Origin: an uncultured Christensenellaceae bacterium
Lineage (GTDB): Bacteria > Bacillota > Clostridia > Christensenellales > UBA3700
DNA length: 64,000 nt
Direction: 5' to 3'
Assembly (NCBI GenBank): GCA_963931165.1
Contig: OZ006985.1
Location: forward strand, 1,365,643 to 1,429,642
Program-made: the position numbers and the translations under genes
Notes under the pieces: model-generated
What the model was told of the DNA's origin: nothing
Database searches by the model: none
What the model saw: only the letters and a program-made list of their open reading frames with translations
In this document: in pieces, positions 1 through 64,000 of the stretch
Layout: every line of letters begins with the position of its first letter
Position numbering within the stretch: position 1 is the stretch's first letter

Positions 1-1244
1 ACAAAGAGGAGATCGCCTATCTCCGCTCGCTCAAGCTGTTTGACGAGGAATTCCTCAAGATGCTTTCCGAATTGAGGTTCACCGGCGACATCTACGCGGT
101 GCCGGAGGGGACGATCGTCTTCCCGCAAGAGCCGATACTCACCGTCAAAGCGAGGCTTTTCGAGGCTCAGCTGATCGAGACGGCGATCCTTTGCATCCTC
201 AATCATCAGACGCTGATCGCGACAAAGACCGCCAAGATCGTCTATGCGGCGAACGGCGCGTCCATCGCGGAATTCGGGCTGCGCCGCGCGCAGGGTCCGG
301 ACGCCGGAGTCTACGGCGCGAGAGCGGCGGTCATTGCGGGCTGCGCGTCCACGTCCAACGTGCTTGCGGGGCAGATGTTCGACGTGCCCGTCTCGGGTAC
401 GCACGCGCACAGCTGGGTGATGAGTTTCGACAGCGAGATCGACGCCTTTCGCGCGTATGCAAAGTTGTATCCGGACAGCTGTCTGCTGCTCGTTGACACA
501 TACGACACGCTCAAAAGCGGCGTTCCGCACGCGATCGAGGTGTTCAAAGAGTTGCGCGCCGCAGGGCACGAGCCGCTCGGCGTAAGGCTGGACAGCGGCG
601 ACCTCGCCTACCTCAGCCGCGAGACGAGACGTATGCTCGACGAGGCGGGCTTCCCCAACGCGAAGGTGTTCGCGTCGGGCGATATCGACGAATATGTGTT
701 GCAGTCGCTCGCGTCGCAGAACGCGCGCATCGACTGTTACGGCATCGGCACAAAGCTGATCACTTCAGCCGACTGTCCGTCTCTGGGCGGCGTCTACAAA
801 CTCGCCGCGATCGAGAAGGACGGGGAGCTTGTGCCCAAACTCAAAATGAGCGACACTCCGGCGAAGATCACCAATCCGGGGTTCAAGAAGATAGTGCGCA
901 TCTTCGACAAGAAGTCGGGCAAGGCGCTCGCCGACCTGATCGCATTGAGGGAGGAGAACTTCGACGGGCTGGACAAGTTGGAGATCTTCGATCAATACTT
1001 CACATGGAAGCGCAAGACGATCACCGACTTCTTTGTAAAAGAGCTGGACGTGCCCGTCGTGCTCGGCGGCAAGACGGTCTACAAGTCGCCGTCGGTCAAG
1101 GAGATCGCCGCCTATCACAAGAGCTGTATGGCGTCGTTCTGGAATGAGTACAAGCGGCTGCTCAATCCGCACATCTACAAGGTCGACCTGTCGCAAAAGC
1201 TGTACGACCTCAAACAGAGTTTGCTGGACGGCAAAAAGAAGTGA
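1..1244 (+). CDS. pncB: nicotinate phosphoribosyltransferase (5' end outside window)
   Basis: ORF 60..1244 stays open in frame to the window edge ([19 protein letters not shown] precedes the first Met, frame starts at nt 3). Motifs [21 protein letters not shown] and GIGTKL are typical of NAPRTase. Confidence 0.85.
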
Positions 1245-1272
1245 AACACGCCCGATCCGGGCAAAAAACCGC

Positions 1273-1306
1273 AAAACGGAGCGCAACCGCATGCGCTCCG
1301 TTTTTT
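1273..1306 (+). terminator. rho-independent terminator after pncB
   Basis: Stem CGGAGCGCA/TGCGCTCCG (1277-1285/1292-1300), 6-nt loop, T6 at 1301-1306. An A-run on the 5' side means it could act in both directions. Confidence 0.7.
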
Positions 1307-1325
1307 GTATCAAAACGCGTCTTTG

Positions 1326-1435
1326 CGGAAGTTTTGTGAAATTATGGGCGAAAACGGTCGGAATTTTGTGAAAATTCGCCCCAAAACAATCGGAATTTTG
1401 TGAAAAACATGCTTGATTTGTGCGGAATTTTGTGA
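1326..1435. repeat. four phased direct repeats CGGAA(G)TTTTGTGA
   Basis: Cores start at 1326, 1359, 1391 and 1423 (spacing 33/32/32 bp). Copies 2 and 3 are identical over 17 nt (TCGGAATTTTGTGAAAA). Confidence 0.7.
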
Positions 1436-1495
1436 CGGACAAACAATTCTCGATGATCGAAGGCTTTGACGAGAGATATCCTCATCGCACAAAGC

Positions 1496-1527
1496 AAAGC
1501 AGCCGGGGTCGAAGCCCCGGCTGTTTG
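1496..1527 (-). terminator. terminator of the minus-strand NYN gene
   Basis: Stem CAGCCGGGG/CCCCGGCTG (1500-1508/1515-1523) directly after the stop at 1528-1530, followed on the minus strand by T-rich GCTTTGCTTT. Confidence 0.6.
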
Positions 1528-2058
1528 TCATTCTTCGTCGGTCGTGTATTCGCGCGAAGATTTGGTTGTCTTTTCGACCTCGTTGCGAATGTCGGAGAAG
1601 TCGATGAAGTGCATGCCGCAGACATACCGTATCTCCTTTGCGACGCAGGCGGCGGTGGAGAAGACTTTGAACTTTTTGCCCCTCGCGCGCAGCATTTGAA
1701 GCGCGCGTTCAAAGTCGCTGTCGCCGCTGACGAGCACTGCCATGTCGTAGGTGTCGATCGTCGAGAACATGTCCATCACGATCTCGATGTCGAGGTTTGC
1801 CTTGGCGGACGAGGTGCCGTCGTCGTTGTAGTAGTGCTTGATGGGCTTGGTGACGATCGCAAAGCCGACCGAAGTCAAAAAGTTGAAAAAGGAGCGTTGA
1901 TTGTCGTTGTCGCCGTCCGAGCCGTTGTAGTAGTAAGCGTCGGTGATGTCGCCCCATTGAGAGCAATAGTCGAGGATCTTTTTGACGTCGACCTTCCATT
2001 CCAATTTCTTTTGAGTGTAATAAAAGTTTGAACCGTCGATGAAAATAGCAATTCGCAT
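1528..2058 (-). CDS. NYN/LabA-like domain protein (putative RNase fold)
   Basis: MRIAIFIDGSNFYYTQKKL... then VLVSGDSDF, typical of NYN/LabA. Start moved to ATG 2058, which has GGAGG 7 nt upstream; the ORF-track start 2088 lies inside the promoter. Confidence 0.75.
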   Translation of the reverse strand: MRIAIFIDGSNFYYTQKKLEWKVDVKKILDYCSQWGDITDAYYYNGSDGDNDNQRSFFNFLTSVGFAIVTKPIKHYYNDDGTSSAKANLDIEIVMDMFSTIDTYDMAVLVSGDSDFERALQMLRARGKKFKVFSTAACVAKEIRYVCGMHFIDFSDIRNEVEKTTKSSREYTTDEE

Positions 2059-2076
2059 AAATATACCTCCGAATAT

Positions 2077-2105
2077 ATTATAGCGCACGAAAGCGGACTA
2101 TGCAA
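2077..2105 (-). promoter_or_regulatory. sigma-A type promoter of the NYN gene
   Basis: Minus strand: -35 TTGCAT (2105-2100), 17 nt, -10 TATAAT (2082-2077). Confidence 0.6.
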
Positions 2106-2317
2106 CGCATTTGGCAAGGATGGCGCGTTTAAGGTTTGTCAAATATAAGATACGCTTTTTTATCGAAAATCGAGATGTCGGTCGTCTGCGGGACGCGGAG
2201 CGGCAGTAAAACGCTGTCCGGGGCGGCAAAGCGGTTTTGACAAATTTGGACCGACGCCGACGCGAAAAGACATTTCAAGTCACGGCGGATGCGGTATATT
2301 GATCGGCGGAGGCGATC

Positions 2318-2803
2318 ATGGCACTGTTTGAGACAAAAAGAAGAGGATATGACAAAAAGCAGGTGGACGACTATGTCTTTGAGACAGGCAGCCGCAACGA
2401 AAAGACGATCTCGCAATTGCGCGAACGCATCGCCGAGACCGAGAGCGAAAACGAGCGGCTGAGGGCAAAGCTAAACGCCTGTCTTGCGCGCGAAGACAGC
2501 GTGTCAAAGGCGTTGATAGGTGCGATCGACAAGGCGAAAGAGATAGAGTACGCATCAAAGGTGCGCTATGCGCTCGAGGGGGAGCGGCTCAAAGAGTTTG
2601 AGCAAAAATGGGTCGCATATTGCAACAACAAGGTCAACGGCGTCGCACCGTCCATCCGCGACGAGACAAAGGCGTTCGTCGCGGCGATGAAGAGGTCGCT
2701 CGACGAAGTGATGACCGCGTCGCTCAACCTCGGGACGTATGTCAACGAGGCGGTGATAGATCACGAAAACGAGGAAGAGAGATTGAGAAAACAAGGGGCA
2801 TAA
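2318..2803 (+). CDS. DivIVA-domain protein
   Basis: N-terminus MALFETKRRGYDKKQVDDYV matches the DivIVA-domain signature, followed by a coiled-coil-like ERIAETESENERLRAKL. GGAGG lies before the ATG. Confidence 0.65.
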   Translation: MALFETKRRGYDKKQVDDYVFETGSRNEKTISQLRERIAETESENERLRAKLNACLAREDSVSKALIGAIDKAKEIEYASKVRYALEGERLKEFEQKWVAYCNNKVNGVAPSIRDETKAFVAAMKRSLDEVMTASLNLGTYVNEAVIDHENEEERLRKQGA

Positions 2804-3080
2804 ATCGAGGAAAATTTTTTGAGCCGTGCGGCAAGTCGAAAAAATTTCAAGACAAAAAACAGCAAAATTTTGCAAGAAAAATGAATGCGAACGAACTGAA
2901 TTTTTCTCAAAAACAGAAATTTTGTCAAAAATTGCCGATTTTTGTCTTTACGAGGATTTTGAGTGCTATGCGCCGTTCAAAGGTTGCATTTTGCGGTGAA
3001 AATCTGTTATAATAATATACGGATGTGAATATTTGTCGAAAATACGCACAAATTTGACAAATACTAAGTCGAGGTGAAGT

Positions 3081-3683
3081 ATGAAAAAAGAAGAATTTGA
3101 AAAGATCGCCGAAAGATGCGCTCAACTTGAAGCGAACAGAGATAAGAGTTTTGAAGATGCGGCGGAGCTGTATGTGCTGGAAAGATTTTTGGGCGAAGAG
3201 AGCGCAGTCGATTCTCCGTTCGACGCCGAAAGATATTTTTCGAATGCGGTAGAGTGCGCCGCAGCGCTCGCGAAGATCGACGAGTCGCATGTTTTGACGC
3301 ATGCAAAGGCGATGGCCAAACTTGCGGCGTTCTATGCCGGCCACGCAGATCTTTTTTATGACAAGGCGATCGAAAGCTATCATTCGGCGCTTGCCATCGC
3401 GCAGAACATAGCGGACGAAGACAGCCGCACGATGATGATCGCAGAGATAGAGTTCGGTATGGGCAGGATGTACAGTGACAGAGGAGGCGTGCCGGTTACG
3501 GAATATTTTCAAAGGGCTTTCGACGCGTGCGATTCTCTTGCTAAAAAGGGCGTAAAGCTGGAAGACGACGCCCTGAAGGTGGTCATGCTCTGTTCCACGC
3601 TTCTCCAAACGGTCTATGAGGAAGCGGGCGACCATGCGGCGGCTCGCGATATAAGGATGAGAAGCAGAAAGTTCTTGTTATGA
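3081..3683 (+). CDS. hypothetical protein (helical, TPR-like composition)
   Basis: 200-aa ORF with GAGGTG RBS. Helical repeat-like segments (AAFYAGHADLFYDKAIESYHSALAIAQ); no family recognised. Confidence 0.5.
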   Translation: MKKEEFEKIAERCAQLEANRDKSFEDAAELYVLERFLGEESAVDSPFDAERYFSNAVECAAALAKIDESHVLTHAKAMAKLAAFYAGHADLFYDKAIESYHSALAIAQNIADEDSRTMMIAEIEFGMGRMYSDRGGVPVTEYFQRAFDACDSLAKKGVKLEDDALKVVMLCSTLLQTVYEEAGDHAAARDIRMRSRKFLL

Positions 3684-3807
3684 CGCGCCGGGGCTGCCGC
3701 CGCGGCGAATTCGAGGCGCACCGACGGTGCGCTCATGCGCGGAGTTTGCCCGACTCGTCGCCTGCCGCCGCGCAGATCGGATCGGGACCGACGCCGCAGG
3801 AGAGATC

Positions 3808-4209
3808 ATGAAAAAAGACAAATTGCAAGAGCAGATCGAAGAGATGACGGTCGACAGCGAGAGGGAAGAGCTCGTTGCGGTCGATCTTCTCGACGTGCTT
3901 CTCGACCCGGATAACAGAGAACCGTTGGCTTTCGTCGACGAGGACGGAAAACTGCTCACATTCGAACAAGTCGCGGTCATACCTCACGACGACAAGAACG
4001 GCGAGAGGCAGCTTTTCACTGTGCTCAAACCGCTCGACAAGATCGAAGGCGTCGCGGACGACGAGGCGATCGTGTTCCGCGTGAGCGTCGGCGACGACGG
4101 CAACACCTCGATCAAGCCGGAAGAAGACGACGAGACAGCGCTCGCGGTATATGACGAATATATAAAACTTCTGAAAGCTCACGGCGTCAAGACCCCGGAC
4201 GAAGATTGA
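3808..4209 (+). CDS. DUF1292 family protein
   Basis: Start moved to ATG 3808 (AGGAGA RBS). LLTFEQVAVIPHDDKNGERQLFTVLKPLD...DEAIVFRV and an acidic C-terminus are typical of DUF1292/YrzB-like proteins. Confidence 0.7.
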   Translation: MKKDKLQEQIEEMTVDSEREELVAVDLLDVLLDPDNREPLAFVDEDGKLLTFEQVAVIPHDDKNGERQLFTVLKPLDKIEGVADDEAIVFRVSVGDDGNTSIKPEEDDETALAVYDEYIKLLKAHGVKTPDED

Positions 4210-4277
4210 ACAGGGGTGACGCCCCGGCTGCGCGCTGAAAGAATGCGTGAAAGCGATCGCCAAAAAGGAGGGAGGTC

Positions 4278-4766
4278 ATGAAAGGCAAGGACATCGGAAA
4301 TGCGGTCGACACCTATGTCGATCTTATGGACATGGTGAAAGACGAAAATGTTTACGGCATAGTCGATGACGACGGCTGCCGGGATTGCATACTCAGGCTG
4401 CCCGACTACATAGGCGGGGACAAGGAGGAGCAAGAGGTCTCGCTCGACGTGCTGTTCGATCGGGGCGACAAAATGACGATCGAATGGACGGACGAAAACG
4501 GCAAGGCAAGGTCGTTTGCGCAGCTAGCGACCATAGTCCTCGAAAGGGACGGGAGAGCAAAATTCTGCGTCGTGGCGGCTCCGCTCGGCAAGACCGACGG
4601 CGCGGGCAAAGATGACTTGACCGTGTTTTCGATCGCCAAGAACGAACAGGGAAGATTCACCCTCAAAAGGGAAGAAGACGAAGAGGCGTCAAGAGCGGTT
4701 TTGGACAAATACCGCCAAATGACGGAAGAGGCGAACAAAAAATCCTCATTAAAAAGTCAAAGATAA
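4278..4766 (+). CDS. DUF1292 family protein (paralogue)
   Basis: GGAGGGAGG RBS. FAQLATIVLERDGRAKFCVVAAPLG...DDLTVFSI follows the same pattern as the upstream gene. Confidence 0.65.
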   Translation: MKGKDIGNAVDTYVDLMDMVKDENVYGIVDDDGCRDCILRLPDYIGGDKEEQEVSLDVLFDRGDKMTIEWTDENGKARSFAQLATIVLERDGRAKFCVVAAPLGKTDGAGKDDLTVFSIAKNEQGRFTLKREEDEEASRAVLDKYRQMTEEANKKSSLKSQR

Positions 4767-4838
4767 AACTCTGTTTAAGCGGATAAAACGACGACAATCG
4801 TCGCGCGAAACCGCGCTTCTCGCGCGACTTGATAAGCA

Positions 4839-4938
4839 GTCCCCGAATGACCGCGTTCTTCGGGGACTGCCCCTTACGGGACCGTGAGCGGTGAGCGAGC
4901 GCTTGTCCCGTGGGAAGGGGAGTATTGAGGGGAAAACC
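4839..4938 (+). ncRNA. candidate structured RNA element, copy A
   Basis: Hairpin GTCCCCGAA/TTCGGGGAC with loop TGACCGCGTTC; second stem ACGGGAC/GTCCCGT; G-rich tail GGGAAGGGGAGTATTGAGGGG. Paralogous to 5118-5217. Strand inferred from G.U pairs. Confidence 0.4.
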
Positions 4939-5117
4939 GAAAACAGCAAGTATGAGGAACGGACGTAATTGCTTTTGCAATCACGTCCGTTGCGATTCGT
5001 AGCGTTGTTTTCGGGTTGCCGAGAATCCGCATTCAAAAGAAAAGAACAAAACTTGCATAACGCGAATAAATTTACGACTCCATCTCGCCCAACCGCGTTT
5101 GGGCGAGATACGGTAAC

Positions 5118-5217
5118 GCCCTCGTCGAATGACCGCGCTCTTCGACGAGGGCACTTTGCGCGGTCGCGAATGGTGAATGAGCGCGCCGCGTGGGAGGGGG
5201 AGTATTGAGGGGGAACC
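5118..5217 (+). ncRNA. candidate structured RNA element, copy B
   Basis: Hairpin GCCCTCGTCGAA/TTCGACGAGGGC with loop TGACCGCGCTC; second stem GCGCGG/CCGCGT; tail GGGAGGGGGAGTATTGAGGGGG. Stems differ from copy A but stay complementary. Confidence 0.4.
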
Positions 5218-5233
5218 ATTTCGCCGCTTATAT

Positions 5234-5273
5234 GAAAATACCGCCTGCAAGCGATTTGCTTGCAAGCGGTATT
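5234..5273 (-). terminator. groEL terminator (inner hairpin of a longer 5205-5307 stem-loop)
   Basis: Minus strand AATACCGCTTGCAAGC-AAATC-GCTTGCAGGCGGTATT followed by TTCAT. Flanked by outer arms TTGAGGGGG..CTTAT / ATAAG..CCCCCTCAA. Confidence 0.6.
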
Positions 5274-5324
5274 GATTTGAGCGATAAGCGAAATGGTGCC
5301 CCCTCAAAGAGCGGAGCGGAGCGC

Positions 5325-6959
<1,635 letters not shown>

Positions 6960-7247
6960 TTATTGCTCGACGATCGCGAGCACGTCGCTCTGTTTGAGCA
7001 CGGTAACTTCTTTTTCGTCCAACTTGAAGTCGGAACCGGCATATTTGTTGTAGAGTATGACATCGCCGACCTTGACCTGCATGGTCACTTCTTTGCCGTC
7101 CACGAGACCGCCGGGACCGACCGCGATGACGCGGGCGAGCTGGGGTTTTTCCTGCGCGGACGAGGGCAGGAAGAGACCGCTTTCGGTCTTTTCGGGAGCG
7201 TCCATCGGCTCGATGACGATCCTGTCGAACAACGGTTTGATGTTCAT
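6960..7247 (-). CDS. groES: co-chaperonin GroES
   Basis: [14 protein letters not shown]...; start set to ATG 7247 (GGAGG RBS). The ORF-track start 7310 would overlap the CIRCE operator. Confidence 0.95.
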
Positions 7248-7280
7248 GATTATACCTCCGAATGATTTCGATGATTTGGT

Positions 7281-7307
7281 TTGGCAGTCAAGCCTCTCGA
7301 CTGCCAA
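7281..7307 (-). promoter_or_regulatory. CIRCE-like HrcA operator
   Basis: TTGGCAGTC-N9-GACTGCCAA is a perfect inverted repeat with the 9-nt spacer of the CIRCE consensus TTAGCACTC-N9-GAGTGCTAA. It lies between the promoter and groES. Confidence 0.75.
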
Positions 7308-7315
7308 CATTGCAT

Positions 7316-7344
7316 ATTATAACACGCCAAAGCGGGTATGTAAA
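7316..7344 (-). promoter_or_regulatory. groESL sigma-A type promoter
   Basis: Minus strand: -35 TTTACA (7344-7339), 17 nt, -10 TATAAT (7321-7316). Confidence 0.65.
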
Positions 7345-7543
7345 GACTTATATGCAACTTTTTTGCGACATTTTACCAAATTTTTTCATTTGGCGCCCCA
7401 ACTGTTAAACTACGGTGAAAAGCGCGCCGCGCGCGGCTTGCGGGCGCCGCCGAAAAAAGTGTTTTGTCGCGGCTTTTCGGTGCGTTTTGAAGTTGCTTTG
7501 CGCGCGCGTTTATGGTATCATATATACAATAGGAGTTTACCGT

Positions 7544-8002
7544 ATGAACAAATGGGATCAACGTTTTATGGATATGGCAGAGCAGGTCGCGACTTGGTCG
7601 AGCTGCTTCAAACCCGACAGGCACGTCGGCGCGGTCATCGTCAAGGACAAGCGCATCTTGACGACCGGCTACAACGGCGCGAGTAGCGGCATCAAGAGCT
7701 GCACCGAAAAGGGGGAGTGCATACGCATCAAGCTGGGCATCCCCTCGGGGACGAGGCATGAGCTGTGCTACGCCGTGCACGCCGAGCAGAACGCGATCAT
7801 TCAGGCTGCGAAGCTGGGCGTGAGCGTGGACGGCGCGACGCTGTACTGCACGCATCAGCCGTGCGTGATCTGCGCGAAGATGATCATCAACGCGGGCATC
7901 AAGCGCGTCATCTACAAGTACGGCTATCCCGATGAGTTCAGCATGCTGCTTTTCAAAGAGGCGGGGGTCGAGGTGTGCGATTTCGCGTCCCTTCAAGATT
8001 GA
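7544..8002 (+). CDS. comEB: dCMP deaminase (ComEB type, zinc-dependent)
   Basis: Start at ATG 7544 (AGGAG RBS). Motifs HAEQNAI and [13 protein letters not shown] (H-A-E / PC-x2-C). Confidence 0.85.
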
Positions 8003-8022
8003 GATAAGGTGAGGAGAAAATT

Positions 8023-11000
8023 ATGTCCGAAGAAAAGAACGTGATCTTTGTCAAAGAGGGTGCGCTCGAGCTGACATTGGAGTGCGCCGACACGATCGGC
8101 TACTACGCGCTTCAAAACGGCATCAGGCTCATCAAGCGTTTCTATCTCAAAAACACTTCCGAAAACGACATCGAGGACATCCGCATCAAGGTGACCTCAA
8201 AGCCCGACTTCATCGTGCCGTACGAGTTCGTGCAGCAGGTGATACCGCGCCGCACGACCGCGAGGTTCAACCTCGACGTCAATTGTTCGCCGACCTGCCT
8301 CGTCTCGATGGACGAGCGCACCGAGGGCGACCTTGACGTCGAGATCTTTGTCGGCGAGCAGTCGGTGATGACCGCAAGCGTCAAGACGGACATCCTCGCC
8401 TTTGACGAGTGCGACTTTGCCGCTTCGCCCGAATCGCTCGCCGCGTTCGTCAAGCGCACCGCCGAGGTCAACAAGACGGTCGCCGACGCCGAACAGCGCG
8501 CCCGCGATTGGAAGCTGACGATCTCCAAGGGCTACGGTTCGCGCAACGGTGTGCGCAACTATTTCGCCGCATGTTACAGCGTGATCGCCGAGGAGAAGTT
8601 CGTGCTTGAAGATACCCCCGGCGACGACTTCAAGGTGGTCTCGCACAAGGAGCTGTTCGAGTCGGGCATCGCGACGGGCCCCGAGCTTGCGCTGTTCATG
8701 GCTTCACTCGCCGAGAGCGAGGGACACAACGCGGTCGTCGGCAAGTTCGGCGGCAAGTGGTACGCAGGCGTATTCCTCACCGACGAGTGTTGTCCGTCCA
8801 CGGTATGGGACGACGCCGATTTTCTTGCGAAAAAGACATCTTCGGGGGTCAACGACTTCACGCTCATCTGCATGGACGACATCTCCGAAGGTTCGTCGTT
8901 CGAGAAGGCGGAACGCAACGCCAAAAACGCATTGAAGCGCGCCGACGACGGCGTGTTCATCGACGTCAAGCGCGCGCGTATCATCAACATCAAGCCGCTC
9001 CCCGAGCGCAAGCGCAGACAGGGCGGCGGATACGACCTCGAAGAGAGCCGCGATTTTGCGCCCGAATTGCGTCCGTCGCAGATACGCGAGTTCAAGGGCG
9101 CGGTCGAAGGGGACAAGGAGACGGGCAAGATCGCGCAATGGGAGCGCAAGCTGCTCGACATGGACATGCGCAACGCGCTGCTCAACTTCAAGATCTCGCG
9201 CGCGGCGGTCAAATTGCTGACGCCGTCGCTGCAAAATCTGTTTTCCGCGCTCGACCGCAACAAGACTTTCACCGTCGAGGCGGGAGCGAAAGAGGCGGAA
9301 AAGGCGGGCATAGAGCTTGCCAAGGACTTCGCCCACATCGGCTACACCAAGCCTTTCACCGACTTTGTCGGGTATGAATATTCCAACAAGCGCATGCTGT
9401 CCGTCTACGACTCCAAGGAGCACGAGGGGACGCTGTTCCGTCTCTTCCGCAAGGAGAGCAGCGTGCAGGAGGAGACGGGCACTACGTCGCTCTATCTCGC
9501 CGCCGGCTTCTTGCGCTGGAAGGAGGAGGGCGCGACCGAGTTCAAGTATGCGCCCCTCTTCCTCTTCCCGGTGAGCATGACGCGCAAGGGGCTTGCCGCG
9601 CCGACCTATACGGCGGAGGTCAACACCGACGACGTCAGGCTCAACTCCACGCTTTTGGAGTTTTTGTACCGCCAATTCAACCTCGACATCAGGGGGTTGG
9701 GGACGGTCGCTTTGAGCGGCGAGCAGAGTTATATGTCCGTGATCGCGCGCATCAAGCGCGAGACGGTGGACATGAAGGGCTGGGAGGTGTTCGGCGACGC
9801 GTTTTTGGCGAGTCTGTCGTTCGCCAACTATCAGCTTTGGTACGACATCAAATACCGCACCGAGAAATTCCGCGAACATCCGATCGTACGCTCGCTGCTC
9901 GACAACAGGCTCGAACTGCCCGAGGGCGCGTTCGACCTGTCCGACCGCAGCAGCGACGAGGCATATGTCGGGACGGAGAGGATGTATCTGCCGATATCGG
10001 CGGACTCGTCGCAATATTCGGCGATCTATGACAGTTTGAGCAAGAGCTTTGTGCTGCACGGACCTCCGGGCACCGGCAAATCGCAGACGATCACCAACAT
10101 CATCGCCAACAACATCGTCCGCGGTCGCCGCGTGCTGTTCGTCGCCGAAAAGAAGGCGGCGCTGTCCGTCGTTCACCGCAGGCTCAAATCGATAGGGCTT
10201 GCCGATTTCTGCCTCGAATTGCACTCGGGCAAGACAAACAAGACCGCGGTGCTCGGGCAGATCGTCAACACGCTCGGTCTCAAGTCGGGGACGACCGATG
10301 TCGACATCAACGAAAAACTCGACGAGATCAAGGAGAGCGTCGACGCGCTGTCGGGCGAACTCGAAGCGATGCACCGCAAGCGCTATCTCGGCATCTCGCT
10401 CTATGAGGGCATCCTCGAATATTTCGAGAATCAGGACGCGCCCGACTGTTTGAGGATAGACTCGCTGTTCTATGAAAAATTGACGGCGGAGTCCTTCCGC
10501 GGCTATTTGCAGATCCTCGGCGAACTGTCCGTGCGCGCCAAGGAGTGCGGCGACATCCAAAAGACGCCGTTCAAGCGCATCGGCGGCTTCGAATACGACG
10601 ACAAGTGGCGTGCGAGCGGCGAGCCGATACTCGAGATCGCGCTCGACCAATTGCGCAATCTGCGGGCGTGTGCGCGCAATCTTTTGCCCTATTACAGCGT
10701 GCGCACGGTGTCGCTGACCGATCAAAAGCTCAAGGCGCTGTACAAGCTGTCCAAGGGGCTGGAAAAGGAGTATGCGGCGCACTATTTCGCGCTCAAAGAC
10801 GGGGGTAAAAAGGACCTCGTCGACAACTATCTCAACCTCAGCAACAAGGCGGCGATGATGATGACCGACTACCGCTCGCGGTACGGCGCGTATCCGGCGG
10901 AAGTGCCGCAGGACGACCTCGCCGAGGCGGCTGAGGGCAAGAGCCCGTCGCGCAAATTGCGCAAGATCATGCCCGACGGCGTCGCAAAGGAGCAGAGGCA

Positions 11001-13656
11001 GTCCTTCTTCGGCTATCTCGCTCGCTGCGAGCAGACGCGCCGCATGGCGGGCAAGCTGTACAAGGAGTTGACCGCGGTTTTCGGCGCGCAGAGCGCAGAC
11101 CCCAAGACGATCGCCGAGTATTGCGACTCGATCGAGGAGCTTTACGGCGCGGCGGCGGATCTTTACGCCGACCTCGACGTCAGGGTGTTCGAGGAGAGCT
11201 GCGCGGCTTTGACCAAGTACGGTCCCAATCTGCACGGACAATATTACGTCTATGCGTACGAGAATTACGAGCGCGCGATCGCGACGTTCTGCGACGTCTA
11301 TCGCACGGACGGATGGTGCGGCGGCGCGGAGCTGGGCGCGAAGATAGAGTATCTGTCAAACATTCAAAAGAACTTCGATTACGTCCCCAATTGGTGCCGC
11401 TATCAGGAGATCGTCAAGAAGTGCCGCGAGAGCGGGCTTGAATTCGTGCTCGGACCGCTCGGCAACGGCGAGATCACCGCGCAGGACGTGCTCAGCTGCT
11501 TCAAAAAGTGCGTATATTTCAACTTTGTGCGCAGCGAACTGTTGCTCGACGAGACGCTCAGCCGTTTCTCGGGCATGTCGCTCGAAGAGACGTCCGCCAA
11601 GTTCCGCGAGCTTACGGACGAGTATGAGAGGCTGACGAGGGCGGAGATCTACAACCGTCTCGTCGCCGCGCTGCCGCGCCCCGAGGACGAGGGCGAGCAG
11701 AGCACCGAGCGCGTACTGCTGATGCGCGCCGAAAAGACGGGCATGAAGGGGATGACGCTTCGGACGCTGTTCTCCAACATACCGACGCTGCTCAAAGCGT
11801 GCTGTCCGTGCATGATGATGAGCCCGTCGTCGGTCACGCAGTTCCTCGACGTCGACCTCGACAAGTTCGATCTGGTCATCTTCGACGAGGCGTCTCAGCT
11901 GCCGACCTGCAAGGCAGTGGGAAGCATCGTGCGCGGCAAGTCGCTGATCGTCGTCGGAGACCCGCAGCAGCTGCCGCCGACCACCTTCTTCAACGCCGAC
12001 GTGCGCGACGAGGACAACTACGAGTCGGAGGACATGGAGAGCATCCTGGACGACTGCCTCGCGCTGGGCATGCCGCAAAACAGACTGCGTTGGCACTACC
12101 GTTCGCGTCACGAGAGCCTGATCGCGTTCTCCAACGCGACGTTCTACGACAACACGCTGCTCACGTTCCCGTCGCCCAACGAGCTCAACAGCAAGGTGAC
12201 CTTCCGCTATGTCGACGGCGTCTACGAGAGGGGCGGCGAAAAGTGCAACAAAAAAGAGGGCGACGAGCTTGTCACCGACGTCATCAAGCGGCTCAAAGAC
12301 CCGGTCAGGAGCAAGGAGAGCATCGGCGTCGTCACTTTCAACATCGCTCAGCAAAACTACATCGAGACCGCGCTCAACAAGCGCATCCACGAAGATGGGC
12401 TCGACTCGGCGGCGTTCGAGCGCGAAGAGCCGCTGTTCGTCAAGAACCTCGAAAACGTGCAGGGCGACGAGCGCGACGTCATTTTGTTCAGCGTCGGCTA
12501 CGGCCCCGACAAGAACGGCAAATTGTCGCTCAACTTCGGACCCATCAACCAAAACGGCGGTCAAAAGCGTCTCAATGTCGCGGTCACGCGCGCCCGTTCG
12601 GAGATGTGCGTGTTCAGCGCGATACGCGGCAACATGATCGACCTCAGCCGCACCAACAGCAAAGGCGTAGAGTGTCTCAAATACTTCCTCGAATACGCCG
12701 AGCGCGGCAAGGATATGCTGGCGATCAGCAACACCGACATCGGCAGGACGGACGAGGGCATCGGGCAGCAGCTTGCGCGCGAGCTCAAAGACAGAGGCAT
12801 CGCGTGTGAGAGCAACGTCGGCGTGTCCGACTTCAAGATCGACGTCGCGATCGTCGATCCGCGCAATCCCGACCGCTACATCCTCGCGGTGCTCGCCGAC
12901 AGCGAGAACGACCTCAAATTCAAGGGCGTACGCGACCGTGTGACGATGCACTCGCGCATATTGCGCAGGCTCGGTTGGAATACTTACCATGTCTGGTGCG
13001 TAAATTACTTCAACAACCCCAAGCGCGAGATACAGCGCATCAAGGACGCGGTGTCTGCGCTGGCGGAAAAGCGCGCGCTGGGCAAAAAGGCGATACGCGA
13101 CATCGTCGCAAAATACAAAGAGCCGTACAAGACGTACGCGGTCAAGCCGGCGGCGAAGGCGTCGGGCGCGGACTATGTGCTCAATCCGGCGAGCAAGGAC
13201 AAGATCGTCGAGAAGATACGCGCGATCATCGAGCGCGAATCGCCGATCGAACAGCGCACGTTGCTCGCGCGGCTGTGCGCGCAGTTCGGCGTGCCGGCGA
13301 CCGCGAAGAGAGCGATCGCGCAATTGACCGCCTATACGGACACGTTTGTGTCGTTCCGCAAAGAGGTCGAGGACAGGGTGTTCTTTGCCGACAAACCGGT
13401 CGAGACCTTCCGTCCGTCCGACGCAAAGAATGTCCGCGACATCGCGCGCATGCATCCCGACGAGATCTTCGCTGCGATCAAGTGTGCGCTCGAGTGCGGA
13501 GGTAAGCTCAGCCGCGACGACGCAGTCAAAGAGGCGGCAAATCTGCTCGGCGGAAAGAAGACGAAGGCGGCGCTCGATTGGATAACCTTTGTGCTCGACG
13601 GCGCGATCGCCGAAAAGAGGGTGATCGTCAATGTCGAAGGTATGCTGTCCGTTTGA
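8023..13656 (+). CDS. 1877-aa DUF4011 / Upf1-like SF1 helicase / Vsr(MTES)-like endonuclease fold / DUF3320-like protein
   Basis: WERKLLDMDMRNALLNF and LYLAAGFLRW (DUF4011-like). Walker A GPPGTGKSQT, DEASQ, VVGDPQQLPPT, YRSRHESLI, QGDERDV, NVAVTRAR. Then DFKIDVAIVDP...RLGWNTYHVW and a helical tail. Starts 20 nt after comEB with a GGTGAGGAG RBS. Confidence 0.85.
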   Translation: MSEEKNVIFVKEGALELTLECADTIGYYALQNGIRLIKRFYLKNTSENDIEDIRIKVTSKPDFIVPYEFVQQVIPRRTTARFNLDVNCSPTCLVSMDERTEGDLDVEIFVGEQSVMTASVKTDILAFDECDFAASPESLAAFVKRTAEVNKTVADAEQRARDWKLTISKGYGSRNGVRNYFAACYSVIAEEKFVLEDTPGDDFKVVSHKELFESGIATGPELALFMASLAESEGHNAVVGKFGGKWYAGVFLTDECCPSTVWDDADFLAKKTSSGVNDFTLICMDDISEGSSFEKAERNAKNALKRADDGVFIDVKRARIINIKPLPERKRRQGGGYDLEESRDFAPELRPSQIREFKGAVEGDKETGKIAQWERKLLDMDMRNALLNFKISRAAVKLLTPSLQNLFSALDRNKTFTVEAGAKEAEKAGIELAKDFAHIGYTKPFTDFVGYEYSNKRMLSVYDSKEHEGTLFRLFRKESSVQEETGTTSLYLAAGFLRWKEEGATEFKYAPLFLFPVSMTRKGLAAPTYTAEVNTDDVRLNSTLLEFLYRQFNLDIRGLGTVALSGEQSYMSVIARIKRETVDMKGWEVFGDAFLASLSFANYQLWYDIKYRTEKFREHPIVRSLLDNRLELPEGAFDLSDRSSDEAYVGTERMYLPISADSSQYSAIYDSLSKSFVLHGPPGTGKSQTITNIIANNIVRGRRVLFVAEKKAALSVVHRRLKSIGLADFCLELHSGKTNKTAVLGQIVNTLGLKSGTTDVDINEKLDEIKESVDALSGELEAMHRKRYLGISLYEGILEYFENQDAPDCLRIDSLFYEKLTAESFRGYLQILGELSVRAKECGDIQKTPFKRIGGFEYDDKWRASGEPILEIALDQLRNLRACARNLLPYYSVRTVSLTDQKLKALYKLSKGLEKEYAAHYFALKDGGKKDLVDNYLNLSNKAAMMMTDYRSRYGAYPAEVPQDDLAEAAEGKSPSRKLRKIMPDGVAKEQRQSFFGYLARCEQTRRMAGKLYKELTAVFGAQSADPKTIAEYCDSIEELYGAAADLYADLDVRVFEESCAALTKYGPNLHGQYYVYAYENYERAIATFCDVYRTDGWCGGAELGAKIEYLSNIQKNFDYVPNWCRYQEIVKKCRESGLEFVLGPLGNGEITAQDVLSCFKKCVYFNFVRSELLLDETLSRFSGMSLEETSAKFRELTDEYERLTRAEIYNRLVAALPRPEDEGEQSTERVLLMRAEKTGMKGMTLRTLFSNIPTLLKACCPCMMMSPSSVTQFLDVDLDKFDLVIFDEASQLPTCKAVGSIVRGKSLIVVGDPQQLPPTTFFNADVRDEDNYESEDMESILDDCLALGMPQNRLRWHYRSRHESLIAFSNATFYDNTLLTFPSPNELNSKVTFRYVDGVYERGGEKCNKKEGDELVTDVIKRLKDPVRSKESIGVVTFNIAQQNYIETALNKRIHEDGLDSAAFEREEPLFVKNLENVQGDERDVILFSVGYGPDKNGKLSLNFGPINQNGGQKRLNVAVTRARSEMCVFSAIRGNMIDLSRTNSKGVECLKYFLEYAERGKDMLAISNTDIGRTDEGIGQQLARELKDRGIACESNVGVSDFKIDVAIVDPRNPDRYILAVLADSENDLKFKGVRDRVTMHSRILRRLGWNTYHVWCVNYFNNPKREIQRIKDAVSALAEKRALGKKAIRDIVAKYKEPYKTYAVKPAAKASGADYVLNPASKDKIVEKIRAIIERESPIEQRTLLARLCAQFGVPATAKRAIAQLTAYTDTFVSFRKEVEDRVFFADKPVETFRPSDAKNVRDIARMHPDEIFAAIKCALECGGKLSRDDAVKEAANLLGGKKTKAALDWITFVLDGAIAEKRVIVNVEGMLSV

Positions 13657-13685
13657 TTGACAGGCGGGCGCGCGTCTGCTAAACT
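13657..13685 (+). promoter_or_regulatory. sigma-A type promoter upstream of the M50 protease gene
   Basis: -35 TTGACA (13657-13662), 17 nt, -10 TAAACT (13680-13685). Confidence 0.45.
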
Positions 13686-13723
13686 ATATCAATGCGGCGT
13701 AAGGGAGAAGAAGCAGGGAAGAT

Positions 13724-14449
13724 ATGCTGATAAGTTTGATAATGTCGCTGGTGTCGTCCGACGACCTTTTGCTCGGCTTTGTCGCCGTCATCGCCTACTT
13801 GATAGCGATCTGCGGCGCGATCGTGTTGCATGAACTTGCGCACGGGCTCGTCGCGTATTGGAACGGCGACTACACCGCGAAGGCGGCGGGCAGGTTGACC
13901 CTCAACCCTGTCAAACACTTTGATCTGATAGGCTTTTTGATGCTTGCGGTGATAGGTTTCGGTTGGGCGAAGCCCGTTCCGATCGACAGCCGCAACTTCC
14001 GCGACTACAAAAAGGGAATGATCACGGTCTCGCTCGCCGGGGTGATTTGCAATTTTTTGCAGGCGTTCCTCGCGACGGCGTTCATCGCGATCTTGGCGGC
14101 GATCGTCGGCGACACGATCGTCTTCGAGTCAAAGAATGCGGGCTACTATTTCACGCAATTCTTCGTGATGTTGCTCAGCTATTCGGCTACGGTCAACCTG
14201 ACGTTGATGGCGTTCAACCTCATCCCGATCTTTCCGCTTGACGGCTTCCGCGTCGTCGAGACGCTCGCAAAGCCGTACAACAAATACGTCGAGTTCAACT
14301 ATCGTTACGGACAGCTGTTGCTGCTCGGGCTGCTGATCTTGGGCAACGTGCTCGGAAGGTTCAGCCCCTATCTCGACATCCTCGGGCTGTACATGAACGC
14401 GGTCAGAGACGCGATGTTCAAACTGTTTTCACTGATATTGGGGGGATAA
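13724..14449 (+). CDS. site-2 protease family (M50) zinc metalloprotease
   Basis: HELAHGLVAYW (HExxH) and NLIPIFPLDG motifs; multi-TM; no CBS domain, so not SpoIVFB-like. Confidence 0.8.
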   Translation: MLISLIMSLVSSDDLLLGFVAVIAYLIAICGAIVLHELAHGLVAYWNGDYTAKAAGRLTLNPVKHFDLIGFLMLAVIGFGWAKPVPIDSRNFRDYKKGMITVSLAGVICNFLQAFLATAFIAILAAIVGDTIVFESKNAGYYFTQFFVMLLSYSATVNLTLMAFNLIPIFPLDGFRVVETLAKPYNKYVEFNYRYGQLLLLGLLILGNVLGRFSPYLDILGLYMNAVRDAMFKLFSLILGG

Positions 14450-14458
14450 ACCGACTAC

Positions 14459-15274
14459 ATGGCAAACTTTTTCGATTATCACGCAAGCGAGGTCATCAAG
14501 CTTAAGCTGACCGATTTTGAAGGTCCGCTCGACCTCTTGTACACATTGATCAAGGAGAGCAAGCTCGACATCGCGACCTGCCGTCTTTCGGAGGTCACCG
14601 GGCAGTATCTCGCCTATATGGATCAGATAGGCACGGTGGACATGGACGTCGCCAGCGACTTTTTGGTAATGGCGGCGACCTTGCTCGACATCAAGGCTAA
14701 GAGCCTTTTGCCTCAGCTCGACGCGGAAGAAGAGGATTTCAGCGACCTCGGCTACGATCCCGAAGAGGAACTGCGCCGTCAATTGCTGCTGTTCCAAATG
14801 TTCAAAGAAGAGGCGGACGAGCTGCGCAAGAGCGAGGTGCTCAACCAATTTTACCCCCAGCCGCAATACACCGAGGACGACGCCGAGATCGTCGTCAAGA
14901 GCTTTGACATAGGCAAGCTCGTCGACGCCTACGGCAAGATCTTGCTGAGGATCTCGCAGCGCGACAAAGAGCTCAGCACCAAGAAGATACGCAAGGACAG
15001 ATACACCGTTGCCGAAAAGATCGCGTTGATCTCGAGGGTGGTCATGGACAGGAAAAAGGTCAACTTCTGCGACCTGTTCGAGGAGGACGCGAGCCGCTCC
15101 GAAGTGATCGCGACCTTCCAGGCGTTGCTCGAATTGATGAAGAAGCAGTTCGTCAAGGCGACGCAGGAGACCGCCGAGGCGGACATATACATCGAGCTCA
15201 GCGAGGAGCAGGAGGGCAAAGAATACGACCTTGCGGAGCTGACCAAGACGGAGGACAAATATGACGAAGAGTGA
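14459..15274 (+). CDS. scpA: segregation and condensation protein A
   Basis: FEGPLDLLYTLIKESKLDI, typical ScpA N-terminus; followed by scpB. Confidence 0.9.
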   Translation: MANFFDYHASEVIKLKLTDFEGPLDLLYTLIKESKLDIATCRLSEVTGQYLAYMDQIGTVDMDVASDFLVMAATLLDIKAKSLLPQLDAEEEDFSDLGYDPEEELRRQLLLFQMFKEEADELRKSEVLNQFYPQPQYTEDDAEIVVKSFDIGKLVDAYGKILLRISQRDKELSTKKIRKDRYTVAEKIALISRVVMDRKKVNFCDLFEEDASRSEVIATFQALLELMKKQFVKATQETAEADIYIELSEEQEGKEYDLAELTKTEDKYDEE

Positions 15275-16106
15275 GATATTACATACCGTAGAGGCGTTGA
15301 TCTTCGCCTCGGGGGTGCCGATCAAGCGCAGTGAGCTGTACGACAGCCTGCCGCCCGAGGTGACCAAAAAGGACATCAACGACGCGATCAAGGCGCTCGA
15401 TCAGACCTACCGCGATCCGCGCGGGATAGTGCTTTTGCACATCGACGACAAGGTGCAGTTCGCGACCAATCCGGTATACGGCGACGCCGTCGCAGGCGCA
15501 CTGAGACCGATCAAGGAGAGGGAGCTTTCGCGCACGCTGCTCGAAGTGCTCGCGATTATTGCGTACAAACAGCCGACCACGCGCGGCGAGATCGAAGAGG
15601 TCAGGGGCGGCGTCAGTTCCGACTATGCGATCTCGACGCTGCTGCGCTTCGAACTGATCGAGGACTGCGGCAAAAAGAACGCGCCCGGGCGTCCGACGCT
15701 CTATCGCACCACGGACAACTTCCTCAAAAAGTTCGGCTTGCATAGCATCGACGAATTGCCCGACTACGCCAAGGTCATGGACAGGCTGGTCGAGTCGGGC
15801 GGCTACAACAACCTCTCCGAGGGACTCTATCGCGAGGTGGGCAGCGACGGCAGCGGCGAATACGACAAGCGCATGCAGGAGAAGCTGATCTCCAAACAGC
15901 TCGACAGAGAGATGAACACGTCCGAGGTGCCCGACTTCCTCGAAGGCGAGAAGTTCGATGTCATAGAGGGCGGCGAGGGCGACGACGTTGACGAGTTTCC
16001 CGATTTGAGTGACGATCTTCCGGACGGAGCGGAAGAGGTTGCAGCCGACGTCGTCGGAGACGAACTGCCGGACGACGGAGACGAGCCGCAGGACGACGAA
16101 GATTGA
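15261..16106 (+). CDS. scpB: segregation and condensation protein B with acidic C-terminal extension
   Basis: EALIFASGVPIKRSEL, LAIIAYKQPTTRGEIEEVRG, GRPTLYRTT. The last ~90 aa are D/E-rich. Confidence 0.9.
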   Translation: MTKSEILHTVEALIFASGVPIKRSELYDSLPPEVTKKDINDAIKALDQTYRDPRGIVLLHIDDKVQFATNPVYGDAVAGALRPIKERELSRTLLEVLAIIAYKQPTTRGEIEEVRGGVSSDYAISTLLRFELIEDCGKKNAPGRPTLYRTTDNFLKKFGLHSIDELPDYAKVMDRLVESGGYNNLSEGLYREVGSDGSGEYDKRMQEKLISKQLDREMNTSEVPDFLEGEKFDVIEGGEGDDVDEFPDLSDDLPDGAEEVAADVVGDELPDDGDEPQDDED

Positions 16107-16112
16107 ACAGAC

Positions 16113-16142
16113 AAAAATACGGCGAATGCGCCGTATTTTTTT
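16113..16142 (+). terminator. terminator after scpB
   Basis: Stem ATACGGCG/CGCCGTAT (16117-16124/16129-16136), then T6; A-run upstream. Confidence 0.75.
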
Positions 16143-16270
16143 GCGAGAAAGGCAGGTGCTGCCTGCATTGGGCGATATCGACCCGATATAACTTTTATAG
16201 GGGTGCTAAAAAGGTATCGCTTACATGTTGAGAATTTGTCGAGACCGTTTTTGCCGAATACAGTGCATTA

Positions 16271-16720
16271 TTATTCGGCGAAGAACAACTTTTTGAGCAA
16301 TTTGCGGTTGACGTCCGAGACAGAGCTGAAACAGAGGATGTAGCATACGGAGAAGACGAGCGCGTCGCGTTTTGTGCTGTCGGGCAGACTGTCGAGCAAC
16401 GTCTTTTGACGTTTTACCGCGTCCTCGATGGACTTTTCTTTGACCAGCTTTTCGGCGTTGGACTTGACGCGCGCCGACTGCGTCGGTTCAAAGACGTACG
16501 ACCAAATGTCGCTCTCGGTCTCGTAATAGTGTCCGTCCTCGGCGGCGATGATCGCCGGCAGCAGCGCGGACAGGTCGAGATAGAGCTGTTCGGGCATGCC
16601 GCGCCTTTCGGCGAAGTCGAACAGCGCGTTGTCATAGTCGCGGAATCGAGCATATGCCTCGGGCACGAGCTGTGAGCGTTCTTTGGAGCCGTATTCGGCG
16701 AAGTAGCTGTCAATATCCAT
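16271..16720 (-). CDS. hypothetical protein
   Basis: Start moved to ATG 16720 (GGGAGGAC RBS). The ORF-track start 16759 overlaps the -10 box. No family recognised. Confidence 0.5.
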   Translation of the reverse strand: MDIDSYFAEYGSKERSQLVPEAYARFRDYDNALFDFAERRGMPEQLYLDLSALLPAIIAAEDGHYYETESDIWSYVFEPTQSARVKSNAEKLVKEKSIEDAVKRQKTLLDSLPDSTKRDALVFSVCYILCFSSVSDVNRKLLKKLFFAE

Positions 16721-16758
16721 AATTGTCCTCCCGTCAAGGCGACATACGCCTTGATTCA

Positions 16759-16787
16759 ATTATACAACGGGCGGGCGGATATGTCAA
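16759..16787 (-). promoter_or_regulatory. sigma-A type promoter
   Basis: Minus strand: -35 TTGACA (16787-16782), 17 nt, -10 TATAAT (16764-16759). Confidence 0.6.
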
Positions 16788-16857
16788 TATCGGTTTTGAA
16801 AAAGGCGGAGATATCGGCAAAATACGGATCGTAAACGCACGACGGAGCAGGCGCGAA

Positions 16858-17442
16858 CTATCCGTCGTTCGCGCAGGTATTGCGCTTTGCCGCCTTTGCG
16901 GCGGATACGCAGCGAAGCGCGCAGTCGAGAGCGTTCGCGCAAGAGAGGGTGATCGAGCCGTAAAACGTCGCATGTCCCACATCGGCGACGCGTAGGTCGC
17001 AATCGCATTCGCGAGGGGACAGGATCGCGATCGCCGCAGACATCGCGAAGTTTGCGGTAAGAAGTTTGATCTCCGTCTCGGGATGGTCGCCGAGAGGGAT
17101 CGCGAGCCTCACGGTCAATCGGTCGCAACACAAATTCCATGAGGCAAGCGCGGCAAGAACGGGGCGAAGAGACCGGCGTTCCTTTTGAGCGTGCGAAGTC
17201 TCGCCGCCATCTTTTGGGGCGGGCAGCCGAATCGGATCGCCCTTGCTAAATTTGAGACAGACTCCGTCCGAGACCGCAAAGAGCCTCGCCTTGACAGAGT
17301 GGATCCCCGGCGTAAAGACGTCGACGCAGAGCGCGGCGTTTTGGGCGTCAAGGATGAAGTTGAGCCGCACCCTCGCTCCCAGCAGTGCGCAACCGATCAG
17401 CGCGACAGAGAGGAAAGAGAGGGACAGCGCTAATACCGTCAT
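16858..17442 (-). CDS. membrane protein, possibly YtfI/DUF2953-like
   Basis: N-terminal TM MTVLALSLSFLSVALIGCALLGA; divergent from ytfJ. Family assignment rests on context and memory only. Start uncertain (GTG 17508 is the alternative). Confidence 0.35.
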   Translation of the reverse strand: MTVLALSLSFLSVALIGCALLGARVRLNFILDAQNAALCVDVFTPGIHSVKARLFAVSDGVCLKFSKGDPIRLPAPKDGGETSHAQKERRSLRPVLAALASWNLCCDRLTVRLAIPLGDHPETEIKLLTANFAMSAAIAILSPRECDCDLRVADVGHATFYGSITLSCANALDCALRCVSAAKAAKRNTCANDG

Positions 17443-17525
17443 GCGGATAGTATGCGCAAAAGAGCAAAGGAAACGCAATACGAATAACGAACGCGCCGCG
17501 GCGCACACTATCGCCGAGGTGAAAT

Positions 17526-17882
17526 ATGAAAGAAGATCTCAACGCAATGATATGCGCGACCATGGAGAGCCTGAAAAGCGCAGGGGCGGTGGACAACGCG
17601 ATAGGCGCACCTATACATCTGTCCGACGGGTCGGTGTTGATCCCGATGAGCAAGATCTCGATAGGCTTCGCAACGGGCGGAGGAGACTATACGCAGGGAC
17701 AGAGGACGCCGATGCCGATACAGTTCGCAGGCGGCGGAGGAGGCGGTGTGACGATCACTCCGATAGGCTTTTTGTGTTGCAGTCCGGGCGAGGAACCGGG
17801 CGTGTTCAAGATGGACAAAGAGGAGAGAAAAGAGCTGTTCGAAAAGCTTTTGAGCGTTGCCGCAGGGGTGTTGAAGCGATGA
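17526..17882 (+). CDS. ytfJ: sporulation protein YtfJ/GerW family
   Basis: IGAPIHLSDGSVLIPMSKISIGFATGGG...GGGGGGVTITPIGFL, typical of GerW/YtfJ. Confidence 0.85.
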   Translation: MKEDLNAMICATMESLKSAGAVDNAIGAPIHLSDGSVLIPMSKISIGFATGGGDYTQGQRTPMPIQFAGGGGGGVTITPIGFLCCSPGEEPGVFKMDKEERKELFEKLLSVAAGVLKR

Positions 17883-19072
17883 CATATAGTGATAAATTGT
17901 TCTCAATTAGTGCGATTTTGATAATAATATTGCTCATTTCAGCCACAGTGAGTCTATTTAGCGCTTTCGGTGTCAGCGCTCAGACGGGCTCGGGATATGT
18001 GCTCGTCGACGCGCTGTCGGGCGTCATTTTGGACGGCGACAACAAGGACATGAGGCTCGAAGAGGCGAGCACGACCAAGGTGATGACCGCGCTCGTCGCG
18101 ATACGAAAACTCGACCCGTCCGACATCGTGACGGTCAAGAGGGAGAGCGTCGGCATAGAGGGTTCGTCCGTCTATCTCAAAGAGGGGGAGCGCATTTCGG
18201 TCAAAACCTTGCTGTACGGTCTGATGCTCCGCTCGGGCAACGACGCCGCGCACGCTCTTGCTGTCGCCGCGTGCGGCAGTGAAGAAAAGTTTGTCGAGGC
18301 GATGAACGCGGAGGCGGAAAGGCTTGGACTTGTCAACACACACTTTTGCAATCCGCACGGTCTGCACGCAGAAGGACACTACACGTCGGCTTACGATCTT
18401 GCGATGATCACTCGCGAGGCGTATCGTGAGCCGCTTTTTGCGGAGATAGTCGCATCAAAGTCCTATCGTTCGGACGACCCGCGCGAGAGCGAGGCGCACG
18501 TCTTCTACAACAAAAACAAACTTCTCTCGACCTTGGACGGCGCGAACGGCGTAAAGACGGGCTATACCACCGCATCGGGCAAGTGTTTCGTAGGCGGAGC
18601 GAAGAGGGGCGGGATGCAGCTCATCTGCGTCGTGCTCAACCGCGGCGACATGTGGCAAAAGGCTGCGGATCTGCTCGAATACGGCTTCGAGCACTACGAG
18701 CCGACGCTCGTCGGCAGGTCGGATGTGCCGCTGTTTGACTACGAATACGGCGGCGAACGCATTCAGCTTCGACTTGCCGAGGACGTAGTTCTGCCGACCG
18801 AAAAGGGCGAAAGGGCGGAGCTTGGCTGGGAATTTGTGCCCGTCGAGAGGGTCGAAAAGGGCTTCGCCGCCGGGGATACGGTCGGATTTGTGCGCTTTTG
18901 GCAGGGAAATCGCTTGATTTTTGAGGCAAAAACGGTTACGATAAAAGCGATATCAAACAAAGGAGCAACTTCGCTGCGCGGGCTCGCGGCGGAGGATACG
19001 ATCGATTGGAAAGGCTTAACAAGTATCTCGCCGCTTGCGGCGTCGCCTCGAGAAGGGGCGCCGACTTACTGA
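17879..19072 (+). CDS. dacB: D-alanyl-D-alanine carboxypeptidase (DacB-like, S11)
   Basis: Start ATG 17879 overlaps the ytfJ stop (ATGA). Signal/TM, then ASTTKVMTAL (SxxK), RSGNDAA (SxN), VKTGYT (KTG). Confidence 0.85.
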   Translation: MTYSDKLFSISAILIIILLISATVSLFSAFGVSAQTGSGYVLVDALSGVILDGDNKDMRLEEASTTKVMTALVAIRKLDPSDIVTVKRESVGIEGSSVYLKEGERISVKTLLYGLMLRSGNDAAHALAVAACGSEEKFVEAMNAEAERLGLVNTHFCNPHGLHAEGHYTSAYDLAMITREAYREPLFAEIVASKSYRSDDPRESEAHVFYNKNKLLSTLDGANGVKTGYTTASGKCFVGGAKRGGMQLICVVLNRGDMWQKAADLLEYGFEHYEPTLVGRSDVPLFDYEYGGERIQLRLAEDVVLPTEKGERAELGWEFVPVERVEKGFAAGDTVGFVRFWQGNRLIFEAKTVTIKAISNKGATSLRGLAAEDTIDWKGLTSISPLAASPREGAPTY

Positions 19073-19719
19073 TCGCGGACGGCAGAGTCAAGATCAACAA
19101 CAAACTCGTCACCGCCCTCGGCACCTCTGTCGGGGACGGCGACGTCGTCTCGGTGGACGGCAAGATCGTCCGCCCCGTCACCGAGTTCAAATACATCATG
19201 CTCTACAAGCCCAAGGGCTGCGTGACCACGCGCAGTGACGAAAAGGGGCGCAAGACCGTTTACGACTATCTCAAAGATCTCAAAATCCCGCATCTCGTGC
19301 CTGTCGGCAGGTTGGATTACGACACCGAGGGGCTGCTTCTTTTGACCAACGACGGCGACGCGGTCAACGCGTTGACCCACCCCAGCCACGAAGTGGAGAA
19401 GACCTATCTCGTCCACGTCGACGGCGAGGTGCCCGAGCACAAACTCGCGCAGCTGCGCAAGGGCGTGGTTCTCGACGACGGGGTCAAGACGTCGCGCAGC
19501 AAGGTCAAACTGATCGAATTCAAGGACGGCGTCAGCAAGTTGCAGGTCGTCATCTCCGAGGGCAAAAACCGCCAGGTGCGCCGCATGTTCGCCGCGGTCG
19601 GCGAAGAGGTGACATTCCTCAAACGCGTCGCGGTCGGCGCGATTCGCCTCGGAGGGCTGTCTCGCGGCGCGTACCGCTATCTAAACGATCGCGAGATCGC
19701 CTACGTCAAATCGCTGTAA
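19006..19719 (+). CDS. rluB: rRNA pseudouridine synthase (RluB/RsuA family)
   Basis: S4-type N-terminus MERLNKYLAACGVASRR; GRLDYDTEGLLLLTNDG catalytic motif. Confidence 0.9.
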   Translation: MERLNKYLAACGVASRRGADLLIADGRVKINNKLVTALGTSVGDGDVVSVDGKIVRPVTEFKYIMLYKPKGCVTTRSDEKGRKTVYDYLKDLKIPHLVPVGRLDYDTEGLLLLTNDGDAVNALTHPSHEVEKTYLVHVDGEVPEHKLAQLRKGVVLDDGVKTSRSKVKLIEFKDGVSKLQVVISEGKNRQVRRMFAAVGEEVTFLKRVAVGAIRLGGLSRGAYRYLNDREIAYVKSL

Positions 19720-19754
19720 CATCCGCCCGAAATGGCGCAATATAGGAGAAAATT

Positions 19755-20966
19755 ATGAAAAACGCACTTCGCATCACGCTGTGTCTCTCGCTCTGCTTCG
19801 CGTGCGTATTCACGGCGGCGGCATGTCAAAACAACAGCGTCGAACCCGCGCCCGTTCTCAATGGTTTCGACACGACTTTGCCCGATCTTTCGGGGCTTTC
19901 GACGCACAAATACTTTTTCGGCTATGACGAGGGCGTCGACGGCGACCGCGCCGCGGTCGAGGCTAAGCTCGCCGCGGACGGCATAGCCGCGACCAAGTAC
20001 GGGTGGTATCCCACTCTGATCGACAACTTCGACTACAACGCAGACTATGCGGACAACATGGGGCTGGATCCCGAGATCTGGACGTCGTCCGTTCACGGCG
20101 TGCGCTGGGCGTCGCAGGACGACAAACATCCCGAGTACGCGTGCTATTGGTGTCCGGAGATGGTCTCGGTCAGCGCGGACGGTCACGCGGTGATACGTTC
20201 CGAGTACATCGCCGGCCACGACTGCGAGGTCTGCAACGCCAACGCCGCCTATTTCGGCGGCAGCGGCGCGGGGAGATATACCGGCGGCTTTGAGACGCGC
20301 GTCGAGACGCCGCTCACCGACGATGACGGCAACGTGCTCTACAATGAGTCCAACGATCGTCCGCAGACGGACTACAAGCAGGACGAATATCTGTTCCGTC
20401 AGGCGTACGGCTACTACGAGACGAGGATACGTCTGCCGCGCAAGGAGGGGATGTGGTCGGCATTCTGGCTGCAATCGTCCTATCAGCGCATGGTGGACGG
20501 CAGCGGGGAGGACGGCACCGAGATCGACGTCTACGAATCGGCGTTTTTGACGGGCAACGACGACAGCCACCGCATGGGGCACGCGCTGCTTTGGGACGGC
20601 TACGCCGAGGGCGCGCAGGTGTCGTCGCTCGTGTTCGACCTCGGCGACAACGACCTCTACGACGGCGAGTTCCACACGTTCGCGCTGCTTTGGACGCCCG
20701 AGTATTATGTGTTCTACGTTGACGGCAAGCCCAATTGGGCGACCTCGGACGGCGGAGTCGCAAAGGTGCGCGAGTTCCTGCGCTTCACCTGTGAGATCGA
20801 CGCCGGCGACGAGTGGGGACCGCACGGACAGAAGATAGGCGCGTTCGACCATGACGGCGGAGTGGGGCTGATGGAGATAGATTACGTCCGCGTCTATCAA
20901 AATCTCAATTGGCTGGATGACATAGAGGACGACAGCGGAGAGGGAGAATATTCGCCTCAAAATTGA
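19755..20966 (+). CDS. GH16 family beta-glucanase lipoprotein
   Basis: Lipobox FTAAAC in the signal peptide; GH16 catalytic EIDVYE (GTEIDVYES); WSAFWLQS. Confidence 0.8.
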   Translation: MKNALRITLCLSLCFACVFTAAACQNNSVEPAPVLNGFDTTLPDLSGLSTHKYFFGYDEGVDGDRAAVEAKLAADGIAATKYGWYPTLIDNFDYNADYADNMGLDPEIWTSSVHGVRWASQDDKHPEYACYWCPEMVSVSADGHAVIRSEYIAGHDCEVCNANAAYFGGSGAGRYTGGFETRVETPLTDDDGNVLYNESNDRPQTDYKQDEYLFRQAYGYYETRIRLPRKEGMWSAFWLQSSYQRMVDGSGEDGTEIDVYESAFLTGNDDSHRMGHALLWDGYAEGAQVSSLVFDLGDNDLYDGEFHTFALLWTPEYYVFYVDGKPNWATSDGGVAKVREFLRFTCEIDAGDEWGPHGQKIGAFDHDGGVGLMEIDYVRVYQNLNWLDDIEDDSGEGEYSPQN

Positions 20967-20977
20967 GTTTTCGTTAC

Positions 20978-21006
20978 GCCGCGCCTTCGGGCGCGGCATT
21001 TTTTAT
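20978..21006 (+). terminator. terminator after the GH16 gene
   Basis: GCCGCGCC-TTCG-GGCGCGGC followed by ATTTTTTAT. Confidence 0.8.
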
Positions 21007-21054
21007 GTTCAAAACGGCAATAATCGCCTCGCGCGAAGAGCGCGGAGGTGAACG

Positions 21055-24000
21055 GTGGTCTATGCGATCTTGGCATTGCTTGTATTGATATTCGTGACGC
21101 TTGCGGCGTATGCGCTCGCGTCGCCGGGGCGGAAAAGGGGACGGAGTTTCGGAGAACTGACCCCTGCGGCTGTGGACGAACTCGCGCTTGAACTTCGGGC
21201 CACCGTCGCGGGCGGCGCAGCTCCGTCGCGGGCGACTTACGCGTTTGCGGCTGCGCGCGCCTACCGCCGCATAGTCGCAGCCGACAGAGCGGGGATCGCG
21301 CTCGAGGAGTGCGAAAAGGTGTTTGCGGAAAAATATCACACGCTCCGCGCGCGGCTCAACCGAGGTTTCGGTGCGCTCGCCGCGCTTCCGCATACAGACG
21401 GAGAGGCGAGGATATTTACGCTCGCAACGGCGATATTGTCGTCGGCGGAGCTGTGTTCCGATGCGGATAAATTGCAAAAGACGCTTTTGAGATTCGTCTC
21501 CCGCACTCCGCTCGATCATGCCGAAGTCGTCGCGCTGCCTCTCGCGATAGAGGCGGCAGGCATGCGGCTCTGGGCGGACGTCGCGCGCAGGCTCGTCGTA
21601 CTTTCAAAGTCGCGCGAGGCGGCTCAAAGCGACGTCGTGCCCGACAGGCGCAGGGCGAAAAAGGACGGCTATGTCTACTACTTCGTCAAGAGCGGCAAGC
21701 GCGTCGATCCGCGCTATGCCGAGGGCAGGGAGTTCGATCGCGGCGGCGCGTGCGTCGCGTTTGCCGCCGAGACCGCGGGCTATGCCGAAAAGACGGAGCG
21801 GATACTCGCGCTTTTGACGACCTCTCGCGAGGCGCTCGACGCAGAGTTTTCGGCGTCGATATGTCCCGGAGCGGCGGCAGCGGCTCGGGACGCGGCGTTT
21901 GCGGCTACGGACGTCGGCTCAAAGCTCGCCTATTTCGCCGCCGCGGCGACGATCGCAAGCCGTTTGGGGACTTCCGAACGCGCGGTGATCGAGGCGGCTG
22001 TCGCGCTCGGAGAGGACAGGGGCGTACATTTCGGGACCTATCTGTTCGAGAGGCACGACCTGCTCAGGGCGAAGCTGCTCGGCAAACGCCCCAAAAGGTC
22101 GCATGCGGGCAGAAACACTGTTTTGTTTGCCTCGGCGGTGTTCTGTTCGAGCGCCGCACTCGGCGCTCTCGCGGCGGTGTTTTCGGGAGGAGTCGCCGCT
22201 GCGGTCGCGGTCGCGATATGCTGTTTTTTCGCCTTTTTTCCCGTCTGCGATCGGGCGGCGCGCGTCGTTGCCGCCAGGCTGTGCATACGCCGTCCATGTC
22301 CTCGGCTGACCTGTCCGCGCGACGAGTCCTGCCGCACCGAATTGGTGATGCCCGTCTTTCTCAAAGGCGAAAAAGAGGCGAGGCAGGTCGCCGATCGATT
22401 GCTTTCGATCGCCGCGGTCAACGATCGCGAGTTTTGTTCCTATCTGCTGCTTTGCGACTTTGCGCCGTCCGACGCGGAGTGGGATGGCAGCGACGACGGC
22501 TTGCTCTCCGTCCTTGAAGAATATGAGAAAAGGGGGTTGAAGATCGCGGTGCGCCGACGCGTGAGGGAGAGGGGAAGATGGCGCGCCCGCGACCGCAAGA
22601 GAGGCGCGATCGCCGACTACAACGCCGCGAGAATGAGCGGCTGCGACGGCGCGTTCGTAAAGTTGTCTCCCTCGGACGGCAGGGTGAGGTATGTCATCGT
22701 CGTCGACGAGGACGACCTGCTCGCGCCGGGGGCTGTCGGAGAGGCGATGGACGCGCTCCGTCATCCGCTCGCGGCGAAGTACGACCTGCTCGCGTTCGGC
22801 GCTTATGCGGACGGCGGCAGGGCGCGCACCGCGTATGCGCTCGACAATTCGGGCGGAGGAGTCGCCTATGCCGGACACTCGGACATATTTTTCGATCTTG
22901 CGGGCACAGCGGTGTTTTGCGGCAAGGGGATATATCGCCTCGACAACTTTGCGCGAAAGACTGCGGCGTTGGAGGGCAAACGATTGCTCAGTCACGACAT
23001 CGCCGAGGGCGCGGTGATGAATACCGGCGCGGCGGACGTCGCCGTCTCCGAGATCCCTCCCGAATGCCCGAGTGCGGACGCGGCGAGAGCGGCGAGGTGG
23101 CGGAGAGGGGATCTGATGCTGCTGCCGCTGCTCGGCGGCACGGTCAAAGATCGCGCCTACGCCTACGTCATCCTGTCCAACGCGATCGCGGCGCTCGCGC
23201 CGATAGCGGCGTTTGCGCTGGTCGCGGCGTTTTTCGCGACGGGGAGCGCGGTGCTCGGGATAGCGGCTGCGCTTGCGGTGTTTGCGTCTCCAGCTGCTCG
23301 AATAGCCGAGAGCGCGCTGACGTCAAAGGGCAGGCGAGCGGCGGCGGTGCTGTGCGAGGCGGCGCGGACGGTCGTCGGCGCGATGATCGATCTCGCGCTG
23401 CTGCCCATGCGCGCGGCAAATTGCGCGTTGACCGCGCTGTCGACCGCGCTCTTCGCGCTCTTTGCTCCGCACAGGCTGTGCGAATGGAAGACGTTCGCTT
23501 CGTCGGAGAGTGAGAGCGCGGCGGCGTTTGCCCGCGTCGCGCTCCCCGGGGCGGTGCTTGCGGCGGTGTTCGCGGCGGTGTTTTGGCGCGGCTTCGCTTT
23601 TTCGATGTGGGCGGCGGCATATCTCGCGGCAGCGGCGGCGATGTTTTCGCGCGCGTTCGTCCCGACCGCGACCGTCCGCAAAGCGAACGAAAGAGACGAG
23701 CGCAGATTGAGGAAGTACGTCGCAAGGACATATGAGTATTTCAAGGCGCTCGACGGCTTTTTGCCCTGCGACAACATCCAGATCTATCCGCCGGTCGGAC
23801 ACAGCGCGACCGTGTCGCCGACAGATCTCGGCTTTTGGCTGATCGCCGACGTCTGCGCGGCAAAGTGCGGATTGATCGCCGAGGACGAGGCGTACGCAAA
23901 GGTTGTCTCAAAGCTGACGCGCGTCGTCGGTCTGCCCAAGCGGAGCGGGCATCTCTACAATTGGTATCGCCGTGACGGCAGCGTCGCTCCGCCCAAATAC

Positions 24001-27000
24001 GTCTCCTTCGTCGACAGCGGCAACTTTGTCGCCTGCGCGGAGACGGTGCGCGCATTTTGCGCGGCGATGGGCGGCGAAGAGGGCGAACGGCTTGCCGCCG
24101 AGCTCGTCGAAGGGGCGGATTTTGAGGTGTTTGCCGACAAGAAGAGGGGACTTTTCGTGCGCGGTATCGACGCGCGAACGGGCGCCGCGGACGGGCATTA
24201 CGACCTGCTCGCGTCCGAGGCGCGGCTCGCGGTCGCGATAGCGTGCGCGCGGACATGTTCGTCTCGCGAGTGGACGTCGCTTGACGCAAGTCGGCTCGGC
24301 GCGCTGATGCCGGCGCTCGCGTCGTGGTCGGGGACGGCGTTCGAGTACCTGATGCCCGAGCTGTTCGTCACTGCGCCGACGGGGAGCGAACTTTGCCGTT
24401 CGGCGCGCCGTGCGCTGTTCAAGATGAGGCGGGTGCGCTGCCACGGCTTTTGGGGGATCAGCGAGAGCGGCTACTTCGCGTTCGACAAGCAGGGCAACTA
24501 TCAATACCGCGCGCACGGAATAGATGCGCTTGCGCTGTCGGGAGAGGGCAAACACAAAGTGATCGCGCCCTACGCCTCCGCGCTCGCCGCGACGATCTCG
24601 CCGCACGCCGCCGCAGCCGAACTGTCGCGGCTCGAAGACGCCGGCTATCTGGGGCGGCTCGGCTTTTACGAGGCGATAGACTTCTCTTGCGGCGAAAACG
24701 TCGTCTATTCTCACATGACCCACCACCAGGGGATGATCTTGGCGGCGCTGACCGAGGCGCTCGCGCCGGGGGCGATCAAATCGCTGTTCGCCGCATCGCC
24801 TCGCTTTGCGGCGATCGCAATGTTGATGTCCGCGCCCAAGAGCGACTGCAAAGCGGTCGCACGGATGAGGCAGCGCTTTGTCTCCTGCCGCGGGGCGGCG
24901 GACTACCGGCTCGAGCGCACGCCGTCCGAAATGCCGTCCGCGTGGGCGGCGAGCGGCGGGGAATACCGCGTAATGCTCGACGAGCGCGGCTGCGGCTTCG
25001 CGCAATTTTGCGAAGCGAGGATAGATGTCTTTCACGGCTGTCCCGAGAGCGACGAGGGTGCGTTCGGCGTCTTTATCGACGGCGAAGACGTCGTCTCGCC
25101 GACATATGCGCCGCTGCGCAAAGACCGCGGCGCAAAAGCCGTTTTCACGCCTTACGGCGCACATTACGAGTCGGGTGCGTGCACTCTCGACGTGACCGTC
25201 CCGACGGGGATAGGCGGCGAGGTGCGGAGCTATCGCGTCCGCAACGACGGCGCAAGTGCGAGGGAGTATCTGTTCGTGTTTTGCCGCCGGGTCGCGCTGA
25301 TCGCGGACGGAGACTACCTCGCACATCCGGCGTTCAACGACATGTTCGTCGAGACCGAATACTCGGACGGCGAGAGGGTGCTGACCGCGCGCCGAGTGCC
25401 GCGCGAGGGAACGGGCGGAATGTATGCCGCGCTCAAAATAGAGGGCGGCGCGGACGTCGTGCCCGACTGCGATTTCAGACATTTTCGCGATCTGTCCGAG
25501 GGTAAATACGCAAGGTGCACCGGCTTAGGGCGTACGCTTGCGCCGTGCATGGGGTTTTCGTGCAAGGTGACCGTCCCTCCCGGCGAAGAGGCGGAGGTCA
25601 AATTGACGTTGCTGTGCGCGCACGACAGGCAGTCTTTGGACTCCAAGCTGAGTGCGCTCGGCGAGGGTGCGAAACTGTCCGAGACGCGCGATCGAGGCGC
25701 GTTGTCCAAATACGTCGAAGGGGAGCGCGGCGCGGAGATCTTTTCCGACCTTGCGGCGAGGTTGGTATTTTTGCCCATGCCGTCCAAGGCGGTGAGGGCG
25801 CGTATGTCCGCGCGCGGACGCTCCGCCGAGATCGAGGAAGGCAAGCGCACCGTCATCGTCAAATACGGCGGCACACCCGACTTTGCCGCATACGTCAAGG
25901 CATGCACCGCCTGCGCGCTGGCGGGAGCGGACTTTTTGATGTGCGTGCTGTACAGAGAAGAGGACACATACGCCGCGCCGATACGGCGTGCTCTGATCGA
26001 AGAGAGCGGCATCTCCGACCTTGAAAGGCTGTCGTTCGTCAGGCTGATAGATGTGTCTGCGGACGGCGAGACGGAGCGCGGGCTGATCGCGGGCGCGTGC
26101 GTTGTAGCCGGCGAAGTGTACGCCGAGACGTTCTTGTCGGGCATGACGGCTGTCAAGTTGCCTACGCTCGGGCGGCGCGAACGCGCACCGCTCACGCCAT
26201 GCGGCGCGGGAGGCTTCGATCCGTCGGGCGATTACGTCGTCGAGCGCCGCCCCAAAAAGCCGTATTCAAATGTGATAGATCTGCCGCGCGGCGGAGCGGT
26301 CGTCACCGAGACGGGCGGCGGCTTTCGCTGGTCGGGAAGCGCCTATTTCGGCAAGCTGAACGCATGGTTCAACGACGCCGCGCTCGATCCGCCGTGCGAA
26401 GAGCTGTTTGCGCTCTCGGGCGGCGGTGCGGTGAGGATAAACAGGCTTTGTGAGGGCGGATATGTCAAGCATTCGCCCGGTGCGACGGTGTTTTGCTCGC
26501 GCGTGGACGACGTCGATTGGGATGTCAAGACATGCGTGTTCGCCGATGGCAAAATGACCGCGACATTGGTGCGCGCGGTCTCGGCGGATGAGCGCTCCAA
26601 GAACGCGTATTGGCGGATGTTGCCTTCGCTCGCTCCGCATGACGGAAGGGCGTTTTGCGCATGCGCGGCGAGGGACGGCGTCATAGAGGCGTTCAATTGC
26701 GCGACGGGCGAGAAGATGTATTTCGCGTGCGTCGGCGCAAAGTTCAAGTGCTCGACCGACGCCGGGGCGTCGCGGCTGTCGCATGGGCTGAGTCTCGGCG
26801 CAAAGACGCCCTATCCCGCCGCGGCGTTCGAGATAGAGACCGAAAGAGAGCGCGAGAGCGTGTTTGCGGTCGTAATGAGCGCGGACGAAGAGGCGTTGAG
26901 GGCGCTGACGCTCGGCGACGTGTCGAGCGGCTGTCGTGGGACGGAGGAGTTTTTCCGCTCGCTCAACGCAGTGACGGTCGACAGCGGAGAGCGGCTTTTC

Positions 27001-28416
27001 GACGACTTTTTCAACCGCTGGCTGTGCACGCAGTTGTATTCGTCGCGGCTGTTCGGCAGATGCGGCTACTATCAGGCGGGCGGCGCGATAGGCGCGCGCG
27101 ACATCTTGCAGGACGCGCTCGCGATAATTCCGACCGATCCCGAGAGGGCGAAGAGCGTCTTTCTCGACGTGTGTGCGCATCAATATCTCGAAGGGGACGT
27201 GATGCATTGGTGGCATCCTCCGCGAACAGGGGTGAGGACGAGGATATCGGACGACAAGCTGTTTTTGCCGCTGTTCGCCGCGCGGTGGGTGGCGGTGACG
27301 GGAGACGCGTCGCTACTCGAAGAGCGCGTTCCCTATTTGAGTTCGCCTCCGCTCGTAGGGATCGCCGAGGCGAGGTACGAAACGCCCAAGCCGAGCAAAG
27401 AGGGTACGGTGCAAGAGCATTGCGAAAGGGCGATCGAAAACGCGCTTGCGCGGAAGGGGGAGCACGGATTGCTTAAAATAGGGTGCGGAGACTGGAACGA
27501 CGCGCTCAACGCGATCGGCACGCGCGATAGGGGCGAAAGCGTATGGCTGACGATGTTCGCGGTGCGCGTATTGCGCGATTTTGCGGCGGCGGTGGGCTAC
27601 GAAAAGGGGCAGCGCCATCTCAAAGAGGCGGAATCGCTCGCTGCGGCGGCGGCAAAGACTTTCGACGGCGAAAAGTTCGCGAGGGCATTCACCGACGACG
27701 GCGTATGGCTGGGGACGGGCGAGGGCAATTGCGCTCTCGATCTCATCTGTCAGGCATGGGCGCAGCTTGCAAAGATAGGCGACGAAGATATGCGCCGCCG
27801 CGCGCTTGACAGCGCCGCAAAGCTGTACGATAAAGAGTTCGGGCTCGTCAAGCTGTTCGATCCGCCCTTCGAGCCGAGTGACCGCGTCGGCTATATCGGC
27901 GCCTATCCCAAAGGCGTGCGTGAAAACGGCGGACAATACACGCACGCGGCTGTCTGGTATTTGATCGCGCTGTTCGACTCCGGCAGATATGACGAAGCAA
28001 AGCGGCTGATGTTCGACATCTGTCCGTCGACGGCGGCGGCAAGATACGGGGATATACGCGGGGGCGAGCCTTACGTCGTCGCCGCGGACGTCTATTCCGC
28101 CGAGGGCAGGCGCGGCGAGAGCGGCTGGACGTGGTACACCGGCAGCGCGGGCTGGCTGTACACCGCGATCGTCGAGAAAGCGCTCGGCATCACGATGTCG
28201 CGGGGGCTGGTGCGCATAGGTAAACCGCGCGGTTTTGATGCGCAAAGACTCAAAGTGACGTTGAAGATCGGCGGTACGACCTACAAGATCTCATATCAAA
28301 GAGGGGACGGCGACTATATCCGCTCGGGAGAGTTGAACTATCTCAACTGCACCGAGTTTCGTCCGGACGGGAAAAGGGACGAGGTAGAACTTGTCAGGGT
28401 ATACCGCGGCGACTGA
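21055..28416 (+). CDS. cyclic beta-1,2-glucan synthase-like protein (TM + GT84-like + GH94-like), 2453 aa
   Basis: GTG start after GGAGGTG. Multi-TM N-terminus. LLSHDIAEG and RWRRGD (GT84-like). SPTDLGFW, YNWY, VDSGN, AFEYLMPELF, GISESGYFAFD. C-terminal HWWHP, GDWNDALN, GGQYTHAAVW and WYTGSAGW are typical of GH94 phosphorylase domains. Confidence 0.8.
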   Translation: MVYAILALLVLIFVTLAAYALASPGRKRGRSFGELTPAAVDELALELRATVAGGAAPSRATYAFAAARAYRRIVAADRAGIALEECEKVFAEKYHTLRARLNRGFGALAALPHTDGEARIFTLATAILSSAELCSDADKLQKTLLRFVSRTPLDHAEVVALPLAIEAAGMRLWADVARRLVVLSKSREAAQSDVVPDRRRAKKDGYVYYFVKSGKRVDPRYAEGREFDRGGACVAFAAETAGYAEKTERILALLTTSREALDAEFSASICPGAAAAARDAAFAATDVGSKLAYFAAAATIASRLGTSERAVIEAAVALGEDRGVHFGTYLFERHDLLRAKLLGKRPKRSHAGRNTVLFASAVFCSSAALGALAAVFSGGVAAAVAVAICCFFAFFPVCDRAARVVAARLCIRRPCPRLTCPRDESCRTELVMPVFLKGEKEARQVADRLLSIAAVNDREFCSYLLLCDFAPSDAEWDGSDDGLLSVLEEYEKRGLKIAVRRRVRERGRWRARDRKRGAIADYNAARMSGCDGAFVKLSPSDGRVRYVIVVDEDDLLAPGAVGEAMDALRHPLAAKYDLLAFGAYADGGRARTAYALDNSGGGVAYAGHSDIFFDLAGTAVFCGKGIYRLDNFARKTAALEGKRLLSHDIAEGAVMNTGAADVAVSEIPPECPSADAARAARWRRGDLMLLPLLGGTVKDRAYAYVILSNAIAALAPIAAFALVAAFFATGSAVLGIAAALAVFASPAARIAESALTSKGRRAAAVLCEAARTVVGAMIDLALLPMRAANCALTALSTALFALFAPHRLCEWKTFASSESESAAAFARVALPGAVLAAVFAAVFWRGFAFSMWAAAYLAAAAAMFSRAFVPTATVRKANERDERRLRKYVARTYEYFKALDGFLPCDNIQIYPPVGHSATVSPTDLGFWLIADVCAAKCGLIAEDEAYAKVVSKLTRVVGLPKRSGHLYNWYRRDGSVAPPKYVSFVDSGNFVACAETVRAFCAAMGGEEGERLAAELVEGADFEVFADKKRGLFVRGIDARTGAADGHYDLLASEARLAVAIACARTCSSREWTSLDASRLGALMPALASWSGTAFEYLMPELFVTAPTGSELCRSARRALFKMRRVRCHGFWGISESGYFAFDKQGNYQYRAHGIDALALSGEGKHKVIAPYASALAATISPHAAAAELSRLEDAGYLGRLGFYEAIDFSCGENVVYSHMTHHQGMILAALTEALAPGAIKSLFAASPRFAAIAMLMSAPKSDCKAVARMRQRFVSCRGAADYRLERTPSEMPSAWAASGGEYRVMLDERGCGFAQFCEARIDVFHGCPESDEGAFGVFIDGEDVVSPTYAPLRKDRGAKAVFTPYGAHYESGACTLDVTVPTGIGGEVRSYRVRNDGASAREYLFVFCRRVALIADGDYLAHPAFNDMFVETEYSDGERVLTARRVPREGTGGMYAALKIEGGADVVPDCDFRHFRDLSEGKYARCTGLGRTLAPCMGFSCKVTVPPGEEAEVKLTLLCAHDRQSLDSKLSALGEGAKLSETRDRGALSKYVEGERGAEIFSDLAARLVFLPMPSKAVRARMSARGRSAEIEEGKRTVIVKYGGTPDFAAYVKACTACALAGADFLMCVLYREEDTYAAPIRRALIEESGISDLERLSFVRLIDVSADGETERGLIAGACVVAGEVYAETFLSGMTAVKLPTLGRRERAPLTPCGAGGFDPSGDYVVERRPKKPYSNVIDLPRGGAVVTETGGGFRWSGSAYFGKLNAWFNDAALDPPCEELFALSGGGAVRINRLCEGGYVKHSPGATVFCSRVDDVDWDVKTCVFADGKMTATLVRAVSADERSKNAYWRMLPSLAPHDGRAFCACAARDGVIEAFNCATGEKMYFACVGAKFKCSTDAGASRLSHGLSLGAKTPYPAAAFEIETERERESVFAVVMSADEEALRALTLGDVSSGCRGTEEFFRSLNAVTVDSGERLFDDFFNRWLCTQLYSSRLFGRCGYYQAGGAIGARDILQDALAIIPTDPERAKSVFLDVCAHQYLEGDVMHWWHPPRTGVRTRISDDKLFLPLFAARWVAVTGDASLLEERVPYLSSPPLVGIAEARYETPKPSKEGTVQEHCERAIENALARKGEHGLLKIGCGDWNDALNAIGTRDRGESVWLTMFAVRVLRDFAAAVGYEKGQRHLKEAESLAAAAAKTFDGEKFARAFTDDGVWLGTGEGNCALDLICQAWAQLAKIGDEDMRRRALDSAAKLYDKEFGLVKLFDPPFEPSDRVGYIGAYPKGVRENGGQYTHAAVWYLIALFDSGRYDEAKRLMFDICPSTAAARYGDIRGGEPYVVAADVYSAEGRRGESGWTWYTGSAGWLYTAIVEKALGITMSRGLVRIGKPRGFDAQRLKVTLKIGGTTYKISYQRGDGDYIRSGELNYLNCTEFRPDGKRDEVELVRVYRGD

Positions 28417-28572
28417 GGGCGGCACAAAAGACATCCCGAGCCGCAAAGCAAAAATCGAGCAAAGACAGGCAGAGGTTGCCGCGTGCAAGTGCGCAAAGAA
28501 CGTTGTAAATCGTTTGTCATGACTGTCAAAAGGCAGACGCGCAAAAGACAGAGGAACGATTTGAAGAGGGCG

Positions 28573-28607
28573 GACAAAAGCGGAGACGCGGCATAGCGCG
28601 CCTCCGC
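28573..28607 (-). terminator. terminator of minus-strand gene 28614-29285
   Basis: Minus strand GCGGAGGCGCG-CTAT-GCCGCGTCTCCGC (one mismatch) followed by TTTTG. Confidence 0.6.
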
Positions 28608-28613
28608 ACAAAT

Positions 28614-29285
28614 TCAGCCGCGCGGCTGATTGGGGCAACGCGGCTCAACGCCCATCTCCTGCGGATAGAGCGGCAGATCGGTCACTCCGCCGCACACCTG
28701 TTCGGTGAACTCGCGGCAGGGCGGGATATAGCAATAGCCATAGCTGGGGACGAGCAGTTCGACCGGCATCGTCACTTTGAGGATGGTCGTCACGCACGCG
28801 GTGACGACGAAGGTGTTGCCCGAGGTATAGACGCCTTTGGGCGAGACCATGCCGGCGGTGCAGCGGACGGAATAGGGGATCACGGACGGCGCTGAGACAT
28901 GCATGATGACGTCGCGCGACAGATTGATGACCGCATTGCCCGTGCCGGTCACGCCGTAGGCGTCGGTGAAGACGACTTGGACGGGCACGCCGATCGTGCA
29001 GGTGATGCGCGCATAGCAAGGCGCGTCGGGCAGTTCGGTGACGACGAGGTCGGACACGATCGCCTCGGTCGAAGAGGAGCGCGCGCTGACGAATCTGTAC
29101 GGTTCGGTCAGCCCCGGGGTGACGTCCGTCAACGTCAGCGAAAGGTCGGTGAGGCTGTCTTGGCGCATGCATGCGTCAAAGACCTTTTCCGCCTGGATGC
29201 AAACCTTTTCGCAAAGACCGGCGGTCGCGTTGCCCCTGATCGGACCGGGGATCTTATCCGATTTGCAGTTGTTAGAAAATGACAT
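28614..29285 (-). CDS. hypothetical Cys-framed beta-rich protein
   Basis: Start moved to ATG 29285 (AAGGAGG RBS). N-terminal CKS..GLCEKVCIQAEKVFDAC and C-terminal YGYCYIPPCREFTEQVC flank a T/V-rich core. No family recognised. Confidence 0.55.
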   Translation of the reverse strand: MSFSNNCKSDKIPGPIRGNATAGLCEKVCIQAEKVFDACMRQDSLTDLSLTLTDVTPGLTEPYRFVSARSSSTEAIVSDLVVTELPDAPCYARITCTIGVPVQVVFTDAYGVTGTGNAVINLSRDVIMHVSAPSVIPYSVRCTAGMVSPKGVYTSGNTFVVTACVTTILKVTMPVELLVPSYGYCYIPPCREFTEQVCGGVTDLPLYPQEMGVEPRCPNQPRG

Positions 29286-29689
29286 ATATGTATTCCTCCT
29301 TAACGCCGAAAGTTGCATTTTTTGCACTCTTACGGCAGCTATACATTGATATGCGGACGGCTTGATTTTTGCGACAACGCCCTCAAATTGCTCTCAAATA
29401 GCCAAAATATCATAATAATAAACGGCAAAACAGTACAAAAATTATTCTATATGTTCGATAAAGGTCAAATGTGTACAAATTTTAAAATATTGCAAAAAAA
29501 TAACATAGCGAGATATATCCGATTTGCATCGAATGGCTCTCCCGTATTCATGGTATGCAGCTGTACTAAACGGTGTGAGCGCTGCTTGGGCAAACTCGCG
29601 CAAGAGAGAGGGATAGGGATCGATCGCGACTGTCCGAGCGATTGCCTGCGGCTGCCAAAATACGGCTTGACGCCACTGCGTGTGAGAGG

Positions 29690-29718
29690 TTGCAAACTTT
29701 TCTCGGATGAGTTATAAT
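29690..29718 (+). promoter_or_regulatory. sigma-A promoter giving a leaderless transcript of the metallophosphoesterase gene
   Basis: -35 TTGCAA (29690-29695), 17 nt, -10 TATAAT (29713-29718), 6 nt, ATG 29725. No SD. Confidence 0.6.
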
Positions 29719-29724
29719 TGTGCC

Positions 29725-30417
29725 ATGAAAGTTTTTGCGATCAGCGACCTGCATCTCGACAGCACCCTGTCAAAGCCGATGGACATTTTCGGCCCCGGCT
29801 GGGAAGGGCATTGGGACAAGATACGCGACGATTGGCGCTCCAAGGTGGGCGCCGACGACGTCGTCTTGCTTGCCGGCGATCTCTCGTGGGCAATGTCGCT
29901 GGACGAGGCTTTGCCCGACATCGCCGAGGTGGGGGAGCTGCCCGGTGTCAAGTTTATCTTGCGAGGCAACCACGACTATTGGTGGAGCGCGATCGGCAAG
30001 GTCAGACAGTCGTTGCCCGAAGGGATGCATGCCGTTCAAAACGACTGCATACGCTGCGGCAAGCTGCTTGTCTGCGGCAGCCGCCTTTGGACGATCGGCT
30101 CTTCGGCGGAAGAGGACGTCAAGATCGCCGAAAGGGAGTTTTTGCGCCTAACGCTCAGTCTCGACGCGATGCGCAAGATGAGGGAAGAGGGCGACAAAGT
30201 GGTCGTGATGACCCACTATCCGCCGTTCGACGCGACATTTGCGGACAATCGCTTTACAGACTTGATCGCTACTTATGCGCCCGACGCGGTCGTGTACGGG
30301 CATCTGCACGGCAAAGACGCACGCGCGCGCCTCGTCGTAGACAAAAGGGGGATACCTTACTACCTGACTTCGTGCGATCTTGTCGGCAACAAATTGGTGG
30401 ACATACTCGAGGTTTGA
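29725..30417 (+). CDS. metallophosphoesterase (calcineurin-like)
   Basis: MKVFAISDLHLD, LLAGDLSWA, RGNHDYWW, GHLHG motifs. Start set at ATG 29725. Confidence 0.85.
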   Translation: MKVFAISDLHLDSTLSKPMDIFGPGWEGHWDKIRDDWRSKVGADDVVLLAGDLSWAMSLDEALPDIAEVGELPGVKFILRGNHDYWWSAIGKVRQSLPEGMHAVQNDCIRCGKLLVCGSRLWTIGSSAEEDVKIAEREFLRLTLSLDAMRKMREEGDKVVVMTHYPPFDATFADNRFTDLIATYAPDAVVYGHLHGKDARARLVVDKRGIPYYLTSCDLVGNKLVDILEV

Positions 30418-30450
30418 CGGCGTATATTATCGAAAAAATACAAACTGTCG

Positions 30451-30479
30451 CGGAGCGCGGATGCGCTCCGTTTTGTTTT
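30451..30479 (+). terminator. terminator after the metallophosphoesterase gene
   Basis: CGGAGCGC-GGAT-GCGCTCCG followed by TTTTGTTTT. Confidence 0.8.
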
Positions 30480-30900
30480 AACGGTCTTCGATCGCGCACG
30501 GCAGGGACGGCGTACCTCGGCAAACGCCGGCGGCTTCATGAGGTCGCTTTTGTGTTCGAGATTTTTTCAAAGTATGCACATATGCGCAGGGAAGACTATC
30601 CCCGGCAGAAGGGCAGGCTGCCGGACCACGAACGTTTGAGGGCGCGGACGGGTGCTTTTATATGTACGGGCGCTGTTCGCGCGAACGGAATGAGCGCACC
30701 GGGCAGGGACAGCTTTCCCCGGGGTGGAGCAGAGGCGGCTGCGGCGGGTGTGTTTTGATGCAGTTTCGTGCGCAAAACAGGGAAGAGGTCGCGCGCTTGG
30801 GCGTTTGTTGTCCGCCGAGCGGCAAAAAGAGGGAATATTTGATGACCATAAGGCATATACGAGCCGGCTGAACGCGAAATTTCAAAAAATATAGGGAGAG

Positions 30901-30930
30901 TTTTCCACAGCTTTCTCCACTTTATCCACA
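30901..30930 (+). promoter_or_regulatory. cluster of three DnaA-box-like 9-mers
   Basis: TTTTCCACA (30901-30909), TTCTCCACT (30913-30921) and a perfect TTATCCACA (30922-30930), all in the same orientation, followed by an AT-rich tract. Confidence 0.4.
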
Positions 30931-31071
30931 ATCGCCGATTTTCGGTTAATTTTTATTATTTTCCATTAAATAAAAAGTTTTACGCACGCGAGACGCCGCA
31001 TTTTCGCCGATGTTGCGTGTAGCCAAAAAAGTGCGATGAAATAAGGAATATGAACAAGTGTTTGCTTTTTC

Positions 31072-31095
31072 GTGGAAAAAATTGGAAATTTGTGG
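31072..31095 (+). promoter_or_regulatory. MraZ operator-like triple repeat
   Basis: GTGG (31072), TTGG (31082) and GTGG (31092) at exact 10-nt spacing, abutting the -35 box. This is the architecture reported for MraZ boxes. Confidence 0.6.
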
Positions 31096-31124
31096 TTGAC
31101 ATAAACGGTAACCTATTGTACAAT
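31096..31124 (+). promoter_or_regulatory. Pmra sigma-A promoter of the dcw cluster
   Basis: -35 TTGACA (31096-31101), 17 nt, -10 TACAAT (31119-31124). AAGGAGG RBS at 31141. Confidence 0.7.
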
Positions 31125-31156
31125 AGAGGTACGAACGAACAAGGAGGCACAATTCG

Positions 31157-31606
31157 ATGGTACTCGGCGGCACAGTCGATCTTCAAATCGATGACAAGGG
31201 CAGGATCCGGATCCCCGGCAAATTCCGTCCCTTCTTTGCCGACTGCAAGCAGATATTCTTGCAGAAGGGCAATGGCTGCCTCGAACTCATCAAGGACTCC
31301 AAGTACAACGAGGTGATGGGCAAGCTGTCCTCCGTCTCGATGATGGGAGGCGGTCCGCTGTATGAGGCGTTCGTTCTCTATTCTTCGTCGACGTCCGCGA
31401 TCAACGAGGACTCGCAGGGCAGGTTCACCATCCCCGCGGCGATGAAGGAGTTCGCTCACATCGCCAAAGACGTGAGGTTTGTCGGTCTGTTCGACAGGTT
31501 GCAGATCTGGGACAGAGACACGTTCGTCTCGAGGTTCGAGCAGAGCGGCGACAGCTACAACAAGGCTCTTGCCGAGATAGACAAGCTGCTCAACGGTCAT
31601 GACTGA
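31157..31606 (+). CDS. mraZ: transcriptional regulator MraZ
   Basis: LQIDDKGRIRIPGKFR and GRFTIPAAMKEF (two SpoVT/AbrB-like halves). Confidence 0.95.
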   Translation: MVLGGTVDLQIDDKGRIRIPGKFRPFFADCKQIFLQKGNGCLELIKDSKYNEVMGKLSSVSMMGGGPLYEAFVLYSSSTSAINEDSQGRFTIPAAMKEFAHIAKDVRFVGLFDRLQIWDRDTFVSRFEQSGDSYNKALAEIDKLLNGHD

Positions 31607-32540
31607 GTTCGCCCACATCCCGGTGATGCTCCGCGAATGTATCGAGGGGCTGGCGATCAAGGGTGACGGGATATATGTCGACTGTACGCTGGGAGGCGCG
31701 GGACACAGCTTGGAGATAGCGTCGAGATTGACGACGGGCAAGCTGATCGCCTTCGACAAGGACGCGGATGCGATCGCGTTCGCAAAGCAGAGGCTGGCGC
31801 CGTACGCGGAGAGGGTGACTCTTCTCAAAGACGACTTCAAGCGGGCGCCGAGCAGGCTCAAAGACGCAGGGATAACGCAGCTTGACGGAGTGCTGATGGA
31901 CTTGGGGGTGTCGTCCTATCAGCTGGACAGTGCGGAGAGAGGGTTTTCGTACAACGCGGACGCGCCTCTCGACATGAGGATGGACAAGGATCAATACCTG
32001 ACGGCGTTCAACGTCGTCAACGAATACCCCGAGCAGCGGCTTGCGGACATCATCTTCGAATACGGAGAAGAGAGGTACGCGAGGCGGATAGCGAGGGAGA
32101 TCGTCAAGGTGAGACAGACCGAGACGATAGCGACAACGGCGCAACTTGCAGAGATAACGGAAAGGTGCTATCCGCCCAAGGAGAGAAAGGGCAGAGCGAG
32201 CACTTGCAAAAGGACCTTTCAGGCGATAAGGATCGAGGTCAACGGCGAGCTCGACGGCTTGAAAGAGACGATCGAACAATTGGCATTGATGCTGAGACCG
32301 GGCGGAAGGATATGCGTGATATCGTTCCATTCGCTCGAAGACAGGGCGGTCAAGACGGCGTTCAAATTTCTCGAAGCCGACTGCATATGTCCGCCGAGGC
32401 AGCCGATATGCACATGCGGCAAGAAGAGAGAGGTCAAGATCTTGACAAAAAAACCTCTTGTCGCAAGCGAAGAAGAGAGAGAAAGCAATTCGCGCTCACA
32501 GAGCGCAAAACTCAGGATCGCGGAGAGGATCCGAGCATAG
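31599..32540 (+). CDS. rsmH: 16S rRNA (cytosine1402-N4)-methyltransferase
   Basis: HIPVMLRECIEGL, DCTLGGAGHS, DLGVSSYQLD. Confidence 0.95.
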   Translation: MTEFAHIPVMLRECIEGLAIKGDGIYVDCTLGGAGHSLEIASRLTTGKLIAFDKDADAIAFAKQRLAPYAERVTLLKDDFKRAPSRLKDAGITQLDGVLMDLGVSSYQLDSAERGFSYNADAPLDMRMDKDQYLTAFNVVNEYPEQRLADIIFEYGEERYARRIAREIVKVRQTETIATTAQLAEITERCYPPKERKGRASTCKRTFQAIRIEVNGELDGLKETIEQLALMLRPGGRICVISFHSLEDRAVKTAFKFLEADCICPPRQPICTCGKKREVKILTKKPLVASEEERESNSRSQSAKLRIAERIRA

Positions 32541-32558
32541 GAAGAAGGAGAGAGCCAT

Positions 32559-33203
32559 ATGAATATCTTGAAGGAAAGAGAGAGAGTCGACGAGCGGAAC
32601 GATTACGACTTCCGCACGGACTATTATGCCGCAAGACGCGAGGACGCGGTCGAGAGATCGATGCGCGATCGCGGATATGACGATCTTCGCACCGACTATG
32701 CCCGCCGCGACGACTATGACCGCCGCGACCGTTCCGACCGTCGTTACGACTTCGCTGACACGGGCATGCGCCGCGAAAGTGACGTGCGTGAGCGCGAGTA
32801 CGAGGACTATACCGCGCCGCGTTACGACTATCGTGACTACTATCGCTCGGACTACGACGACGAATATCGCTACGAGCAGAGGAGTTCTTTCGAGCCGATC
32901 GAATTTTCCGCTCCCGCTCCGGCAAAGAAGACGGTGCGCCACGCAAGATCCAAGTTTTTGATCGCTGTCTACTTTTTGCTGGTCGCGCTGATCGCGTCGC
33001 TGGTCATCACCAACGTGGTGATGTTCAACGAAGAGCCGATCGTCGAGGCGGAGAGCGCGGCGGAGCCCAACGACGAAGCTGTCTTTTCGGCGCTCACCGA
33101 GGACGGAACGACCGAGAGTCTGACGACCGACAGGCTCACGGGCTACAACTACGACACGACGACCAATTGGTTCGACGAGTTCTGCGACATGTTGTCGCGG
33201 TGA
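32559..33203 (+). CDS. FtsL-position bitopic membrane protein with R/D/Y-rich N-terminal tail
   Basis: Sits between rsmH and the PBP gene. Single TM FLIAVYFLLVALIASLVITNVVMF preceded by ~125 aa of RDDYDRRDRSDRRYD-type low complexity. Confidence 0.6.
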   Translation: MNILKERERVDERNDYDFRTDYYAARREDAVERSMRDRGYDDLRTDYARRDDYDRRDRSDRRYDFADTGMRRESDVREREYEDYTAPRYDYRDYYRSDYDDEYRYEQRSSFEPIEFSAPAPAKKTVRHARSKFLIAVYFLLVALIASLVITNVVMFNEEPIVEAESAAEPNDEAVFSALTEDGTTESLTTDRLTGYNYDTTTNWFDEFCDMLSR

Positions 33204-33279
33204 CGCATACATCGCAAGCGAAGTATGCTTGATTGATCGATTATACCAAGCGTAAGCGCCTTCGGTCACGGAGGTAGCC

Positions 33280-35175
33280 ATGCGCAATATTTCCCACATC
33301 ACACTGAAAGGAAGGCTATCTGCGGCAATGCTGCTGATAGCCCTTCTTTTTTGCGCCCTTTCGGGCAGATTGTTCTATTTGCAGGCGATAGAGGGCGAGA
33401 GTTTGACAGACAGGGCGTTCGGGCAGTGGACGCGCGGACTTCCGATGCGCGCCGCAAGAGGCGAGATCGTCACTTCTGACGGAGTGACTTTGGCTTCGTC
33501 GTATGACGTGTTCACCGTCTATGTCCGTCCCGTCGAGACGGAAAACGTCGAAGAGACGGCGCGCGCGATCGCCGAGACTTGCGGAGCGGAGTACGAGCGC
33601 ATTTTGGCAAAGATAGACAAGACGGGAGTGTCCGAAGTGCGCGCCTTGACGGGCGCGAGCGAGGCACAGGCGCTTGCATTGAGGTCGAAAGGCATAGCGG
33701 GCGTATATGTCGTCGCGGACAGCGCGCGTTATTACGACATGGGCAATTTCGCCACACAATTGCTGGGTTTTGTCAATGCGGACGGCGTCGGACAGAGCGG
33801 CGTCGAGATGTATTACGATCGCTATCTCAAAGGGACGGACGGCGAGGCGTACACCGAGACGGACCTGATCGGCGACAAGCTGGAAGGTTCGCACACTTCA
33901 TATCTGTCGCCGATCGACGGGGCGACGCTGACGTTGACGATCGATTTCACTTTGCAGAGCCTTGCCGAAAAGGCGGTGCGTGACGCGGTCGAAAAGTATT
34001 CTCCGCTGTCGGCGAGCTGTCTGATGATGGACGCGGACACGGGCGAGATCTTGGCGATGGCGGGCGCGCCGACATACGATCTCAACGACCTGCCGCGAGA
34101 CGATCTCGCGCTGTTGTTGCAAGGGGCGAAAAACACTTTGGTCGTCGACGTCTACGAGCCGGGCTCGACGTTCAAGATACTGACCGCGGCGATGGGGATC
34201 GAGGAGGGGCTGATCCGCGATTCGTACTATTGCCCCGGCTATCGCGTCGTCGACGGCACGCGGATACGCTGTTGGCGGAGCATAGGGCACGGCAGTCAGG
34301 ACTTTGCTCACGGCATCATGAACTCGTGCAACTGCGTGTTCATGGACATCGCGCTGAGCGCGGGGACGGAGACGACGTACGACTATCTCGAAAAGTTCGG
34401 GGTTGGTTCGCGCACGGGCGTCGATCTGCCCGGCGAGGGCGCGGGGATACTGCTGTCCGAGGAGTCGGTCAAGTCGGTCGATCTGGCGAGGATAGGCTTT
34501 GGGCAGGCGGTCGCGGCTACGCCGATAGGGCTTGCGACGGCGGTGTGTTCGGTGCTCAACGGCGGCAAATTGCTCACGCCGTATGTTCTGTCGTCGGTGA
34601 CGACCGCTGACGGCGCGCACGCTCTCGACAATTCGCCGACGATCAAAGGGGCGACTGTGTCCGAGACGACTTCGGCGAAGATGAAAGAATATCTCTATTC
34701 GGTCGTCGAGGAAGGTGGCGGCAAAAACGCGTATGTGCCCGGCTATCGCGTCGGCGGCAAGACGGGCACCGCGCAGAAATACGAAAACGGCTCGATCGCA
34801 CGCGGCAAGTACGTCTCGTCCTTTGTCGGGTTCACCGAGCTCGGCGGTCGCACCGTCGTGTGTCTGTTCAAGGTGGACGAGCCGCAGGGGTACGTCTATT
34901 ACGGCAGCATAGTCGCCGCGCCGTATGTGGGGCGCATCTTTTCGGGCGCGTTCGCGGCGTTCGGGGTCGAGCCGGACTATGCAGAAAACGAGATCCCCGC
35001 GACCGCCGAGATGCCGAGGCTTTTCGGGCTGTCGCTGACGCAGGCGGCGTCCGCAGTCAAAGCGGCGGGGCTTCAATACGAGTTTTCGGGCGATGGGGAG
35101 AGCGTGATCTCGCAATTCCCTGTCGAGGGCACGAGCCTGTACGAGGGCGCGGTCATACACTTCGAGCTGGGCTGA
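33280..35175 (+). CDS. class B penicillin-binding protein (FtsI/SpoVD type) with C-terminal PASTA
   Basis: PGSTFKI (SxxK), NSCN (SxN), GGKTGTA (KTG). PASTA-like MPRLFGLSLTQAASAVKAAGLQYEF. Confidence 0.9.
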   Translation: MRNISHITLKGRLSAAMLLIALLFCALSGRLFYLQAIEGESLTDRAFGQWTRGLPMRAARGEIVTSDGVTLASSYDVFTVYVRPVETENVEETARAIAETCGAEYERILAKIDKTGVSEVRALTGASEAQALALRSKGIAGVYVVADSARYYDMGNFATQLLGFVNADGVGQSGVEMYYDRYLKGTDGEAYTETDLIGDKLEGSHTSYLSPIDGATLTLTIDFTLQSLAEKAVRDAVEKYSPLSASCLMMDADTGEILAMAGAPTYDLNDLPRDDLALLLQGAKNTLVVDVYEPGSTFKILTAAMGIEEGLIRDSYYCPGYRVVDGTRIRCWRSIGHGSQDFAHGIMNSCNCVFMDIALSAGTETTYDYLEKFGVGSRTGVDLPGEGAGILLSEESVKSVDLARIGFGQAVAATPIGLATAVCSVLNGGKLLTPYVLSSVTTADGAHALDNSPTIKGATVSETTSAKMKEYLYSVVEEGGGKNAYVPGYRVGGKTGTAQKYENGSIARGKYVSSFVGFTELGGRTVVCLFKVDEPQGYVYYGSIVAAPYVGRIFSGAFAAFGVEPDYAENEIPATAEMPRLFGLSLTQAASAVKAAGLQYEFSGDGESVISQFPVEGTSLYEGAVIHFELG

Positions 35176-35330
35176 AAATCGCCGCTTTTCGCAAAATTAC
35201 GCGCTCGGTCGCGCGCAAGCCGGCAGTGCGGCGGTGCGAAAATGCGCAAATAGGCGCGAAGTCGGTCGAAGATCGCCTTTGCGCGCCGCTCAACGCCGCG
35301 AGGGTCTAAAATTACGAGGCAGGAGGAATT

Positions 35331-36770
35331 ATGCTGCTGAGCGAAGTTTTGAAGGGCGCGGGCGCGAAGTCGCCGCGCGTCGATGTCGAGATCACCGGCA
35401 TATCGTTCAAGCCGGACGAGGTGAAGCGGGGAGACCTGTTCGTCAGTTTGCACGAGGGGAGCGCGGCGCAAGAATGCGCCGAGGCAAAGAGGCGGGGCGC
35501 GGCTGCGATGCTTGCACCCGCCGACGTCGACTGCGGAGCGCCGTGCGCGGTCGCCGAGGACGTCAGATATTCGTTCGCGATCGCGTCGCGCAACCTGTAC
35601 GGCGATGCGGCGCGGGGCTTGAAGATCGTCACCGTTGTCGGTACGGACGGCAAGTCGACGACCGCCTATCTCATCCGCGAGATCTTGGAGAGGTGCGGGA
35701 TGCGCGCAGCTTTGATAGGGACGATGTACAACGAATACGGCGGTACGAGGAGCGAGTCGACGCTCACCACCCCCGATCCGCCGCAGCTGCACGAGCTGTT
35801 CGCGCGCTACGCCGCCGAGGGCGCGGAGTATGTCGTCATGGAGCTTTCGGCGCACGCGATCTATTACCGCAAGCTCGCGGGAGTGCGCGCCGAAGCGGCG
35901 GTGTTCACTAACTTGGGACGCGACCATCTCGACTTTTTTGCGGACGAAGAGATCTATCGCCGCACAAAGAAGAGCTGGTTCGATTTCGCCAACTGCAAGT
36001 GCGCGGTGATCAACGCCGACGACGCGTGCGGAGCGCAGATGATCGCCGAGGGCAAGCTGCCGTCGATCAGTTACGGGCTGGACAGTCCCTGCGACGCGTT
36101 TGCGGTCAACTGTGAGCGCACGCCGCGCGGCACGTCGTTCGTCATCAACATGATGGACGAGCTGATCTATGCCGACACGAGGCTGTTCGGACGATTCAAT
36201 GTGCTCAACTGTCTCGCCGCATGCTGCACCGCGCGGCTGATGGGCGCGTCGGTCTCGGGGATAGAGGCGGCGCTGCCGGAGATCGCGCCTCCGCCGGGCA
36301 GATACAACGTCGTCTCGCGCGGCGGCGTCGATTATGTCATTGACTTTGCGCACACGCCGGGCGGACTTCGCAACATTTTGACCGAGGCGCGAAGGGGCGC
36401 GAAGGGCAGGCTGATCTGCGTGTTCGGCTGCGGAGGAGACCGCGACAGAGGCAAGCGTCCCGAGATGGGCGCGGCCGCGGCGCGGCTGGCGGACGAAGTG
36501 ATCGTCACGTCGGACAATCCGCGCTTTGAGGACAGGGCGGCGATCGCCGAGGACATACTTTCGGGCGTTCCCGAGGGCAGTGACGTCACGGTGATACTCG
36601 ACAGGGCGACCGCGATCAAGAGCGCGGTATCGAGGGCGGAGAGAGGCGACGTCGTGGTGATAGCGGGCAAGGGCGACGAAAGCTACATCGACGAGCTCGG
36701 GGTGAAGACGGACTACGACGATCTGTCCGCGCTTCAAGCGGCGTTCGAGGCAAAGAGGCAGGCGGGATGA
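35331..36770 (+). CDS. murE: UDP-N-acetylmuramoyl-L-alanyl-D-glutamate--2,6-diaminopimelate ligase
   Basis: GTDGKSTT P-loop, DFAHTPGGL, GCGGDRDRGKRP, TSDNPRFED (DNPR, DAP-type). Confidence 0.9.
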   Translation: MLLSEVLKGAGAKSPRVDVEITGISFKPDEVKRGDLFVSLHEGSAAQECAEAKRRGAAAMLAPADVDCGAPCAVAEDVRYSFAIASRNLYGDAARGLKIVTVVGTDGKSTTAYLIREILERCGMRAALIGTMYNEYGGTRSESTLTTPDPPQLHELFARYAAEGAEYVVMELSAHAIYYRKLAGVRAEAAVFTNLGRDHLDFFADEEIYRRTKKSWFDFANCKCAVINADDACGAQMIAEGKLPSISYGLDSPCDAFAVNCERTPRGTSFVINMMDELIYADTRLFGRFNVLNCLAACCTARLMGASVSGIEAALPEIAPPPGRYNVVSRGGVDYVIDFAHTPGGLRNILTEARRGAKGRLICVFGCGGDRDRGKRPEMGAAAARLADEVIVTSDNPRFEDRAAIAEDILSGVPEGSDVTVILDRATAIKSAVSRAERGDVVVIAGKGDESYIDELGVKTDYDDLSALQAAFEAKRQAG

Positions 36771-37738
36771 GCGAAGACGCATTGCTTATCGTCGCCGCGC
36801 TGACCGCTTTCGCGCTGTCCGCGCTTTTGTCCGCGGCGGTCTTGCCCGTGCTCAAAAAGCTCAAAGCGGGGCAGACGGTGCTCGGCTATGTCGAAAAACA
36901 CGCGGCAAAGAGCGGCACGCCGACGATGGGCGGCACGGCGTTCGTACTTGCCGCGGCGGTCGTGACGTTCGCGTTTTGCCGCACGCACGTCGCGAGGGTC
37001 GCCGCCGGCGCGATGCTGGGATATGGGCTGATAGGTTTTCTCGACGACCTGATCAAGGTCGTATTCAAGCGCAATTTGGGGCTGAAAGCCTACCAAAAGA
37101 TAGTCGGACAAGCCGGCGTGACCGCGATCTTGGTCGCGTACGGCTACCGCGTCGACGGCGGCACGATCGTCCACATCCCGTTTTTCGGTGCGGACGTCGA
37201 TCTGGGCGCATGGTACATCCCGCTTGCCGCTTTCGCATACGTCGGCACGGTCAACTCGGTCAATCTCACCGACGGGCTGGACGGTCTCGCCGCAGGCACG
37301 GGCACTGTGTATTTCGCCGTAATGGGCGTGATCTGCACGATGACTGCGGCGACGACGGCTGCGGACGGCGATCTTGCGTTGATGTCATTTGTGCTTGCGG
37401 GCGCGCTGACGGCATTTTTGTGGTTCAATTCCCATCCGGCTCGGATGTTCATGGGCGATACGGGGTCGCTCGCGCTGGGCGGCGCGGCGGCGACGGTCGC
37501 GATCTTGTCGCACAACGTGTTTTTGATCCCGCTGATCGGCATAATGTACGTCGTGTCCGGCATATCCGTAATAGTGCAGGTGGCGAGTTTCAAATTGACG
37601 GGCAAGCGCGTATTCGCGATGGCGCCGTTTCACCATCACCTGGAATACAGAGGAGTCAAGGAGAGCAAGATCGTCGCCCAGTACACGATCGTCACCGCTG
37701 TTGCGGGTGCGGTCGCGCTGCTTGCGGCGGCGATATGA
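36767..37738 (+). CDS. mraY: phospho-N-acetylmuramoyl-pentapeptide transferase
   Basis: ATGA overlap with murE. GTPTMGG, NLTDGLDGLA, MGDTGSLALGG, APFHHHLE. Confidence 0.95.
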   Translation: MSEDALLIVAALTAFALSALLSAAVLPVLKKLKAGQTVLGYVEKHAAKSGTPTMGGTAFVLAAAVVTFAFCRTHVARVAAGAMLGYGLIGFLDDLIKVVFKRNLGLKAYQKIVGQAGVTAILVAYGYRVDGGTIVHIPFFGADVDLGAWYIPLAAFAYVGTVNSVNLTDGLDGLAAGTGTVYFAVMGVICTMTAATTAADGDLALMSFVLAGALTAFLWFNSHPARMFMGDTGSLALGGAAATVAILSHNVFLIPLIGIMYVVSGISVIVQVASFKLTGKRVFAMAPFHHHLEYRGVKESKIVAQYTIVTAVAGAVALLAAAI

Positions 37739-39105
37739 CGGGAGCTATGAGCGGACTTACGAGACAGGACATTGCAAAGGCGTTGGGGACAAGCGTCCCC
37801 GAGGGCGGACGCGCGCTGATCGTCGGCGCCGGCGCGAGCGGCGAAGCGGCGGCGAAACTGCTGCGTGCGTCGGGCGTAGAGTGCGCGCTCTATGACGACG
37901 GCGCGCATGCCGGGTGGAGCGACGACAGGAGCGGACTCGACTTCGACGGCGTCGCGGACGGTATAGCTTTCGCGGTCGCGAGCCCGTCCGTTCCGTATTC
38001 TCATCCTTTGCTGACCGCGCTTCGAAAGAGGGGAGTTTCGGTGTTTTCGGAGTTGCAGCTTGCCGCCGCGGTCTGTCCTGCGCGGAAGATCGCGGTCAGC
38101 GGGACCAACGGCAAGACGACCACGGTGTCTCTGATCGAGCACATCTTGCGTGCAGCAGGAGTCAATGCGCGCGCCTTGGGCAACATAGGGGTGCCGTTTT
38201 CGGCGGAGGGGGCGGACATGCCGAGTTTCGGCGTCGCGGTCGTCGAGGTGTCCAGCTTTATGCTCGAATACGGCGGCATAGGCTCGGACATCGCCGTCCT
38301 TCTCAACGTCACGCCCGATCATCTGGACAGGCACGGGAGTTTTGCCGAATATGCGCGCGTCAAAGCGCGGCTGTTCGAGGCTCAGAGCGGAGGAGATCGG
38401 GCGGTGTTCAACGCCGACGACGCGATCGCAGCCGCGATAGCGGGCAAGGTCGCGGCGAGGGCGTATTACTTTTCGACTCGAGGGAGGTGCCGCGGCGCGT
38501 ACGTCGACGGAGCGGACATCTTCTTCGACGACGGCGACGGAGCAAAGCGGGTATGCGGGCTGGACTGCGTCAAGCTGGTCGGAGAGCACAATCTCGCCGA
38601 TTGTCTCGCTGCGGTCGCGGCATGCAAACTGTATGGGACGGGCGACGAGGCGATCGCACGCGGCTTGTCGACTTTTCACGCTCCCAAATATCGGCTCGAA
38701 CATCTTTGCGACTATCGCGGGACGTCGATCTACAACGATTCCAAGTCGACCAACATCGACTGTACGATAAGTGCGTGCGAGGCGATGAGAGGAACGACTT
38801 GCCTGATAGTCGGCGGCTACGACAAGCGGCTGTCCTATCACAACTTCTTTTCGCGGCTGCCGTCGGGGGTCAGGTACGTCATATGCTGCGGCGACAACAG
38901 TTCGAGCATCCTCGAATGTGCGCCCGAGAACGACGAGAGGGAGCTGTACCGCACCGCGACGCTCGAGAGAGCGGTGATGCTCGGCTTGTCGTTCGGAGCG
39001 GACAATCTGTTGTTTTCGCCGTCGACGTCGAGCTATGACGCCTACCGCAACTTCGAGGAGAGGGGGCGGCACTTCGAACAGACGGTGAGGACGTTTTGCG
39101 CCTGA
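37735..39105 (+). CDS. murD: UDP-N-acetylmuramoylalanine--D-glutamate ligase
   Basis: ATGA overlap with mraY. GAGASG Rossmann, GTNGKTTT P-loop. The in-frame ORF-track extension back to 36976 overlaps mraY and is rejected. Confidence 0.9.
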   Translation: MTGAMSGLTRQDIAKALGTSVPEGGRALIVGAGASGEAAAKLLRASGVECALYDDGAHAGWSDDRSGLDFDGVADGIAFAVASPSVPYSHPLLTALRKRGVSVFSELQLAAAVCPARKIAVSGTNGKTTTVSLIEHILRAAGVNARALGNIGVPFSAEGADMPSFGVAVVEVSSFMLEYGGIGSDIAVLLNVTPDHLDRHGSFAEYARVKARLFEAQSGGDRAVFNADDAIAAAIAGKVAARAYYFSTRGRCRGAYVDGADIFFDDGDGAKRVCGLDCVKLVGEHNLADCLAAVAACKLYGTGDEAIARGLSTFHAPKYRLEHLCDYRGTSIYNDSKSTNIDCTISACEAMRGTTCLIVGGYDKRLSYHNFFSRLPSGVRYVICCGDNSSSILECAPENDERELYRTATLERAVMLGLSFGADNLLFSPSTSSYDAYRNFEERGRHFEQTVRTFCA

Positions 39106-40229
39106 GCGGAAAGAGCCGCGCGTTCGGGTGCGCGCCGCTCGTCGCGATCGCCGTCGGATTGTCCCTCTTCGGTCTGCTGATGCAGTATTCGGCGAGCGGT
39201 TACGCGGCGCTGACTCGATACGGCGACGAATTTTTCTATCTCAAAAAACAGTCGGTCGCTTTGGTCGCGGCGGTCGTGTGCATGTTGTTTTTTTCTCGCG
39301 TCGAACCGCGCCTGCTCGCCAAGCTGTCGCCCGTCTTCCTCGTCGTCTCGATAGGTCTGCTTGCCGCGCTCTTCATCCCGGGGCTGGGTGTGGAGATGTA
39401 CGGCGCGACGCGTTGGCTCGATCTCGGTATAGGCACCGTTCAGCCCTCGGAGTTTGCGAAATTCGCGCTCGTGCTTTTCATGGCGTCGGTGCTGGCTGAA
39501 AAGAGGGAGATAGGCTTCGGACGATTCGCGTTATGCGCGTTCGCCGCCGCGTCGGTGTGCGTGCTCATCATGCTCGAACCCAACATGTCCATCGCGGTAC
39601 TTGTCGCGCTTGTCGCGATGTTCATGCTGTTCGTATGCGGCGTCAGACTCAAATGGTTTGCCGCGCTGTCCGTCCCTGCGGTCGCAGGAGCGGTGCTGCT
39701 GATCGTCGCCGAACCCTATCGTCTCAAACGTCTTCTCGCGTTCCTCGATCCGTGGGCGTCGCCGCTCGGCGAGGGCTATCAGCTGATACAGTCCTATTAT
39801 GCGCTCGGTTCGGGCGGGATGTTCGGAGTGGGGCTCTTCAACAGCCGCCAAAAGTATCTCTTTTTGCCGTTTGCCGAGAGCGACTTTGTGTTCTCTGTCG
39901 TCGGCGAGGAGCTGGGCTTTGTCGGCTGCGTCGCGGTGATCGCGGCGTTCTGCGCGCTGATTTGGTACGGTTTTCGCACCGCGTCGCGCGCCGAGGACGC
40001 GTTTTCGGCGTTCGCCGCCGCCGGGCTGACCTCGGTGATCGCCTTTCAGACATTGCTCAACATCGCCGTCGTCACGGGCAGCATACCGCCGACGGGGCTT
40101 CCGATGCCCTTTCTCGGATACGGCGGCAGTTCGCTGGTCACGTTCTGTTCGGCGGTGGGGATGATCGACTCGATCGCCCGACGCGCGCCCGAACGGCTTT
40201 GCCCCGTCCCGATCCGCGCCGTCGGCTGA
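39096..40229 (+). CDS. SEDS glycosyltransferase FtsW/SpoVE family
   Basis: TTG start after GGTGAGG. 10-TM pattern: QPSEFAKFALVLF, LPFAESDFVFSVVGEELG, PMPFLGYGGSS. Confidence 0.9.
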   Translation: MRLSGKSRAFGCAPLVAIAVGLSLFGLLMQYSASGYAALTRYGDEFFYLKKQSVALVAAVVCMLFFSRVEPRLLAKLSPVFLVVSIGLLAALFIPGLGVEMYGATRWLDLGIGTVQPSEFAKFALVLFMASVLAEKREIGFGRFALCAFAAASVCVLIMLEPNMSIAVLVALVAMFMLFVCGVRLKWFAALSVPAVAGAVLLIVAEPYRLKRLLAFLDPWASPLGEGYQLIQSYYALGSGGMFGVGLFNSRQKYLFLPFAESDFVFSVVGEELGFVGCVAVIAAFCALIWYGFRTASRAEDAFSAFAAAGLTSVIAFQTLLNIAVVTGSIPPTGLPMPFLGYGGSSLVTFCSAVGMIDSIARRAPERLCPVPIRAVG

Positions 40230-40296
40230 GCGCGAATTTTCGCCGTTCGGCATACATTGTATTAGTGATTCGTCCCTCGGACGACAGGAGACAACG

Positions 40297-41547
40297 ATGG
40301 GGAAATACATAATAGAGGGAGGGCGCGAACTCTACGGTTCGCTGACAATAAAGGGCGCGAAAAACTCTGTGTTGACGCTGCTTGCGGCGTCAATTCTGAC
40401 GCCCGAAAAAGTGGTGTTGCACGGCTGTCCCGACATCGGAGACGTCGCGGTGATGCTGCGCATATTGCGCAAGCTCGGCTGCAAGGTCGAGAGGACGGGC
40501 GACATCGTCGAGATAGACAGCTCGGGGCTTCACTCGTACAAGATCGCCTGCGATCCGGCAAAGGAATTGCGCTCGTCGGTGTTCATGCTCGGGTCGCTTT
40601 TGTCGCGGCTCAAACGCGCCAAGGCGGTCTACCCGGGCGGCTGCGACATAGGTTTGCGACCGATCGACATACACCTTGCCGGGCTGCGCGAGCTCGGCGT
40701 AACGGTCGGGGAGAGGCACGGGCACATCGACTGCGACGGCACAAACGCCGAGCCTGCGGACATAATGCTCGATCTGCCAAGCGTGGGCGCGACCGAAAAT
40801 CTGATGATGGCGTGCGTGTTTTTGAACGGCGTCAGCATCTTGCGCAACTGTGCCAAAGAGCCCGAGATCGTCGACCTTCAAAATTTTCTCAATGCGATGG
40901 GCGCAAAGGTGCGCGGCGCGGGCGGCAGCGTGATCACCGTCGAAGGGGTGAAGAGGCTGCACGGCGTGGAATACACGCCGATACCGGACAGGATCGTCGC
41001 GGGGACATGGGCGATAGGCGCGGTGATGTGCGGAGGCAAGCTGACCTTGGAGAACGTCATTCCCGAGCATCTCTCGTCCCTTCTCGCCAAATTGCCCAAA
41101 AGCAGTTGCAAAATATACCCGCGCGATGGTAAAATAACAATCGAGAGCAAGGGCAGACCCCGCGCAGTCCCCAAGACGGAGACCATGTACTATCCGGGGT
41201 TCCCGACAGACTTGCAGGCGCAAATGACCGCACTTCAATCCGTCTCGGACGGGACGGCGGTGATCGTCGAGAACATCTTCGAGACGCGGTTCCGTTCCGC
41301 AGTCGAGCTTTGCAAGATGGGCGCAAACATCACCGTTTCGGGCAACACCGCGGTGGTCAGAGGGGTGCCCGAGCTGTACGGTTCGCGCGTCGTCGCGACC
41401 GATCTCAGAGGAGGAGCTTCGCTCGTGCTCGCCGCGGCTGCGGCTGTGGGCAGGAGCGAGATCGACGAAATACATCACATCGACAGAGGTTACGAAGACC
41501 TCGCGGCGATCCTGCCGCAAGTCGGTGTGGACATCAAGAGAGAGTGA
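40297..41547 (+). CDS. murA: UDP-N-acetylglucosamine 1-carboxyvinyltransferase
   Basis: GAKNSVLTLLAASIL, PGGCDIGLRPIDIHL (active-site Cys), YPGFPTDLQAQ. Confidence 0.9.
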   Translation: MGKYIIEGGRELYGSLTIKGAKNSVLTLLAASILTPEKVVLHGCPDIGDVAVMLRILRKLGCKVERTGDIVEIDSSGLHSYKIACDPAKELRSSVFMLGSLLSRLKRAKAVYPGGCDIGLRPIDIHLAGLRELGVTVGERHGHIDCDGTNAEPADIMLDLPSVGATENLMMACVFLNGVSILRNCAKEPEIVDLQNFLNAMGAKVRGAGGSVITVEGVKRLHGVEYTPIPDRIVAGTWAIGAVMCGGKLTLENVIPEHLSSLLAKLPKSSCKIYPRDGKITIESKGRPRAVPKTETMYYPGFPTDLQAQMTALQSVSDGTAVIVENIFETRFRSAVELCKMGANITVSGNTAVVRGVPELYGSRVVATDLRGGASLVLAAAAAVGRSEIDEIHHIDRGYEDLAAILPQVGVDIKRE

Positions 41548-41551
41548 AGTT

Positions 41552-42340
41552 ATGAACAAAAGGCTTGTCATCATGTTTTCCGCGATCGCGGCGGTCATTG
41601 TGATCGTCGTGGTCTGTTGCGTGCTCTTCATGGTCGGCTCGGTCGGGGTAGAGACGGTGATAGGGCTGGAGCTTACGGACGAACAGGAGGCGGGCGTGAT
41701 CGCCGTCTCGGGCATAAGCAAGGGACAGAGCGTGTTCTCGGTCGACGAGAGCGCCTCGGCAAGCGCGATCGAAAAGGCATATCCAACGCTCGCGGTCGTA
41801 ACGATCGAGCGCATTTTTCCCAACAAGGTGGACATCAAGATCGCCTCGCGCACCGGCGTCGTCGCGGTCGCGATAGAGGACGCCGACTACTACGCGGTCG
41901 TCGACCGCGACCTCAAGATCGTCGGCTTTGCCCAAGCCGACGAGTTGGACTCAAGATCGCTCTCGTTGCTCGAAGGCTACGCGGTTTCGGGCAGCGACGA
42001 ACAGCTGCTCGGCGCGTTCCTCGACCGCAAGAGCGCGGGCTGGCTCTACGAGGTCATCGACGGGGCGGAGCAGTGCCGTCTGACAGGAGTCAGATTGGGC
42101 GAGTTCGCGCCGCGCATCGTCTATGCCCGCGCCGAAGAAGGGCAGGGGGACGGTCATGTCACCGTGGTCACGGTGTCGGGGTGCGATCTTGTCTTGCCTC
42201 TCGGCGGCGACGTTTCCGAGCATTTTGTCGGCGCATATTCCGCGCTGGACGCGCGCTTTACTCACGAGGGCGGACCTCTCGACACAGACGGCACGCTGCG
42301 GCTCGGCGAGGACGGATGGGTGTTCACGCCGGCAGCGTGA
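41552..42340 (+). CDS. ftsQ: cell division protein FtsQ/DivIB
   Basis: Start ATG 41552. N-terminal TM, then a POTRA-like region (ISKGQSVFSVDESASASAIEKAYP...ERIFPNKVDIKI). Confidence 0.75.
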   Translation: MNKRLVIMFSAIAAVIVIVVVCCVLFMVGSVGVETVIGLELTDEQEAGVIAVSGISKGQSVFSVDESASASAIEKAYPTLAVVTIERIFPNKVDIKIASRTGVVAVAIEDADYYAVVDRDLKIVGFAQADELDSRSLSLLEGYAVSGSDEQLLGAFLDRKSAGWLYEVIDGAEQCRLTGVRLGEFAPRIVYARAEEGQGDGHVTVVTVSGCDLVLPLGGDVSEHFVGAYSALDARFTHEGGPLDTDGTLRLGEDGWVFTPAA

Positions 42341-42436
42341 GCGCCGCACAAAACCTCTTTTCACGATCCGTTCGTCGCACGGGCGCAACATATGCGCATA
42401 TGCGCATAATAAATATTAAAATATTTAATTAAATTA

Positions 42437-42465
42437 TTGACATTTTGTCGCGGCTTCTTTATAAT
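42437..42465 (+). promoter_or_regulatory. sigma-A promoter giving a leaderless ftsA-like transcript
   Basis: AT-rich UP-like tract, -35 TTGACA (42437-42442), 17 nt, -10 TATAAT (42460-42465), 6 nt, ATG 42472. No SD. Confidence 0.6.
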
Positions 42466-42471
42466 TGAACT

Positions 42472-43593
42472 ATGAAGGAAATTTGGGTCCTCGACATCGG
42501 GTCGGGCAAGCTGACGTTTCTGTCCGGCAAAAAGACCGTTTCGGGACTGTATTCGGTCTCGAGTCTCGTCTGTGAAGACTATGACGGTTTTTACGGCGGG
42601 GAGTGGCTTTCGCCCCAAACTTTGGCGGAAGACATCGCCAATGTCATGCCCGTCGGGGGCAGGCGTCCGTCGACGCTTTATGTCGGCGTGCCGGGCGACT
42701 TTCTTCATTTTCGCAACAACACCGTACGTCTGCGTTTCGACGCGGTGAGGACGGTGACCCGCGGCGACGCGGACGCGCTGTGCGCAAAGGGCAACATCTA
42801 CGGCGCGGACAGGCTTCGCACCGTGATCGCTTCGGCGATGTGCGGATGCCGTCTGGACGGCGGGGAGTTCGTCGCCGATCCGGTCGGCAGGCAGTCGTCG
42901 TCCGTCGAGTCGGACGTGACCTACATCCTCTGCGACGCGGAGTTTTGCGAAAAGGTGACGGCGGCGCTTGCGCCGTACGGGTTCAAGAACGTGTGTTTCG
43001 TCTCGTCCTTTTGGGCGGAGTGCACGACGATGATCGACCGATTTGCGCGCTCACGCGGCGCGGTCGCGGTCGACGTGGGCTATGCGTCGACGTCCGCGGC
43101 GTTCGTGTTGGGCGACGGCTTTGACGGCGAGACGACGATGGAGACGGGCTATGCTACGATCGTCGGGGCGCTGATCGAGAGGTTTTCGCTCGACGCCGAC
43201 GAGGCGGAGCGGCTGATCGAAGAGGTCAACCTCGGCTACGGCGACGACGAGACCTACATGCTCGACGCGCACGACGGGGTGCTGTCCTTCCCGGCAGGCG
43301 CGGTACACGACGCGGTGAGGGGAGAATTGGACAAGATCGCGGCGGTGATCGACTCGCTCAAAGACGGTCGCGACGCGGAGATATACGTCACGGGCGGAGG
43401 GCTGAGCCGCGTCAAGGGCGCGCTCGCCTACATAGGCGGCGCATTCGACTCGGGTCCGCAGATGTTCGCACCGAGCGTACCGATGTATTCCAAGCCTTGG
43501 CTCACATCGGCGTTCGGCACGTTTGACGCGGCGTACAAGACCGAGAGGGGCAACACTCTTCTCGGCAGACTACTCGATAAGATACGGAGGTAA
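42472..43593 (+). CDS. ftsA: FtsA-like actin-fold cell division protein
   Basis: Position between ftsQ and ftsZ. IWVLDIGSGK phosphate-1 motif, VTGGGL, C-terminal amphipathic LLGRLLDKIRR. Shorter (373 aa) than typical FtsA. Confidence 0.7.
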   Translation: MKEIWVLDIGSGKLTFLSGKKTVSGLYSVSSLVCEDYDGFYGGEWLSPQTLAEDIANVMPVGGRRPSTLYVGVPGDFLHFRNNTVRLRFDAVRTVTRGDADALCAKGNIYGADRLRTVIASAMCGCRLDGGEFVADPVGRQSSSVESDVTYILCDAEFCEKVTAALAPYGFKNVCFVSSFWAECTTMIDRFARSRGAVAVDVGYASTSAAFVLGDGFDGETTMETGYATIVGALIERFSLDADEAERLIEEVNLGYGDDETYMLDAHDGVLSFPAGAVHDAVRGELDKIAAVIDSLKDGRDAEIYVTGGGLSRVKGALAYIGGAFDSGPQMFAPSVPMYSKPWLTSAFGTFDAAYKTERGNTLLGRLLDKIRR

Positions 43594-43599
43594 ACAGAT

Positions 43600-44997
43600 A
43601 TGCCGGACAACATTACCGGAGCAGCAAAGATCAAGGTCCTCGGCGTGGGCGGAGGCGGCAACAACGCCGTCAACAGGATGATAGACGCGGGGATAGAGAG
43701 CGCGGAGTTCGTCGCGATCAACACCGACATCCAGGCGCTCACTCTTTCGAAGGCTCCCAAAAAGATACAGATAGGCGCAAAGGTCACCGGAGGGCTCGGC
43801 GCAGGCGCGCAGCCCGAGATCGGCATGAAAGCCGCGGAGGAGTCTCTCCCCGAGCTTCGCAAAGAGCTTGAAGGCGTCGACCTCTTGTTCATCGCCGCCG
43901 GTATGGGCGGTGGTACGGGCACGGGCGCCGCGCCGGTGATCGCCAAACTTGCGCGCGATCTCGACATCCTGACGATAGCCGTCGTGACCAAGCCGTTCCC
44001 GTTCGAACACCACAACCGTATGGCGAACGCGATCGACGGCATCAACAAACTTCGCAACTATGTCGACACCTTGCTTGTCGTCCCCAACGCCAAGCTGCTC
44101 GAGGTCCTGCCTCCGCGCACCTCGGTCGTCGAGTCGTTCAAGAGGGCGGACGACGTCCTCTGCCAGGCGGTGCAGAGCCTCAGCAACCTGATCGCCGTGC
44201 CGTCGCTGATCAATCTCGACTTTGCCGACGTGCGCACGACGATGCGGCGCAAAGGTCTCGCGCACATCGGACTCGGCGTGGGCGAAGGCGAGGCGAAGAT
44301 GATGGATGCGGTCCGCGCCGCGATCCAAAGCCCGCTCTTGGCGACGACGATCGCCGGGGCGACGGACGTCATCATCAACGTTGCGGGCGGCGACGATCTC
44401 GCGATCGACGAAGTGGACGAGGCTGTCAGCCGCGTCAAGGACGTCATTTCGCCCACCGGCAACGTCATTTTCGGCGTCGCTTACGACAAAGAGCTCACCA
44501 ACACCGCCGTGGTCACTCTGATCGCGACCGGTTTTGACGACACACAGCAGGATCTCGCCGAGGGCGAACCCGCACCCATGCGCGAGCACGAGGCTCCGCG
44601 CGGCAGCGTCAACGACATTTTCGGACGCGGCGACGACCGCCGTCCCGCCGACTTCAACAACGGTCTCGGGGCGTCCAATCCCGTGCTCGACGACTACAAC
44701 CGCCGCAACAACGCCGCGGTGGACGCGCTCTACGGCAGACCCAAGGCTCAGGAAAAGCCGCAGCAGCCTGCGCAAAACGACAGATATTCCGACCGCGGTT
44801 ACGGCGACAGACCCGTCAGAGGTTACGAGGAAAGAGACGCGCAGTGGCAGAACAGAAGCTACGATCAAGGTTACGACCGCCGTCCCGCCGAGCGCACCAA
44901 CGACTATGACAGACCGGCTCAGCCGCCCAAGGACGACAAGCCGGACAGGACGCCTGCGTTCCTGCGCATGCTTCAAAACAGACGCAACAACAAGTGA
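43600..44997 (+). CDS. ftsZ: cell division GTPase FtsZ with long R/D/Y-rich C-terminal linker
   Basis: GVGGGGNNAVN, GGGTGTGAAP, NLDFADV. C-terminal peptide TPAFLRML. Confidence 0.97.
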   Translation: MPDNITGAAKIKVLGVGGGGNNAVNRMIDAGIESAEFVAINTDIQALTLSKAPKKIQIGAKVTGGLGAGAQPEIGMKAAEESLPELRKELEGVDLLFIAAGMGGGTGTGAAPVIAKLARDLDILTIAVVTKPFPFEHHNRMANAIDGINKLRNYVDTLLVVPNAKLLEVLPPRTSVVESFKRADDVLCQAVQSLSNLIAVPSLINLDFADVRTTMRRKGLAHIGLGVGEGEAKMMDAVRAAIQSPLLATTIAGATDVIINVAGGDDLAIDEVDEAVSRVKDVISPTGNVIFGVAYDKELTNTAVVTLIATGFDDTQQDLAEGEPAPMREHEAPRGSVNDIFGRGDDRRPADFNNGLGASNPVLDDYNRRNNAAVDALYGRPKAQEKPQQPAQNDRYSDRGYGDRPVRGYEERDAQWQNRSYDQGYDRRPAERTNDYDRPAQPPKDDKPDRTPAFLRMLQNRRNNK

Positions 44998-45012
44998 TCG
45001 TTCAACGACATT

Positions 45013-45039
45013 CGGACGGCTTCGCGCCGTCCGTTTTTT
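45013..45039 (+). terminator. terminator after ftsZ
   Basis: CGGACGGC-TTCGC-GCCGTCCG followed by T6. Confidence 0.8.
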
Positions 45040-45100
45040 ATGCCGATTTTTCGTGTCGGCGACATTTTTCGACGCCAAAGAGAAAGGATCCGCGCGGCGG

Positions 45101-45874
45101 ATGCGCTATCATTGCGGTATGTACGGATTTGCGGAATTTCACATCCTGTCCGCGGCATTCGCGGCGGTGTTTGCGGGCGGGACTGCGGCGCGTCTCTTCG
45201 GAGGTAGGACGGTCGAGGGTGCGGCGGCATTTTCGGTTGCAGTCACCCTGTTGAGGACGGTCGAGGTCGTGTTTGCGCCGCGTGCGATGGCGCTTGCATA
45301 CGCCGCTGCGGTCGCGATCGCGGCTCTCGTTGTCGCAAGGCGGGGAAGACCGCGCGCATTCGTCGGAGCAGCGGCGGCGATCGCCTTGACATTCGCTGCG
45401 GCGGCATGTCTCGACGAGTTTGCCGCGCAGGCATCGGGGCGGTACTATCCCGTCGTTTCGCTCGTTGAGGCGCCGCTGTTTGCGGCGGCGCATCTTCTCA
45501 TCCGAGCAGCGGCGGCGAGGGCGCTCTCGTGCAGGGTCAAGCGCGCATACGGCGCGTCGGTCGAACTGACGGTCGGCGAAAAGAGTGTGGAGGCTGCGGC
45601 GTTTTGGGACAGCGGCAACACCTTGACATTCCGCGGCACATCGCCCGTCGTGGTCATAGACGGCAGGGTCGCGGAAGTCCTCGACGGCGCGAGGGTCGCG
45701 GGCGTGATGACCGTCGCAGGCGCATGCGGCGCACGCGGAGCGGTCGCGTACTATCTCGACCGACTCAAAGTGCGCGACAGTGACGGAGAGCGCGCCTACG
45801 CCGACGTCGTTGCCGTCTCGGTCGACAGAGACTTCGACGGTTTCGACGTATTGCTCAATTGCGGACTCAGCTAG
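45101..45874 (+). CDS. spoIIGA: sigma-E processing peptidase SpoIIGA
   Basis: Multi-TM N-terminal half, then AAFWDSGNTL (D-S/T-G-N aspartic protease motif); directly upstream of sigE. Start uncertain (45101 or 45119). Confidence 0.8.
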   Translation: MRYHCGMYGFAEFHILSAAFAAVFAGGTAARLFGGRTVEGAAAFSVAVTLLRTVEVVFAPRAMALAYAAAVAIAALVVARRGRPRAFVGAAAAIALTFAAAACLDEFAAQASGRYYPVVSLVEAPLFAAAHLLIRAAAARALSCRVKRAYGASVELTVGEKSVEAAAFWDSGNTLTFRGTSPVVVIDGRVAEVLDGARVAGVMTVAGACGARGAVAYYLDRLKVRDSDGERAYADVVAVSVDRDFDGFDVLLNCGLS

Positions 45875-45883
45875 GAGGTATCG

Positions 45884-46588
45884 ATGTTCGAGAGATTCAA
45901 AATTTGGCTCAAAAGACTGCTCGGGCTTGCCGACCGCGGCGAAGTCGACTATCTGACCGGCGCCGATTCGCTGCCCGGACCGCTTTCGGCGGAGCGAGAG
46001 GCGGAACTGACGGCGCGGCTCGCCGACGGAGACGTCGAGGCTCGCAACGAGCTGATCGAACACAACCTGCGTCTCGTGATCTACATCGCCAAAAAGTTCG
46101 ATTCGTCGGGCGTGGACATGGACGATCTGATCTCGGTGGGGACGATAGGGCTGATCAAGGCGGTCAAGTCATTCGACGGTTCCAAAAAGATCAAGCTCGC
46201 GACCTACGCGAGCCGCTGCATCGAGAACGAGATATTGATGCAGCTGCGCAAGAGCGTGCGCACCAAGGCGGAGATGTCGCTCGACGAGCCGCTCAACGTC
46301 GATTGGGAGGGCAACGTATTGCTACTGTCCGACGTTTTGGGGACCGAGAGCGACACCGTGGGGCGCGATCTTGAAAGGGACGAAGAGAAGAGCTTGCTGA
46401 TGCAGTGCCTTCAAAACCTCGATCCGCGCGAAAAGCAGATCATCAAGATGCGATTCGGCGTGATGGGCGCGGCGCGCAAGACGCAAAAGGAGATCGCCGA
46501 CATCATGGGCATTTCGCAGTCGTACATCTCGCGGCTCGAAAAGAAGGTGATGACCAAGCTCAAACGCGATTTCGACGACAGAAGTTGA
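45884..46588 (+). CDS. sigE: RNA polymerase sporulation sigma factor E (pro-sigma-E)
   Basis: Pro-sequence MFERFKIWLKRLLGL..YLTGADSLPGPLS, then HNLRLVIYIAKKF, TYASRCIENEILMQLRK, GISQSYISRLEKK. Confidence 0.93.
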   Translation: MFERFKIWLKRLLGLADRGEVDYLTGADSLPGPLSAEREAELTARLADGDVEARNELIEHNLRLVIYIAKKFDSSGVDMDDLISVGTIGLIKAVKSFDGSKKIKLATYASRCIENEILMQLRKSVRTKAEMSLDEPLNVDWEGNVLLLSDVLGTESDTVGRDLERDEEKSLLMQCLQNLDPREKQIIKMRFGVMGAARKTQKEIADIMGISQSYISRLEKKVMTKLKRDFDDRS

Positions 46589-46598
46589 CTCAAAGCGG

Positions 46599-46627
46599 TT
46601 GCGCTTTTCGCCGCGATTTAGTAATAT
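46599..46627 (+). promoter_or_regulatory. sigma-A promoter giving a leaderless surE transcript
   Basis: -35 TTGCGC (46599-46604), 17 nt, -10 TAATAT (46622-46627), 6 nt, ATG 46634. No SD. Confidence 0.5.
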
Positions 46628-46633
46628 TGACTT

Positions 46634-47374
46634 ATGAAGATATTACTTGTCAACGACGACGGCGTGAGCGCGCCCGGTCTGCACGCGCTGGCGGACGCGC
46701 TCTGCGCCGATCACGAGCTGTACATCGTCGCGCCGTCTTACGAGAGGTCGGGGTGCGGGCACAGCCTCACTTTTCACGAACCGCTCAACTTCAAGCCCGT
46801 CGCTTCGGACGACGGCAGATTGATATATTCGCTCGACGGCACGCCGGCGGACTGCGTCAAATTCGGCATCGACGTCATTCTCGGTTTCAAGCCCGATCTC
46901 GTCATCAGCGGCATCAACAACACCTGCAACATAGGCACCGACATCGTCTATTCGGGCACGGTCAACGCCGCGCTCGAAGCGTGTCTGCACAAGGTCAAGG
47001 CGATCGCCGTGTCCTATGAGAACAAGGACAACGACTACGCCTATGTCGCCAAGTTTGTCGCGCGCAACGTCTCGCTTTTGGCGGACATGCTGCCCGGCGA
47101 CTGCAACACTATCTTCAACATCAATTTCCCTTGTCCGCAGAGCGAGCTCAAAGGGGTCAGGATCGCTCGCACCGGCGACAGGTTCTATTTGGACGAATAT
47201 CAATATGTGCCCGACAAGGGCTACTTCATCACCGGTCATCCCGTGCCTGCCGAGGGCAACGATCCCGAAACCGACGTCGTGCTCTGCGAGCAGGGCTGGG
47301 CGACCGTCTCTCCCGTGAGGGTCTATCTCAACGACGACGCGCTTTGGTCGCGCCTCAAAGAGGTGCGGTTTTGA
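46634..47374 (+). CDS. surE: 5'/3'-nucleotidase SurE
   Basis: MKILLVNDDGVSAPGL, SGINNTCNIGTDIVYSGTV. Confidence 0.93.
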   Translation: MKILLVNDDGVSAPGLHALADALCADHELYIVAPSYERSGCGHSLTFHEPLNFKPVASDDGRLIYSLDGTPADCVKFGIDVILGFKPDLVISGINNTCNIGTDIVYSGTVNAALEACLHKVKAIAVSYENKDNDYAYVAKFVARNVSLLADMLPGDCNTIFNINFPCPQSELKGVRIARTGDRFYLDEYQYVPDKGYFITGHPVPAEGNDPETDVVLCEQGWATVSPVRVYLNDDALWSRLKEVRF

Positions 47375-48615
47375 GAGCGGTCGTCATCGGCGCGGGGGCG
47401 TCCGGGCTGATGTGCGCGGCGCTGCTTGCGCGCGGCGGAGCGGACGTGACAGTGATCGAGCGCAATTCCAAGGCGGGCAAAAAGCTGTTCATCACCGGCA
47501 AGGGCAGGTGCAACCTGACCAACGACTGCGACGTGTCGGAGTGGCTTGCTTCGACCGTCAACGGCGCAAAATTTTTGTATTCCGCCGCGCATGCATTTCC
47601 GCCGTCCGCGGTCAAGGACTACTTCGAGTCGATAGGATTGCGGCTCAAAACCGAGCGCGGCAAGCGCGTCTTTCCGTGTTCGGACAAGTCGTCCGACGTC
47701 ATCAAGGCGCTCGTTCGCGACTGTGAGAGGGGCGGCGTAAAATTTTTGTTCGACAAGCGCGTGACCGCGATCGAGACCGACGGCGGCAGGGCGGTCGGAG
47801 TGCGCGCAGGTCAAGAGCTTTATTTTGCCGACGCGGTGGTGGTCGCGACCGGCGGCGTCACCTATCCCTCAACGGGCAGTACCGGCGACGGCTGCGCCTT
47901 TGCGCGCTCATTGGATCTCAAAGTGGTTGACCCAAAGCCTTCGCTCGTTCCGCTGCGGACGAATGGGACGGGCTCGCTTAGCGGACTTGCGCTCAAAAAC
48001 GTGCGTTTTGACGTCGAGATAGGCGGCAAGGTCGTCGCGTCCGAGTTCGGCGAAATGCAGTTCGAGCGCGGCGCAGTGACAGGACCGATAGTGCTGACGT
48101 GTTCGGCGCTGACGTGCAAATACCGCGACAAGAACGGGCTTTTCCCGGGCGGGAGCAAGGGGATCGTCGACTTCAAACCGGCGCTCGATGAGGCGACTCT
48201 CGACGCGCGGCTGCTGCGCGAATTTTCCTCCGCGCCGACGGCAAAACTCAAAGTCGTGGCGCAGAAATTGCTGCCGTCCGCGGCGGTTTCGGCGGTTCTC
48301 GAATGCGCCCGAGCGGACGGCGAAAAGAGGGCGTCCGACGTCGACAAGGCGACGCGCAGACGCATCGTCGCCGCGCTCAAAAACTTTGACTTTTCCGTTG
48401 TCGGCGCCGAGGGCGCGGAACAGGCGATCGTCACCTCGGGAGGGGTGGCGACGGGCGAGCTCGACCCCAAGACTATGCAATGCAAAAAGGTGGGCGGACT
48501 GTATTTTGTCGGCGAGGTCATAGACGTCGACTCGTTGACCGGCGGTTTTAACCTTCAAAACGCGTGGGCTACCGCGGCGTCGGCGGCGCGTGCGATTTGC
48601 GAAAAGCGCGGATAA
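47371..48615 (+). CDS. FAD-dependent oxidoreductase, HI0933/BaiN-like family
   Basis: TTG start overlapping the surE stop (TTGA), AGAGG RBS. VVIGAGASGLMCA, ITGKGRCNLTN, C-terminal GGFNLQ. Confidence 0.8.
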   Translation: MRAVVIGAGASGLMCAALLARGGADVTVIERNSKAGKKLFITGKGRCNLTNDCDVSEWLASTVNGAKFLYSAAHAFPPSAVKDYFESIGLRLKTERGKRVFPCSDKSSDVIKALVRDCERGGVKFLFDKRVTAIETDGGRAVGVRAGQELYFADAVVVATGGVTYPSTGSTGDGCAFARSLDLKVVDPKPSLVPLRTNGTGSLSGLALKNVRFDVEIGGKVVASEFGEMQFERGAVTGPIVLTCSALTCKYRDKNGLFPGGSKGIVDFKPALDEATLDARLLREFSSAPTAKLKVVAQKLLPSAAVSAVLECARADGEKRASDVDKATRRRIVAALKNFDFSVVGAEGAEQAIVTSGGVATGELDPKTMQCKKVGGLYFVGEVIDVDSLTGGFNLQNAWATAASAARAICEKRG

Positions 48616-48629
48616 CATGCTCTCAAAAC

Positions 48630-48658
48630 TTGATTTTGGGGCGCGTCGCGTGTATAAT
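48630..48658 (+). promoter_or_regulatory. sigma-A promoter upstream of cmk
   Basis: -35 TTGATT (48630-48635), 17 nt, -10 TATAAT (48653-48658). Confidence 0.6.
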
Positions 48659-48697
48659 AGTTGATATAAATAAATTATTACGACTTCGGAGATACTC

Positions 48698-49372
48698 ATG
48701 ATAAACATCGCGATCGACGGACCATCCGGCGCAGGCAAGAGCACGATCGGCAAAATGCTTGCCAAGCGGCTCGGGATCACCTATCTCGACACGGGCGCAA
48801 TGTACAGGGCGGTGGCGCTGTATGTGGTGCGCAAGGGCGTTTCGCCGCTTGACGAAGAGGCGGTCGTGCCCCTCTTGGACGAGATAGCGCTGTCCTTTTC
48901 GGACACTCCGGAGCGCAGCATCATGCTCAACGGCGAAGACGTGTCGGCCGCGATCCGCGAGCACGCGATCTCCAAGGCGGCGTCCGACGTGTCCAAGATC
49001 CCGGCGGTGCGGCTGTTTTTGGTCGCGATGCAGCGCAAGATCGCGTCCGAGAGCGACGTCGTGCTTGACGGCAGGGACATCACCAGCTATGTCCTGCCCG
49101 ACGCAAAGTACAAGTTCTTTTTGACCGCCGACGTCGAGGAGAGGGCGAGAAGACGTTTTGAAGAATTGCGCGCAAAGGGCGCCGATGTCGATTACGACAC
49201 CGTCCTTGCGGACATAAAAGACAGAGATCACAACGATTCGCACAGGGCGTTCGCGCCGCTGACCAAGACGGAGGATTCCGTCCTCATAGACAGCACGGAT
49301 ATGACCGCGGATCAAGTTGCGGAGGTCATCACGGACTATGTCCTCGGAAAGAAGAAAAAAGGTCAAGAATAA
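48698..49372 (+). CDS. cmk: cytidylate kinase
   Basis: IAIDGPSGAGKSTIGK, YLDTGAMYRA. Confidence 0.95.
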   Translation: MINIAIDGPSGAGKSTIGKMLAKRLGITYLDTGAMYRAVALYVVRKGVSPLDEEAVVPLLDEIALSFSDTPERSIMLNGEDVSAAIREHAISKAASDVSKIPAVRLFLVAMQRKIASESDVVLDGRDITSYVLPDAKYKFFLTADVEERARRRFEELRAKGADVDYDTVLADIKDRDHNDSHRAFAPLTKTEDSVLIDSTDMTADQVAEVITDYVLGKKKKGQE

Positions 49373-50123
49373 GTACAGCGACAGACCCAATTTGTTCTAT
49401 CGCGTGCTTGCGCGGATAGGCAGATTTTTAATGAAGATAGTGTGGCTTCCCCGCACCGTCTATTTTGCCGAAAAGTTCCCCAAAGAGGGGAGCGTGATGT
49501 GCATTTGCAACCACTATTCCCCCCTTGACGCATGTGTGATATATCACAAATTGTTCAATTTTCAAGGGCGCATCGCGGTCAAGGCGGAGGCGATGAACAA
49601 CCGCTTTGTCGGCAACTTTTTGACAGCGCTCTGCCGTGCGATCAGCGTTTCGAGAGGGGATTCGGACATAGGCGCGCTGAGGGAGATGCTCAAAGAGCTC
49701 AATTCCGGCGGCAAGGTGCTGATCTTCCCCGAGGGAACGCGTGTCAAGGACGGCAAGTCCAAGACTCTGCTGCCCTTCAAAGAGGGCGCGGTAGCGATCG
49801 CTTTGAGGACGAAGACTCAGCTCGTCCCGACGCTCTACTATTGCCGTCAAAAGCCTTTCGGTTTCAAGGGTAACAAGCTGATCGTCGGCGACCCGATCGA
49901 CCTCAGCCGTTTTTACGACAAGCCGATACGCGACGTCAAGGACGAAGCCAACGCGTATGTCGTCGCCAAGATGAACGAATTGCGCGTTCAGATCGACGAG
50001 ATCGTCGAGAAGTATCACGGCAAGCTCGACCGCTATCTCGCCGCGCATGCCGCAGACAAGGCTCTGCCGTCGCCCGAAGCCGATGCGGACGCGTCCGGCG
50101 CCGGCGCTGCGGAGGATAAGTGA
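49338..50123 (+). CDS. plsC: 1-acyl-sn-glycerol-3-phosphate acyltransferase
   Basis: NHYSPLD (HxxxxD) and IFPEGTR motifs. Start uncertain (TTG 49317 or ATG 49338). Confidence 0.8.
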   Translation: MSSERRKKVKNKYSDRPNLFYRVLARIGRFLMKIVWLPRTVYFAEKFPKEGSVMCICNHYSPLDACVIYHKLFNFQGRIAVKAEAMNNRFVGNFLTALCRAISVSRGDSDIGALREMLKELNSGGKVLIFPEGTRVKDGKSKTLLPFKEGAVAIALRTKTQLVPTLYYCRQKPFGFKGNKLIVGDPIDLSRFYDKPIRDVKDEANAYVVAKMNELRVQIDEIVEKYHGKLDRYLAAHAADKALPSPEADADASGAGAAEDK

Positions 50124-52441
50124 AGCTGATCGTCGCGCACGGCGCAGGGTTTTGCATGGGCGTCAAGGGCGCGGTCGACGCGGCGATGAACACGCCGGGC
50201 AAGCGCGTCACTTTGGGCAAGCTCATCCACAACGACTACGTCAACGATAGGCTCGCCGCAGCGGGCGTAGGCACGATCGATTCGCTTGCCGAATATACCG
50301 AAGGCACGGTGATCATCCGCTCGCACGGAGTTGGCGAGGCTGTCTATCGCGAACTCGAAGAGAGGGACATTCCGTATGTCGACGCGACATGTCCGTTTGT
50401 CAAGAAGATACACTCGATCATCAAGCGCGAAGTGGAGAGAGGGCGGCGCATCGTCGTCATCGGCGGCAAGGATCATCCCGAGGTGATCGGGCACGTCGGC
50501 TGGGCGGAAGGCAACGCCGTCGTCGTCGACGGAGAAGAGGACGTCGCCGCTTTGGATATCTCGGGGGAATACAGTGCGGTAGTACAGACGACATACAGCG
50601 AAAAAAAATTCGAAAATTTGCGTCAAATGCTCGAAAATCGGTGCAAAACGCTTGAAATATACAATACTATTTGCTATACTACAAAGGATAGACAAAGGGG
50701 GGCGGAGGAACTCGCGAAAAAGTGCGACGCGATGGTCGTCATCGGCAGTTCGTCGAGCAGCAACACTCTGAAGCTATACGACATCTGCAAAGCGCATTGC
50801 GAGGACACCTATCTGATCGAGAAAATAGCCGACGTCAAGTCGGTTGCAGCAAAAAATCATAAACTTCTCGGCGTGACAGCCGGGGCGTCAACTCCGGGTG
50901 AGTTGATAGCGGAGGTAATCAAACAAATGAGTGACACTCAAAACACCAACACCAAAGAGTCTTTTGAAGAACTTCTGAAAGAGTCTGAAAGAACCGCCAA
51001 GAGGTCGATGGACATCAGGGCGGGCAAAACCTACACTTGCACGGTCATCAGTGCAACTCCCGAAGGCATCTACGTCGGCTTCGGCGGCAAGAAGGACGGT
51101 TTCATCGACAAGTCCGAGGTCGAACTCGACGGCGTTACATATGATCCCGCCAACTATACGACGGGCGACAAGTTCGATGCCATGGTCATCGAAAAGTCGG
51201 GCAGAAAGGACAGAAACGACGAAGTCGCGTTCTCCAAGAAAGCGGTCGACAAGCGCGTCAAAGAGGACAAAGAGGCGGAAGAGGCTATCCGCGGCGGCAT
51301 TTTCACCGTCACCGTCGAGAGGGCGGTCAAGGGCGGTCTCGAGGCGAGGCTGGGCAGCTACAAGATCTTCATCCCGGCGTCTCAGATCCGCATCGGCTTT
51401 GTGACAGATCTCGAAAAGTATGTCGGCAAACAGCTCCGTCTGCGCGCCATCGAGCCCAAGAAGAAGGGCGAGCAAGCTCCGGCGGAAGTCGCCGAGCAGG
51501 CGCAGGAAGGCGAGGCCGCCGAGGCTCAGACCGAGGCTGTCGAGCAGGTCGAAGCGACCGAGGCTCCCGCAGAGGAGAAGAAGCCGCTCGAGATCTCCAA
51601 GAGGCGTTCCATCGTCGCTTCTCAGCGCGTCGTTCTCGAAGAAGAGAAGGCTCGCAAAGAAGAGGAACTTTGGGCGAAGCTCCAAGTCGGCGAGGTCGTC
51701 AAGGGCAAGGTCAAGAGGTTGACCGACTTCGGCGCGTTCGTCAGCGTCTACAACTATGACTGCCTGGCGCACGTCTCCGATCTGTCTCATCACAAGATCT
51801 CCAATCCCGCCGAGGTCCTCGAGATCGGCAAGACCTACGAGTTCGTCATCCTCAAGGCGGACAGAGAGTCGGGCAGGGTCTCGCTCGGCTACAAGCAATT
51901 GCAGAAGAAGCCGTACGAGATCGCCGCGGAGAAATATCCCGTCGGTTCGGTCGTCACCGGCAAGGTTACGGGCGTGTTCAAGTACGGCGTGTTCGTGTTG
52001 ATCGAGCAAGACGTCGACGGTCTCGTTCCCGTCTCCGAGATGGCGAACCACTATGTCAAGGATCCCGCCGATCTGTACAAAGTGGGCGATGAAGTCACCG
52101 CCAAGGTCATCAAATTCTCCGACAACAAGATCACGCTTTCGATCAAGGCTATCACCGCTCAGAGCAGCCCCGAAGTTGAGATATCCGACGAGGACTACCA
52201 AGAGGCGAAAGAGAGAAGGGCTTCCCGCAACGCGAAGAAGTTCGAGAACGCCGCTTCCGGCGCCGCTTCCGCTCCGCGCAAGAGACAACCCAAGAAGTCC
52301 GACGACCCCAACGAGGTCACTTCGTGGAAGTCCGAGTCCGGTACGGCTACCTTCGGCGATCTGTTCAGCATGATCAATTTGCCCGAGGGCGACGAGGCTG
52401 CCGAGGATACGGCTGCTTCCGACGAGGACAAAAAGGACTGA
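50120..52441 (+). CDS. ispH: bifunctional 4-hydroxy-3-methylbut-2-enyl diphosphate reductase / ribosomal protein S1 fusion
   Basis: GTG start. N-terminal IspH (GAGFCMGVKGAV, SHGV, ATCPFV, SSSSNT), then four S1-like repeats (e.g. VVKGKVKRLTDFGAFVSV, VVTGKVTGVFKYGVFVLI). Confidence 0.9.
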   Translation: MKLIVAHGAGFCMGVKGAVDAAMNTPGKRVTLGKLIHNDYVNDRLAAAGVGTIDSLAEYTEGTVIIRSHGVGEAVYRELEERDIPYVDATCPFVKKIHSIIKREVERGRRIVVIGGKDHPEVIGHVGWAEGNAVVVDGEEDVAALDISGEYSAVVQTTYSEKKFENLRQMLENRCKTLEIYNTICYTTKDRQRGAEELAKKCDAMVVIGSSSSSNTLKLYDICKAHCEDTYLIEKIADVKSVAAKNHKLLGVTAGASTPGELIAEVIKQMSDTQNTNTKESFEELLKESERTAKRSMDIRAGKTYTCTVISATPEGIYVGFGGKKDGFIDKSEVELDGVTYDPANYTTGDKFDAMVIEKSGRKDRNDEVAFSKKAVDKRVKEDKEAEEAIRGGIFTVTVERAVKGGLEARLGSYKIFIPASQIRIGFVTDLEKYVGKQLRLRAIEPKKKGEQAPAEVAEQAQEGEAAEAQTEAVEQVEATEAPAEEKKPLEISKRRSIVASQRVVLEEEKARKEEELWAKLQVGEVVKGKVKRLTDFGAFVSVYNYDCLAHVSDLSHHKISNPAEVLEIGKTYEFVILKADRESGRVSLGYKQLQKKPYEIAAEKYPVGSVVTGKVTGVFKYGVFVLIEQDVDGLVPVSEMANHYVKDPADLYKVGDEVTAKVIKFSDNKITLSIKAITAQSSPEVEISDEDYQEAKERRASRNAKKFENAASGAASAPRKRQPKKSDDPNEVTSWKSESGTATFGDLFSMINLPEGDEAAEDTAASDEDKKD

Positions 52442-52454
52442 CAAGAGCGTTTTT

Positions 52455-52486
52455 CGGCTCCCCGACTCTGTTCGGGGAGCCGTTTT
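52455..52486 (+). terminator. terminator after ispH-S1
   Basis: CGGCTCCCCGA / TCGGGGAGCCG stem followed by TTTT. Confidence 0.8.
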
Positions 52487-52582
52487 GCGCGGTGTTCGCC
52501 GAACAAAAAAATACTCGCGCGGCATTGAGGTAAGCGCTGCAAAAATATTTTTGCAAAATCGCAAAAAAGTGCCGTCAAATCG

Positions 52583-52612
52583 TTGACAAAGCCTCCCGCC
52601 TTATAGTATATT
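52583..52612 (+). promoter_or_regulatory. sigma-A promoter of the tRNA operon
   Basis: -35 TTGACA (52583-52588), 18 nt, -10 TATATT (52607-52612). Confidence 0.55.
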
Positions 52613-52638
52613 TTAGAAGTCGCACGGAGCGGTAACAG

Positions 52639-52714
52639 CGGGGTGTGGCGCAGTTGGTAGCGCGCGTGGTTTGGGACCATGAGGCCGGGAGTTCGAGTCT
52701 CTTCACCCCGACCA
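52639..52714 (+). tRNA. tRNA-Pro (TGG)
   Basis: Cloverleaf with acceptor CGGGGTG/CACCCCG, anticodon loop TTTGGGA, T-loop GTTCGAGTC. CCA encoded. Confidence 0.9.
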
Positions 52715-52729
52715 ATGCAATAAAATTGT

Positions 52730-52806
52730 GGGCCATTAGCTCAGTTGGTTAGAGCAACCGGCTCATAACCGGTCGGTCCAAGGTTCGAGTCCTTGATGGC
52801 CCACCA
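52730..52806 (+). tRNA. tRNA with CAT anticodon (elongator Met or lysidine-type Ile2)
   Basis: Acceptor GGGCCAT/ATGGCCC, anticodon loop CTCATAA. There is no initiator signature (1-72 paired, no GGG/CCC anticodon stem). C4-C5 in the acceptor stem hints at Ile2. CCA encoded. Confidence 0.85.
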
Positions 52807-52821
52807 CAAACAAGATAATAT

Positions 52822-52898
52822 GGTTCGGTAGTTCAGCTGGTTAGAACGCTAGCCTGTCACGCTAGAGGTCGAGGGTTCGAGTCCCTTCCGAATCGCCA
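52822..52898 (+). tRNA. tRNA-Asp (GTC)
   Basis: Acceptor GGTTCGG/CCGAATC, anticodon loop CTGTCAC. CCA encoded. Confidence 0.9.
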
Positions 52899-52940
52899 AA
52901 ATATCTTATGAGTGGTAGCGATATCACTCATAAAAAATAT

Positions 52941-53016
52941 GCCTCGGTAGCTCAGTCGGTAGAGCAGGGGACTGAAAATCCCCGTGTCGGTGGTTCGATT
53001 CCGCCCCGAGGCACCA
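52941..53016 (+). tRNA. tRNA-Phe (GAA)
   Basis: Acceptor GCCTCGG/CCGAGGC, anticodon loop CTGAAAA. CCA encoded. Confidence 0.9.
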
Positions 53017-53036
53017 AAGCGAAAGATCGCGATCGG

Positions 53037-53112
53037 GCTGGTGTAGCTCAACTGGCAGAGCAGCTGATTTGTAATCAGCAGGTTGCTGGTTCGATTCCGG
53101 TCACCAGCTCCA
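53037..53112 (+). tRNA. tRNA-Thr (TGT)
   Basis: Acceptor GCTGGTG/CACCAGC, anticodon stem-loop GCTGA-TTTGTAA-TCAGC. CCA encoded. Confidence 0.9.
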
Positions 53113-53116
53113 ACAA

Positions 53117-53201
53117 GGGAAGGTTCCCGAGCGGCCAAAGGGAGCAGACTGTAAATCTGCCGACCATGTCTTCGGTGGTTCGAATCCACCCCTTCCCACC
53201 A
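53117..53201 (+). tRNA. tRNA-Tyr (GTA), long variable arm
   Basis: Acceptor GGGAAGG/CCTTCCC, anticodon loop CTGTAAA, variable arm CGACCATGTCTTCGGTG. CCA encoded. Confidence 0.9.
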
Positions 53202-53255
53202 CAGAAAAAGGACGTCGTTTTGACGTCCTTTTTCTGTGGTGGGAAGGGGTGGATT
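53183..53255 (+). terminator. perfect 34-bp inverted repeat (tRNA operon terminator hairpin that includes the tRNA-Tyr 3' end)
   Basis: Left arm AATCCACCCCTTCCCACCACAGAAAAAGGACGTC (53183-53216), loop GTTTT, and an exact reverse complement at 53222-53255. The inner part, AAAAAGGACGTC..GACGTCCTTTTT, is a classic terminator. Confidence 0.8.
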
Positions 53256-53667
53256 AACGAACTACGGCCCTAAAAGGGCGTGGTTCGGCTGTCCGCCGAA
53301 GGCGGCAGCTTTCGCGAAGTTGCTGCCGATCGGCTCTCGAAGGCGAAAAGCGGGAAGCGAACCTCCACTTGATTGAGATTACTCATTGCGGAAAATTATT
53401 ATAAAGCTTAATATTTTGTTTAGTTACTGCTGTTAGATGCCACATTGCTGTCGACTATTGATTATCAATTTATTATCGCGTATGCATAGCAAGCGATCTC
53501 TCATTCAGCTTTAACTTCACGAATTATTCACGTAATCGTGTTTCGACAATCGATATTCTTCTGTTAATTCGATATAAATTTTGTAAAAATATTGACACAT
53601 TATATCATAACGTGATAATATAGTAAAGAACTATCAGTGTGGTTCAATACTAAGTGGGAGAATGTCT

Positions 53668-54879
53668 ATGGAAAACGATCAGTCCTTTCAAAACGGACAG
53701 GGCGTGACGACAGGGCAGCAGGCTCCGCAATTTGTGCAGCCGGCACAACAGCCGATGCAACAGCCGCAATTTGCGCCGCAGCAGCCTGCCCAACCGGCAC
53801 AACAGCCGACGCCGCAACCTGTCTATCAGCAGCCCGTCTATCAACAGCCGGCGCAGCAAGTTCAGCCTGTCTATCAGCAGCCCGTGCAACAACCGGTGCA
53901 GCAGCAATATGCGCAGCCGCCTCAACCGGTCGCACAGTCGCCGCGTCTTGTCAACGGCAAGAATTGCGCCTATTGCGGCACACTCAATGTGGCGGATGCG
54001 GTCTATTGCTACAATTGCGGCAACTACATCGACCCGGCGTATGCGGCGAGGACGTGCCAGACGTGCCATACGCTCAACGCTCCGGGTGTCGCCTATTGCG
54101 TAAAATGCGGTTCGACGCTTGCGGCGGGACGTCAGGCGATGCCGGCGCAGCAGGGCGCGGTCATGGGCTACAACCCCGCAGAGACGCCCGACACCTACGA
54201 GTCGTCCTATGACGGCGGCGCGGTGTCCAACTTCTTGCACTTGCTCGTGGTGATCTTGTTTTCGTCGCTTACATTGTTTTTGGCGATGCCGGCGCTCGTG
54301 TGCTGGTATTTCCGTTGGGAGACGTCGCACGTCAGGATCAACGGCAGACAGCTTGAATTTGACGGCAAGGGCATACAGCTTTTCGGCAAATTGGTGTTGT
54401 GGTCGTTTTTGACGCTCATCACGATCGGGCTCTACGGCATCTTCAGAATGCCGCTCAACCTGCAGCGCTGGCGCACGAGCCATACCCACGTTGCCGGTTA
54501 CAGGACCCCGGACGGCAACAAGGGCGAATCCAAGTTTGACGGCAGCATCTTCGGACTTTGGGGCGTCAATATCGTCAGAGTTCTTTGCTTGCCTTTGTCG
54601 GTCATCACGCTTGGCTTCATGGGCTCCGTGTCGAAGAGATACAGATACGCATGGTTTGCAAAGCGCAAGATCTACGACGGTCAGACTATGAAGTTCGACG
54701 GCACCAGCGGTCAGTTGTGGGGTAAGAGGATAGTATGGCTTTTGCTCACGATCATCACGATCGGCATCTACACCGCATGGATGATGAACAACGTCAAGAA
54801 GTGGAGATACAAACACACTAAGTTCACTGCGCCCGGAATGTTTCCGGCGCCCGCGATACAGCAGCCTCTCGGCAAATAA
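53668..54879 (+). CDS. Q/P-rich, double zinc-ribbon, DUF898 (YjgN-like) membrane protein
   Basis: GTGGGAG RBS favours ATG 53668 over 53662. QQPVYQQP repeats; CAYCG..CYNCG and CQTCH..CVKCG ribbons; two repeats of a TM pair with FDG..G.LFG/LWG typical of DUF898. Confidence 0.7.
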   Translation: MENDQSFQNGQGVTTGQQAPQFVQPAQQPMQQPQFAPQQPAQPAQQPTPQPVYQQPVYQQPAQQVQPVYQQPVQQPVQQQYAQPPQPVAQSPRLVNGKNCAYCGTLNVADAVYCYNCGNYIDPAYAARTCQTCHTLNAPGVAYCVKCGSTLAAGRQAMPAQQGAVMGYNPAETPDTYESSYDGGAVSNFLHLLVVILFSSLTLFLAMPALVCWYFRWETSHVRINGRQLEFDGKGIQLFGKLVLWSFLTLITIGLYGIFRMPLNLQRWRTSHTHVAGYRTPDGNKGESKFDGSIFGLWGVNIVRVLCLPLSVITLGFMGSVSKRYRYAWFAKRKIYDGQTMKFDGTSGQLWGKRIVWLLLTIITIGIYTAWMMNNVKKWRYKHTKFTAPGMFPAPAIQQPLGK

Positions 54880-54924
54880 CAAAAATCAGGCGGTCGCCGT
54901 AGACGGAATGTCTGCGGCGATCTT

Positions 54925-55194
54925 TCAGCACGGCTTGGGGGATGGCGGAAGTTCTCTTCCGAGTTCGACGAGAATGGTGTCTTCGCCTATCCGCACGATG
55001 CACTTCCACGGCACAAAGACGCTGTCGCTCCCTGTGATGTTTTTGAGGAACTTGCGGTCGCCCGGCACTATGATCCCGGTGATTTGACCGCCGGGAGTGA
55101 AAGCCATATCCAAAATTTTCCCCAGCCGCTTACCGTCGACGACGTTGACGGTCTCTTTTTCTTTGAGTTCGCAAAAGGTCAGATCGTTCAACAT
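54925..55194 (-). CDS. ylmC: YlmC/YmxH family sporulation protein (PRC barrel)
   Basis: CELKEKETVNVVDGKRLGKILDMAF...FVPWKCIVRIGEDTILV. GGAGGTG RBS. Confidence 0.85.
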   Translation of the reverse strand: MLNDLTFCELKEKETVNVVDGKRLGKILDMAFTPGGQITGIIVPGDRKFLKNITGSDSVFVPWKCIVRIGEDTILVELGRELPPSPKPC

Positions 55195-55307
55195 ATTTCA
55201 CCTCCGCATATCGTATGACGAGTCGCGCCGACGTATGACATTTTGACAAAATTCGCCCTGCGGCGCATACGGCAGTTGGCGCGGCATATATTGAAAGCGG
55301 TGATATT

Positions 55308-56003
55308 ATGCTCGGATTGCTCGTATTGTTGTCCAACATTTTGTTTTTCAGCGGATTTGTCCGCAACGAAAACCGCTTTCCGCACCCCCTTCCGCGCGAA
55401 GAGGAGGAGCGGCTCGTTCAAAAGTATCGCTCGGGCGATCGCTCGGCGCGCGACGAACTCATCAATCACAACATGCGCCTCGTCGTCCACATCGCAAAAA
55501 AATATTCGCAGGGTGCGGATGTCGAAGAGCTCGTCTCGATCGGCGCGATCGGCTTGATCAAGGCGGTCGAAAACTACACGCCGGGTCGCGGCACGCACCT
55601 TGCGACATTCGCCGCGAAGTGCATAGAGAACGAGATCTTGATGGCTTTGCGCAAGACCAAAAAGTTCAAGGCGGACAAATCGCTTTACGAGCCGGTCGGT
55701 TTTGACAAGGACGGCAACGAGGTCGCACTCATCGAATTGCTCGCGCAGGACGAAGAGAGCGTTCTGGGCATCGTCGAGAACAATATATTGCGCGAAAAAT
55801 TGACCGCATTGATCAAAAAGGTGCTGTCCGGCAGAGAACTCGACATCATCGTCATGCGCTACGGTCTCGGAGACGAAAAACGCTTCACCCAAAATGAGAT
55901 CGCCGAAAAGTGGGGCATATCGCGCTCATACGTTTCGAGGATCGAAAAAAAGGCGCTTTTCAAACTCCGCGTCCATATCGAGCAAAACGGATTGAGACCG
56001 TGA
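55308..56003 (+). CDS. sigK: RNA polymerase sporulation sigma factor K (pro-sigma-K), uninterrupted
   Basis: Hydrophobic pro-sequence MLGLLVLLSNILFFSGF, then VRNENRFPHPL, HNMRLVVHIAKKY, TFAAKCIENEILMALRK, GISRSYVSRIEKK. Confidence 0.92.
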   Translation: MLGLLVLLSNILFFSGFVRNENRFPHPLPREEEERLVQKYRSGDRSARDELINHNMRLVVHIAKKYSQGADVEELVSIGAIGLIKAVENYTPGRGTHLATFAAKCIENEILMALRKTKKFKADKSLYEPVGFDKDGNEVALIELLAQDEESVLGIVENNILREKLTALIKKVLSGRELDIIVMRYGLGDEKRFTQNEIAEKWGISRSYVSRIEKKALFKLRVHIEQNGLRP

Positions 56004-56259
56004 TCGCCGCATTTTGGTGGCAGCGCTCGGTCGACAAAAAGATTTTTACAAAAAATCGGCGCTGTCGCTTGACAATTTTCAAGACAAATGAAAAAATTTT
56101 TTCTCATACGATATCGGCATTTTTCAAAGATCGACAAAAAATGTCGTCGCATTCTCTTGACAAGTTAGTTAGCTTTTCAAAGATATTTGCCAATATATTT
56201 ACATTGAGAGGCGAGAGAAGTAATTTGGCGATAGGCAAGCGATTAATGGCTCCGTAAAA

Positions 56260-56291
56260 GACAAAAAAGTACCGCATCGAAAGTGATGCGG
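56260..56291 (-). terminator. rnpB terminator
   Basis: Minus strand CCGCATC-ACTTTC-GATGCGG followed by TACTTTTTTG. Confidence 0.75.
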
Positions 56292-56301
56292 AACAAAATT
56301 T

Positions 56302-56626
56302 GCAAGCGCAGTCTGTAAGCCGGGTTCTGTCGAGGATAAACATCTATCTGAGCCAAGCGTTGCCGCAGGGCTTAAGCGATTGAGGGACGCGGCAGGCGAC
56401 CGATCCGTCCTTGTCTCTTGCATCGAGTGGGGTTTACAGGGCCTCCCGCGTTGCCGCAGGAGCGGTGAGCTCTTACCTCGCCTTTCCATCCTTACCCTTG
56501 CGGGCGGTTTATTTCTGTTGCACTTTCCTTGGAGTCGCCTCCACCGGTAACTAGCCGGCACTCTGCCTTATGATGCCCGGACTTTCCTCCGTAGTCTTTC
56601 ATACGGCGTTTATCCGACTGCCTTGC
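56302..56626 (-). ncRNA. rnpB: RNase P RNA (type A-like)
   Basis: Minus strand carries GAGGAAAGTCCGGGC (P4 5' strand), GGTAAGAGCTCACC, GTAAACCCCAC and ACAGAACCCGGCTTA (P4 3' strand). P1 pairs GCAAGGCAGTC with GACTGCGCTTGC; P2 pairs GGATAAAC with GTTTATCC. Confidence 0.9.
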
Positions 56627-56632
56627 GAAAGA

Positions 56633-56661
56633 ATTATAACACACTTCCATAGTTCTTGCAA
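56633..56661 (-). promoter_or_regulatory. rnpB sigma-A promoter
   Basis: Minus strand: -35 TTGCAA (56661-56656), 17 nt, -10 TATAAT (56638-56633), 6 nt, then GCAAGGCAG (RNA 5' end). Confidence 0.75.
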
Positions 56662-56705
56662 GTCTTTGTTTTGAAAGTGGCTTGGTCTTAAAAATTTTAT
56701 TGGAA

Positions 56706-56829
56706 CGCACTCGCTGTAACTGCTCGTGCGACAAACGAGTCGCCTCCACCGGTAACTAGCCGGCACTCTGCCTTATGATGCCCGGACTTTCCTCTATGAA
56801 TAATCATAGCGTTTATCCAACTGCCTTGC
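56706..56829 (-). pseudogene. truncated RNase P RNA paralogue (P1-P5 5' portion only)
   Basis: GCAAGGCAGTTGGATAAACGC (56829-56809), its own P3-like hairpin CTATGA-TTAT-TCATAG, then 58 nt identical to rnpB (56794-56737 = 56589-56532). After that it diverges into GCGAC-TCGTTT-GTCGC and the CGCAC..GTGCG element. Confidence 0.7.
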
Positions 56830-56835
56830 ATGCTT

Positions 56836-56864
56836 ATTATACTAAACTTGCTGTTCGAAATCAA
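56836..56864 (-). promoter_or_regulatory. sigma-A promoter in front of the truncated rnpB paralogue
   Basis: Minus strand: -35 TTGATT (56864-56859), 17 nt, -10 TATAAT (56841-56836), 6 nt, GCAAGGCAG. The geometry is identical to the real rnpB promoter. Confidence 0.6.
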
Positions 56865-57024
56865 TCTTTTTCGCACAACGAACAAACAATCGAAGTTCCG
56901 TTGTCAGTTCGCTGTTTGGTTACTGCTCGCGTTTTACGTTTTGGGATTCCACGGCGGCGCACTCGCTGTAACTGCTCGTGCGATTGAGTGCTTGGTTACA
57001 TCTGAAAAACTTGTTTGCCGATCG

Positions 57025-57094
57025 GCGTTTATCCAACTGCCTTGCGAGAGGATCATTGCATACTTCCATAGTTCTTGCAAGTCTTTGTTTTGAA
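57025..57094 (-). repeat. third copy of the rnpB promoter/5'-leader module (degenerate -10)
   Basis: 57094-57062 repeats 56675-56643 (includes -35 TTGCAA at 57080-57075). The -10 is AATGAT (57057-57052), followed by 6 nt and GCAAGGCAGTTGGATAAACGC (57045-57025). The sequence then becomes unrelated. Confidence 0.6.
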
Positions 57095-57128
57095 TGTAGT
57101 GCTTGCGTTTTTACCTCGGCTTATTTTC

Positions 57129-57157
57129 TTGCAAAAAAAATGATTTTCTTATATAAT
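57129..57157 (+). promoter_or_regulatory. sigma-A promoter giving a leaderless ruvX transcript
   Basis: -35 TTGCAA (57129-57134), 17 nt, -10 TATAAT (57152-57157), 7 nt (AAAAAAT), ATG 57165. No SD. Confidence 0.55.
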
Positions 57158-57164
57158 AAAAAAT

Positions 57165-57599
57165 ATGAGACATTTGGGTATAGATCTCGGAGAGGCTCGG
57201 ATAGGCATTGCGACGTGCGGGGAGAGCGAGATGTTCGCTTCGCCGCAGGAGACTTACAAATGCCGCGGACGCGCCGCCGATCTTGCGTACATCGCCGACT
57301 ATTGTCGGATGACGGGCGCAGGCAGGGTGGTGATAGGTTTGCCTCTCAACATGGACGGCTCGACGGGTCCGAGGGCGCAAAAGGTAATGGACTTCGGCGC
57401 TGAGCTCGCGGCAATGGTCGACGCAGAGGTCGTCTATCAGGACGAGAGACTGACCACCGTGACCGGCGAGAACATGTTGATCGAGGCGGGCGTGAGGCGC
57501 GAAAAGCGCAAGCAGGTGATCGACAAGATCGCCGCGGCGATCATTCTCGAGACCTATCTCGACTCAAAACATAAAAGCGAAAACAGACAACAATCATAA
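57165..57599 (+). CDS. ruvX: Holliday junction resolvase-like / pre-16S rRNA nuclease RuvX (YqgF)
   Basis: MRHLGIDLGEARIGIA, GLPLNMDGS, ERLTT, AAAIILE. Confidence 0.92.
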   Translation: MRHLGIDLGEARIGIATCGESEMFASPQETYKCRGRAADLAYIADYCRMTGAGRVVIGLPLNMDGSTGPRAQKVMDFGAELAAMVDAEVVYQDERLTTVTGENMLIEAGVRREKRKQVIDKIAAAIILETYLDSKHKSENRQQS

Positions 57600-57609
57600 A
57601 GGAGCAAAC

Positions 57610-58038
57610 ATGAAAGACGAAGAAAAGAAGATGAAGGACGAAGAGTCCTGCGCGTGCGGTCATCATCATGACGGCGAGTGCGATTGCGGATGCGACCACG
57701 GCGACGAGGTCAACATTTTGACCTTGACCGACGAAGACGGCAACAGCCGCGACTACTACGAGCTCGAAGTGCTCGAAATGGACGGCGCCGAATATACGGT
57801 CATGCAGCCCGTCGAGCTTGACGAGGACATGAGCGAAGACGAGGTCTTGATCTATCGCAACGTCTATGACGAGGACGGCGAGTTTGTCAGCTACGATCCC
57901 GAGATCGACGAAGCTGTCGCGGACAAGATCATCGACGAGATCAACAAAATGATCGAAGAGGAATCGCTGATCGGCGACGATGATGACGACTACGGCGATC
58001 CCGACGACGGCGACTGCGGCTGCGGCAACGACAGATGA
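57610..58038 (+). CDS. DUF1292 family protein with Cys/His-rich termini
   Basis: Core ILTLTDEDGNSRDYYELEVLEMDGAEYTVMQPV; canonical position after ruvX. N-terminal CACGHHHDGECDCGCDHGDE and C-terminal DCGCGNDR. Confidence 0.75.
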   Translation: MKDEEKKMKDEESCACGHHHDGECDCGCDHGDEVNILTLTDEDGNSRDYYELEVLEMDGAEYTVMQPVELDEDMSEDEVLIYRNVYDEDGEFVSYDPEIDEAVADKIIDEINKMIEEESLIGDDDDDYGDPDDGDCGCGNDR

Positions 58039-58071
58039 TCGAAAAAACGCGGCAAAAGTACGCAAAAACGT

Positions 58072-58101
58072 TTGCGTACATTGACTTTGCTGTGCTATAA
58101 T
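58072..58101 (+). promoter_or_regulatory. extended -10 promoter upstream of rpsB-tsf
   Basis: -35 TTGCGT (58072-58077), 18 nt, TGcTATAAT (58093-58101). About 85 nt of leader before AAGGAGA and ATG 58191. Confidence 0.5.
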
Positions 58102-58190
58102 CATTCAGGCAAAAAATAAACACTCGGGTCAGTCAGGGGCTGCCAGCTCTAAGAGCCGCTCCAAGCGAAAACCCGGGAAAAGGAGAAAAA

Positions 58191-58985
58191 ATGGCAGTAG
58201 TATCAATGAAGAGCCTGCTCGAAGCAGGCGTGCACTTCGGTCACCAGACCAAGAAGTGGAACCCCAAGATGTCCAAGTACATCTATTCTTCCCGCAACGA
58301 GATTCACATCATCGATCTTCAGATCTCGGTCGAGCATGTCGAGAAGGCTTACGCCTTTGTCAGAGACATGGCGAAGCAGGGCAAGACCGTGCTGTTTGTC
58401 GGCACCAAGAAGCAGGCGCAAGACGCGATCAAAGAAGAGGCTGAGCGCTGCGGCATGTACTACATCAACAAGAGATGGCTGGGCGGCACGTTGACCAACT
58501 TCAACACCATCCGCACCCGCATCGACAGACTCAACAAGATCAATCAAATGGAGATGATCGGCGAGTTCGACCTTCTGCCCAAGAAGGAAGTCGCTCTGCT
58601 CAAAAAGGAGAGGGACAAGCTCGAGAACAACCTCGGCGGCATCAAGAACATGACTTCGCTTCCGGGCGTGATGTTCGTCGTCGACATCAAGGCTGAAGAG
58701 ATCGCGGTCAAAGAAGCTCGCAAGCTGGGCATCCCCATCGTCGGTCTCGTCGACACCAATTGCGATCCCGACCTTGTCGACTATGTCATCCCCGGCAACG
58801 ACGACGCGATCAGAGCGATCAAGTTGATCGCCGGCATCATGGCAAACGCGGTCATCGAGGCAAACGAGGGCATCGCCTATTCGATCGACGAAGAAGAGAA
58901 GACCGAAGATGAGGCTCCCGCAGAGGAGAGCGCTCCCGCGGCGGAAGAAGTCGTCGCCGAAGAAGTCGAGGAGATCAAGGAGTAA
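58191..58985 (+). CDS. rpsB: 30S ribosomal protein S2
   Basis: [32 protein letters not shown], with an acidic C-terminal tail. Confidence 0.97.
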
Positions 58986-58987
58986 TT

Positions 58988-59869
58988 ATGAACTTCACCA
59001 ACAAGGATATTATGGATCTGCGCGCCAAGACCGGCGTGGGTATGATGGACTGCAAAAAGGCTTTGATCGAAGCCGACGGCGATATGGACAAAGCGGTTGA
59101 CATTCTCCGCGAAAAGGGCATGGCTACCAGCGCGAAGAGAGCGGGCAAGATCGCCTCTCAAGGCATCGTCGACGCCTACGGCAAGGACGGCGTTTACGCG
59201 CTCGTCGAGGTCAATTGCGAGTCCGACTTTGTCGCAAAAGGAGATCAATTCAAGGCGTTCGTCCGCGAGATCGCTCAGTACATCGTCGACGCGGCTCCGG
59301 CAAGCGTCGAGGACGTTGCGGCGGCAAAGGCGGATCTGCTCAACGAGACCGTCGCCAAGATCGGCGAAAAGATCGTCGTCAGAAGGTTTGAAAGATATGT
59401 TGCGGCGGACGGCGCGGCTGTCAGCAGCTACATCCACATGGGCGGCAAGATCGGCGTCATGGTCGAGACTGTCGGCGCTTCCGACGAGGTCGCTCACGAC
59501 ATCGCTTTGCAGATCGCTGCGGCAAATCCCGACTATGTCACGATCGCCGAAGTTCCGGCAGACAGGGTCGAAAAGGAGAAAGAGATCCTCAAAGTGCAGG
59601 CTCTCAACGAGGACAAGCCCAAGCCGATGAACATCATCGAGAAGATGATCGAGGGCAGGATCCACAAGTTCTACAAGGAGGTCTGCCTGCTCGAACAGCC
59701 GTTCGTCAAGGATCAGGACAAGTCCGTCGGCGCCTATCTCAAGGCAAACGGCGGCGCCAAGGTCAACCGTTTCGTCCGCTTCACGATGGGCGAAGGCTTG
59801 GAGAAGAAAGAAGAGAACCTCGCAAACGAGGTCGAGGAACAGATCGCCAAAGCAAAGGCGGGCAAGTGA
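58988..59869 (+). CDS. tsf: translation elongation factor Ts
   Basis: IMDLRAKTGVGMMDCKKAL, VEVNCESDFVAK. Confidence 0.97.
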   Translation: MNFTNKDIMDLRAKTGVGMMDCKKALIEADGDMDKAVDILREKGMATSAKRAGKIASQGIVDAYGKDGVYALVEVNCESDFVAKGDQFKAFVREIAQYIVDAAPASVEDVAAAKADLLNETVAKIGEKIVVRRFERYVAADGAAVSSYIHMGGKIGVMVETVGASDEVAHDIALQIAAANPDYVTIAEVPADRVEKEKEILKVQALNEDKPKPMNIIEKMIEGRIHKFYKEVCLLEQPFVKDQDKSVGAYLKANGGAKVNRFVRFTMGEGLEKKEENLANEVEEQIAKAKAGK

Positions 59870-59875
59870 GCTTGC

Positions 59876-59899
59876 GGGGGACTTCGGTCCCCCTTTTTT
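59876..59899 (+). terminator. terminator after tsf
   Basis: GGGGGAC-TTCG-GTCCCCC followed by T6. Confidence 0.85.
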
Positions 59900-59914
59900 C
59901 AACAAAAAATATAG

Positions 59915-60643
<729 letters not shown>

Positions 60644-60649
60644 GAGACG

Positions 60650-60677
60650 GGCGGCGCGGTTGCGCCGCCTATTTTTT
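60650..60677 (+). terminator. terminator after pyrH
   Basis: GGCGGCGC-GGTT-GCGCCGCC followed by TATTTTTT. Confidence 0.85.
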
Positions 60678-60688
60678 GCGCAAAAGCA

Positions 60689-60717
60689 TTGTAAAATGCG
60701 CGTATATTTGATATAAT
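60689..60717 (+). promoter_or_regulatory. sigma-A promoter upstream of frr
   Basis: -35 TTGTAA (60689-60694), 17 nt, -10 TATAAT (60712-60717). Confidence 0.6.
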
Positions 60718-60744
60718 GCAATCAGCAACATTGCGAGGTAAACT

Positions 60745-61323
60745 ATGATCAACACCGAAAACATCGATGTTCTGGAACTCTTCGACGAGTTCGAAACCAA
60801 GCTCGAACACGGCGTTCAAAGCCTTCAAGGCGAATTTGCCAAGCTCAAAGCGGGCAGGGCGAATCCGCACATTCTCGACAAGATCACCGTCGACTACTAC
60901 GGCACTCCGACCCCGATCAAGCAGGTCGGCAACATCAGCGTGCCCGAGGCGAGGCTTCTCGTCATCAGCGTTTGGGACACGAGCATTCTCAAAAACGTCG
61001 AGAAGGCGATCATTGCCGCCAACATCGGCATCACCCCGGGCAACGACGGCAAGGTCATACGTCTCGTCTTTCCCGAATTGACGCAGGAGACGCGCAAGAG
61101 CCTGTGCAAGGAGATCAAGGCTTTGAGCGAGAGCGTCAAAGTGTCGCTTCGCAACGCGCGCCGCGACGCCAACGACGCGATCAAGAAACTCAAAAAGGAC
61201 AGCGCGATCACCGAAGACGACGCGGCGGCTTACGAGAAAGAGGTCGACAAGATCCTCTCCGCCAAGATCGCCGAGATCGACGCGATGACCAAGAACAAAG
61301 AAGACGAGGTAATGACCGTTTGA
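60745..61323 (+). CDS. frr: ribosome recycling factor
   Basis: LKAGRANPHILDKITVDYYGTPTPIKQ, LRNARRDAND. Confidence 0.96.
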   Translation: MINTENIDVLELFDEFETKLEHGVQSLQGEFAKLKAGRANPHILDKITVDYYGTPTPIKQVGNISVPEARLLVISVWDTSILKNVEKAIIAANIGITPGNDGKVIRLVFPELTQETRKSLCKEIKALSESVKVSLRNARRDANDAIKKLKKDSAITEDDAAAYEKEVDKILSAKIAEIDAMTKNKEDEVMTV

Positions 61324-62021
61324 CAGACAAAGTCACGCCGCGCCACATCGCGTTCATCATGGACGGCAACGGCAGGTGGGCAAAAAAGCGTCTTCTGCCG
61401 CGCAAGGCAGGGCACAGACAGGGCGTTAAGGCGCTCGAAAAGGTCGTCGACGCGTGCGAAAAGCGCGGCGTCGAGATGGTCACGTTTTATGCGTTTTCGA
61501 CCGAGAATTGGGCGCGTCCTCAAGATGAGATCGACGCGCTCTTCGCGATGGTCGCCGAGTTTGCCGACACCCGCCTCAAAGAGTATGTCCAAAGGGGTCT
61601 GCGCATTTTGTTCATCGGCGATCTGACGCCGCTGCCGCAAAAGACTCGGGACGCGTGCACCCGCATCGTCGAGGCGGCGAAGGGCAACAAGGGGATGATC
61701 GTCTGCATCGCGCTCAATTACGGCGGCAGGGACGAGATCGTCCGTGCAGTCAGGACGCTGTTGCAGTCGGGACTGAAAGACGTCGACGTCGAAACGCTTT
61801 CCGACTGCATGTACACCGGCGGCTTGCCCGATCCCGACGTCATCGTCCGTTCGAGCGGCGAGAAGAGATTGAGCAATTTTATGCTGTGGCAGGCGGCATA
61901 TTCCGAATTTGTGTTCAGGGACGAGCTTTGGCCCGACTTTGACGAAAAGATCATTGACGCGGTGCTCGAAGAGTACGCTTCGCGCGACCGCAGATACGGC
62001 AGTGTAAAGAGGTTGAACTGA
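61320..62021 (+). CDS. uppS: isoprenyl transferase (undecaprenyl diphosphate synthase)
   Basis: TTG start overlapping the frr stop (TTGA). HIAFIMDGNGRWA, FSTENWARP, RSSGEKRLSNFMLWQ. Confidence 0.9.
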   Translation: MTDKVTPRHIAFIMDGNGRWAKKRLLPRKAGHRQGVKALEKVVDACEKRGVEMVTFYAFSTENWARPQDEIDALFAMVAEFADTRLKEYVQRGLRILFIGDLTPLPQKTRDACTRIVEAAKGNKGMIVCIALNYGGRDEIVRAVRTLLQSGLKDVDVETLSDCMYTGGLPDPDVIVRSSGEKRLSNFMLWQAAYSEFVFRDELWPDFDEKIIDAVLEEYASRDRRYGSVKRLN

Positions 62022-62869
62022 TGTTGAAGAGGATCTTGACTGCGGCTGTTTTGATACTTGTGCTCGTCGGGACGTTTGCCGCCGGCTTGTTTGTGTCGCC
62101 GTACTTCATCGACGCGGTCGTATGGCTGTGCTCGCTCGTCGCTCTGCACGAAATGCACGGCGCTCTCAAAAAAGCGGGTTACGACCCGATCGTACCCGGG
62201 CTTGTCGTCGCGGGCGTCACGACCGTACCGCTGGCGGCTTGGCTGGGCGCGCCGGGTGCGATAGCCGGCGTCTCGCTCGGCATGATTGCCGCGCTCGCGG
62301 TGTTTACGGCAAAGCATAATTACGAACTCAAAGATCTTGCGACGACCGCGCTCGCACTGATCTATCCGCTCGCGTTGACGAGCATTTTCTCATTGATCAA
62401 TCACGGGTACGGCGGCTTTCTCGGCTTGTTGCTCGCGATCGTCGTGCCGGTGATGACGGACACGATGGCATATTTTGTCGGCGTGACAGTCGGAGGCAAA
62501 AAACTTTGCCCCAACATCAGTCCCAAAAAGACTATCTCGGGCGCGATCGGCGGCATTATCGGCGGCGTTTTGGGCGCGTTTTTGATCTTTGTCCTTTTCG
62601 ACTGGACGAACGCGATCTCCGAAAGGCATTACCTTACGGACGACCTTTGGGTGTCGCTTGCGCTCTATCTCGTGATAGGCTATCTCGGCGCGTTTGTCTG
62701 CGAGGTCGGCGACCTTGCGGCAAGCTGGATCAAGCGCAAGGCGGGCATCAAGGACTTCGGCAAGATCTTTCCCGGGCACGGCGGACTCATGGACAGGCTG
62801 GACAGCATAATGTTCATGCTGCCGATCGTCTATCTGCTGTTCGCGTGCGTCAACGCGGTATCGGCGTGA
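62021..62869 (+). CDS. cdsA: phosphatidate cytidylyltransferase
   Basis: Multi-TM; SPKKTISGAIGG, IFPGHGGLMDRLDS. Confidence 0.92.
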   Translation: MLKRILTAAVLILVLVGTFAAGLFVSPYFIDAVVWLCSLVALHEMHGALKKAGYDPIVPGLVVAGVTTVPLAAWLGAPGAIAGVSLGMIAALAVFTAKHNYELKDLATTALALIYPLALTSIFSLINHGYGGFLGLLLAIVVPVMTDTMAYFVGVTVGGKKLCPNISPKKTISGAIGGIIGGVLGAFLIFVLFDWTNAISERHYLTDDLWVSLALYLVIGYLGAFVCEVGDLAASWIKRKAGIKDFGKIFPGHGGLMDRLDSIMFMLPIVYLLFACVNAVSA

Positions 62870-62876
62870 AGCGGTC

Positions 62877-64000
62877 ATGAAGTCGCTGACGATACTCGGT
62901 TCTACCGGCTCGATAGGCACTCAGGCGCTCGACATCGTCCGCGCCTATCCTCACGAATTTGAGGTGTACGGGCTGTGCTGCGGCGGCAACGTCGAATTGC
63001 TCGAAAGGCAGATCGTCGAGTTCAAACCCAAGGTCGTCGCTGTCAAAGACGAAGAGGCGGCGAGGCGGCTCGACGCGCACGGCGCCGAGGTGCTTTGCGG
63101 CAGTGACGCAGCGCGGCTGCTTGCGGCGCGCAAGGTCGACCTTTTGCTCAACGCGTTGGTCGGGATCAGCGGCTTTTTGCCGACGGTCGCGGCGATCGAG
63201 GCGGGCAGCGGGATCGCTCTCGCAAACAAGGAGACTTTGGTCGCGGGCGGCGACGTCATAGACGACCTCTGCAAAAAACGCGGCACGCGCATCTTGCCCG
63301 TGGACAGCGAACACAGCGCGATCTGGCAATGTCTGGACAGACGCGCCGAGGACGCGCCTAAATGCGAATCGCTGATCTTGACCGCTTCGGGCGGACCTTT
63401 CCGCGGCAAAAAGGCGGAAGAGATCGCCGGCGCGACCCTTGCCGACGCGATCAAGCATCCGACTTGGAACATGGGCATCAAGGTGACCGTCGACAGCGCG
63501 AGCATGATGAACAAGGGCTTTGAGATCATCGAGGCGATGCATCTTTTCGGCGTGCCGGCGGACAGGATCGAGGTCGTCGTGCACAGGCAGAGCGTCGTGC
63601 ATTCGATGGTGCGCTTTGCCGACGGCAGCGTGATCGCCCAGATGAGCTATCCCGACATGAAGCTGCCGATATCGCTCGCTTTGCTCTATCCCGAAAGGGG
63701 GAGCGCATGTTTTTCGCCGCTGTCGTTCGACGGGCTTTCGCTCGACTTTGAAAAGCCCGATCTCGACACCTTCAAATGTCTCAAACTCGCTACGCAATGC
63801 GCGGCGATAGGCGGGCTCTATCCGACCGCGCTCAACGCCGCAAACGAAATCGCTGTCGACAAGTTTGTCAAGGGCATTATAAAATTCGGCGAGATACCGT
63901 ATTATATCAATGAGGCTCTTCAAGCGTTCGTGCCGCAGGGCGACAGCCGCAATGCGGAAGACGTGCTAGCGGCGGACGCGCGGGTGAGGGAGCTGACTCA
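62877..64000 (+). CDS. dxr: 1-deoxy-D-xylulose 5-phosphate reductoisomerase (3' end outside window)
   Basis: Not in the ORF track because no stop falls in the window. My own translation from ATG 62877 gives MKSLTILGSTGSIGTQALDIV, LANKETLV, PVDSEHSAIWQCL, NKG.EIIEA. Confidence 0.9.
   Translation, partial: MKSLTILGSTGSIGTQALDIVRAYPHEFEVYGLCCGGNVELLERQIVEFKPKVVAVKDEEAARRLDAHGAEVLCGSDAARLLAARKVDLLLNALVGISGFLPTVAAIEAGSGIALANKETLVAGGDVIDDLCKKRGTRILPVDSEHSAIWQCLDRRAEDAPKCESLILTASGGPFRGKKAEEIAGATLADAIKHPTWNMGIKVTVDSASMMNKGFEIIEAMHLFGVPADRIEVVVHRQSVVHSMVRFADGSVIAQMSYPDMKLPISLALLYPERGSACFSPLSFDGLSLDFEKPDLDTFKCLKLATQCAAIGGLYPTALNAANEIAVDKFVKGIIKFGEIPYYINEALQAFVPQGDSRNAEDVLAADARVRELT

Follow-up and report, generated by a model that had tools for sequence, protein, structure and literature searches.

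Tandem copies of a previously undescribed, strongly folded intergenic element in a chicken-gut Christensenellaceae bacterium belong to a many-copy family found mainly at convergent gene ends

Results

A previously undescribed, many-copy, strongly folded non-coding element is present as a tandem pair in a chicken-gut Christensenellaceae bacterium. The two copies, A and B, are located at 4800-4932 and 5082-5212 of the window, that is, the whole 64-kb stretch of DNA analysed, and were recognized by a covariance model with E-values of 1e-40 and 1e-37. They are adjacent, with a spacing of 282 nt, and the folds of the two units are more stable than those of shuffled sequences (z = -7.8 and -9.5). 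The unit is ~250-330 nt long and on the + strand runs in the order AT-rich leader, hairpins P0, P1 and P2, G-rich linker and a ~100-nt hairpin, P3. The initial annotation had noticed blocks shared in the same order by 4839-4938 and 5118-5217, and alignment bore this out with 83% identity between both stretches and conserved block order. Its element size of ~100 nt proved too small, given the length of the unit, whose 3' module appears to be a terminator common to the convergent gene. The conserved G-rich tail described as ending both copies, GGGGAGTATTGAGGGG, occurs exactly twice in the 64 kb, at 4917 and 5197, and in a search allowing up to 3 mismatches none of 100 shuffles gave two or more matches. 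GAATGACCGCGYTCTTCG likewise has exact matches at 4845 and 5127.

Copy A follows a co-oriented DUF1292-like gene of 162 aa (4278-4766, + strand; ORF list and coding score). Its type a leader, ATCCTCATTAAAAAGTCAAAGATAAAACTCTGTTTAAGCGGATAAAACGACGACAATC (4742-4799, +), also precedes the core at loci L015, L042, L047, L058 and L050, and the leader motif ATCC(G/T)CATTnAAAAGTCAAAG is common to other copies. The last codons of the DUF1292 gene (about 4742-4766) are built from this leader; relatives of the protein have 156-157 aa and end before that stretch. No terminator lies between the DUF1292 stop codon and the leader of copy A, which overlap. That the leader begins within the final codons of this ORF had been missed initially, as had the upstream hairpin P0 (4800-4828 and 5082-5109), in which the ACCGCG loop appears again. 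All the following parts of copy A are on the + strand. P0 (4800-4828; model R1 and two alignments) has a 9-bp stem and the loop AACCGCGCTTC. P1 (4836-4870; inverted-repeat search) has a 12-bp stem, 4836-4847/4859-4870, and the loop TGACCGCGTTC. P2 (4871-4918; sequence, fold and alignments) has the outer stem ACGGGAC/GTCCCGT, a closing helix of CCUU with AAGG and an inner part composed of CGY, tandem GA and GC-GGUGA-GC. The last 8 nt of the linker GGGGAGTATTGAGGGG (4917-4932) are the 5' foot of P3, which is of the alpha type (4925-5024; 58.8 bits with model R2) and carries the tandem junction GCCGAGAATCCGCATT in place of the 3' arm of the foot.

Copy B is entered through this junction and its own leader (GAGAATCCGCATTCAAAAG..., 5020-5081, +), and the same junction is found in other tandem arrays. 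On the same strand follow P0 (5082-5109; ATCTCGCCC/GGGCGAGAT, loop AACCGCGTT; inverted repeat, model R1 and alignments), P1 (5118-5152; GCCCTCGTCGAA/TTCGACGAGGGC with stem 5118-5129/5141-5152, loop TGACCGCGCTC; inverted repeat and covariation), P2 with its closing helix (5153-5198; GCGCGGT/GCCGCGT, inner GAAT-GGTGA-AT-GAGCG; alignments) and the linker (5197-5212; exact tail match). P3 of copy B is of the beta type (5205-5308, +; 90.6 bits with R2), with the foot TTGAGGGGG/CCCCCTCAA and a middle stem of 5214-5224/5288-5298; its inverted repeat at 5205-5307 has 20-nt arms that are 95% complementary. The P3 apex at 5237-5273, given without strand, consists of an A-tract, a 16-bp GC hairpin and a U-tract (inverted repeat and terminator scan). 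The convergent groEL gene (Cpn60_TCP1; 5325-6947, - strand; coding score and Pfam) has its stop codon at 5325-5327, about 17-18 nt from the P3 end, where CCCCCTCAA occupies 5299-5307. These features agree with what had been read from the letters: the first hairpin keeps an 11-nt loop on unlike stems, both of 12 bp and 100% complementary with differing sequences; the second has the closing stems given above, with one G.T pair in B; and composite stem-loops lie downstream as inverted repeats at 4931-5020 and 5205-5307.

In the family as a whole, P0 and P1 both display the loop RACCGCGYUY on stems that vary from copy to copy. P0 is represented by 9 stem alleles, P1 by 17 and P2 by 14, and the loops are almost invariant. 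P0 (helix 1) is 98% paired, with double changes in 6 of 11 pairs; in P1 (helix 2) 9 of 14 pairs are so changed. Tandem G.A pairs, a GGUGA loop and the closing helix CCUU:RRGG characterise P2, whose apical 2-bp stem covaries (GC/GC vs AU/AU). GGAGUA is the sole unpaired part of the G-rich tail in the full fold. Two candidate partners of the ACCGCG loops were rejected: the 5' arm of P2, GCGCGGT, is complementary only in some alleles and not in general, and the 16S 530 loop, CGCGGU, offers a mere 6-mer match that is not general or significant.

The foot of P3 pairs UUGAGGGG with CCCCUCAA, and the ~100-nt hairpin is a near-perfect palindrome. All P3 types retain the A-tract and U-tract flanks, GTATGAAAA and TTTGATTC. 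P3 has the features of an intrinsic bidirectional terminator, namely a GC hairpin, flanking tracts and a position just after a stop codon, and its apex looks like such a terminator, which in copy B would serve groEL on the minus strand. The terminator scan of copy B gave a minus-strand match at 5255-5240 followed by ATTTTCATAT; the inner hairpin was thus scored as a minus-strand terminator, in line with the proposal that the second stem-loop encloses the groEL terminator. On the + strand the U-tract of the apex is weak, especially in alpha-type P3, and the minus-strand terminator is the better one. A small terminator-like hairpin is also present on the minus strand after P0 in type-a leaders (4804-4791). 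Since the pairing of the P3 foot is selected, transcription through the apex would be required.

Covariation was assessed separately for the core and for P3. In the core 97.8% of cells pair, vs 37-54% in slid-partner controls, and changes on both sides occur in 23 of 41 pairs (260 cells), which was reached by none of 500 shuffles; an independent MAFFT alignment of the core again gave 23/41. The corresponding figures for P3 are 98.3% of cells paired and compensation in 9 of 20 pairs, the foot showing TTTAGGGG/CCCCTAAA twice and TTGAGAGGG/CCCTCTCAA once. This compensation, together with the 43 copies described below, upholds the proposal of a selected fold as opposed to a decaying duplication. 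Because G.U pairs outnumber A.C pairs by 93 to 13 when read on the + strand, the + strand is the folded strand. It is also more stable in 32 of the 38 cores and in 23 of the 28 P3 hairpins, and the variable pairs of P3 helix 3 alternate only between Watson-Crick and G.U when read on it. The early remark that wobble pairs are G.U only on the + strand holds for the two copies of the window. We consider it probable, at about 0.85, that this is a real, selected family acting at the RNA level of the + strand. The strand asymmetry would fit a single-stranded DNA intermediate equally well.

With R1, the covariance model of the core (R2 being that of P3), 43 copies were found at 108 bits or more, 38 of them distinct. 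The hosts of these strong copies are Candidatus Ornithoclostridium and related uncultured Christensenellaceae assemblies, with a copy number of at least 11-12 per assembly. The search for homologues proposed at the outset found strong copies across loci and assemblies. A scan for the exact tail in one genome per species detected 13 loci in four Christensenellaceae metagenome-assembled genomes, most with several copies; 7 further loci in unrelated taxa were taken as chance. A metagenome scan added about 27 strong copies. The family also has incomplete members: L028 is without P0, the core is absent or heavily remodelled in L028 and L021, and about 15 P3 modules are orphans. The supposed weaker relative of the core at 30683-30710 did not hold up, scoring 8.5 bits with R1 with filters off over the inner P2 segment only and lying inside a 346-aa ORF (29718-30758); it was treated as chance on its score, partial match and ORF position.

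No known RNA family had been recognised at first, and no family of Rfam 15 matched. At the gathering score nothing overlapped the element in the whole window and 10 related loci. At E-values up to 10 the region 4700-5400 gave only weak look-alikes of miRNA, SECIS and sRNA families, all far below threshold, of which the best reached 24.9 bits vs a gathering score of 70. Literature searches on the genus name returned taxonomy and metagenome papers only, and a search for intergenic repeats at convergent genes with bidirectional terminators and covariation found nothing. Collections of viral contigs, phages and plasmids contained no matches to the element.

The element has a preferred genomic site. 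Among the arrays with a gene on the respective side, the downstream gene is convergent in 27 of 30 and the upstream gene co-oriented in 23 of 30. The placement of a 5'-leader riboswitch, upstream of and co-oriented with a gene, is thus not that of the element. The downstream gene usually begins just where P3 ends, 57-105 nt past the end of the core, and in about nine tenths of the arrays P3 lies 0-25 nt behind the stop codon of the convergent gene. In two of the three co-oriented exceptions, L048 and L023, the element is followed by a promoter-like TTGNNN-17-TATAAT; the same holds for L021 and L061, which the gene caller scored as convergent. The immediate neighbours scanned are housekeeping genes without a common pathway. 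Downstream neighbours scanned with Pfam include threonyl-tRNA synthetase, PurF-like amidotransferase, SIS, MatE and DUF815 proteins; IlvN-, EF-Tu- and AlaRS-like proteins were tentatively recognized by our own reading of the sequence. No transposase was found among the immediate neighbours scanned with Pfam, nor any Y1/HUH transposase or TnpB, the proteins relevant to REP/RAYT, IS200/IS605, PATE and omega-RNA systems.

No sigma-70-type promoter was predicted on either strand of the gap in the window. In L029, the single stand-alone locus that was scanned, both strands carry promoter-like hexamers, with TTGAAA-17-TAATAT on the element strand, and promoter calls outside the window fell ambiguously on both strands. 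Boxes resembling a -10 element (TAATAT, TATAAT) lie directly upstream of the leader in some stand-alone copies, e.g. L011 (about 4530), L029 and L028. In other leaders, manual reading picked out plausible hexamers on both strands, with boxes of the -10 kind on the + strand and, on the minus strand, what may be a -35/-10 pair. The tandem junctions are without any promoter-like box. The initial term sRNA family is apt as regards a structured RNA family but not supported as regards a stand-alone gene: no promoter was predicted in the gap of the window, the leader of copy A is continuous with the DUF1292 ORF and the family behaves as a dispersed mosaic repeat tied to convergent gene ends. The gap had also been called ORF-free. 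Mechanical ORFs do exist in it (e.g. 4749-5219, minus strand, 156 aa), but they have no Pfam match and negative coding scores. A coding explanation was rejected on the gap ORFs of 156, 169, 79 and 105 aa, which have negative codon log-odds and of which three were scanned and had no Pfam match. By manual reading, the ATG after the tail has its nearest SD-like run about 19 nt away, and every stem allele would give a different peptide. No ORF was found inside the unit in any array. A type I toxin-antitoxin repeat was likewise rejected, since unit ORFs change with the stem allele, coding scores are negative and Pfam gave no match.

Shuffling of modules is seen among copies as well as among closely related genomes. 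At the groEL site, the window, L005, L008, L011, L015 and L058 have differing module combinations next to GroEL proteins that are at least 98.5% identical, and the site is occupied in every relative examined, including one with a GroEL only 93% identical. In the one filled-vs-empty comparison (L016 vs L036 and L062) the whole spacer differs and there is no target-site duplication. The 3' end of the unit is always ...CCCCTCAA(A), i.e. ...TCAA(A), and in L016 coincides with the TTT-TGA stop of the convergent gene; the 5' ends are heterogeneous, with three alternative leaders. The element is not built as a MITE: its only long inverted repeat, P3, is inside the 3' module, and that comparison shows no target-site duplication.

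Discussion

The element is best read as a transcribed, selected, mosaic intergenic RNA repeat, with a stand-alone sRNA or a mobile DNA element as further possibilities. As to mechanism, we tentatively suggest, at somewhat less than even odds, that it acts in cis as a 3' end, terminator and insulator. Transcription would either run on into the element from the co-oriented gene upstream, here the DUF1292 pair, whose transcript it would extend at the 3' end, or start at a weak promoter belonging to the element, which would act mainly at convergent gene ends. The P3 apex would terminate the oncoming gene, groEL in this case, and the element's own strand less efficiently, and the long P3 helix with the three 5' hairpins would make the 3' end insulating and resistant to nucleases. 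A putative common factor may recognise the invariant ACCGCG loops and the G-rich linker. Since termination or stability purely in cis needs no twin identical loops and no near-invariant 16-nt linker, a specific partner is indicated. Copies may spread and be homogenised by recombination at the short junctions GGAGTATTG, GAATCCGCAT and GCGGAACAGAAA.

Several known systems resemble the element in part. The REP/BIME sequences of enterobacteria and pseudomonads are dispersed, intergenic and mosaic, lie at gene 3' ends and in convergent gaps, form hairpins in transcripts and serve as terminators and 3' stabilisers. The present element is likewise dispersed, intergenic, mosaic and hairpin-forming and lies at gene 3' ends or between convergent genes. 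However, a REP unit is a ~35-40-nt palindrome carrying a conserved GTAG, whereas the present one is 250-330 nt long and combines four different hairpins with invariant 11-nt loops and a G-rich linker; it is unrelated in sequence and has no RAYT-type transposase among the neighbours scanned. Pneumococcal BOX (boxA-B-C modules) and bcr1 of Bacillus cereus are multi-copy intergenic repeats of Firmicutes that are transcribed and have predicted stable RNA structures. The element shares with them a modular or structured make-up, but is unrelated in sequence and has a built-in candidate bidirectional terminator, a near-obligate site behind a convergent stop codon and a far stronger contrast between loop and stem conservation. 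The P3 apex resembles bidirectional intrinsic terminators in its A-tract, GC hairpin and U-tract a few nt after a stop codon; in contrast to ordinary ones, this candidate terminator is embedded in a conserved, covarying extended helix of ~45 bp and joined to a three-hairpin domain repeated around the genome.

Sibling sRNA families such as Qrr, LhrC and csRNAs comprise several paralogous copies per genome with conserved unpaired motifs and variable stems, and so does the present family. A stand-alone trans-acting sRNA family of this kind, in which the leader would hold the promoter and P3 would be the terminator, is an unlikely alternative; its invariant loops (ACCGCGCU, twice) and linker would be seeds or sites titrating a protein or RNA. 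It would account for the invariance of unpaired sequence on variable stems, the many copies in each genome and the -10-like boxes of some stand-alone copies, including TTGAAA-17-TAATAT in L029. Yet neither copy in the window has a predicted promoter, and the dedicated promoter is only putative elsewhere; tandem junctions are without promoter-like boxes. The supposed tail is nearly all base-paired in the full fold, and the core or P0 may be missing while tail and P3 stay (L028 and about 15 orphan P3). The strict position behind convergent stop codons is not expected of trans-acting sRNA genes. Like this position, the exchange of modules between copies, seen at orthologous sites, sets the family apart from sibling sRNAs. 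To a non-autonomous mobile DNA element we give much the same low probability. Its hairpins would serve as single-stranded DNA for an HUH/Y1 transposase (REP/RAYT or IS200/IS605-like), or it would be MITE-like, the fold being selected at the DNA level and terminator function incidental. The dispersed, multi-copy occurrence in intergenic regions only, the palindromic P3 of ~100 nt and the BIME-like mosaic modules are consistent with mobility; the asymmetry of the strands fits a transposition 'top strand', and the unit end ...TCAA(A), supplied in L016 by the TTT-TGA stop of the neighbour, hints at a target preference. Against it, the immediate neighbours scanned include no transposase-like gene and the unit contains no ORF, stems differ greatly within one genome, unlike those of recently amplified MITEs, and the inverted repeat is internal to the 3' module instead of bounding the unit at both ends. 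Furthermore, the one filled-vs-empty pair shows replacement of the whole spacer without target-site duplication, the groEL site is filled in every relative examined, and phage, plasmid and viral collections gave no matches.

Regulatory readings are considerably less probable. Riboswitch-controlled antisense RNAs are known from the S-box downstream of ubiG-mccBA in Clostridium acetobutylicum and from Listeria AspocR. As in such cases, the core could be a riboswitch- or attenuator-like sensor deciding between a + strand stop at the P3 apex and antisense run-on into the convergent gene. A structured domain followed by a terminator hairpin, a downstream gene that is almost always convergent and a linker that has two possible partners, CCUU (helix 3) and the distal CCCCUCAA, speak for it. 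But both linker pairings can form together, each with nucleotides of its own, the core is absent or heavily remodelled in L028 and L021, mosaic shuffling of near-identical modules is unlike riboswitch classes and the neighbouring genes have no common pathway, so we regard this sensor as improbable. Scarcely more credible is a new class of regulatory RNA at convergent gene ends genome-wide, in which the three-hairpin domain, binding a ligand or protein via the invariant ACCGCG loops and G-rich linker, would set the passage of the + strand through P3. If this were true, read-through would produce antisense RNA into groEL, thrS, purF and ilvN, a genome-wide, terminator-embedded antisense control. 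A functional RNA of the minus strand, i.e. a C-rich RNA derived by terminator read-through from the 3'UTR of groEL and other convergent genes (CCCCUCAAUACUCCCC, in the style of RoxS/RsaE), is more improbable still. The better P3 terminator on that strand, the C-rich complement of the tail and the terminator-like hairpin after P0 in type-a leaders (4804-4791) would suit it, but with a G.U:A.C ratio of 93:13 about 6% of pair cells would be C.A mismatches, in several helices the variable pairs, read on the + strand, switch only between Watson-Crick and G.U, and the + strand is more stable in 32/38 cores; it was rejected on the wobble-pair asymmetry. As for chance similarity or the neutral decay of a local duplication, the adjacency of the window copies at 282 nt is what one would expect, but the 43 copies at unrelated loci of several species, the strong compensation and the near-invariant loops and tail already refute it, and we give it next to no credence.

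In conclusion, the intergenic RNA repeat is a well-supported, previously uncatalogued structured RNA family of an uncultured gut lineage, with covariation strong enough for an Rfam entry. It is unusual in having two hairpins with one invariant loop and freely varying stems, a near-invariant G-rich linker, a putative terminator inside a long selected helix and a position that almost always directly adjoins the stop codon of a convergent gene. Should a specific factor bind the conserved loops, the family would represent a new RNA-protein or RNA-RNA system in Christensenellaceae. If it is merely a repeat, it would be a clear case of intergenic repeats supplying terminators and reshaping gene ends, as in the DUF1292 gene, whose last codons were rewritten.

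Results

Copies A and B of the element lie in tandem between the DUF1292-like gene (4278-4766, + strand) and groEL (5325-6947, - strand). The initial annotation described two stretches sharing blocks in the same order, and alignment bears this out with 83% identity. The window holds just two exact matches to the conserved 16-nt tail, and at up to three mismatches at least two matches were found in 0 of 100 shuffles. The loop and flanks of hairpin 1 also occur exactly twice, and an inverted-repeat scan gave hairpin 1 stems of 12 bp that differ in sequence yet are 100% complementary. Of the second composite stem-loop, the scan recovered the foot plus middle stem (20 nt) and an inner hairpin of 16 bp. 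P0, a hairpin absent from that annotation, is present at 4800-4828 and 5082-5109 (+ strand), and the ACCGCG of hairpin 1 recurs in its loop, AACCGCGYTT. Both units fold much better than shuffled sequence (z = -7.8 and -9.5).

Gene calling relied on a model of codon log-odds learned from the long ORFs of the window and reproduced the deposited calls for the region. The gap had been described as free of ORFs. Mechanical ORFs do cross it; these have negative codon log-odds and, in the three scanned, no Pfam match, unlike the flanking genes, whose log-odds are clearly positive. The leader of copy A starts within the DUF1292 ORF; this ORF exceeds that of relatives by 6 codons. Since the last codons (4742-4766, ...KKSSLKSQR*) are encoded by the element leader and the protein has 162 aa versus 156-157 aa in close relatives, the 3' end of the gene is, as judged from sequence, rewritten by the repeat.

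On the + strand, the unit begins with a leader of three interchangeable types, followed by P0 (9-bp stem, loop AACCGCGYUU), the linker YGRUAA and P1 (12-14-bp stem, loop UGACCGCGCUC). P2 is closed by CCUU paired with RRGG of the tail and contains an outer stem of 7 bp, then a CGY/RCG step and tandem G.A, with a 2-bp stem under a GGUGA loop; this apical stem covaries between GC/GC and AU/AU. After an unpaired GGAGUA comes P3, about 100 nt long, with the foot UUGAGGGG:CCCCUCAA, a middle stem of which three or more compensating forms occur (alpha, beta and gamma), and an upper part composed of a short helix, AUGAR:UUYR, and a variable GC hairpin. The supposedly single-stranded G-rich tail takes part in both CCUU:RRGG and the P3 foot and is therefore predicted to be mostly paired in the full fold. 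Two copies (L062, about 9050-9076; L070, about 10676-10702; L-numbers denote fetched related loci) carry the tail variant GGGGAGTACCCCGGG, which can make a local GGGG-AGUA-CCCC hairpin replacing the usual UAUUGAGGGG foot strand.

A second kind of 5' module, about 230 nt long, can take the place of P0-P1 (L005, 4170-4400; also L008, L011, L026 and L046); it contains a GTACC-TCAA-TGGTAC hairpin and ends in GCGGAACAGAAAA. The stem flanking this hairpin compensates between copies (GTCCGC/GCGGAC versus GACGC/GCGAGC), and the module appears to be another structured part of this mosaic system. On the minus strand of type-b leaders, TTGACT or TTAACT is followed after 18-19 nt by TATAAT or TATGAT (L011, 4515-4560; L046, about 560-600; L053; L069; L070, 10485-10530), read by eye where the scan tool made no call. 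These hexamers would direct away from the core into the P3 of the previous unit, and a short antisense RNA may be produced.

Selection on the fold was evaluated in a model-fitted core (P0-P1-P2) alignment of 38 distinct rows and a P3 alignment of 24 rows. The claimed covariation of the core was upheld: standard pairs occupy 97.8% of cells, compared with 37-54% when partners are slid by 1-3 columns, and for P3 the values are 98.3% and 36-68%. Both-sided changes are found at 23 of 41 core pairs (260 cells) and 9 of 20 P3 pairs (70 cells), counts that are not all independent substitutions because arms may swap as whole modules; despite such possible exchange, every retained stem allele is complementary. 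An independent MAFFT alignment of 15 copies gave the same 23 compensated core pairs. Conserved loops on changing stems were confirmed, with 9, 17 and 14 stem alleles for P0, P1 and P2 and barely any variation in loops and tail. Two positions are compensated in the P3 foot, the helix joining the tail to sequence adjoining the neighbouring stop codon.

The claimed wobble asymmetry also holds, with 93 G.U cells against 13 A.C cells on the + strand reading. Stability favours the + strand for 32 of 38 cores and for 23 of 28 P3 hairpins, and in several helices the variable pairs, so read, alternate solely between Watson-Crick and G.U. These observations point to the + strand as the folded molecule, as RNA or, formally, as single-stranded DNA.

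No matching Rfam family was found, in agreement with the annotation. The syntenic relatives, located via the DUF1292 protein, have the same gap at 486-852 nt, holding related sequence differently assembled. An exact tail scan (one genome per species) gave 13 loci in four Christensenellaceae MAGs, with matches on 5 contigs of Ca. Ornithoclostridium faecigallinarum, 1 in Ca. O. excrementipullorum, and 6 and 2 loci in two 'uncultured Christensenellaceae' bins; Ornithoclostridium is placed in this family, order Christensenellales. Seven exact-tail loci in unrelated taxa were taken as chance, the rest of the element being missing there. A metagenome scan added further loci from a few assemblies. 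R1, the covariance model of the core, has no match in the 64-kb window beyond copies A and B, and finds 43 copies at 108 bits or more (38 distinct) across the fetched loci; one assembly has at least 11 copies and another at least 12. R2, the P3 model, finds about 55 modules; about 15 of these are orphans that lack a core, often directly upstream of a complete unit. P3 scores about twice as high in the + orientation as in reverse.

A downstream gene was called in 30 of 36 arrays and is convergent in 27 of these 30, typically starting 57-105 nt past the core end, that is, 0-25 nt past the P3 end. The upstream gene, also called in 30 of 36, is co-oriented in 23 of 30. At L016 the TGA stop of the convergent gene lies within the terminal TTTGAGGGG, and 3' flanks read by eye suggest such an overlap in several other copies too. 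Neighbouring genes are of ordinary kinds: GroEL downstream in the window; elsewhere downstream, by Pfam, threonyl-tRNA synthetase, a PurF-like amidotransferase, a DnaC/DnaI-like loader, and SIS, MatE and DUF815 proteins; and, by reading of the sequences, IlvN-, EF-Tu- and AlaRS-like proteins. The P3 apex sits between an A-tract and a U-tract, the latter weaker on the + strand, and falls within the definition of an intrinsic terminator. Since the terminator scan scored the copy B apex on the minus strand, it is predicted to be the groEL terminator.

In all relatives examined, even one with GroEL 93% identical, the groEL site is occupied, and module content varies even among genomes with GroEL at least 98.5% identical. 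Junctions recur at the short shared strings GGAGTATTG, GAATCCGCAT and GCGGAACAGAAA. Another orthologous convergent gap is filled in one species (L016, 2222-2865, about 640 nt with the element) and empty in two others (L036, 3234-3349; L062, 12411-12526), which have 115 nt with a plain A-tract/hairpin/U-tract terminator; the entire spacer differs. The convergent stop TTT-TGA of the filled site forms the last bases of the P3 foot.

Elsewhere in the window, 58 nt (56532-56589) in the 5' portion of the gene for RNase P RNA (minus strand, 56299-56625) are repeated exactly 205 nt away (56737-56794), and 75 nt over its 5' end (56604-56678) have an 89% identical repeat 419 nt away (57023-57097). Rfam found one RNase P gene only, and either a partial duplication or an artefact of assembly could account for the repeats. 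Six tRNA genes cluster at 52639-53198 (+ strand). A short tandem repeat at 53800-53907 (units of about 15 and 33 nt, CAGCCTGTCTATCAGCAGCCCGT...) probably lies in coding sequence, where it would specify a stretch rich in Q, P, V and Y.

Discussion

We consider the element a real, selected, + strand structured non-coding family, previously uncatalogued (probability about 0.85). Chance has next to no weight as an explanation, the observed covariation score being reached by 0 of 500 shuffles for the core and 0 of 500 for P3. The best-supported mechanism, put at a little under even odds, is that an intergenic repeat of mosaic make-up is transcribed and acts in cis where convergent genes end. The extended helix would be part of a cis-acting unit in which convergent genes share a bidirectional terminator, the 5' hairpins would provide a stable, insulating 3' end, and a putative common factor would recognise the invariant loops and linker. 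The leader of copy A begins within the DUF1292 ORF, no terminator intervenes between them and the scan predicted no promoter in the window gap, so copies A and B are most simply read as a 3' extension of the DUF1292 transcript.

A stand-alone sRNA family is unlikely, in our judgement. We hold it equally doubtful that the hairpins act as single-stranded DNA of a non-autonomous mobile element: the defining features of a MITE are lacking, no target-site duplication is visible between the L016 and L036/L062 gaps, no transposase occurs among the neighbours scanned with Pfam, and searches of viral contigs, phages and plasmids gave no match. Site occupancy, module content and junctions look more as if copies had been resident for a long time, often recombining or undergoing gene conversion with one another, than as if they had transposed recently. 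A sensor governing antisense read-through is improbable. Even less probable is a C-rich RNA of the minus strand.

The element is closest in its working to REP/BIME and BOX-type repeats, likewise intergenic, mosaic, hairpin-forming and terminator- or stabiliser-like, whose defining sequence and size features it does not share. Nor is it positioned as a riboswitch, and the feature that defines a type I toxin is absent. We class it broadly with dispersed, structured repeats of intergenic regions, or multi-copy ncRNAs. The family is of interest for its invariant loops and for how strictly it is tied to convergent stop codons.

Follow-up and report, generated by a model that had tools for sequence, protein, structure and literature searches.

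An open reading frame of 1877 codons in the chromosome of an uncultured Christensenellaceae bacterium encodes a giant helicase with a nuclease-like domain and is preceded, at a distance of only 20 nt, by a gene for a small deaminase. The locus raises the question of whether the giant protein serves in defence against phages and whether the deaminase is its partner, as the preliminary description of this DNA had suggested. Our answer, which we consider probable although well short of certain, is that the giant ORF belongs to the ProA/PDC-S37 branch of the DUF4011 (Hhe-like) family, as a divergent member now fixed in the chromosome, that it is separate from the deaminase, and that it would act by the mechanism set out below. 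The features of the locus, numbered within the window (the whole 64-kb stretch of DNA that was analysed), are as follows.

5325..6947, minus strand: groEL (Pfam Cpn60); groES-groEL are divergent from the deaminase gene
6960..7310, minus strand: groES (Pfam Cpn10), the conserved anchor of the deaminase gene
7544..8002, plus strand: deaminase ORF, 152 aa; ATG at 7544, TGA at 8000-8002
8003..8022, plus strand: spacer of 20 nt with a Shine-Dalgarno-like AGGTGAGGAG
8023..13656, plus strand: giant ORF, 1877 aa; ATG at 8023, stop at 13654-13656; ProA-like (DUF4011 family) Upf1-type SF1 helicase with a Vsr-fold nuclease-like domain (NCBIfam NF058533, PADLOC PDC-S37)
13657..13685, plus strand: promoter-like site, TTGACA-17-TAAACT, TG-extended, from a consensus scan; directly after the stop of the giant ORF

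This layout, including a 20-nt gap in which the giant ORF has its own putative ribosome-binding site (AGGTGAGGAG), is as originally claimed. The consensus scan also recovered the promoter-like element at 13657, which presumably drives the M50 peptidase, scpA and scpB genes, and it found no terminator-like site on the plus strand between the deaminase and the giant ORF; as the 20-nt spacer holds no such hairpin, transcripts begun at the deaminase promoter may plausibly run on into the giant ORF. The flanks are housekeeping genes, as stated before, with groEL/groES upstream and M50 peptidase-scpA-scpB downstream. The entire window is core chromosome, with groESL, scpAB and the dcw cluster all inside it; no tRNA, flanking repeats or GC anomaly were found at the locus, and comEC was not detected by tblastn within the 64 kb.

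The giant protein is composed of the following parts.

8023..9072, plus strand: N-terminal module, aa 1-350; Ig-like beta-sandwich at about 1-130, alpha/beta domain at about 135-345
9148..9666, plus strand: DUF4011 domain, aa 376-548; Pfam PF13195, E=1.1e-31, full-length model match
10024..10206, plus strand: start of helicase domain 1A; Pfam AAA_19/AAA_30 over residues 663-720; Walker A GPPGTGKSQT at nt 10060-10089
10210..11832, plus strand: insertion, about 540 aa, which separates helicase motifs I and II; included in the ProA model match
11848..12618, plus strand: helicase motifs II-VI; Pfam AAA_11 (PF13086) over 1276-1322 and AAA_12 (PF13087) over 1340-1532
12766..13050, plus strand: REase_MTES_1575 (Vsr-type) domain; Pfam PF18741 over residues 1582-1676, 67.6 bits against a cutoff of 38.2
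13090..13653, plus strand: C-terminal tail, aa about 1690-1877, weakly matching DUF3320 (winged-helix)

The SF1 helicase motif set is complete, every motif quoted earlier being present (GPPGTGKSQT at 680-689, DEASQ at 1288-1292, GDPQQLPPT at 1312-1320, YRSRHESL at 1359-1366, QGDERDV at 1480-1486 and VAVTRAR at 1519-1525). All of them (Walker A, Walker B and III-VI), as well as residues 680-692 around Walker A, are invariant in an alignment of 13 homologues with 35-82% identity, and the ATPase and helicase motifs are thus intact. Pfam likewise bore out the DUF4011-like region, which is modelled at a pLDDT of about 80-90, and the Vsr/MTES-type segment, which scores above its cutoff. For the proposed DUF3320-like tail a match to PF11784 exists, but its 20.1 bits lie below the cutoff of 25; DUF3320 overlaps wHTH domains (PMC3710099). 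The N-terminal module was modelled by AlphaFold with a pLDDT of 94.3 and a pTM of 0.90, and in Foldseek searches the sandwich alone found matches, e.g., protein 4.2, factor XIII and RhoGDI, with an rmsd of 3-5 Å over about 115-120 residues. A transglutaminase-like N-terminal domain, as in MTES_1575-type proteins, was not confirmed, the comparison with TG2 giving a Foldseek probability of 0.54 with an rmsd of 17 Å. There were 757 cluster representatives matching the module, nearly all at the N-terminus of proteins of about 1.9 kaa; it is confined to the ProA-like family, and is presumed to be a sensing or partner-binding part. The insertion between motifs I and II had no Pfam match and is conserved within the ProA branch.

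The family to which this architecture belongs is already catalogued. The NCBIfam equivalog model NF058533, "anti-phage protein ProA", matches residues 29-1845 in one collinear stretch (model positions 4-1902 of 1903) with 1419.5 bits, just below its curated cutoff of 1500, and the PADLOC single-gene phage defence candidate PDC-S37 (HMM PDLC05009) matches residues 369-1851 (model 9-1522 of 1550) with 983.6 bits and E=5.5e-296. Relatives score 1449-2216 bits on the ProA model, including 1584 bits for a protein of the sister clade (L008) and 2147-2216 bits for proteins of the same architecture from Dysgonomonas, Paenibacillus and Acetobacter. The window protein shares with ProA/PDC-S37 the domain order of N-terminal module, DUF4011, split SF1 helicase, REase_MTES_1575 and tail; it differs from ProA in its score under 1500 bits, in belonging to a separate Clostridial clade and in the core-chromosomal, syntenic setting of its gene, and it is only about 30-40% identical to the high-scoring ProA proteins. 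By these profile matches the giant protein is a divergent member of the single-gene helicase-nuclease-fold family ProA/PDC-S37, related to Hhe, and the initial idea of a single-polypeptide helicase-nuclease agrees with the cataloguing of the family as just such an anti-phage protein. Experimental data on ProA, including a primary publication, were not found in the searchable literature, so that the term "anti-phage" rests on database labels.

Several known systems resemble the giant protein in part. Hhe (HheA), reportedly described by Gao and colleagues in 2020, is a single-gene system of a DUF4011 helicase and a Vsr endonuclease. Like it, the window protein is a single polypeptide in which DUF4011 is joined to an Upf1-like SF1 helicase and a Vsr-type nuclease (PF13195, PF13086/PF13087, PF18741). 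Unlike in Hhe, its N-terminal half and insertion match the ProA model instead. The Hhe models gave 685 bits (NCBIfam NF042953) and 479 bits (PADLOC PDLC02194), each in two matched stretches of which coordinates are given for the best alone, starting at about 1097-1114 (1097-1686 for NCBIfam); with 685 bits against a cutoff of 2000, identity with Hhe was rejected. MTES_1575-type proteins (PMC3710099) also have a Vsr-family REase_MTES_1575 domain, an SF1 helicase and a wHTH/DUF3320 tail, but their HEPN domain was not detected in the window protein. With the eukaryotic SF1B helicases Upf1, Sen1 and IGHMBP2, which are its best solved-structure matches, it has the helicase motif set and the motor alone in common, while it is unlike them in its remaining domains, its size and its biology.

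The nuclease-fold domain, for which no sequence match was found in the PDB, carries a degenerate motif. Canonical members read RID...ECDGAxYHS...RDRD (D ... E-x-D-G ... H ... R-D-R-D), residues that we take to correspond to the Vsr catalytic residues, and the window protein reads KID...LADSENDLKF...VRDRV...LGWNTYHVW. In the alignment other residues stand in place of the conserved Glu, the conserved His and the last Asp, and two Asp and the D-R pair are retained; canonical members keep ECDG..YH, the lost Glu and His being conserved in the proteobacterial members, and the last acidic residue of ProA is also lost here (RDRV). As proteins of Bacteroidota and Paenibacillus that clear the ProA cutoff by a wide margin have the same degenerate motif, it is no mark of a special branch.

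Across the gut Clostridia the giant gene is syntenic over long evolutionary distances and is conserved at least as well as its housekeeping neighbours. The gene order is groES/deaminase-gene-M50-scpAB in the lineage of the window and UvrD-like-gene-comEC-holA-cdaA in a sister clade, where at least 15 species share the synteny with comEC-holA-cdaA; the location of the gene differs between lineages. In comparisons with the two closest relatives the identity of the giant protein stands at 88% and 82%, against 78% and 75% for ScpA and 77% and 79% for the M50 peptidase; identity falls to about 60% or less outside the lineage of the window. In most species pairs of the sister clade the giant protein is 49-60% identical, compared with 38-46% for HolA and 30-41% for ComEC. 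The family as a whole is patchy across phyla and is found on 468 plasmids, and its tree mostly tracks taxonomy, with a few misplaced taxa and with the Clostridial sequences in one clade. The giant gene is vertically inherited under purifying selection. Its neighbours at 59 non-redundant homologous loci, 141 ORFs in a rough test limited to the nearest one or two ORFs per locus and to our own ORF calls, were mostly housekeeping genes (transporters, tRNA synthetases, ribosomal proteins); no Pfam or PADLOC family was common to more than three of the 141, with a reverse transcriptase in two or three and DUF2130/mad3 in three. A defence-island setting is therefore not borne out, there being no enrichment of defence or mobile-element families among these neighbours and the window being core chromosome. 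Taken together, syntenic core-like homologues, the lack of island enrichment and an adjacency to the deaminase that is not conserved largely contradict, in this clade, the defence module of the preliminary description.

The mechanism that we favour begins with the motor, which would use ATP and translocate on nucleic acid. The family label suggests by analogy, as does Hhe, a single helicase-nuclease gene with candidate triggers among the DNA-metabolism genes of T7 (PMC11482910), that the protein may react to abnormal or foreign DNA metabolism, e.g., phage replication or recombination intermediates, and not to sequence. The C-terminal nuclease-fold/wHTH part would engage DNA; since the conserved Glu and His are lost from the motif, it may cut weakly, in an altered way or not at all, and the motor itself may be what produces the effect. 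A defence role at this particular locus would follow from the family labels only.

The tight spacing of the two genes could instead indicate a two-gene defence operon in which the deaminase would work as one system with the helicase-nuclease by depleting or altering the nucleotide pool. The 20-nt spacer without terminator speaks for such an operon, as does the close spacing in two orthologous loci (19 nt in L081 and 24 nt in L082), and two defence models, the dCTPase of PADLOC and the anti-phage dCTP deaminase of NCBIfam, match the deaminase domain. These matches, however, cover the catalytic part alone (positions 337-391 and 433-507 of the 437- and 630-position models NF041025 and PDLC02373) and lie far under the cutoff (82.9 bits vs 400 for NF041025). 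With a length of about 150 aa and the zinc motifs HAE and PCxxC, the protein is a typical stand-alone dCMP deaminase (Pfam dCMP_cyt_deam_1, E=1e-27), its best solved relatives being the dCMP deaminases 2HVV, 4P9C, 1VQ2 and 2W4L. It has the zinc-dependent fold, size and motifs of ComEB/dCMP deaminases, but at 111.8 bits it falls below the ComEB TIGR02571 cutoff of 219.45 and does not lie in a comE operon here; of the "ordinary ComEB" suggested before, the generic assignment as a ComEB-type dCMP deaminase stands. Homologues with 75-87% identity to it are present in very many Clostridia assemblies, and the orthologues in the two closest relatives are 93% and 92% identical. The groES-deaminase pair occurs in L081, L082, L086-88 and L093-96, in three lineages (L086-88, L093-96) without an adjoining helicase, whereas at the 80 other species-level helicase loci no deaminase was found up to 10 kb away; adjacency is restricted to the window's own genus-level lineage (L081, L082). 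By sequence and gene order the upstream gene is an ordinary, slowly evolving housekeeping dCMP deaminase that belongs with groES and is independent of the helicase, the two being at most co-transcribed by read-through. The partnership proposed at the outset thus loses its footing, and the two-gene operon, which these comparisons largely refute, strikes us as highly improbable. Tight spacing to a plausible "defence-like" neighbour can be purely positional, as this deaminase exemplifies.

Very improbable, too, is a Mokosh-like, RNA-directed system in which the Upf1-type motor acts on phage RNA and not on DNA. The closest solved helicase cores are indeed RNA or RNA/DNA helicases (IGHMBP2, Sen1, Upf1), and the MkoA and MkoC models match weakly, but these matches (94 and 81 bits, compared with 984 for PDC-S37) are confined to the helicase core; neither a PLD nuclease nor any other Mokosh-specific part was detected with Pfam, and the effector-like domain is a Vsr/restriction-endonuclease fold with a wHTH, both DNA-binding modules. 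Identity with Mokosh was rejected, and the likeness noted earlier comes down to the generic helicase core. Of more weight, although we still hold it to be on the unlikely side, is a domesticated branch, i.e., a core genome-maintenance helicase of Christensenellales-like Clostridia that is not primarily immune and might, for example, deal with replication/transcription conflicts, R-loops or incoming transforming DNA, with the nuclease fold used for DNA binding only. Long-range synteny with housekeeping genes in two sub-clades, conservation equal to or above that of the neighbours, the single Clostridial clade, the failure to find mobile-element or defence neighbours, the loss of the nuclease Glu and His from an otherwise highly conserved domain, and the gene's proximity to comEC in the sister clade and, in the window, to a ComEB-type deaminase all point this way, as does the DUF4011 gene of P. 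aeruginosa, likewise a core gene and present in every isolate (PMC10250203). Against it, the same degenerate motif occurs in the Bacteroidota and Paenibacillus proteins far above the ProA cutoff, and the variable location of the gene and its absence beside groES-deaminase in three lineages fit an accessory gene. Single-gene defence systems fixed in chromosomes exist as well. The sub-cutoff score, the core locus, the mostly housekeeping neighbours, the synteny and the degenerate motif agree with a role in housekeeping no less well than with one in immunity.

As the ProA family is already in PADLOC and NCBIfam, calling one more defence gene adds little; what matters is that, throughout an order of gut Clostridia, a family labelled "anti-phage" shows the behaviour of a core gene, with synteny and strong purifying selection. 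The intact ATPase, the degenerate nuclease motif and neighbours linked to DNA uptake and replication (comEC-holA; a ComEB-type deaminase with scpAB) suggest that it may have a housekeeping role. We would propose, as a speculation that we ourselves think rather doubtful, that in Christensenellales-like gut Clostridia this ProA/DUF4011 branch has turned into a vertically inherited, core-like gene which handles incoming or replicating DNA instead of, or besides, restricting phages. The case cautions that HMM-based defence labels are not the same as function. The orthologues described here offer a set with which the cellular role of DUF4011 helicases may be probed, the same question being posed by the core DUF4011 gene of P. 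aeruginosa.

The genes at issue and the signals around them are laid out as follows.

7544-8002, plus strand: deaminase gene, 152 codons
20-nt spacer between the deaminase and the giant gene, containing AGGTGAGGAG
8023-13656, plus strand: giant ORF, 1877 codons
13657-13685: promoter-like TTGACA-17-TAAACT directly after the giant gene's stop codon (consensus scan)

The ORF layout and spacing of the preliminary description are exact, and consensus scans bore out both the lack of a terminator-like site on the plus strand between the two genes and the promoter-like element at 13657. Co-transcription of the giant gene with the deaminase by read-through is plausible. The divergent groES-deaminase intergenic region (7310-7543) carries a strong groES promoter-like site (TTTACA-17-TATAAT, 7344-7316, minus strand) and a GC-rich palindromic stretch at about 7420-7450; no CIRCE operator consensus was found upstream of groES in this region with up to three mismatches allowed.

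All six of the helicase motifs originally quoted are present in the giant protein (residues 680-689, 1288-1292, 1312-1320, 1359-1366, 1480-1486, and 1519-1525) and do not vary among 13 aligned homologues (35-82% identity); at the sequence level its SF1/Upf1-type ATPase motor is shown to be intact. Solved relatives are confined to the motors of IGHMBP2, Sen1, and Upf1. Pfam gave the following matches.

Residues 376-548: DUF4011
Giant protein: AAA_11/AAA_12 and related P-loop models
Residues 1582-1676: REase_MTES_1575, 67.6 bits vs. a cutoff of 38.2
Residues 1721-1757: DUF3320, sub-threshold at 20.1 bits vs. a cutoff of 25

Thus the DUF4011 and REase_MTES_1575 calls stand while the DUF3320 tail falls below its cutoff; the tail is probably a winged helix. 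The stretch of approximately 540 residues that separates Walker A from Walker B gave no Pfam match. For the N-terminal domain, two AlphaFold models were compared with the PDB by Foldseek. The first 350 residues are predicted to form an Ig-like beta-sandwich and, after it, an alpha/beta domain (pLDDT 94.3, pTM 0.90), and only the beta-sandwich was convincingly recognized. MTES_1575 proteins have been described with a transglutaminase-like N-terminal domain (PMC3710099); alignments of TG2 to our models were poor (Foldseek probability 0.33-0.6, rmsd 17-19 Å). When 1.84 billion representatives were searched exhaustively, the N-terminal module turned up in 757 clusters, and since it is found in almost all of these at the N-terminus of proteins of about 1.9 kaa, it is shown to be family-specific and not a promiscuous sensor domain. 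Both this module and the DUF4011 domain are conserved.

The giant protein aligns in one collinear stretch (residues 29-1845, model positions 4-1902 of 1903) with the NCBIfam equivalog model for the anti-phage protein ProA (NF058533). It therefore has the full-length collinear architecture of ProA, although its score of 1419.5 bits narrowly fails the curated cutoff of 1500. PDC-S37, which PADLOC lists as a candidate system of one gene, matches with 983.6 bits (E=5.5e-296), and the Hhe match, which covers mainly the C-terminal third, reaches 479 bits in PADLOC and 685 bits in NCBIfam, clearly below the latter's cutoff of 2000. Related proteins score on the ProA model as follows.

ProA-model scores of related proteins
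Paenibacillus (L047): 2216 bits
Dysgonomonas (L033): 2201 bits
Acetobacter (L055): 2147 bits
Clostridial sister clade (L008): 1584 bits
Closest protein outside the lineage (L001): 1449 bits

These matches, together with the scores of the relatives, place the window protein in a divergent branch of an already catalogued family. It is built like, and predicted to work like, a ProA/Hhe-type protein, and it is a divergent new member of a family that is itself known. Of the original assignment to helicase-nuclease anti-phage systems, the family membership is supported and the likeness to Mokosh is not: the MkoA and MkoC models cover the helicase core only (94 and 81 bits), and this candidate was rejected. 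It should be noted that our full-text literature search did not find a primary publication defining ProA, so that database labels are the basis for calling its function "anti-phage"; the search found no paper on PDC-S37, and no mechanistic study among the papers naming DUF4011.

The deaminase carries HAE and PCxxC zinc motifs and a Pfam dCMP_cyt_deam_1 match, and the top matches among solved structures are the dCMP deaminases of S. mutans, a cyanophage, T4, and human. It had been described as looking like an ordinary ComEB; its score lies under the ComEB equivalog cutoff. A reading as an anti-phage dCTP deaminase was rejected, as the match is confined to the catalytic segment (82.9 vs. a cutoff of 400); those models span about 430-630 positions and include an additional domain which the window deaminase lacks. 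Judged by these sequence features it is a generic dCMP deaminase and not a dCTP deaminase of the defence type. Across very many Clostridia assemblies its homologues show 75-87% identity, a far higher conservation than that of the giant protein (about 60% identity to the nearest relatives outside the immediate lineage).

The proposed partnership of deaminase and helicase is not supported by comparison with other loci. The two closest orthologous loci (L081 and L082; giant protein 88% and 82% identical) keep the order of the window, with groES divergent from the deaminase, which is followed by the giant gene, the M50 peptidase gene, scpA, and scpB. Across 80 other species-level homologue loci from Clostridia, Bacteroidota, Paenibacillus, Planctomycetota, Acetobacter, and Methanospirillum, tblastn detected none of the window deaminase, GroES, GroEL, M50, ScpA, or ScpB within 10 kb of the helicase gene. 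Conversely, three other lineages (L086-L088, L093-L094, and L095-L096) keep the divergent groEL-groES and deaminase pair, with deaminases 85-87% identical to that of the window, and have other genes and no helicase downstream of the deaminase. The pair persisting without the helicase, and the adjacency being lost elsewhere, indicate that the deaminase belongs to the groES neighbourhood and that the helicase gene is the variable part. A two-gene deaminase-helicase system finds no comparative support.

The defence-island setting fared no better, as the window is core chromosome throughout.

Upstream: NAPRT, a DivIVA-like gene, groESL
Downstream: M50 peptidase, scpAB, D-Ala-D-Ala carboxypeptidase, rluB
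33280-44997: dcw cluster (PBP transpeptidase, two Mur ligases (murE/F), FtsW/RodA, a MurA-like EPSP-synthase-fold enzyme, FtsZ), confirming the core chromosomal location

No mobile-element signatures were seen around the giant gene (no tRNA, no convincing flanking repeat pair, no GC shift). Elsewhere in the window, a 2453-aa ORF (21055-28416, plus strand) with GH94 catalytic, GH94 supersandwich, and glycoamylase domains is preceded by a GH16 gene (19755-20966), a pair also present in the related contig L082, and a 405-aa ORF (53662-54879, plus strand) combines double zinc-ribbon motifs with DUF6693 and DUF898 segments. In a neighbour census based on our own simple ORF calls and restricted to the nearest one or two genes (141 ORFs at 59 non-redundant loci), each Pfam or PADLOC family was represented by at most three ORFs, and most neighbours were transporters, tRNA synthetases, and similar genes. 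DUF2130 (PADLOC mad3) genes, nearest neighbours at three of the 59 loci, and reverse transcriptases, at two to three, were the sole recurrent defence-like neighbours (L074, L078, and L079 are among the loci concerned).

Other members of the window sub-clade have the gene between chromate transporters and ybaK/rubrerythrin, or adjoining metF-metH. In the sister sub-clade, at least 15 species keep the order UvrD-like helicase, (HAD), giant gene, comEC, holA, cdaA.

Amino acid identity of the giant protein and its neighbours
Window vs. L081 and L082: giant protein 88%, 82%; M50 77%, 79%; ScpA 78%, 75%; ScpB 82%, 81%
L008 vs. sister-clade species, without its closest pair L009: giant protein 49-60%; HolA 38-46%; CdaA 39-51%; ComEC 30-41%

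The conservation of the giant protein equals or exceeds that of the housekeeping genes beside it in both sub-clades. In those sister-clade species (at least 15 Clostridia, L008-L054; e.g., L008:5993-16075) comEC-holA-cdaA immediately follows the ProA-like gene, and in the window the ProA-like gene itself immediately follows a ComEB-type deaminase gene; in B. subtilis, comEA, comEB, comEC, and holA are neighbours. No deaminase was found in the comEC-linked loci, and comEC was not detected in the window by tblastn. The adjacency to comEC or a ComEB-type gene may be left over from an ancestral location in the comE region, or may be coincidental.

In a neighbour-joining tree the Clostridial proteins form one clade, with Bacteroidota, other Bacillota, and Proteobacteria in separate groups; a few misplaced taxa suggest occasional transfer. 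Homologues about 32% identical are carried on 468 plasmids, mainly of Klebsiella (242) and Ralstonia (105), and one is on a short fecal contig labelled "Bacteriophage sp."; the ProA family as a whole therefore does move. On the one plasmid example inspected, p397-1 of Klebsiella quasipneumoniae (L089, NZ_CP155712.1), the 1963-aa homologue keeps the nuclease motif in canonical form, and its flanks carry IS110, IS5, and IS3 transposases and the gene for a YafO toxin (toxin-antitoxin), a mobile, defence-like setting in contrast to the Clostridial loci. A search of every complete E. coli genome with the DNA of the Klebsiella plasmid homologue gave no match. The behaviour of the Clostridial branch is that of a gene inherited vertically.

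We favour, with moderate confidence, the reading that the giant protein is a surveillance helicase of the ProA family and that the deaminase is unrelated to it. The protein would act as an ATP-driven translocase, its C-terminal nuclease-fold and wHTH part would engage DNA, and the trigger would be abnormal DNA metabolism rather than a sequence motif, by analogy with the relative Hhe, for which a phage gene-essentiality screen gave several T7 class II DNA-metabolism genes as candidate triggers (PMC11482910). A less likely alternative, in our view, is that the protein of this Clostridial branch serves mainly in genome maintenance, as a housekeeping factor; this explanation has a parallel in P. 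aeruginosa, where a DUF4011 gene has core status (PMC10250203).

The Vsr-type nuclease-fold domain was aligned across 84 family members. Proteobacterial and planctomycete proteins (L050, L055, and the Klebsiella plasmid copy) have the canonical pattern RID...G(I/V)ECDGAxYHS...ARDRD...LGW..R(I/V/L)WS. The window protein reads KID...VLADSENDLKF...VRDRV...LGWNTYHVW (12829-12996), with the conserved Glu, His, and last Asp replaced and two Asp and the D-R pair kept; these positions are presumably equivalent to the catalytic residues in the Vsr structure. No PDB sequence match to the domain was found even at E=10. The majority of Bacteroidota and Bacillota members are without the Glu and His as well, even some with ProA-model scores above 2100 bits, so that the degenerate motif characterizes a large part of the ProA branch and not the window gene alone. 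Canonical nuclease status may thus not hold for much of this "helicase-nuclease" family. The strong conservation of the domain within the Clostridial clade nevertheless indicates that it is functional in some way.

Follow-up and report, generated by a model that had tools for sequence, protein, structure and literature searches.

Orphaned 5' ends of rnpB upstream of the intact gene as probable products of recombination anchored in its conserved core

Introduction

Sequential displacement via a conserved anchor has been described for T6SS and rhs loci, where it leaves arrays of orphans (Kirchberger et al. 2017, PMC5361080). For rhs this process is known as 'C-terminal displacement' (Jackson et al. 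2009, as cited in PMC5361080). Insertion at the 5' end of a conserved gene has been reported as well, since SXT/R391 ICEs integrate at the 5' end of prfC (PMC2791158). A further process of this kind is homology-facilitated illegitimate recombination (de Vries & Wackernagel 2002 and Prudhomme et al. 2002, both as cited in PMC5361080; see also PMC3240628). For the RNase P RNA gene rnpB, we did not find a report of a partial bacterial duplication or of an rnpB integration site in the literature, as the matches concerned fungal mitochondria or were irrelevant. Tandem promoters of stable-RNA genes are known, for example P1 and P2 of rRNA. In the known structure of the RNase P holoenzyme, the protein RnpA contacts conserved regions in the 3' half of the RNase P RNA.

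In this study we analyzed the rnpB locus of Candidatus Ornithoclostridium faecigallinarum, a member of the Christensenellales from the chicken gut (species described in PMC8035907). The window, by which we mean the whole stretch of DNA analyzed, comprises 64,000 nucleotides. An earlier note on this DNA had described rnpB together with two further promoter-bearing copies of its 5' end and had proposed that one of them is a truncated paralogue expressed as an RNA of ~120 nt. Our analysis suggests that the upstream modules are probably orphaned 5' ends of rnpB which stem from recombination anchored in the conserved core of the gene, and not a purpose-built decoy RNA.

Results

All elements listed in the earlier note could be recovered by reading the minus strand, by cmscan, by self-comparison and by a promoter scan (Table 1). 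Genes around the locus encode a sigma factor, RuvX, DUF1292, RpsB and Tsf. The rnpB gene is a full match to the covariance model (E 5.8e-83 at a gathering score of 100, model positions 1-367) and contains both strands of P1-P18, as is characteristic of class A.

Table 1. Features of the rnpB locus in the window
Feature	Coordinates	Strand	Evidence or remark
Intrinsic terminator of rnpB	56272-56291	-	Sole terminator-like site within 56150-57250
Full-length rnpB (RNase P RNA, class A), P3a allele CCGTATGAAAGACTACGG	56299-56626	-	cmscan RF00010, 258.1 bits
Y unit	56627-56736	-	GTTTG 56732-56736; B copy 2 56706-56731; sp3 56685-56705; promoter P region
Proximal promoter P, TTGCAA-17-TATAAT with TG extension	56633-56661	-	Promoter scan 10/12
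Module 2, orphaned rnpB nt 1-94, P3b allele CTATGATTATTCATAG	56737-56829	-	blastn 89.6% to 56626-56532
Promoter P2, TTGATT-17-TATAAT	56836-56864	-	Promoter scan 10/12
Conserved island, B copy 1 (56958-56983) and first ~62 nt of sp2	56896-56983	-	Between-species alignments
sp1 spacer; junction r22|sp1	56984-57022	-	
Module 1, displaced promoter and rnpB nt 1-22 (57045-57024)	57024-57080	-	88% copy of 56684-56604
Divergent ruvX promoter (57129-57157) and ruvX (57165-57599)	57129-57599	+	Right-hand limit of variable region

The blastn match of module 1 extends over 57105-57023 and covers the promoter and rnpB nt 1-22 (E 5e-24). TTGCAA at 57080-57075 is followed by a spacer of 17 nt, AATGAT at 57057-57052 and G1 at 57045, and the module, with AATGAT as its -10, was not called by the promoter scan. 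Module 2 aligned with rnpB nt 1-95 (E 1e-30) and is 100% identical to the gene over 58 nt (56794-56737 and 56589-56532). Its P3 reads CTATGA-TTAT-TCATAG, compared to CCGTA-TGAAAGAC-TACGG in the rnpB of the window. The homology of module 2 stops at nt 94, inside the 3' strand of P9, and what characterizes a class A RNase P RNA was not found in it, namely the 3' partners of P1, P2, P4, P5 and P7 and the conserved regions of the specificity and catalytic domains. Accordingly, an Rfam search of 55800-57600 gave no second RNase P match even at E<=10, and at the same threshold the spacers returned RNase P and noise only. Folding of the module 2 RNA was unremarkable (z = -1.07), and the terminator scan of 56150-57250 gave no site between module 2 and rnpB. 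Besides, a block of 26 nt termed B (TCGCACGAGCAGTTACAGCGAGTGCG) occurs in two copies, with 0 chance matches in 100 shuffles. The repeat search yielded a spacing of 205 nt, which corresponds to one period consisting of the Y unit and the repeat of rnpB nt 1-94.

Further loci were collected by an exact look-up of the RuvX protein in public assemblies, which gave ten loci of the same species, and by a look-up of the sigma gene, which gave seven more. They bear on the caveat of the earlier note that tandem repeats of this kind may be an assembly artefact, and on the possibility of a chimera of strains occurring together. The sequence is of metagenome origin, contigs of related species frequently end inside rnpB, and assemblers working with a small k could be misled by the identical repeat of 58 nt. 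Nevertheless, the arrangement of the window recurs in seven further contigs from varied assemblers, and the sigma-ruvX intergenic region of 1161 bp is base-for-base the same in them (among them L003, a contig of 1.8 Mb, and L112-L116). Names of these contigs in the ENA assemblies are of the Flye, Canu, hifiasm, SPAdes and MEGAHIT-k87 type, the long-read status being taken from the names and not from the reads. The k of 87 used by MEGAHIT exceeds the length of the repeat and gave the same arrangement. Moreover, other arrangements were replicated across independent samples, as L004 equals L006 and as L001 and L007 as well as L008 and L009 closely resemble each other. An artefact is therefore extremely unlikely. 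Most sister-species contigs entered from the RuvX side ended inside rnpB, and their upstream context was obtained from the sigma side; it is because of the structure of the locus that contigs of the genus tend to end at rnpB.

The locus is polymorphic across ~14 strains, which fall into classes A to G and contain the same units with identical junctions (Table 2). The X unit consists of sp1-B-sp2-P2 and is placed after a copy of rnpB nt 1-22, the Y unit consists of GTTTG-B-sp3-P and is placed after a copy of rnpB nt 1-94 or 41-94. In strains with identical RuvX, sigma and ruvX are 742 to 1832 bp apart. In the simple-locus strains L008 and L009 the gene is preceded by a promoter that is homologous to promoter P of the window. 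The insert of 730 nt present at the maximum gap of 1832 bp encodes only an orphan ORF of 116 aa, for which Pfam and PHROG gave no matches and whose relatives were found only at the same locus.

Table 2. Architecture classes of the locus among strains (r22, copy of rnpB nt 1-22; r94, copy of rnpB nt 1-94)
Class	Architecture	Strains
A	up-P-rnpB (simple locus)	L008, L009
B	up-P-r22-X-rnpB	L010, L111, L117
C	up-P-r22-X-r94-Y-rnpB	window, L003, L112-L116
D	Like class C, middle module without the -10 of P2 and r1-40	L001, L007, L091
E	up-730-nt insert-P'-r94-Y-rnpB	L005, L133
F	up-insert-P'-r94-Y-r22-X-rnpB (X/Y order reversed compared to the window)	L004, L006
G	D-like cassette inverted between the flanks	L002; L118 partially

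The earlier note had regarded the P3 hairpin of module 2 as recoded. We found the same P3b sequence, CTATGATTATTCATAG, as P3 of the sole full-length rnpB in L010, L005 and L091, and the gene of L005 scored 260 bits in Rfam compared to 258 bits for the rnpB of the window. Thus, P3b is an allele of the full-length gene and not a recoding specific to a paralogue. A third P3, CCGCGCGACCCGCGG, was found in the fragment copy of L005.

In L010, promoter P2 and the first 94 nt of rnpB are 100% identical to module 2 of the window. The locus of the window corresponds to an L010-type gene plus one period of 205 nt, and this unit is precisely absent from L111 and L010. L111 and the window are 100% identical in a stretch of 7319 nt that extends from the sigma side across rnpB, and they are so again from ruvX onward; in L111 P2 abuts the sole rnpB. 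As this clonal relative lacks exactly one period, gain or loss of units occurs on the timescale of clonal divergence. A step in identity was seen between the ruvX side (~99%) and the sigma side (93-97%). An import specific to the window was considered as its cause and rejected, because the step is present against all strains and is therefore a property of the region and not evidence of one event.

The closest sister species (RuvX 85%, sigma 89% identical) has a class-D-like architecture, which is turned around with respect to sigma and ruvX. Its order is a degenerate promoter with an r22-like copy, sp1', B', sp2', an AT-rich stretch, r(41-94), GTTTG, B', a promoter and rnpB, and the module that corresponds to module 2 lacks P2 and P1-P3. 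The junctions r22|sp1 and r94|GTTTG-B are common to both species; a donor context for sp1, B or sp2 was not found. Within the sister species the entire unit of 361 nt is duplicated in L128 and L123, L130 contains a B-mediated junction, L121 a duplication of 74 nt and L122 a deletion of 53 nt. We read these rearrangements as unequal crossing-over seen directly. Three more species of the genus have a single rnpB without modules, in either orientation (L013, L099/L100, L132).

One strain of the sister species, L012, carries a mosaic rnpB behind a window-like P2 promoter. Its nt 14-35 are window-like at 9/9 informative sites and its nt 127-328 are sister-like at 12/12, so that the crossover lies within nt 36-126. 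No functional copy of either species varies in this stretch, which includes the block of 58 nt. The perfect identity of this block beside a different hairpin had been put forward against simple neutral decay. A crossover in the invariant core yields the same picture without selection on the module, so that this argument is not supported. Furthermore, all copies share the conserved anchor, and the intact gene has the orphans arranged in tandem on its variable side. The same units vary in number and order among strains with identical junctions, and the breakpoints are situated in the anchor (nt 36-126 in L012; one period between L111 and the window). The earlier note, whose interpretation is supported in part, had also considered a relic of serial partial duplication, and in this respect it was right, as the repeats arose by partial duplication or displacement in series.

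P2 is the only promoter before the only rnpB in L010, L111, L117, L004/L006 and the sister-species strain L012, which bears out the claim that module 2 has a genuine promoter. The third species L132, which has no modules, possesses a native P2-like promoter (TTGATTTCG...GTATAAT). Since P2 drives the sole rnpB in L111, it is a working promoter and competent for an essential gene, and it is probably still active in the strain of the window, upstream of P. With P2 working and no terminator after it, a role as second upstream promoter is most likely, and not the production of a discrete RNA of ~120 nt. Transcripts from P2 would most likely read through and result in a 5'-extended rnpB precursor.

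The fragments carry private mutations that are absent from the functional copies, namely GCCGAC in P8 (L004/L006) and, in L122, GTCCTGGC in the conserved P4 strand together with GAATGCC. The -10 of module 1 is TATAAT in class D and AATGAT, GATGAT or AATAAT in classes B and C, and the core fragment is wholly absent in five of ~14 strains (L008, L009, L010, L111, L117). Private mutations, decay of the -10 and absence in these five strains point to relaxed constraint and dispensability.

It is therefore unlikely that module 2, or r(41-94) together with B, functions as a truncated paralogue, that is as a small RNA which regulates RNase P, be it by titration of RnpA, by competition for pairing with the 3' half of RNase P RNA or in another way. 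Besides being dispensable, the fragments are mutated at universally conserved positions of P4 and P8, which is never the case in functional copies. P2 is a bona fide promoter, which speaks for such an RNA, but P2 and P1-P3 are missing from the modules of class D and of the sister species, so that the transcription unit is not conserved, and in the absence of a terminator no combination of own promoter and own terminator exists across strains. The fold of the module 2 RNA, as given above, does not stand out. In favour of a paralogue, r(41-94)-GTTTG-B is ~97-100% identical in two species, and the stem of the B hairpin was kept through a change from A-U to G-C; the 100% identity, however, may equally be due to gene conversion or recent exchange with the invariant core. 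Moreover, judged by the known holoenzyme structure, the 5' 94 nt do not include the regions of the 3' half that contact RnpA.

Not all of the locus behaves like decaying sequence. As a neutral benchmark, identity between the two species is 44-69% at four-fold degenerate sites and 52% in a control intergenic region. The architecture r22-sp1-B-sp2-r(41-94)-GTTTG-B-promoter-rnpB is kept in both species, and identity amounts to 100% for r(41-94)-GTTTG (~97-100% with B), 88% for B and ~79% for the first ~62 nt of sp2, giving ~80-88% for the island overall, while sp1, the remaining sp2 and sp3 could not be aligned. Conversion from the invariant functional copy, or exchange with it, can keep r(41-94) identical. 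For the island conversion is no explanation, because it is single-copy. Both copies of B changed in concert from CGCAC/GTGCG to CGCGC/GCGCG with the stem kept, which represents a single event. RNAalifold on the island supported only the B hairpin, with one compensatory pair, and this hairpin is thermodynamically ordinary (z = -1 to -1.6) and has no U-tract. A coding function of the island was rejected upon inspection of the sequence, as an indel between the species shifts the frame. The possibility that B is a dispersed repeat, REP or MITE was rejected as well, since the window of 64 kb contains only two copies at <=3 mismatches. Searches with B gave 0 viral contigs and one metagenome contig, which represents the same locus, searches with the island gave 0 viral contigs, and the 730-nt insert had no plasmid or phage matches.

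These observations could indicate that the repeats are by-products and that B with the ~90-nt island is a functional cis-element (operator, UP-like element or insulator) which is copied with each promoter-bearing unit. The conservation of the island far exceeds the neutral benchmark, and the two B copies evolved in concert. The positions fit as well: B always lies upstream of a promoter, ~55-75 nt upstream of the -35 in the case of P, and the island lies upstream of P2 or of TTGAAA-17-TATTAT in the sister species. Nevertheless, the island is separated from the downstream -35 by ~39 nt in one species and by ~3 nt in the other, covariation is limited to one pair, and rnpB does without B in L008, L009 and three other species of the genus, so that we regard this explanation as doubtful. 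As far as the island itself is concerned, our best guess is that it would serve as an upstream element of the P2-type promoter. To our knowledge, no protein that binds B or the island has been described.

Discrete units with identical junctions which occur in either order (window compared to L004/L006) might also be footprints of site-specific integration. According to this explanation, X and Y are remnants or miniature elements inserted at rnpB nt 22/23 and 94/95 which bring along a promoter and 5' end and thereby restore the gene, and B is the recombinase site. Indeed, every unit has a promoter and is bordered by rnpB sequence in direct repeat, both units contain B, which is a near-palindrome, and SXT in the 5' end of prfC provides a precedent (PMC2791158). 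However, a recombinase gene is absent at or near the locus, and the units of ~110-190 nt contain no ORF. Looking up the locus from both flanks, we found no large insertion in any strain, with sigma and ruvX at most 1832 bp apart, and B, the island and the 730-nt insert were absent from the other sites and replicons searched (viral, plasmid, phage and metagenome). Homologous recombination among the repeats of rnpB, P and B explains every change in order and copy number. We therefore consider site-specific integration very unlikely.

Discussion

Taken together, the upstream modules of the window are in our view probably orphaned 5' ends of rnpB. The following course of events would account for them. 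The invariant core of rnpB (~nt 36-126) would act as an anchor for homologous recombination in Ca. O. faecigallinarum and in the sister species closest to it, and front ends consisting of promoter and P1-P3 would be exchanged across this anchor between alleles, strains and species. Two ancient junctions (nt 22|sp1 and nt 94|GTTTG-B), which were probably formed by illegitimate joining or partial tandem duplication, would have left partial 5' copies upstream of rnpB. Once paralogous copies existed, out-of-register homologous recombination could add, delete, reorder and amplify the units. In the window, an L010-type allele (P-r22-X-P2-rnpB with P3b) would have been split after 94 nt by one unit of 205 nt, which supplied promoter P and the P3a front end. 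Module 1 would be an older, decaying relic and represent the oldest displaced promoter.

The conservation of the architecture in two diverged species, the conserved island and the concerted change of the B copies run counter to the view that the locus is pure junk. Some part may be functional, for example B and the island in the role of an upstream element for the P2-type promoter. A function of the conserved B and island together with the retained core fragment seems improbable to us. It is likewise rather unlikely that the segment consisting of B, the ~62-nt island, promoter, rnpB nt 41-94, GTTTG and B has been selected and is not debris, although it persists in two species whose neutral divergence is saturated. 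In that case it might act as an autoregulatory leader, in which decoy 5' strands of P4-P9 with B hairpins on either side modulate folding or maturation of the RNase P RNA transcribed from the upstream promoters, or as a promoter-switching device of an essential ribozyme gene based on recombination.

If recombination anchored in the core is the cause, as we favor, the locus would be a natural case in which the promoter and 5' helices of an essential and highly conserved ribozyme gene are swapped as a cassette between strains and even species. Crossovers would take place in the invariant sequence of the catalytic core and leave orphaned 5' ends in strings. For annotation this means that partial rnpB matches upstream of rnpB should be regarded as relics and not as paralogues. 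Besides, typing and phylogeny based on rnpB can be confounded by mosaicism. B and the island, if functional, would constitute a new cis-element of RNase P RNA expression.

Among known systems, several resemble parts of this locus. If P2 is active, P2 and P would be two serial sigma-70-type promoters before a stable RNA gene without a terminator between them, which is similar to P1 and P2 of rRNA. In contrast to rRNA, the upstream promoter at rnpB would be a displaced former promoter, and the leader would include a duplicated gene fragment of 94 nt. With SXT in prfC the locus has in common that the insertion is located at the 5' end of a conserved gene and that expression starts from newly supplied upstream sequence. 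SXT, however, is an element of ~100 kb with a tyrosine integrase and an attP/attB pair, whereas at rnpB we found no recombinase, no element body and no extrachromosomal copy or copy at another site. Displacement at rnpB was possibly started by homology-facilitated illegitimate recombination. An anchor in the rnpB core and one illegitimate joint would yield the junctions r22|sp1 and r94|GTTTG-B and leave the gene complete; the rnpB junctions differ in being old and common to two species, and partial tandem duplication would be an equally good origin.

The rhs and T6SS loci resemble the rnpB locus in their conserved anchor, in the displacement of the resident module by an incoming one, after which the resident persists as an orphan beside the gene, and in arrays that vary in number and order by strain and are then shuffled by homologous recombination. 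Nevertheless, rnpB encodes an essential non-coding RNA, its units measure only ~100-200 nt, and its orphans are without obvious benefit, whereas those of the rhs and T6SS loci include immunity genes. Moreover, at rnpB the 5' end and the promoter are displaced, compared to the 3' end in rhs, so that the two arrangements are mirror images of each other.

Mosaicism of rnpB in one sister-species strain

In one strain of the sister species the RNase P RNA gene (locus L012; L-numbers denote homologous loci in other assemblies) was an interspecies mosaic when compared with rnpB of the window. Its P2 promoter and rnpB nt 1-35 were faecigallinarum-like, while rnpB nt 127-328 were sister-like. Given this mosaic, typing by rnpB would mislead within the genus.

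Coordinates of features at and around the rnpB locus (window coordinates unless a locus is named)
Feature	Position	Strand	Remark
rnpB	56299-56626	-	reference for the L012 comparison
Mosaic rnpB	L012:26-356		one sister-species strain
Six-tRNA gene cluster	52639-53198	+	~3 kb from rnpB
405-aa protein gene	53662-54879	+	
CTTGACAA	56068 and 56156	+	
~730-nt insert	L004:3250-3960		
Insertion point of the insert (counterpart)	~57108		
9-nt duplication, L001 rnpB	~795-815 (intergenic coordinates)		P18 region
TTGTCAAGACATCTTT, three copies	L120:820-1100		sister species, between rnpB terminator and ruvX

Orientation of the cassette and an upstream insert

Across window 56004-57164, L002, L118, L012, L014/L099, L092 and L132, the rnpB cassette did not always face the same way with respect to ruvX and the sigma-factor gene: among sister species it was + in three species and - in two. 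Its direction also varied within faecigallinarum, where the cassette of strains L002 and L118 was inverted and had another terminator. This inversion shared its left breakpoint, directly after GTCGAGGTAAAA, with a ~730-nt insert present in L004, L005, L006, L133 and L134. Its right breakpoint in L002 coincided with one copy of the TTGTCAAG motif, which is related to TTGTCAAGACATCTTT; the window has two copies of this motif downstream of rnpB, at 56068 and 56156, where the + strand reads CTTGACAA. The insert encoded an orphan ORF of 116-148 aa that had no Pfam or PHROG match and for which homologues were found at this locus only. It was followed by P', a third rnpB promoter (TTGCAT-17-TGTAAT), and then by r1-94, the orphaned copy of rnpB nt 1-94.

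Integrity of the locus and sequence identity across it

Short-read metagenome contigs of the genus ended systematically within or adjoining rnpB (L011, L012, L092-L098, L100, L101, L104-L110). Because rnpB is 91-97% identical among co-occurring species, an intact rnpB locus is missing from many MAGs, the GTDB representative of faecigallinarum among them. The otherwise functional rnpB copies of L001 and L121 contained small tandem duplications, namely 9 nt (GGCAACGCT) in the former and 13 nt at the 5' end (GTCGGGCAAACGC) in the latter, which represent either true helix length variants or assembly slips.

Among the neighbouring genes, the 405-aa protein combined a repetitive, Q/P-rich N-terminus with zinc-ribbon motifs and DUF898-like membrane repeats, and its length was 398-416 aa across strains and 238 aa in L006. 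Comparison of window 53600-61500 with L001-L010 revealed a strain-to-strain nucleotide identity of ~99% on the ruvX-rpsB-tsf side and of 93-97% on the sigma side. This change occurred at the rnpB locus and suggests a region-wide sweep or a recombination boundary.
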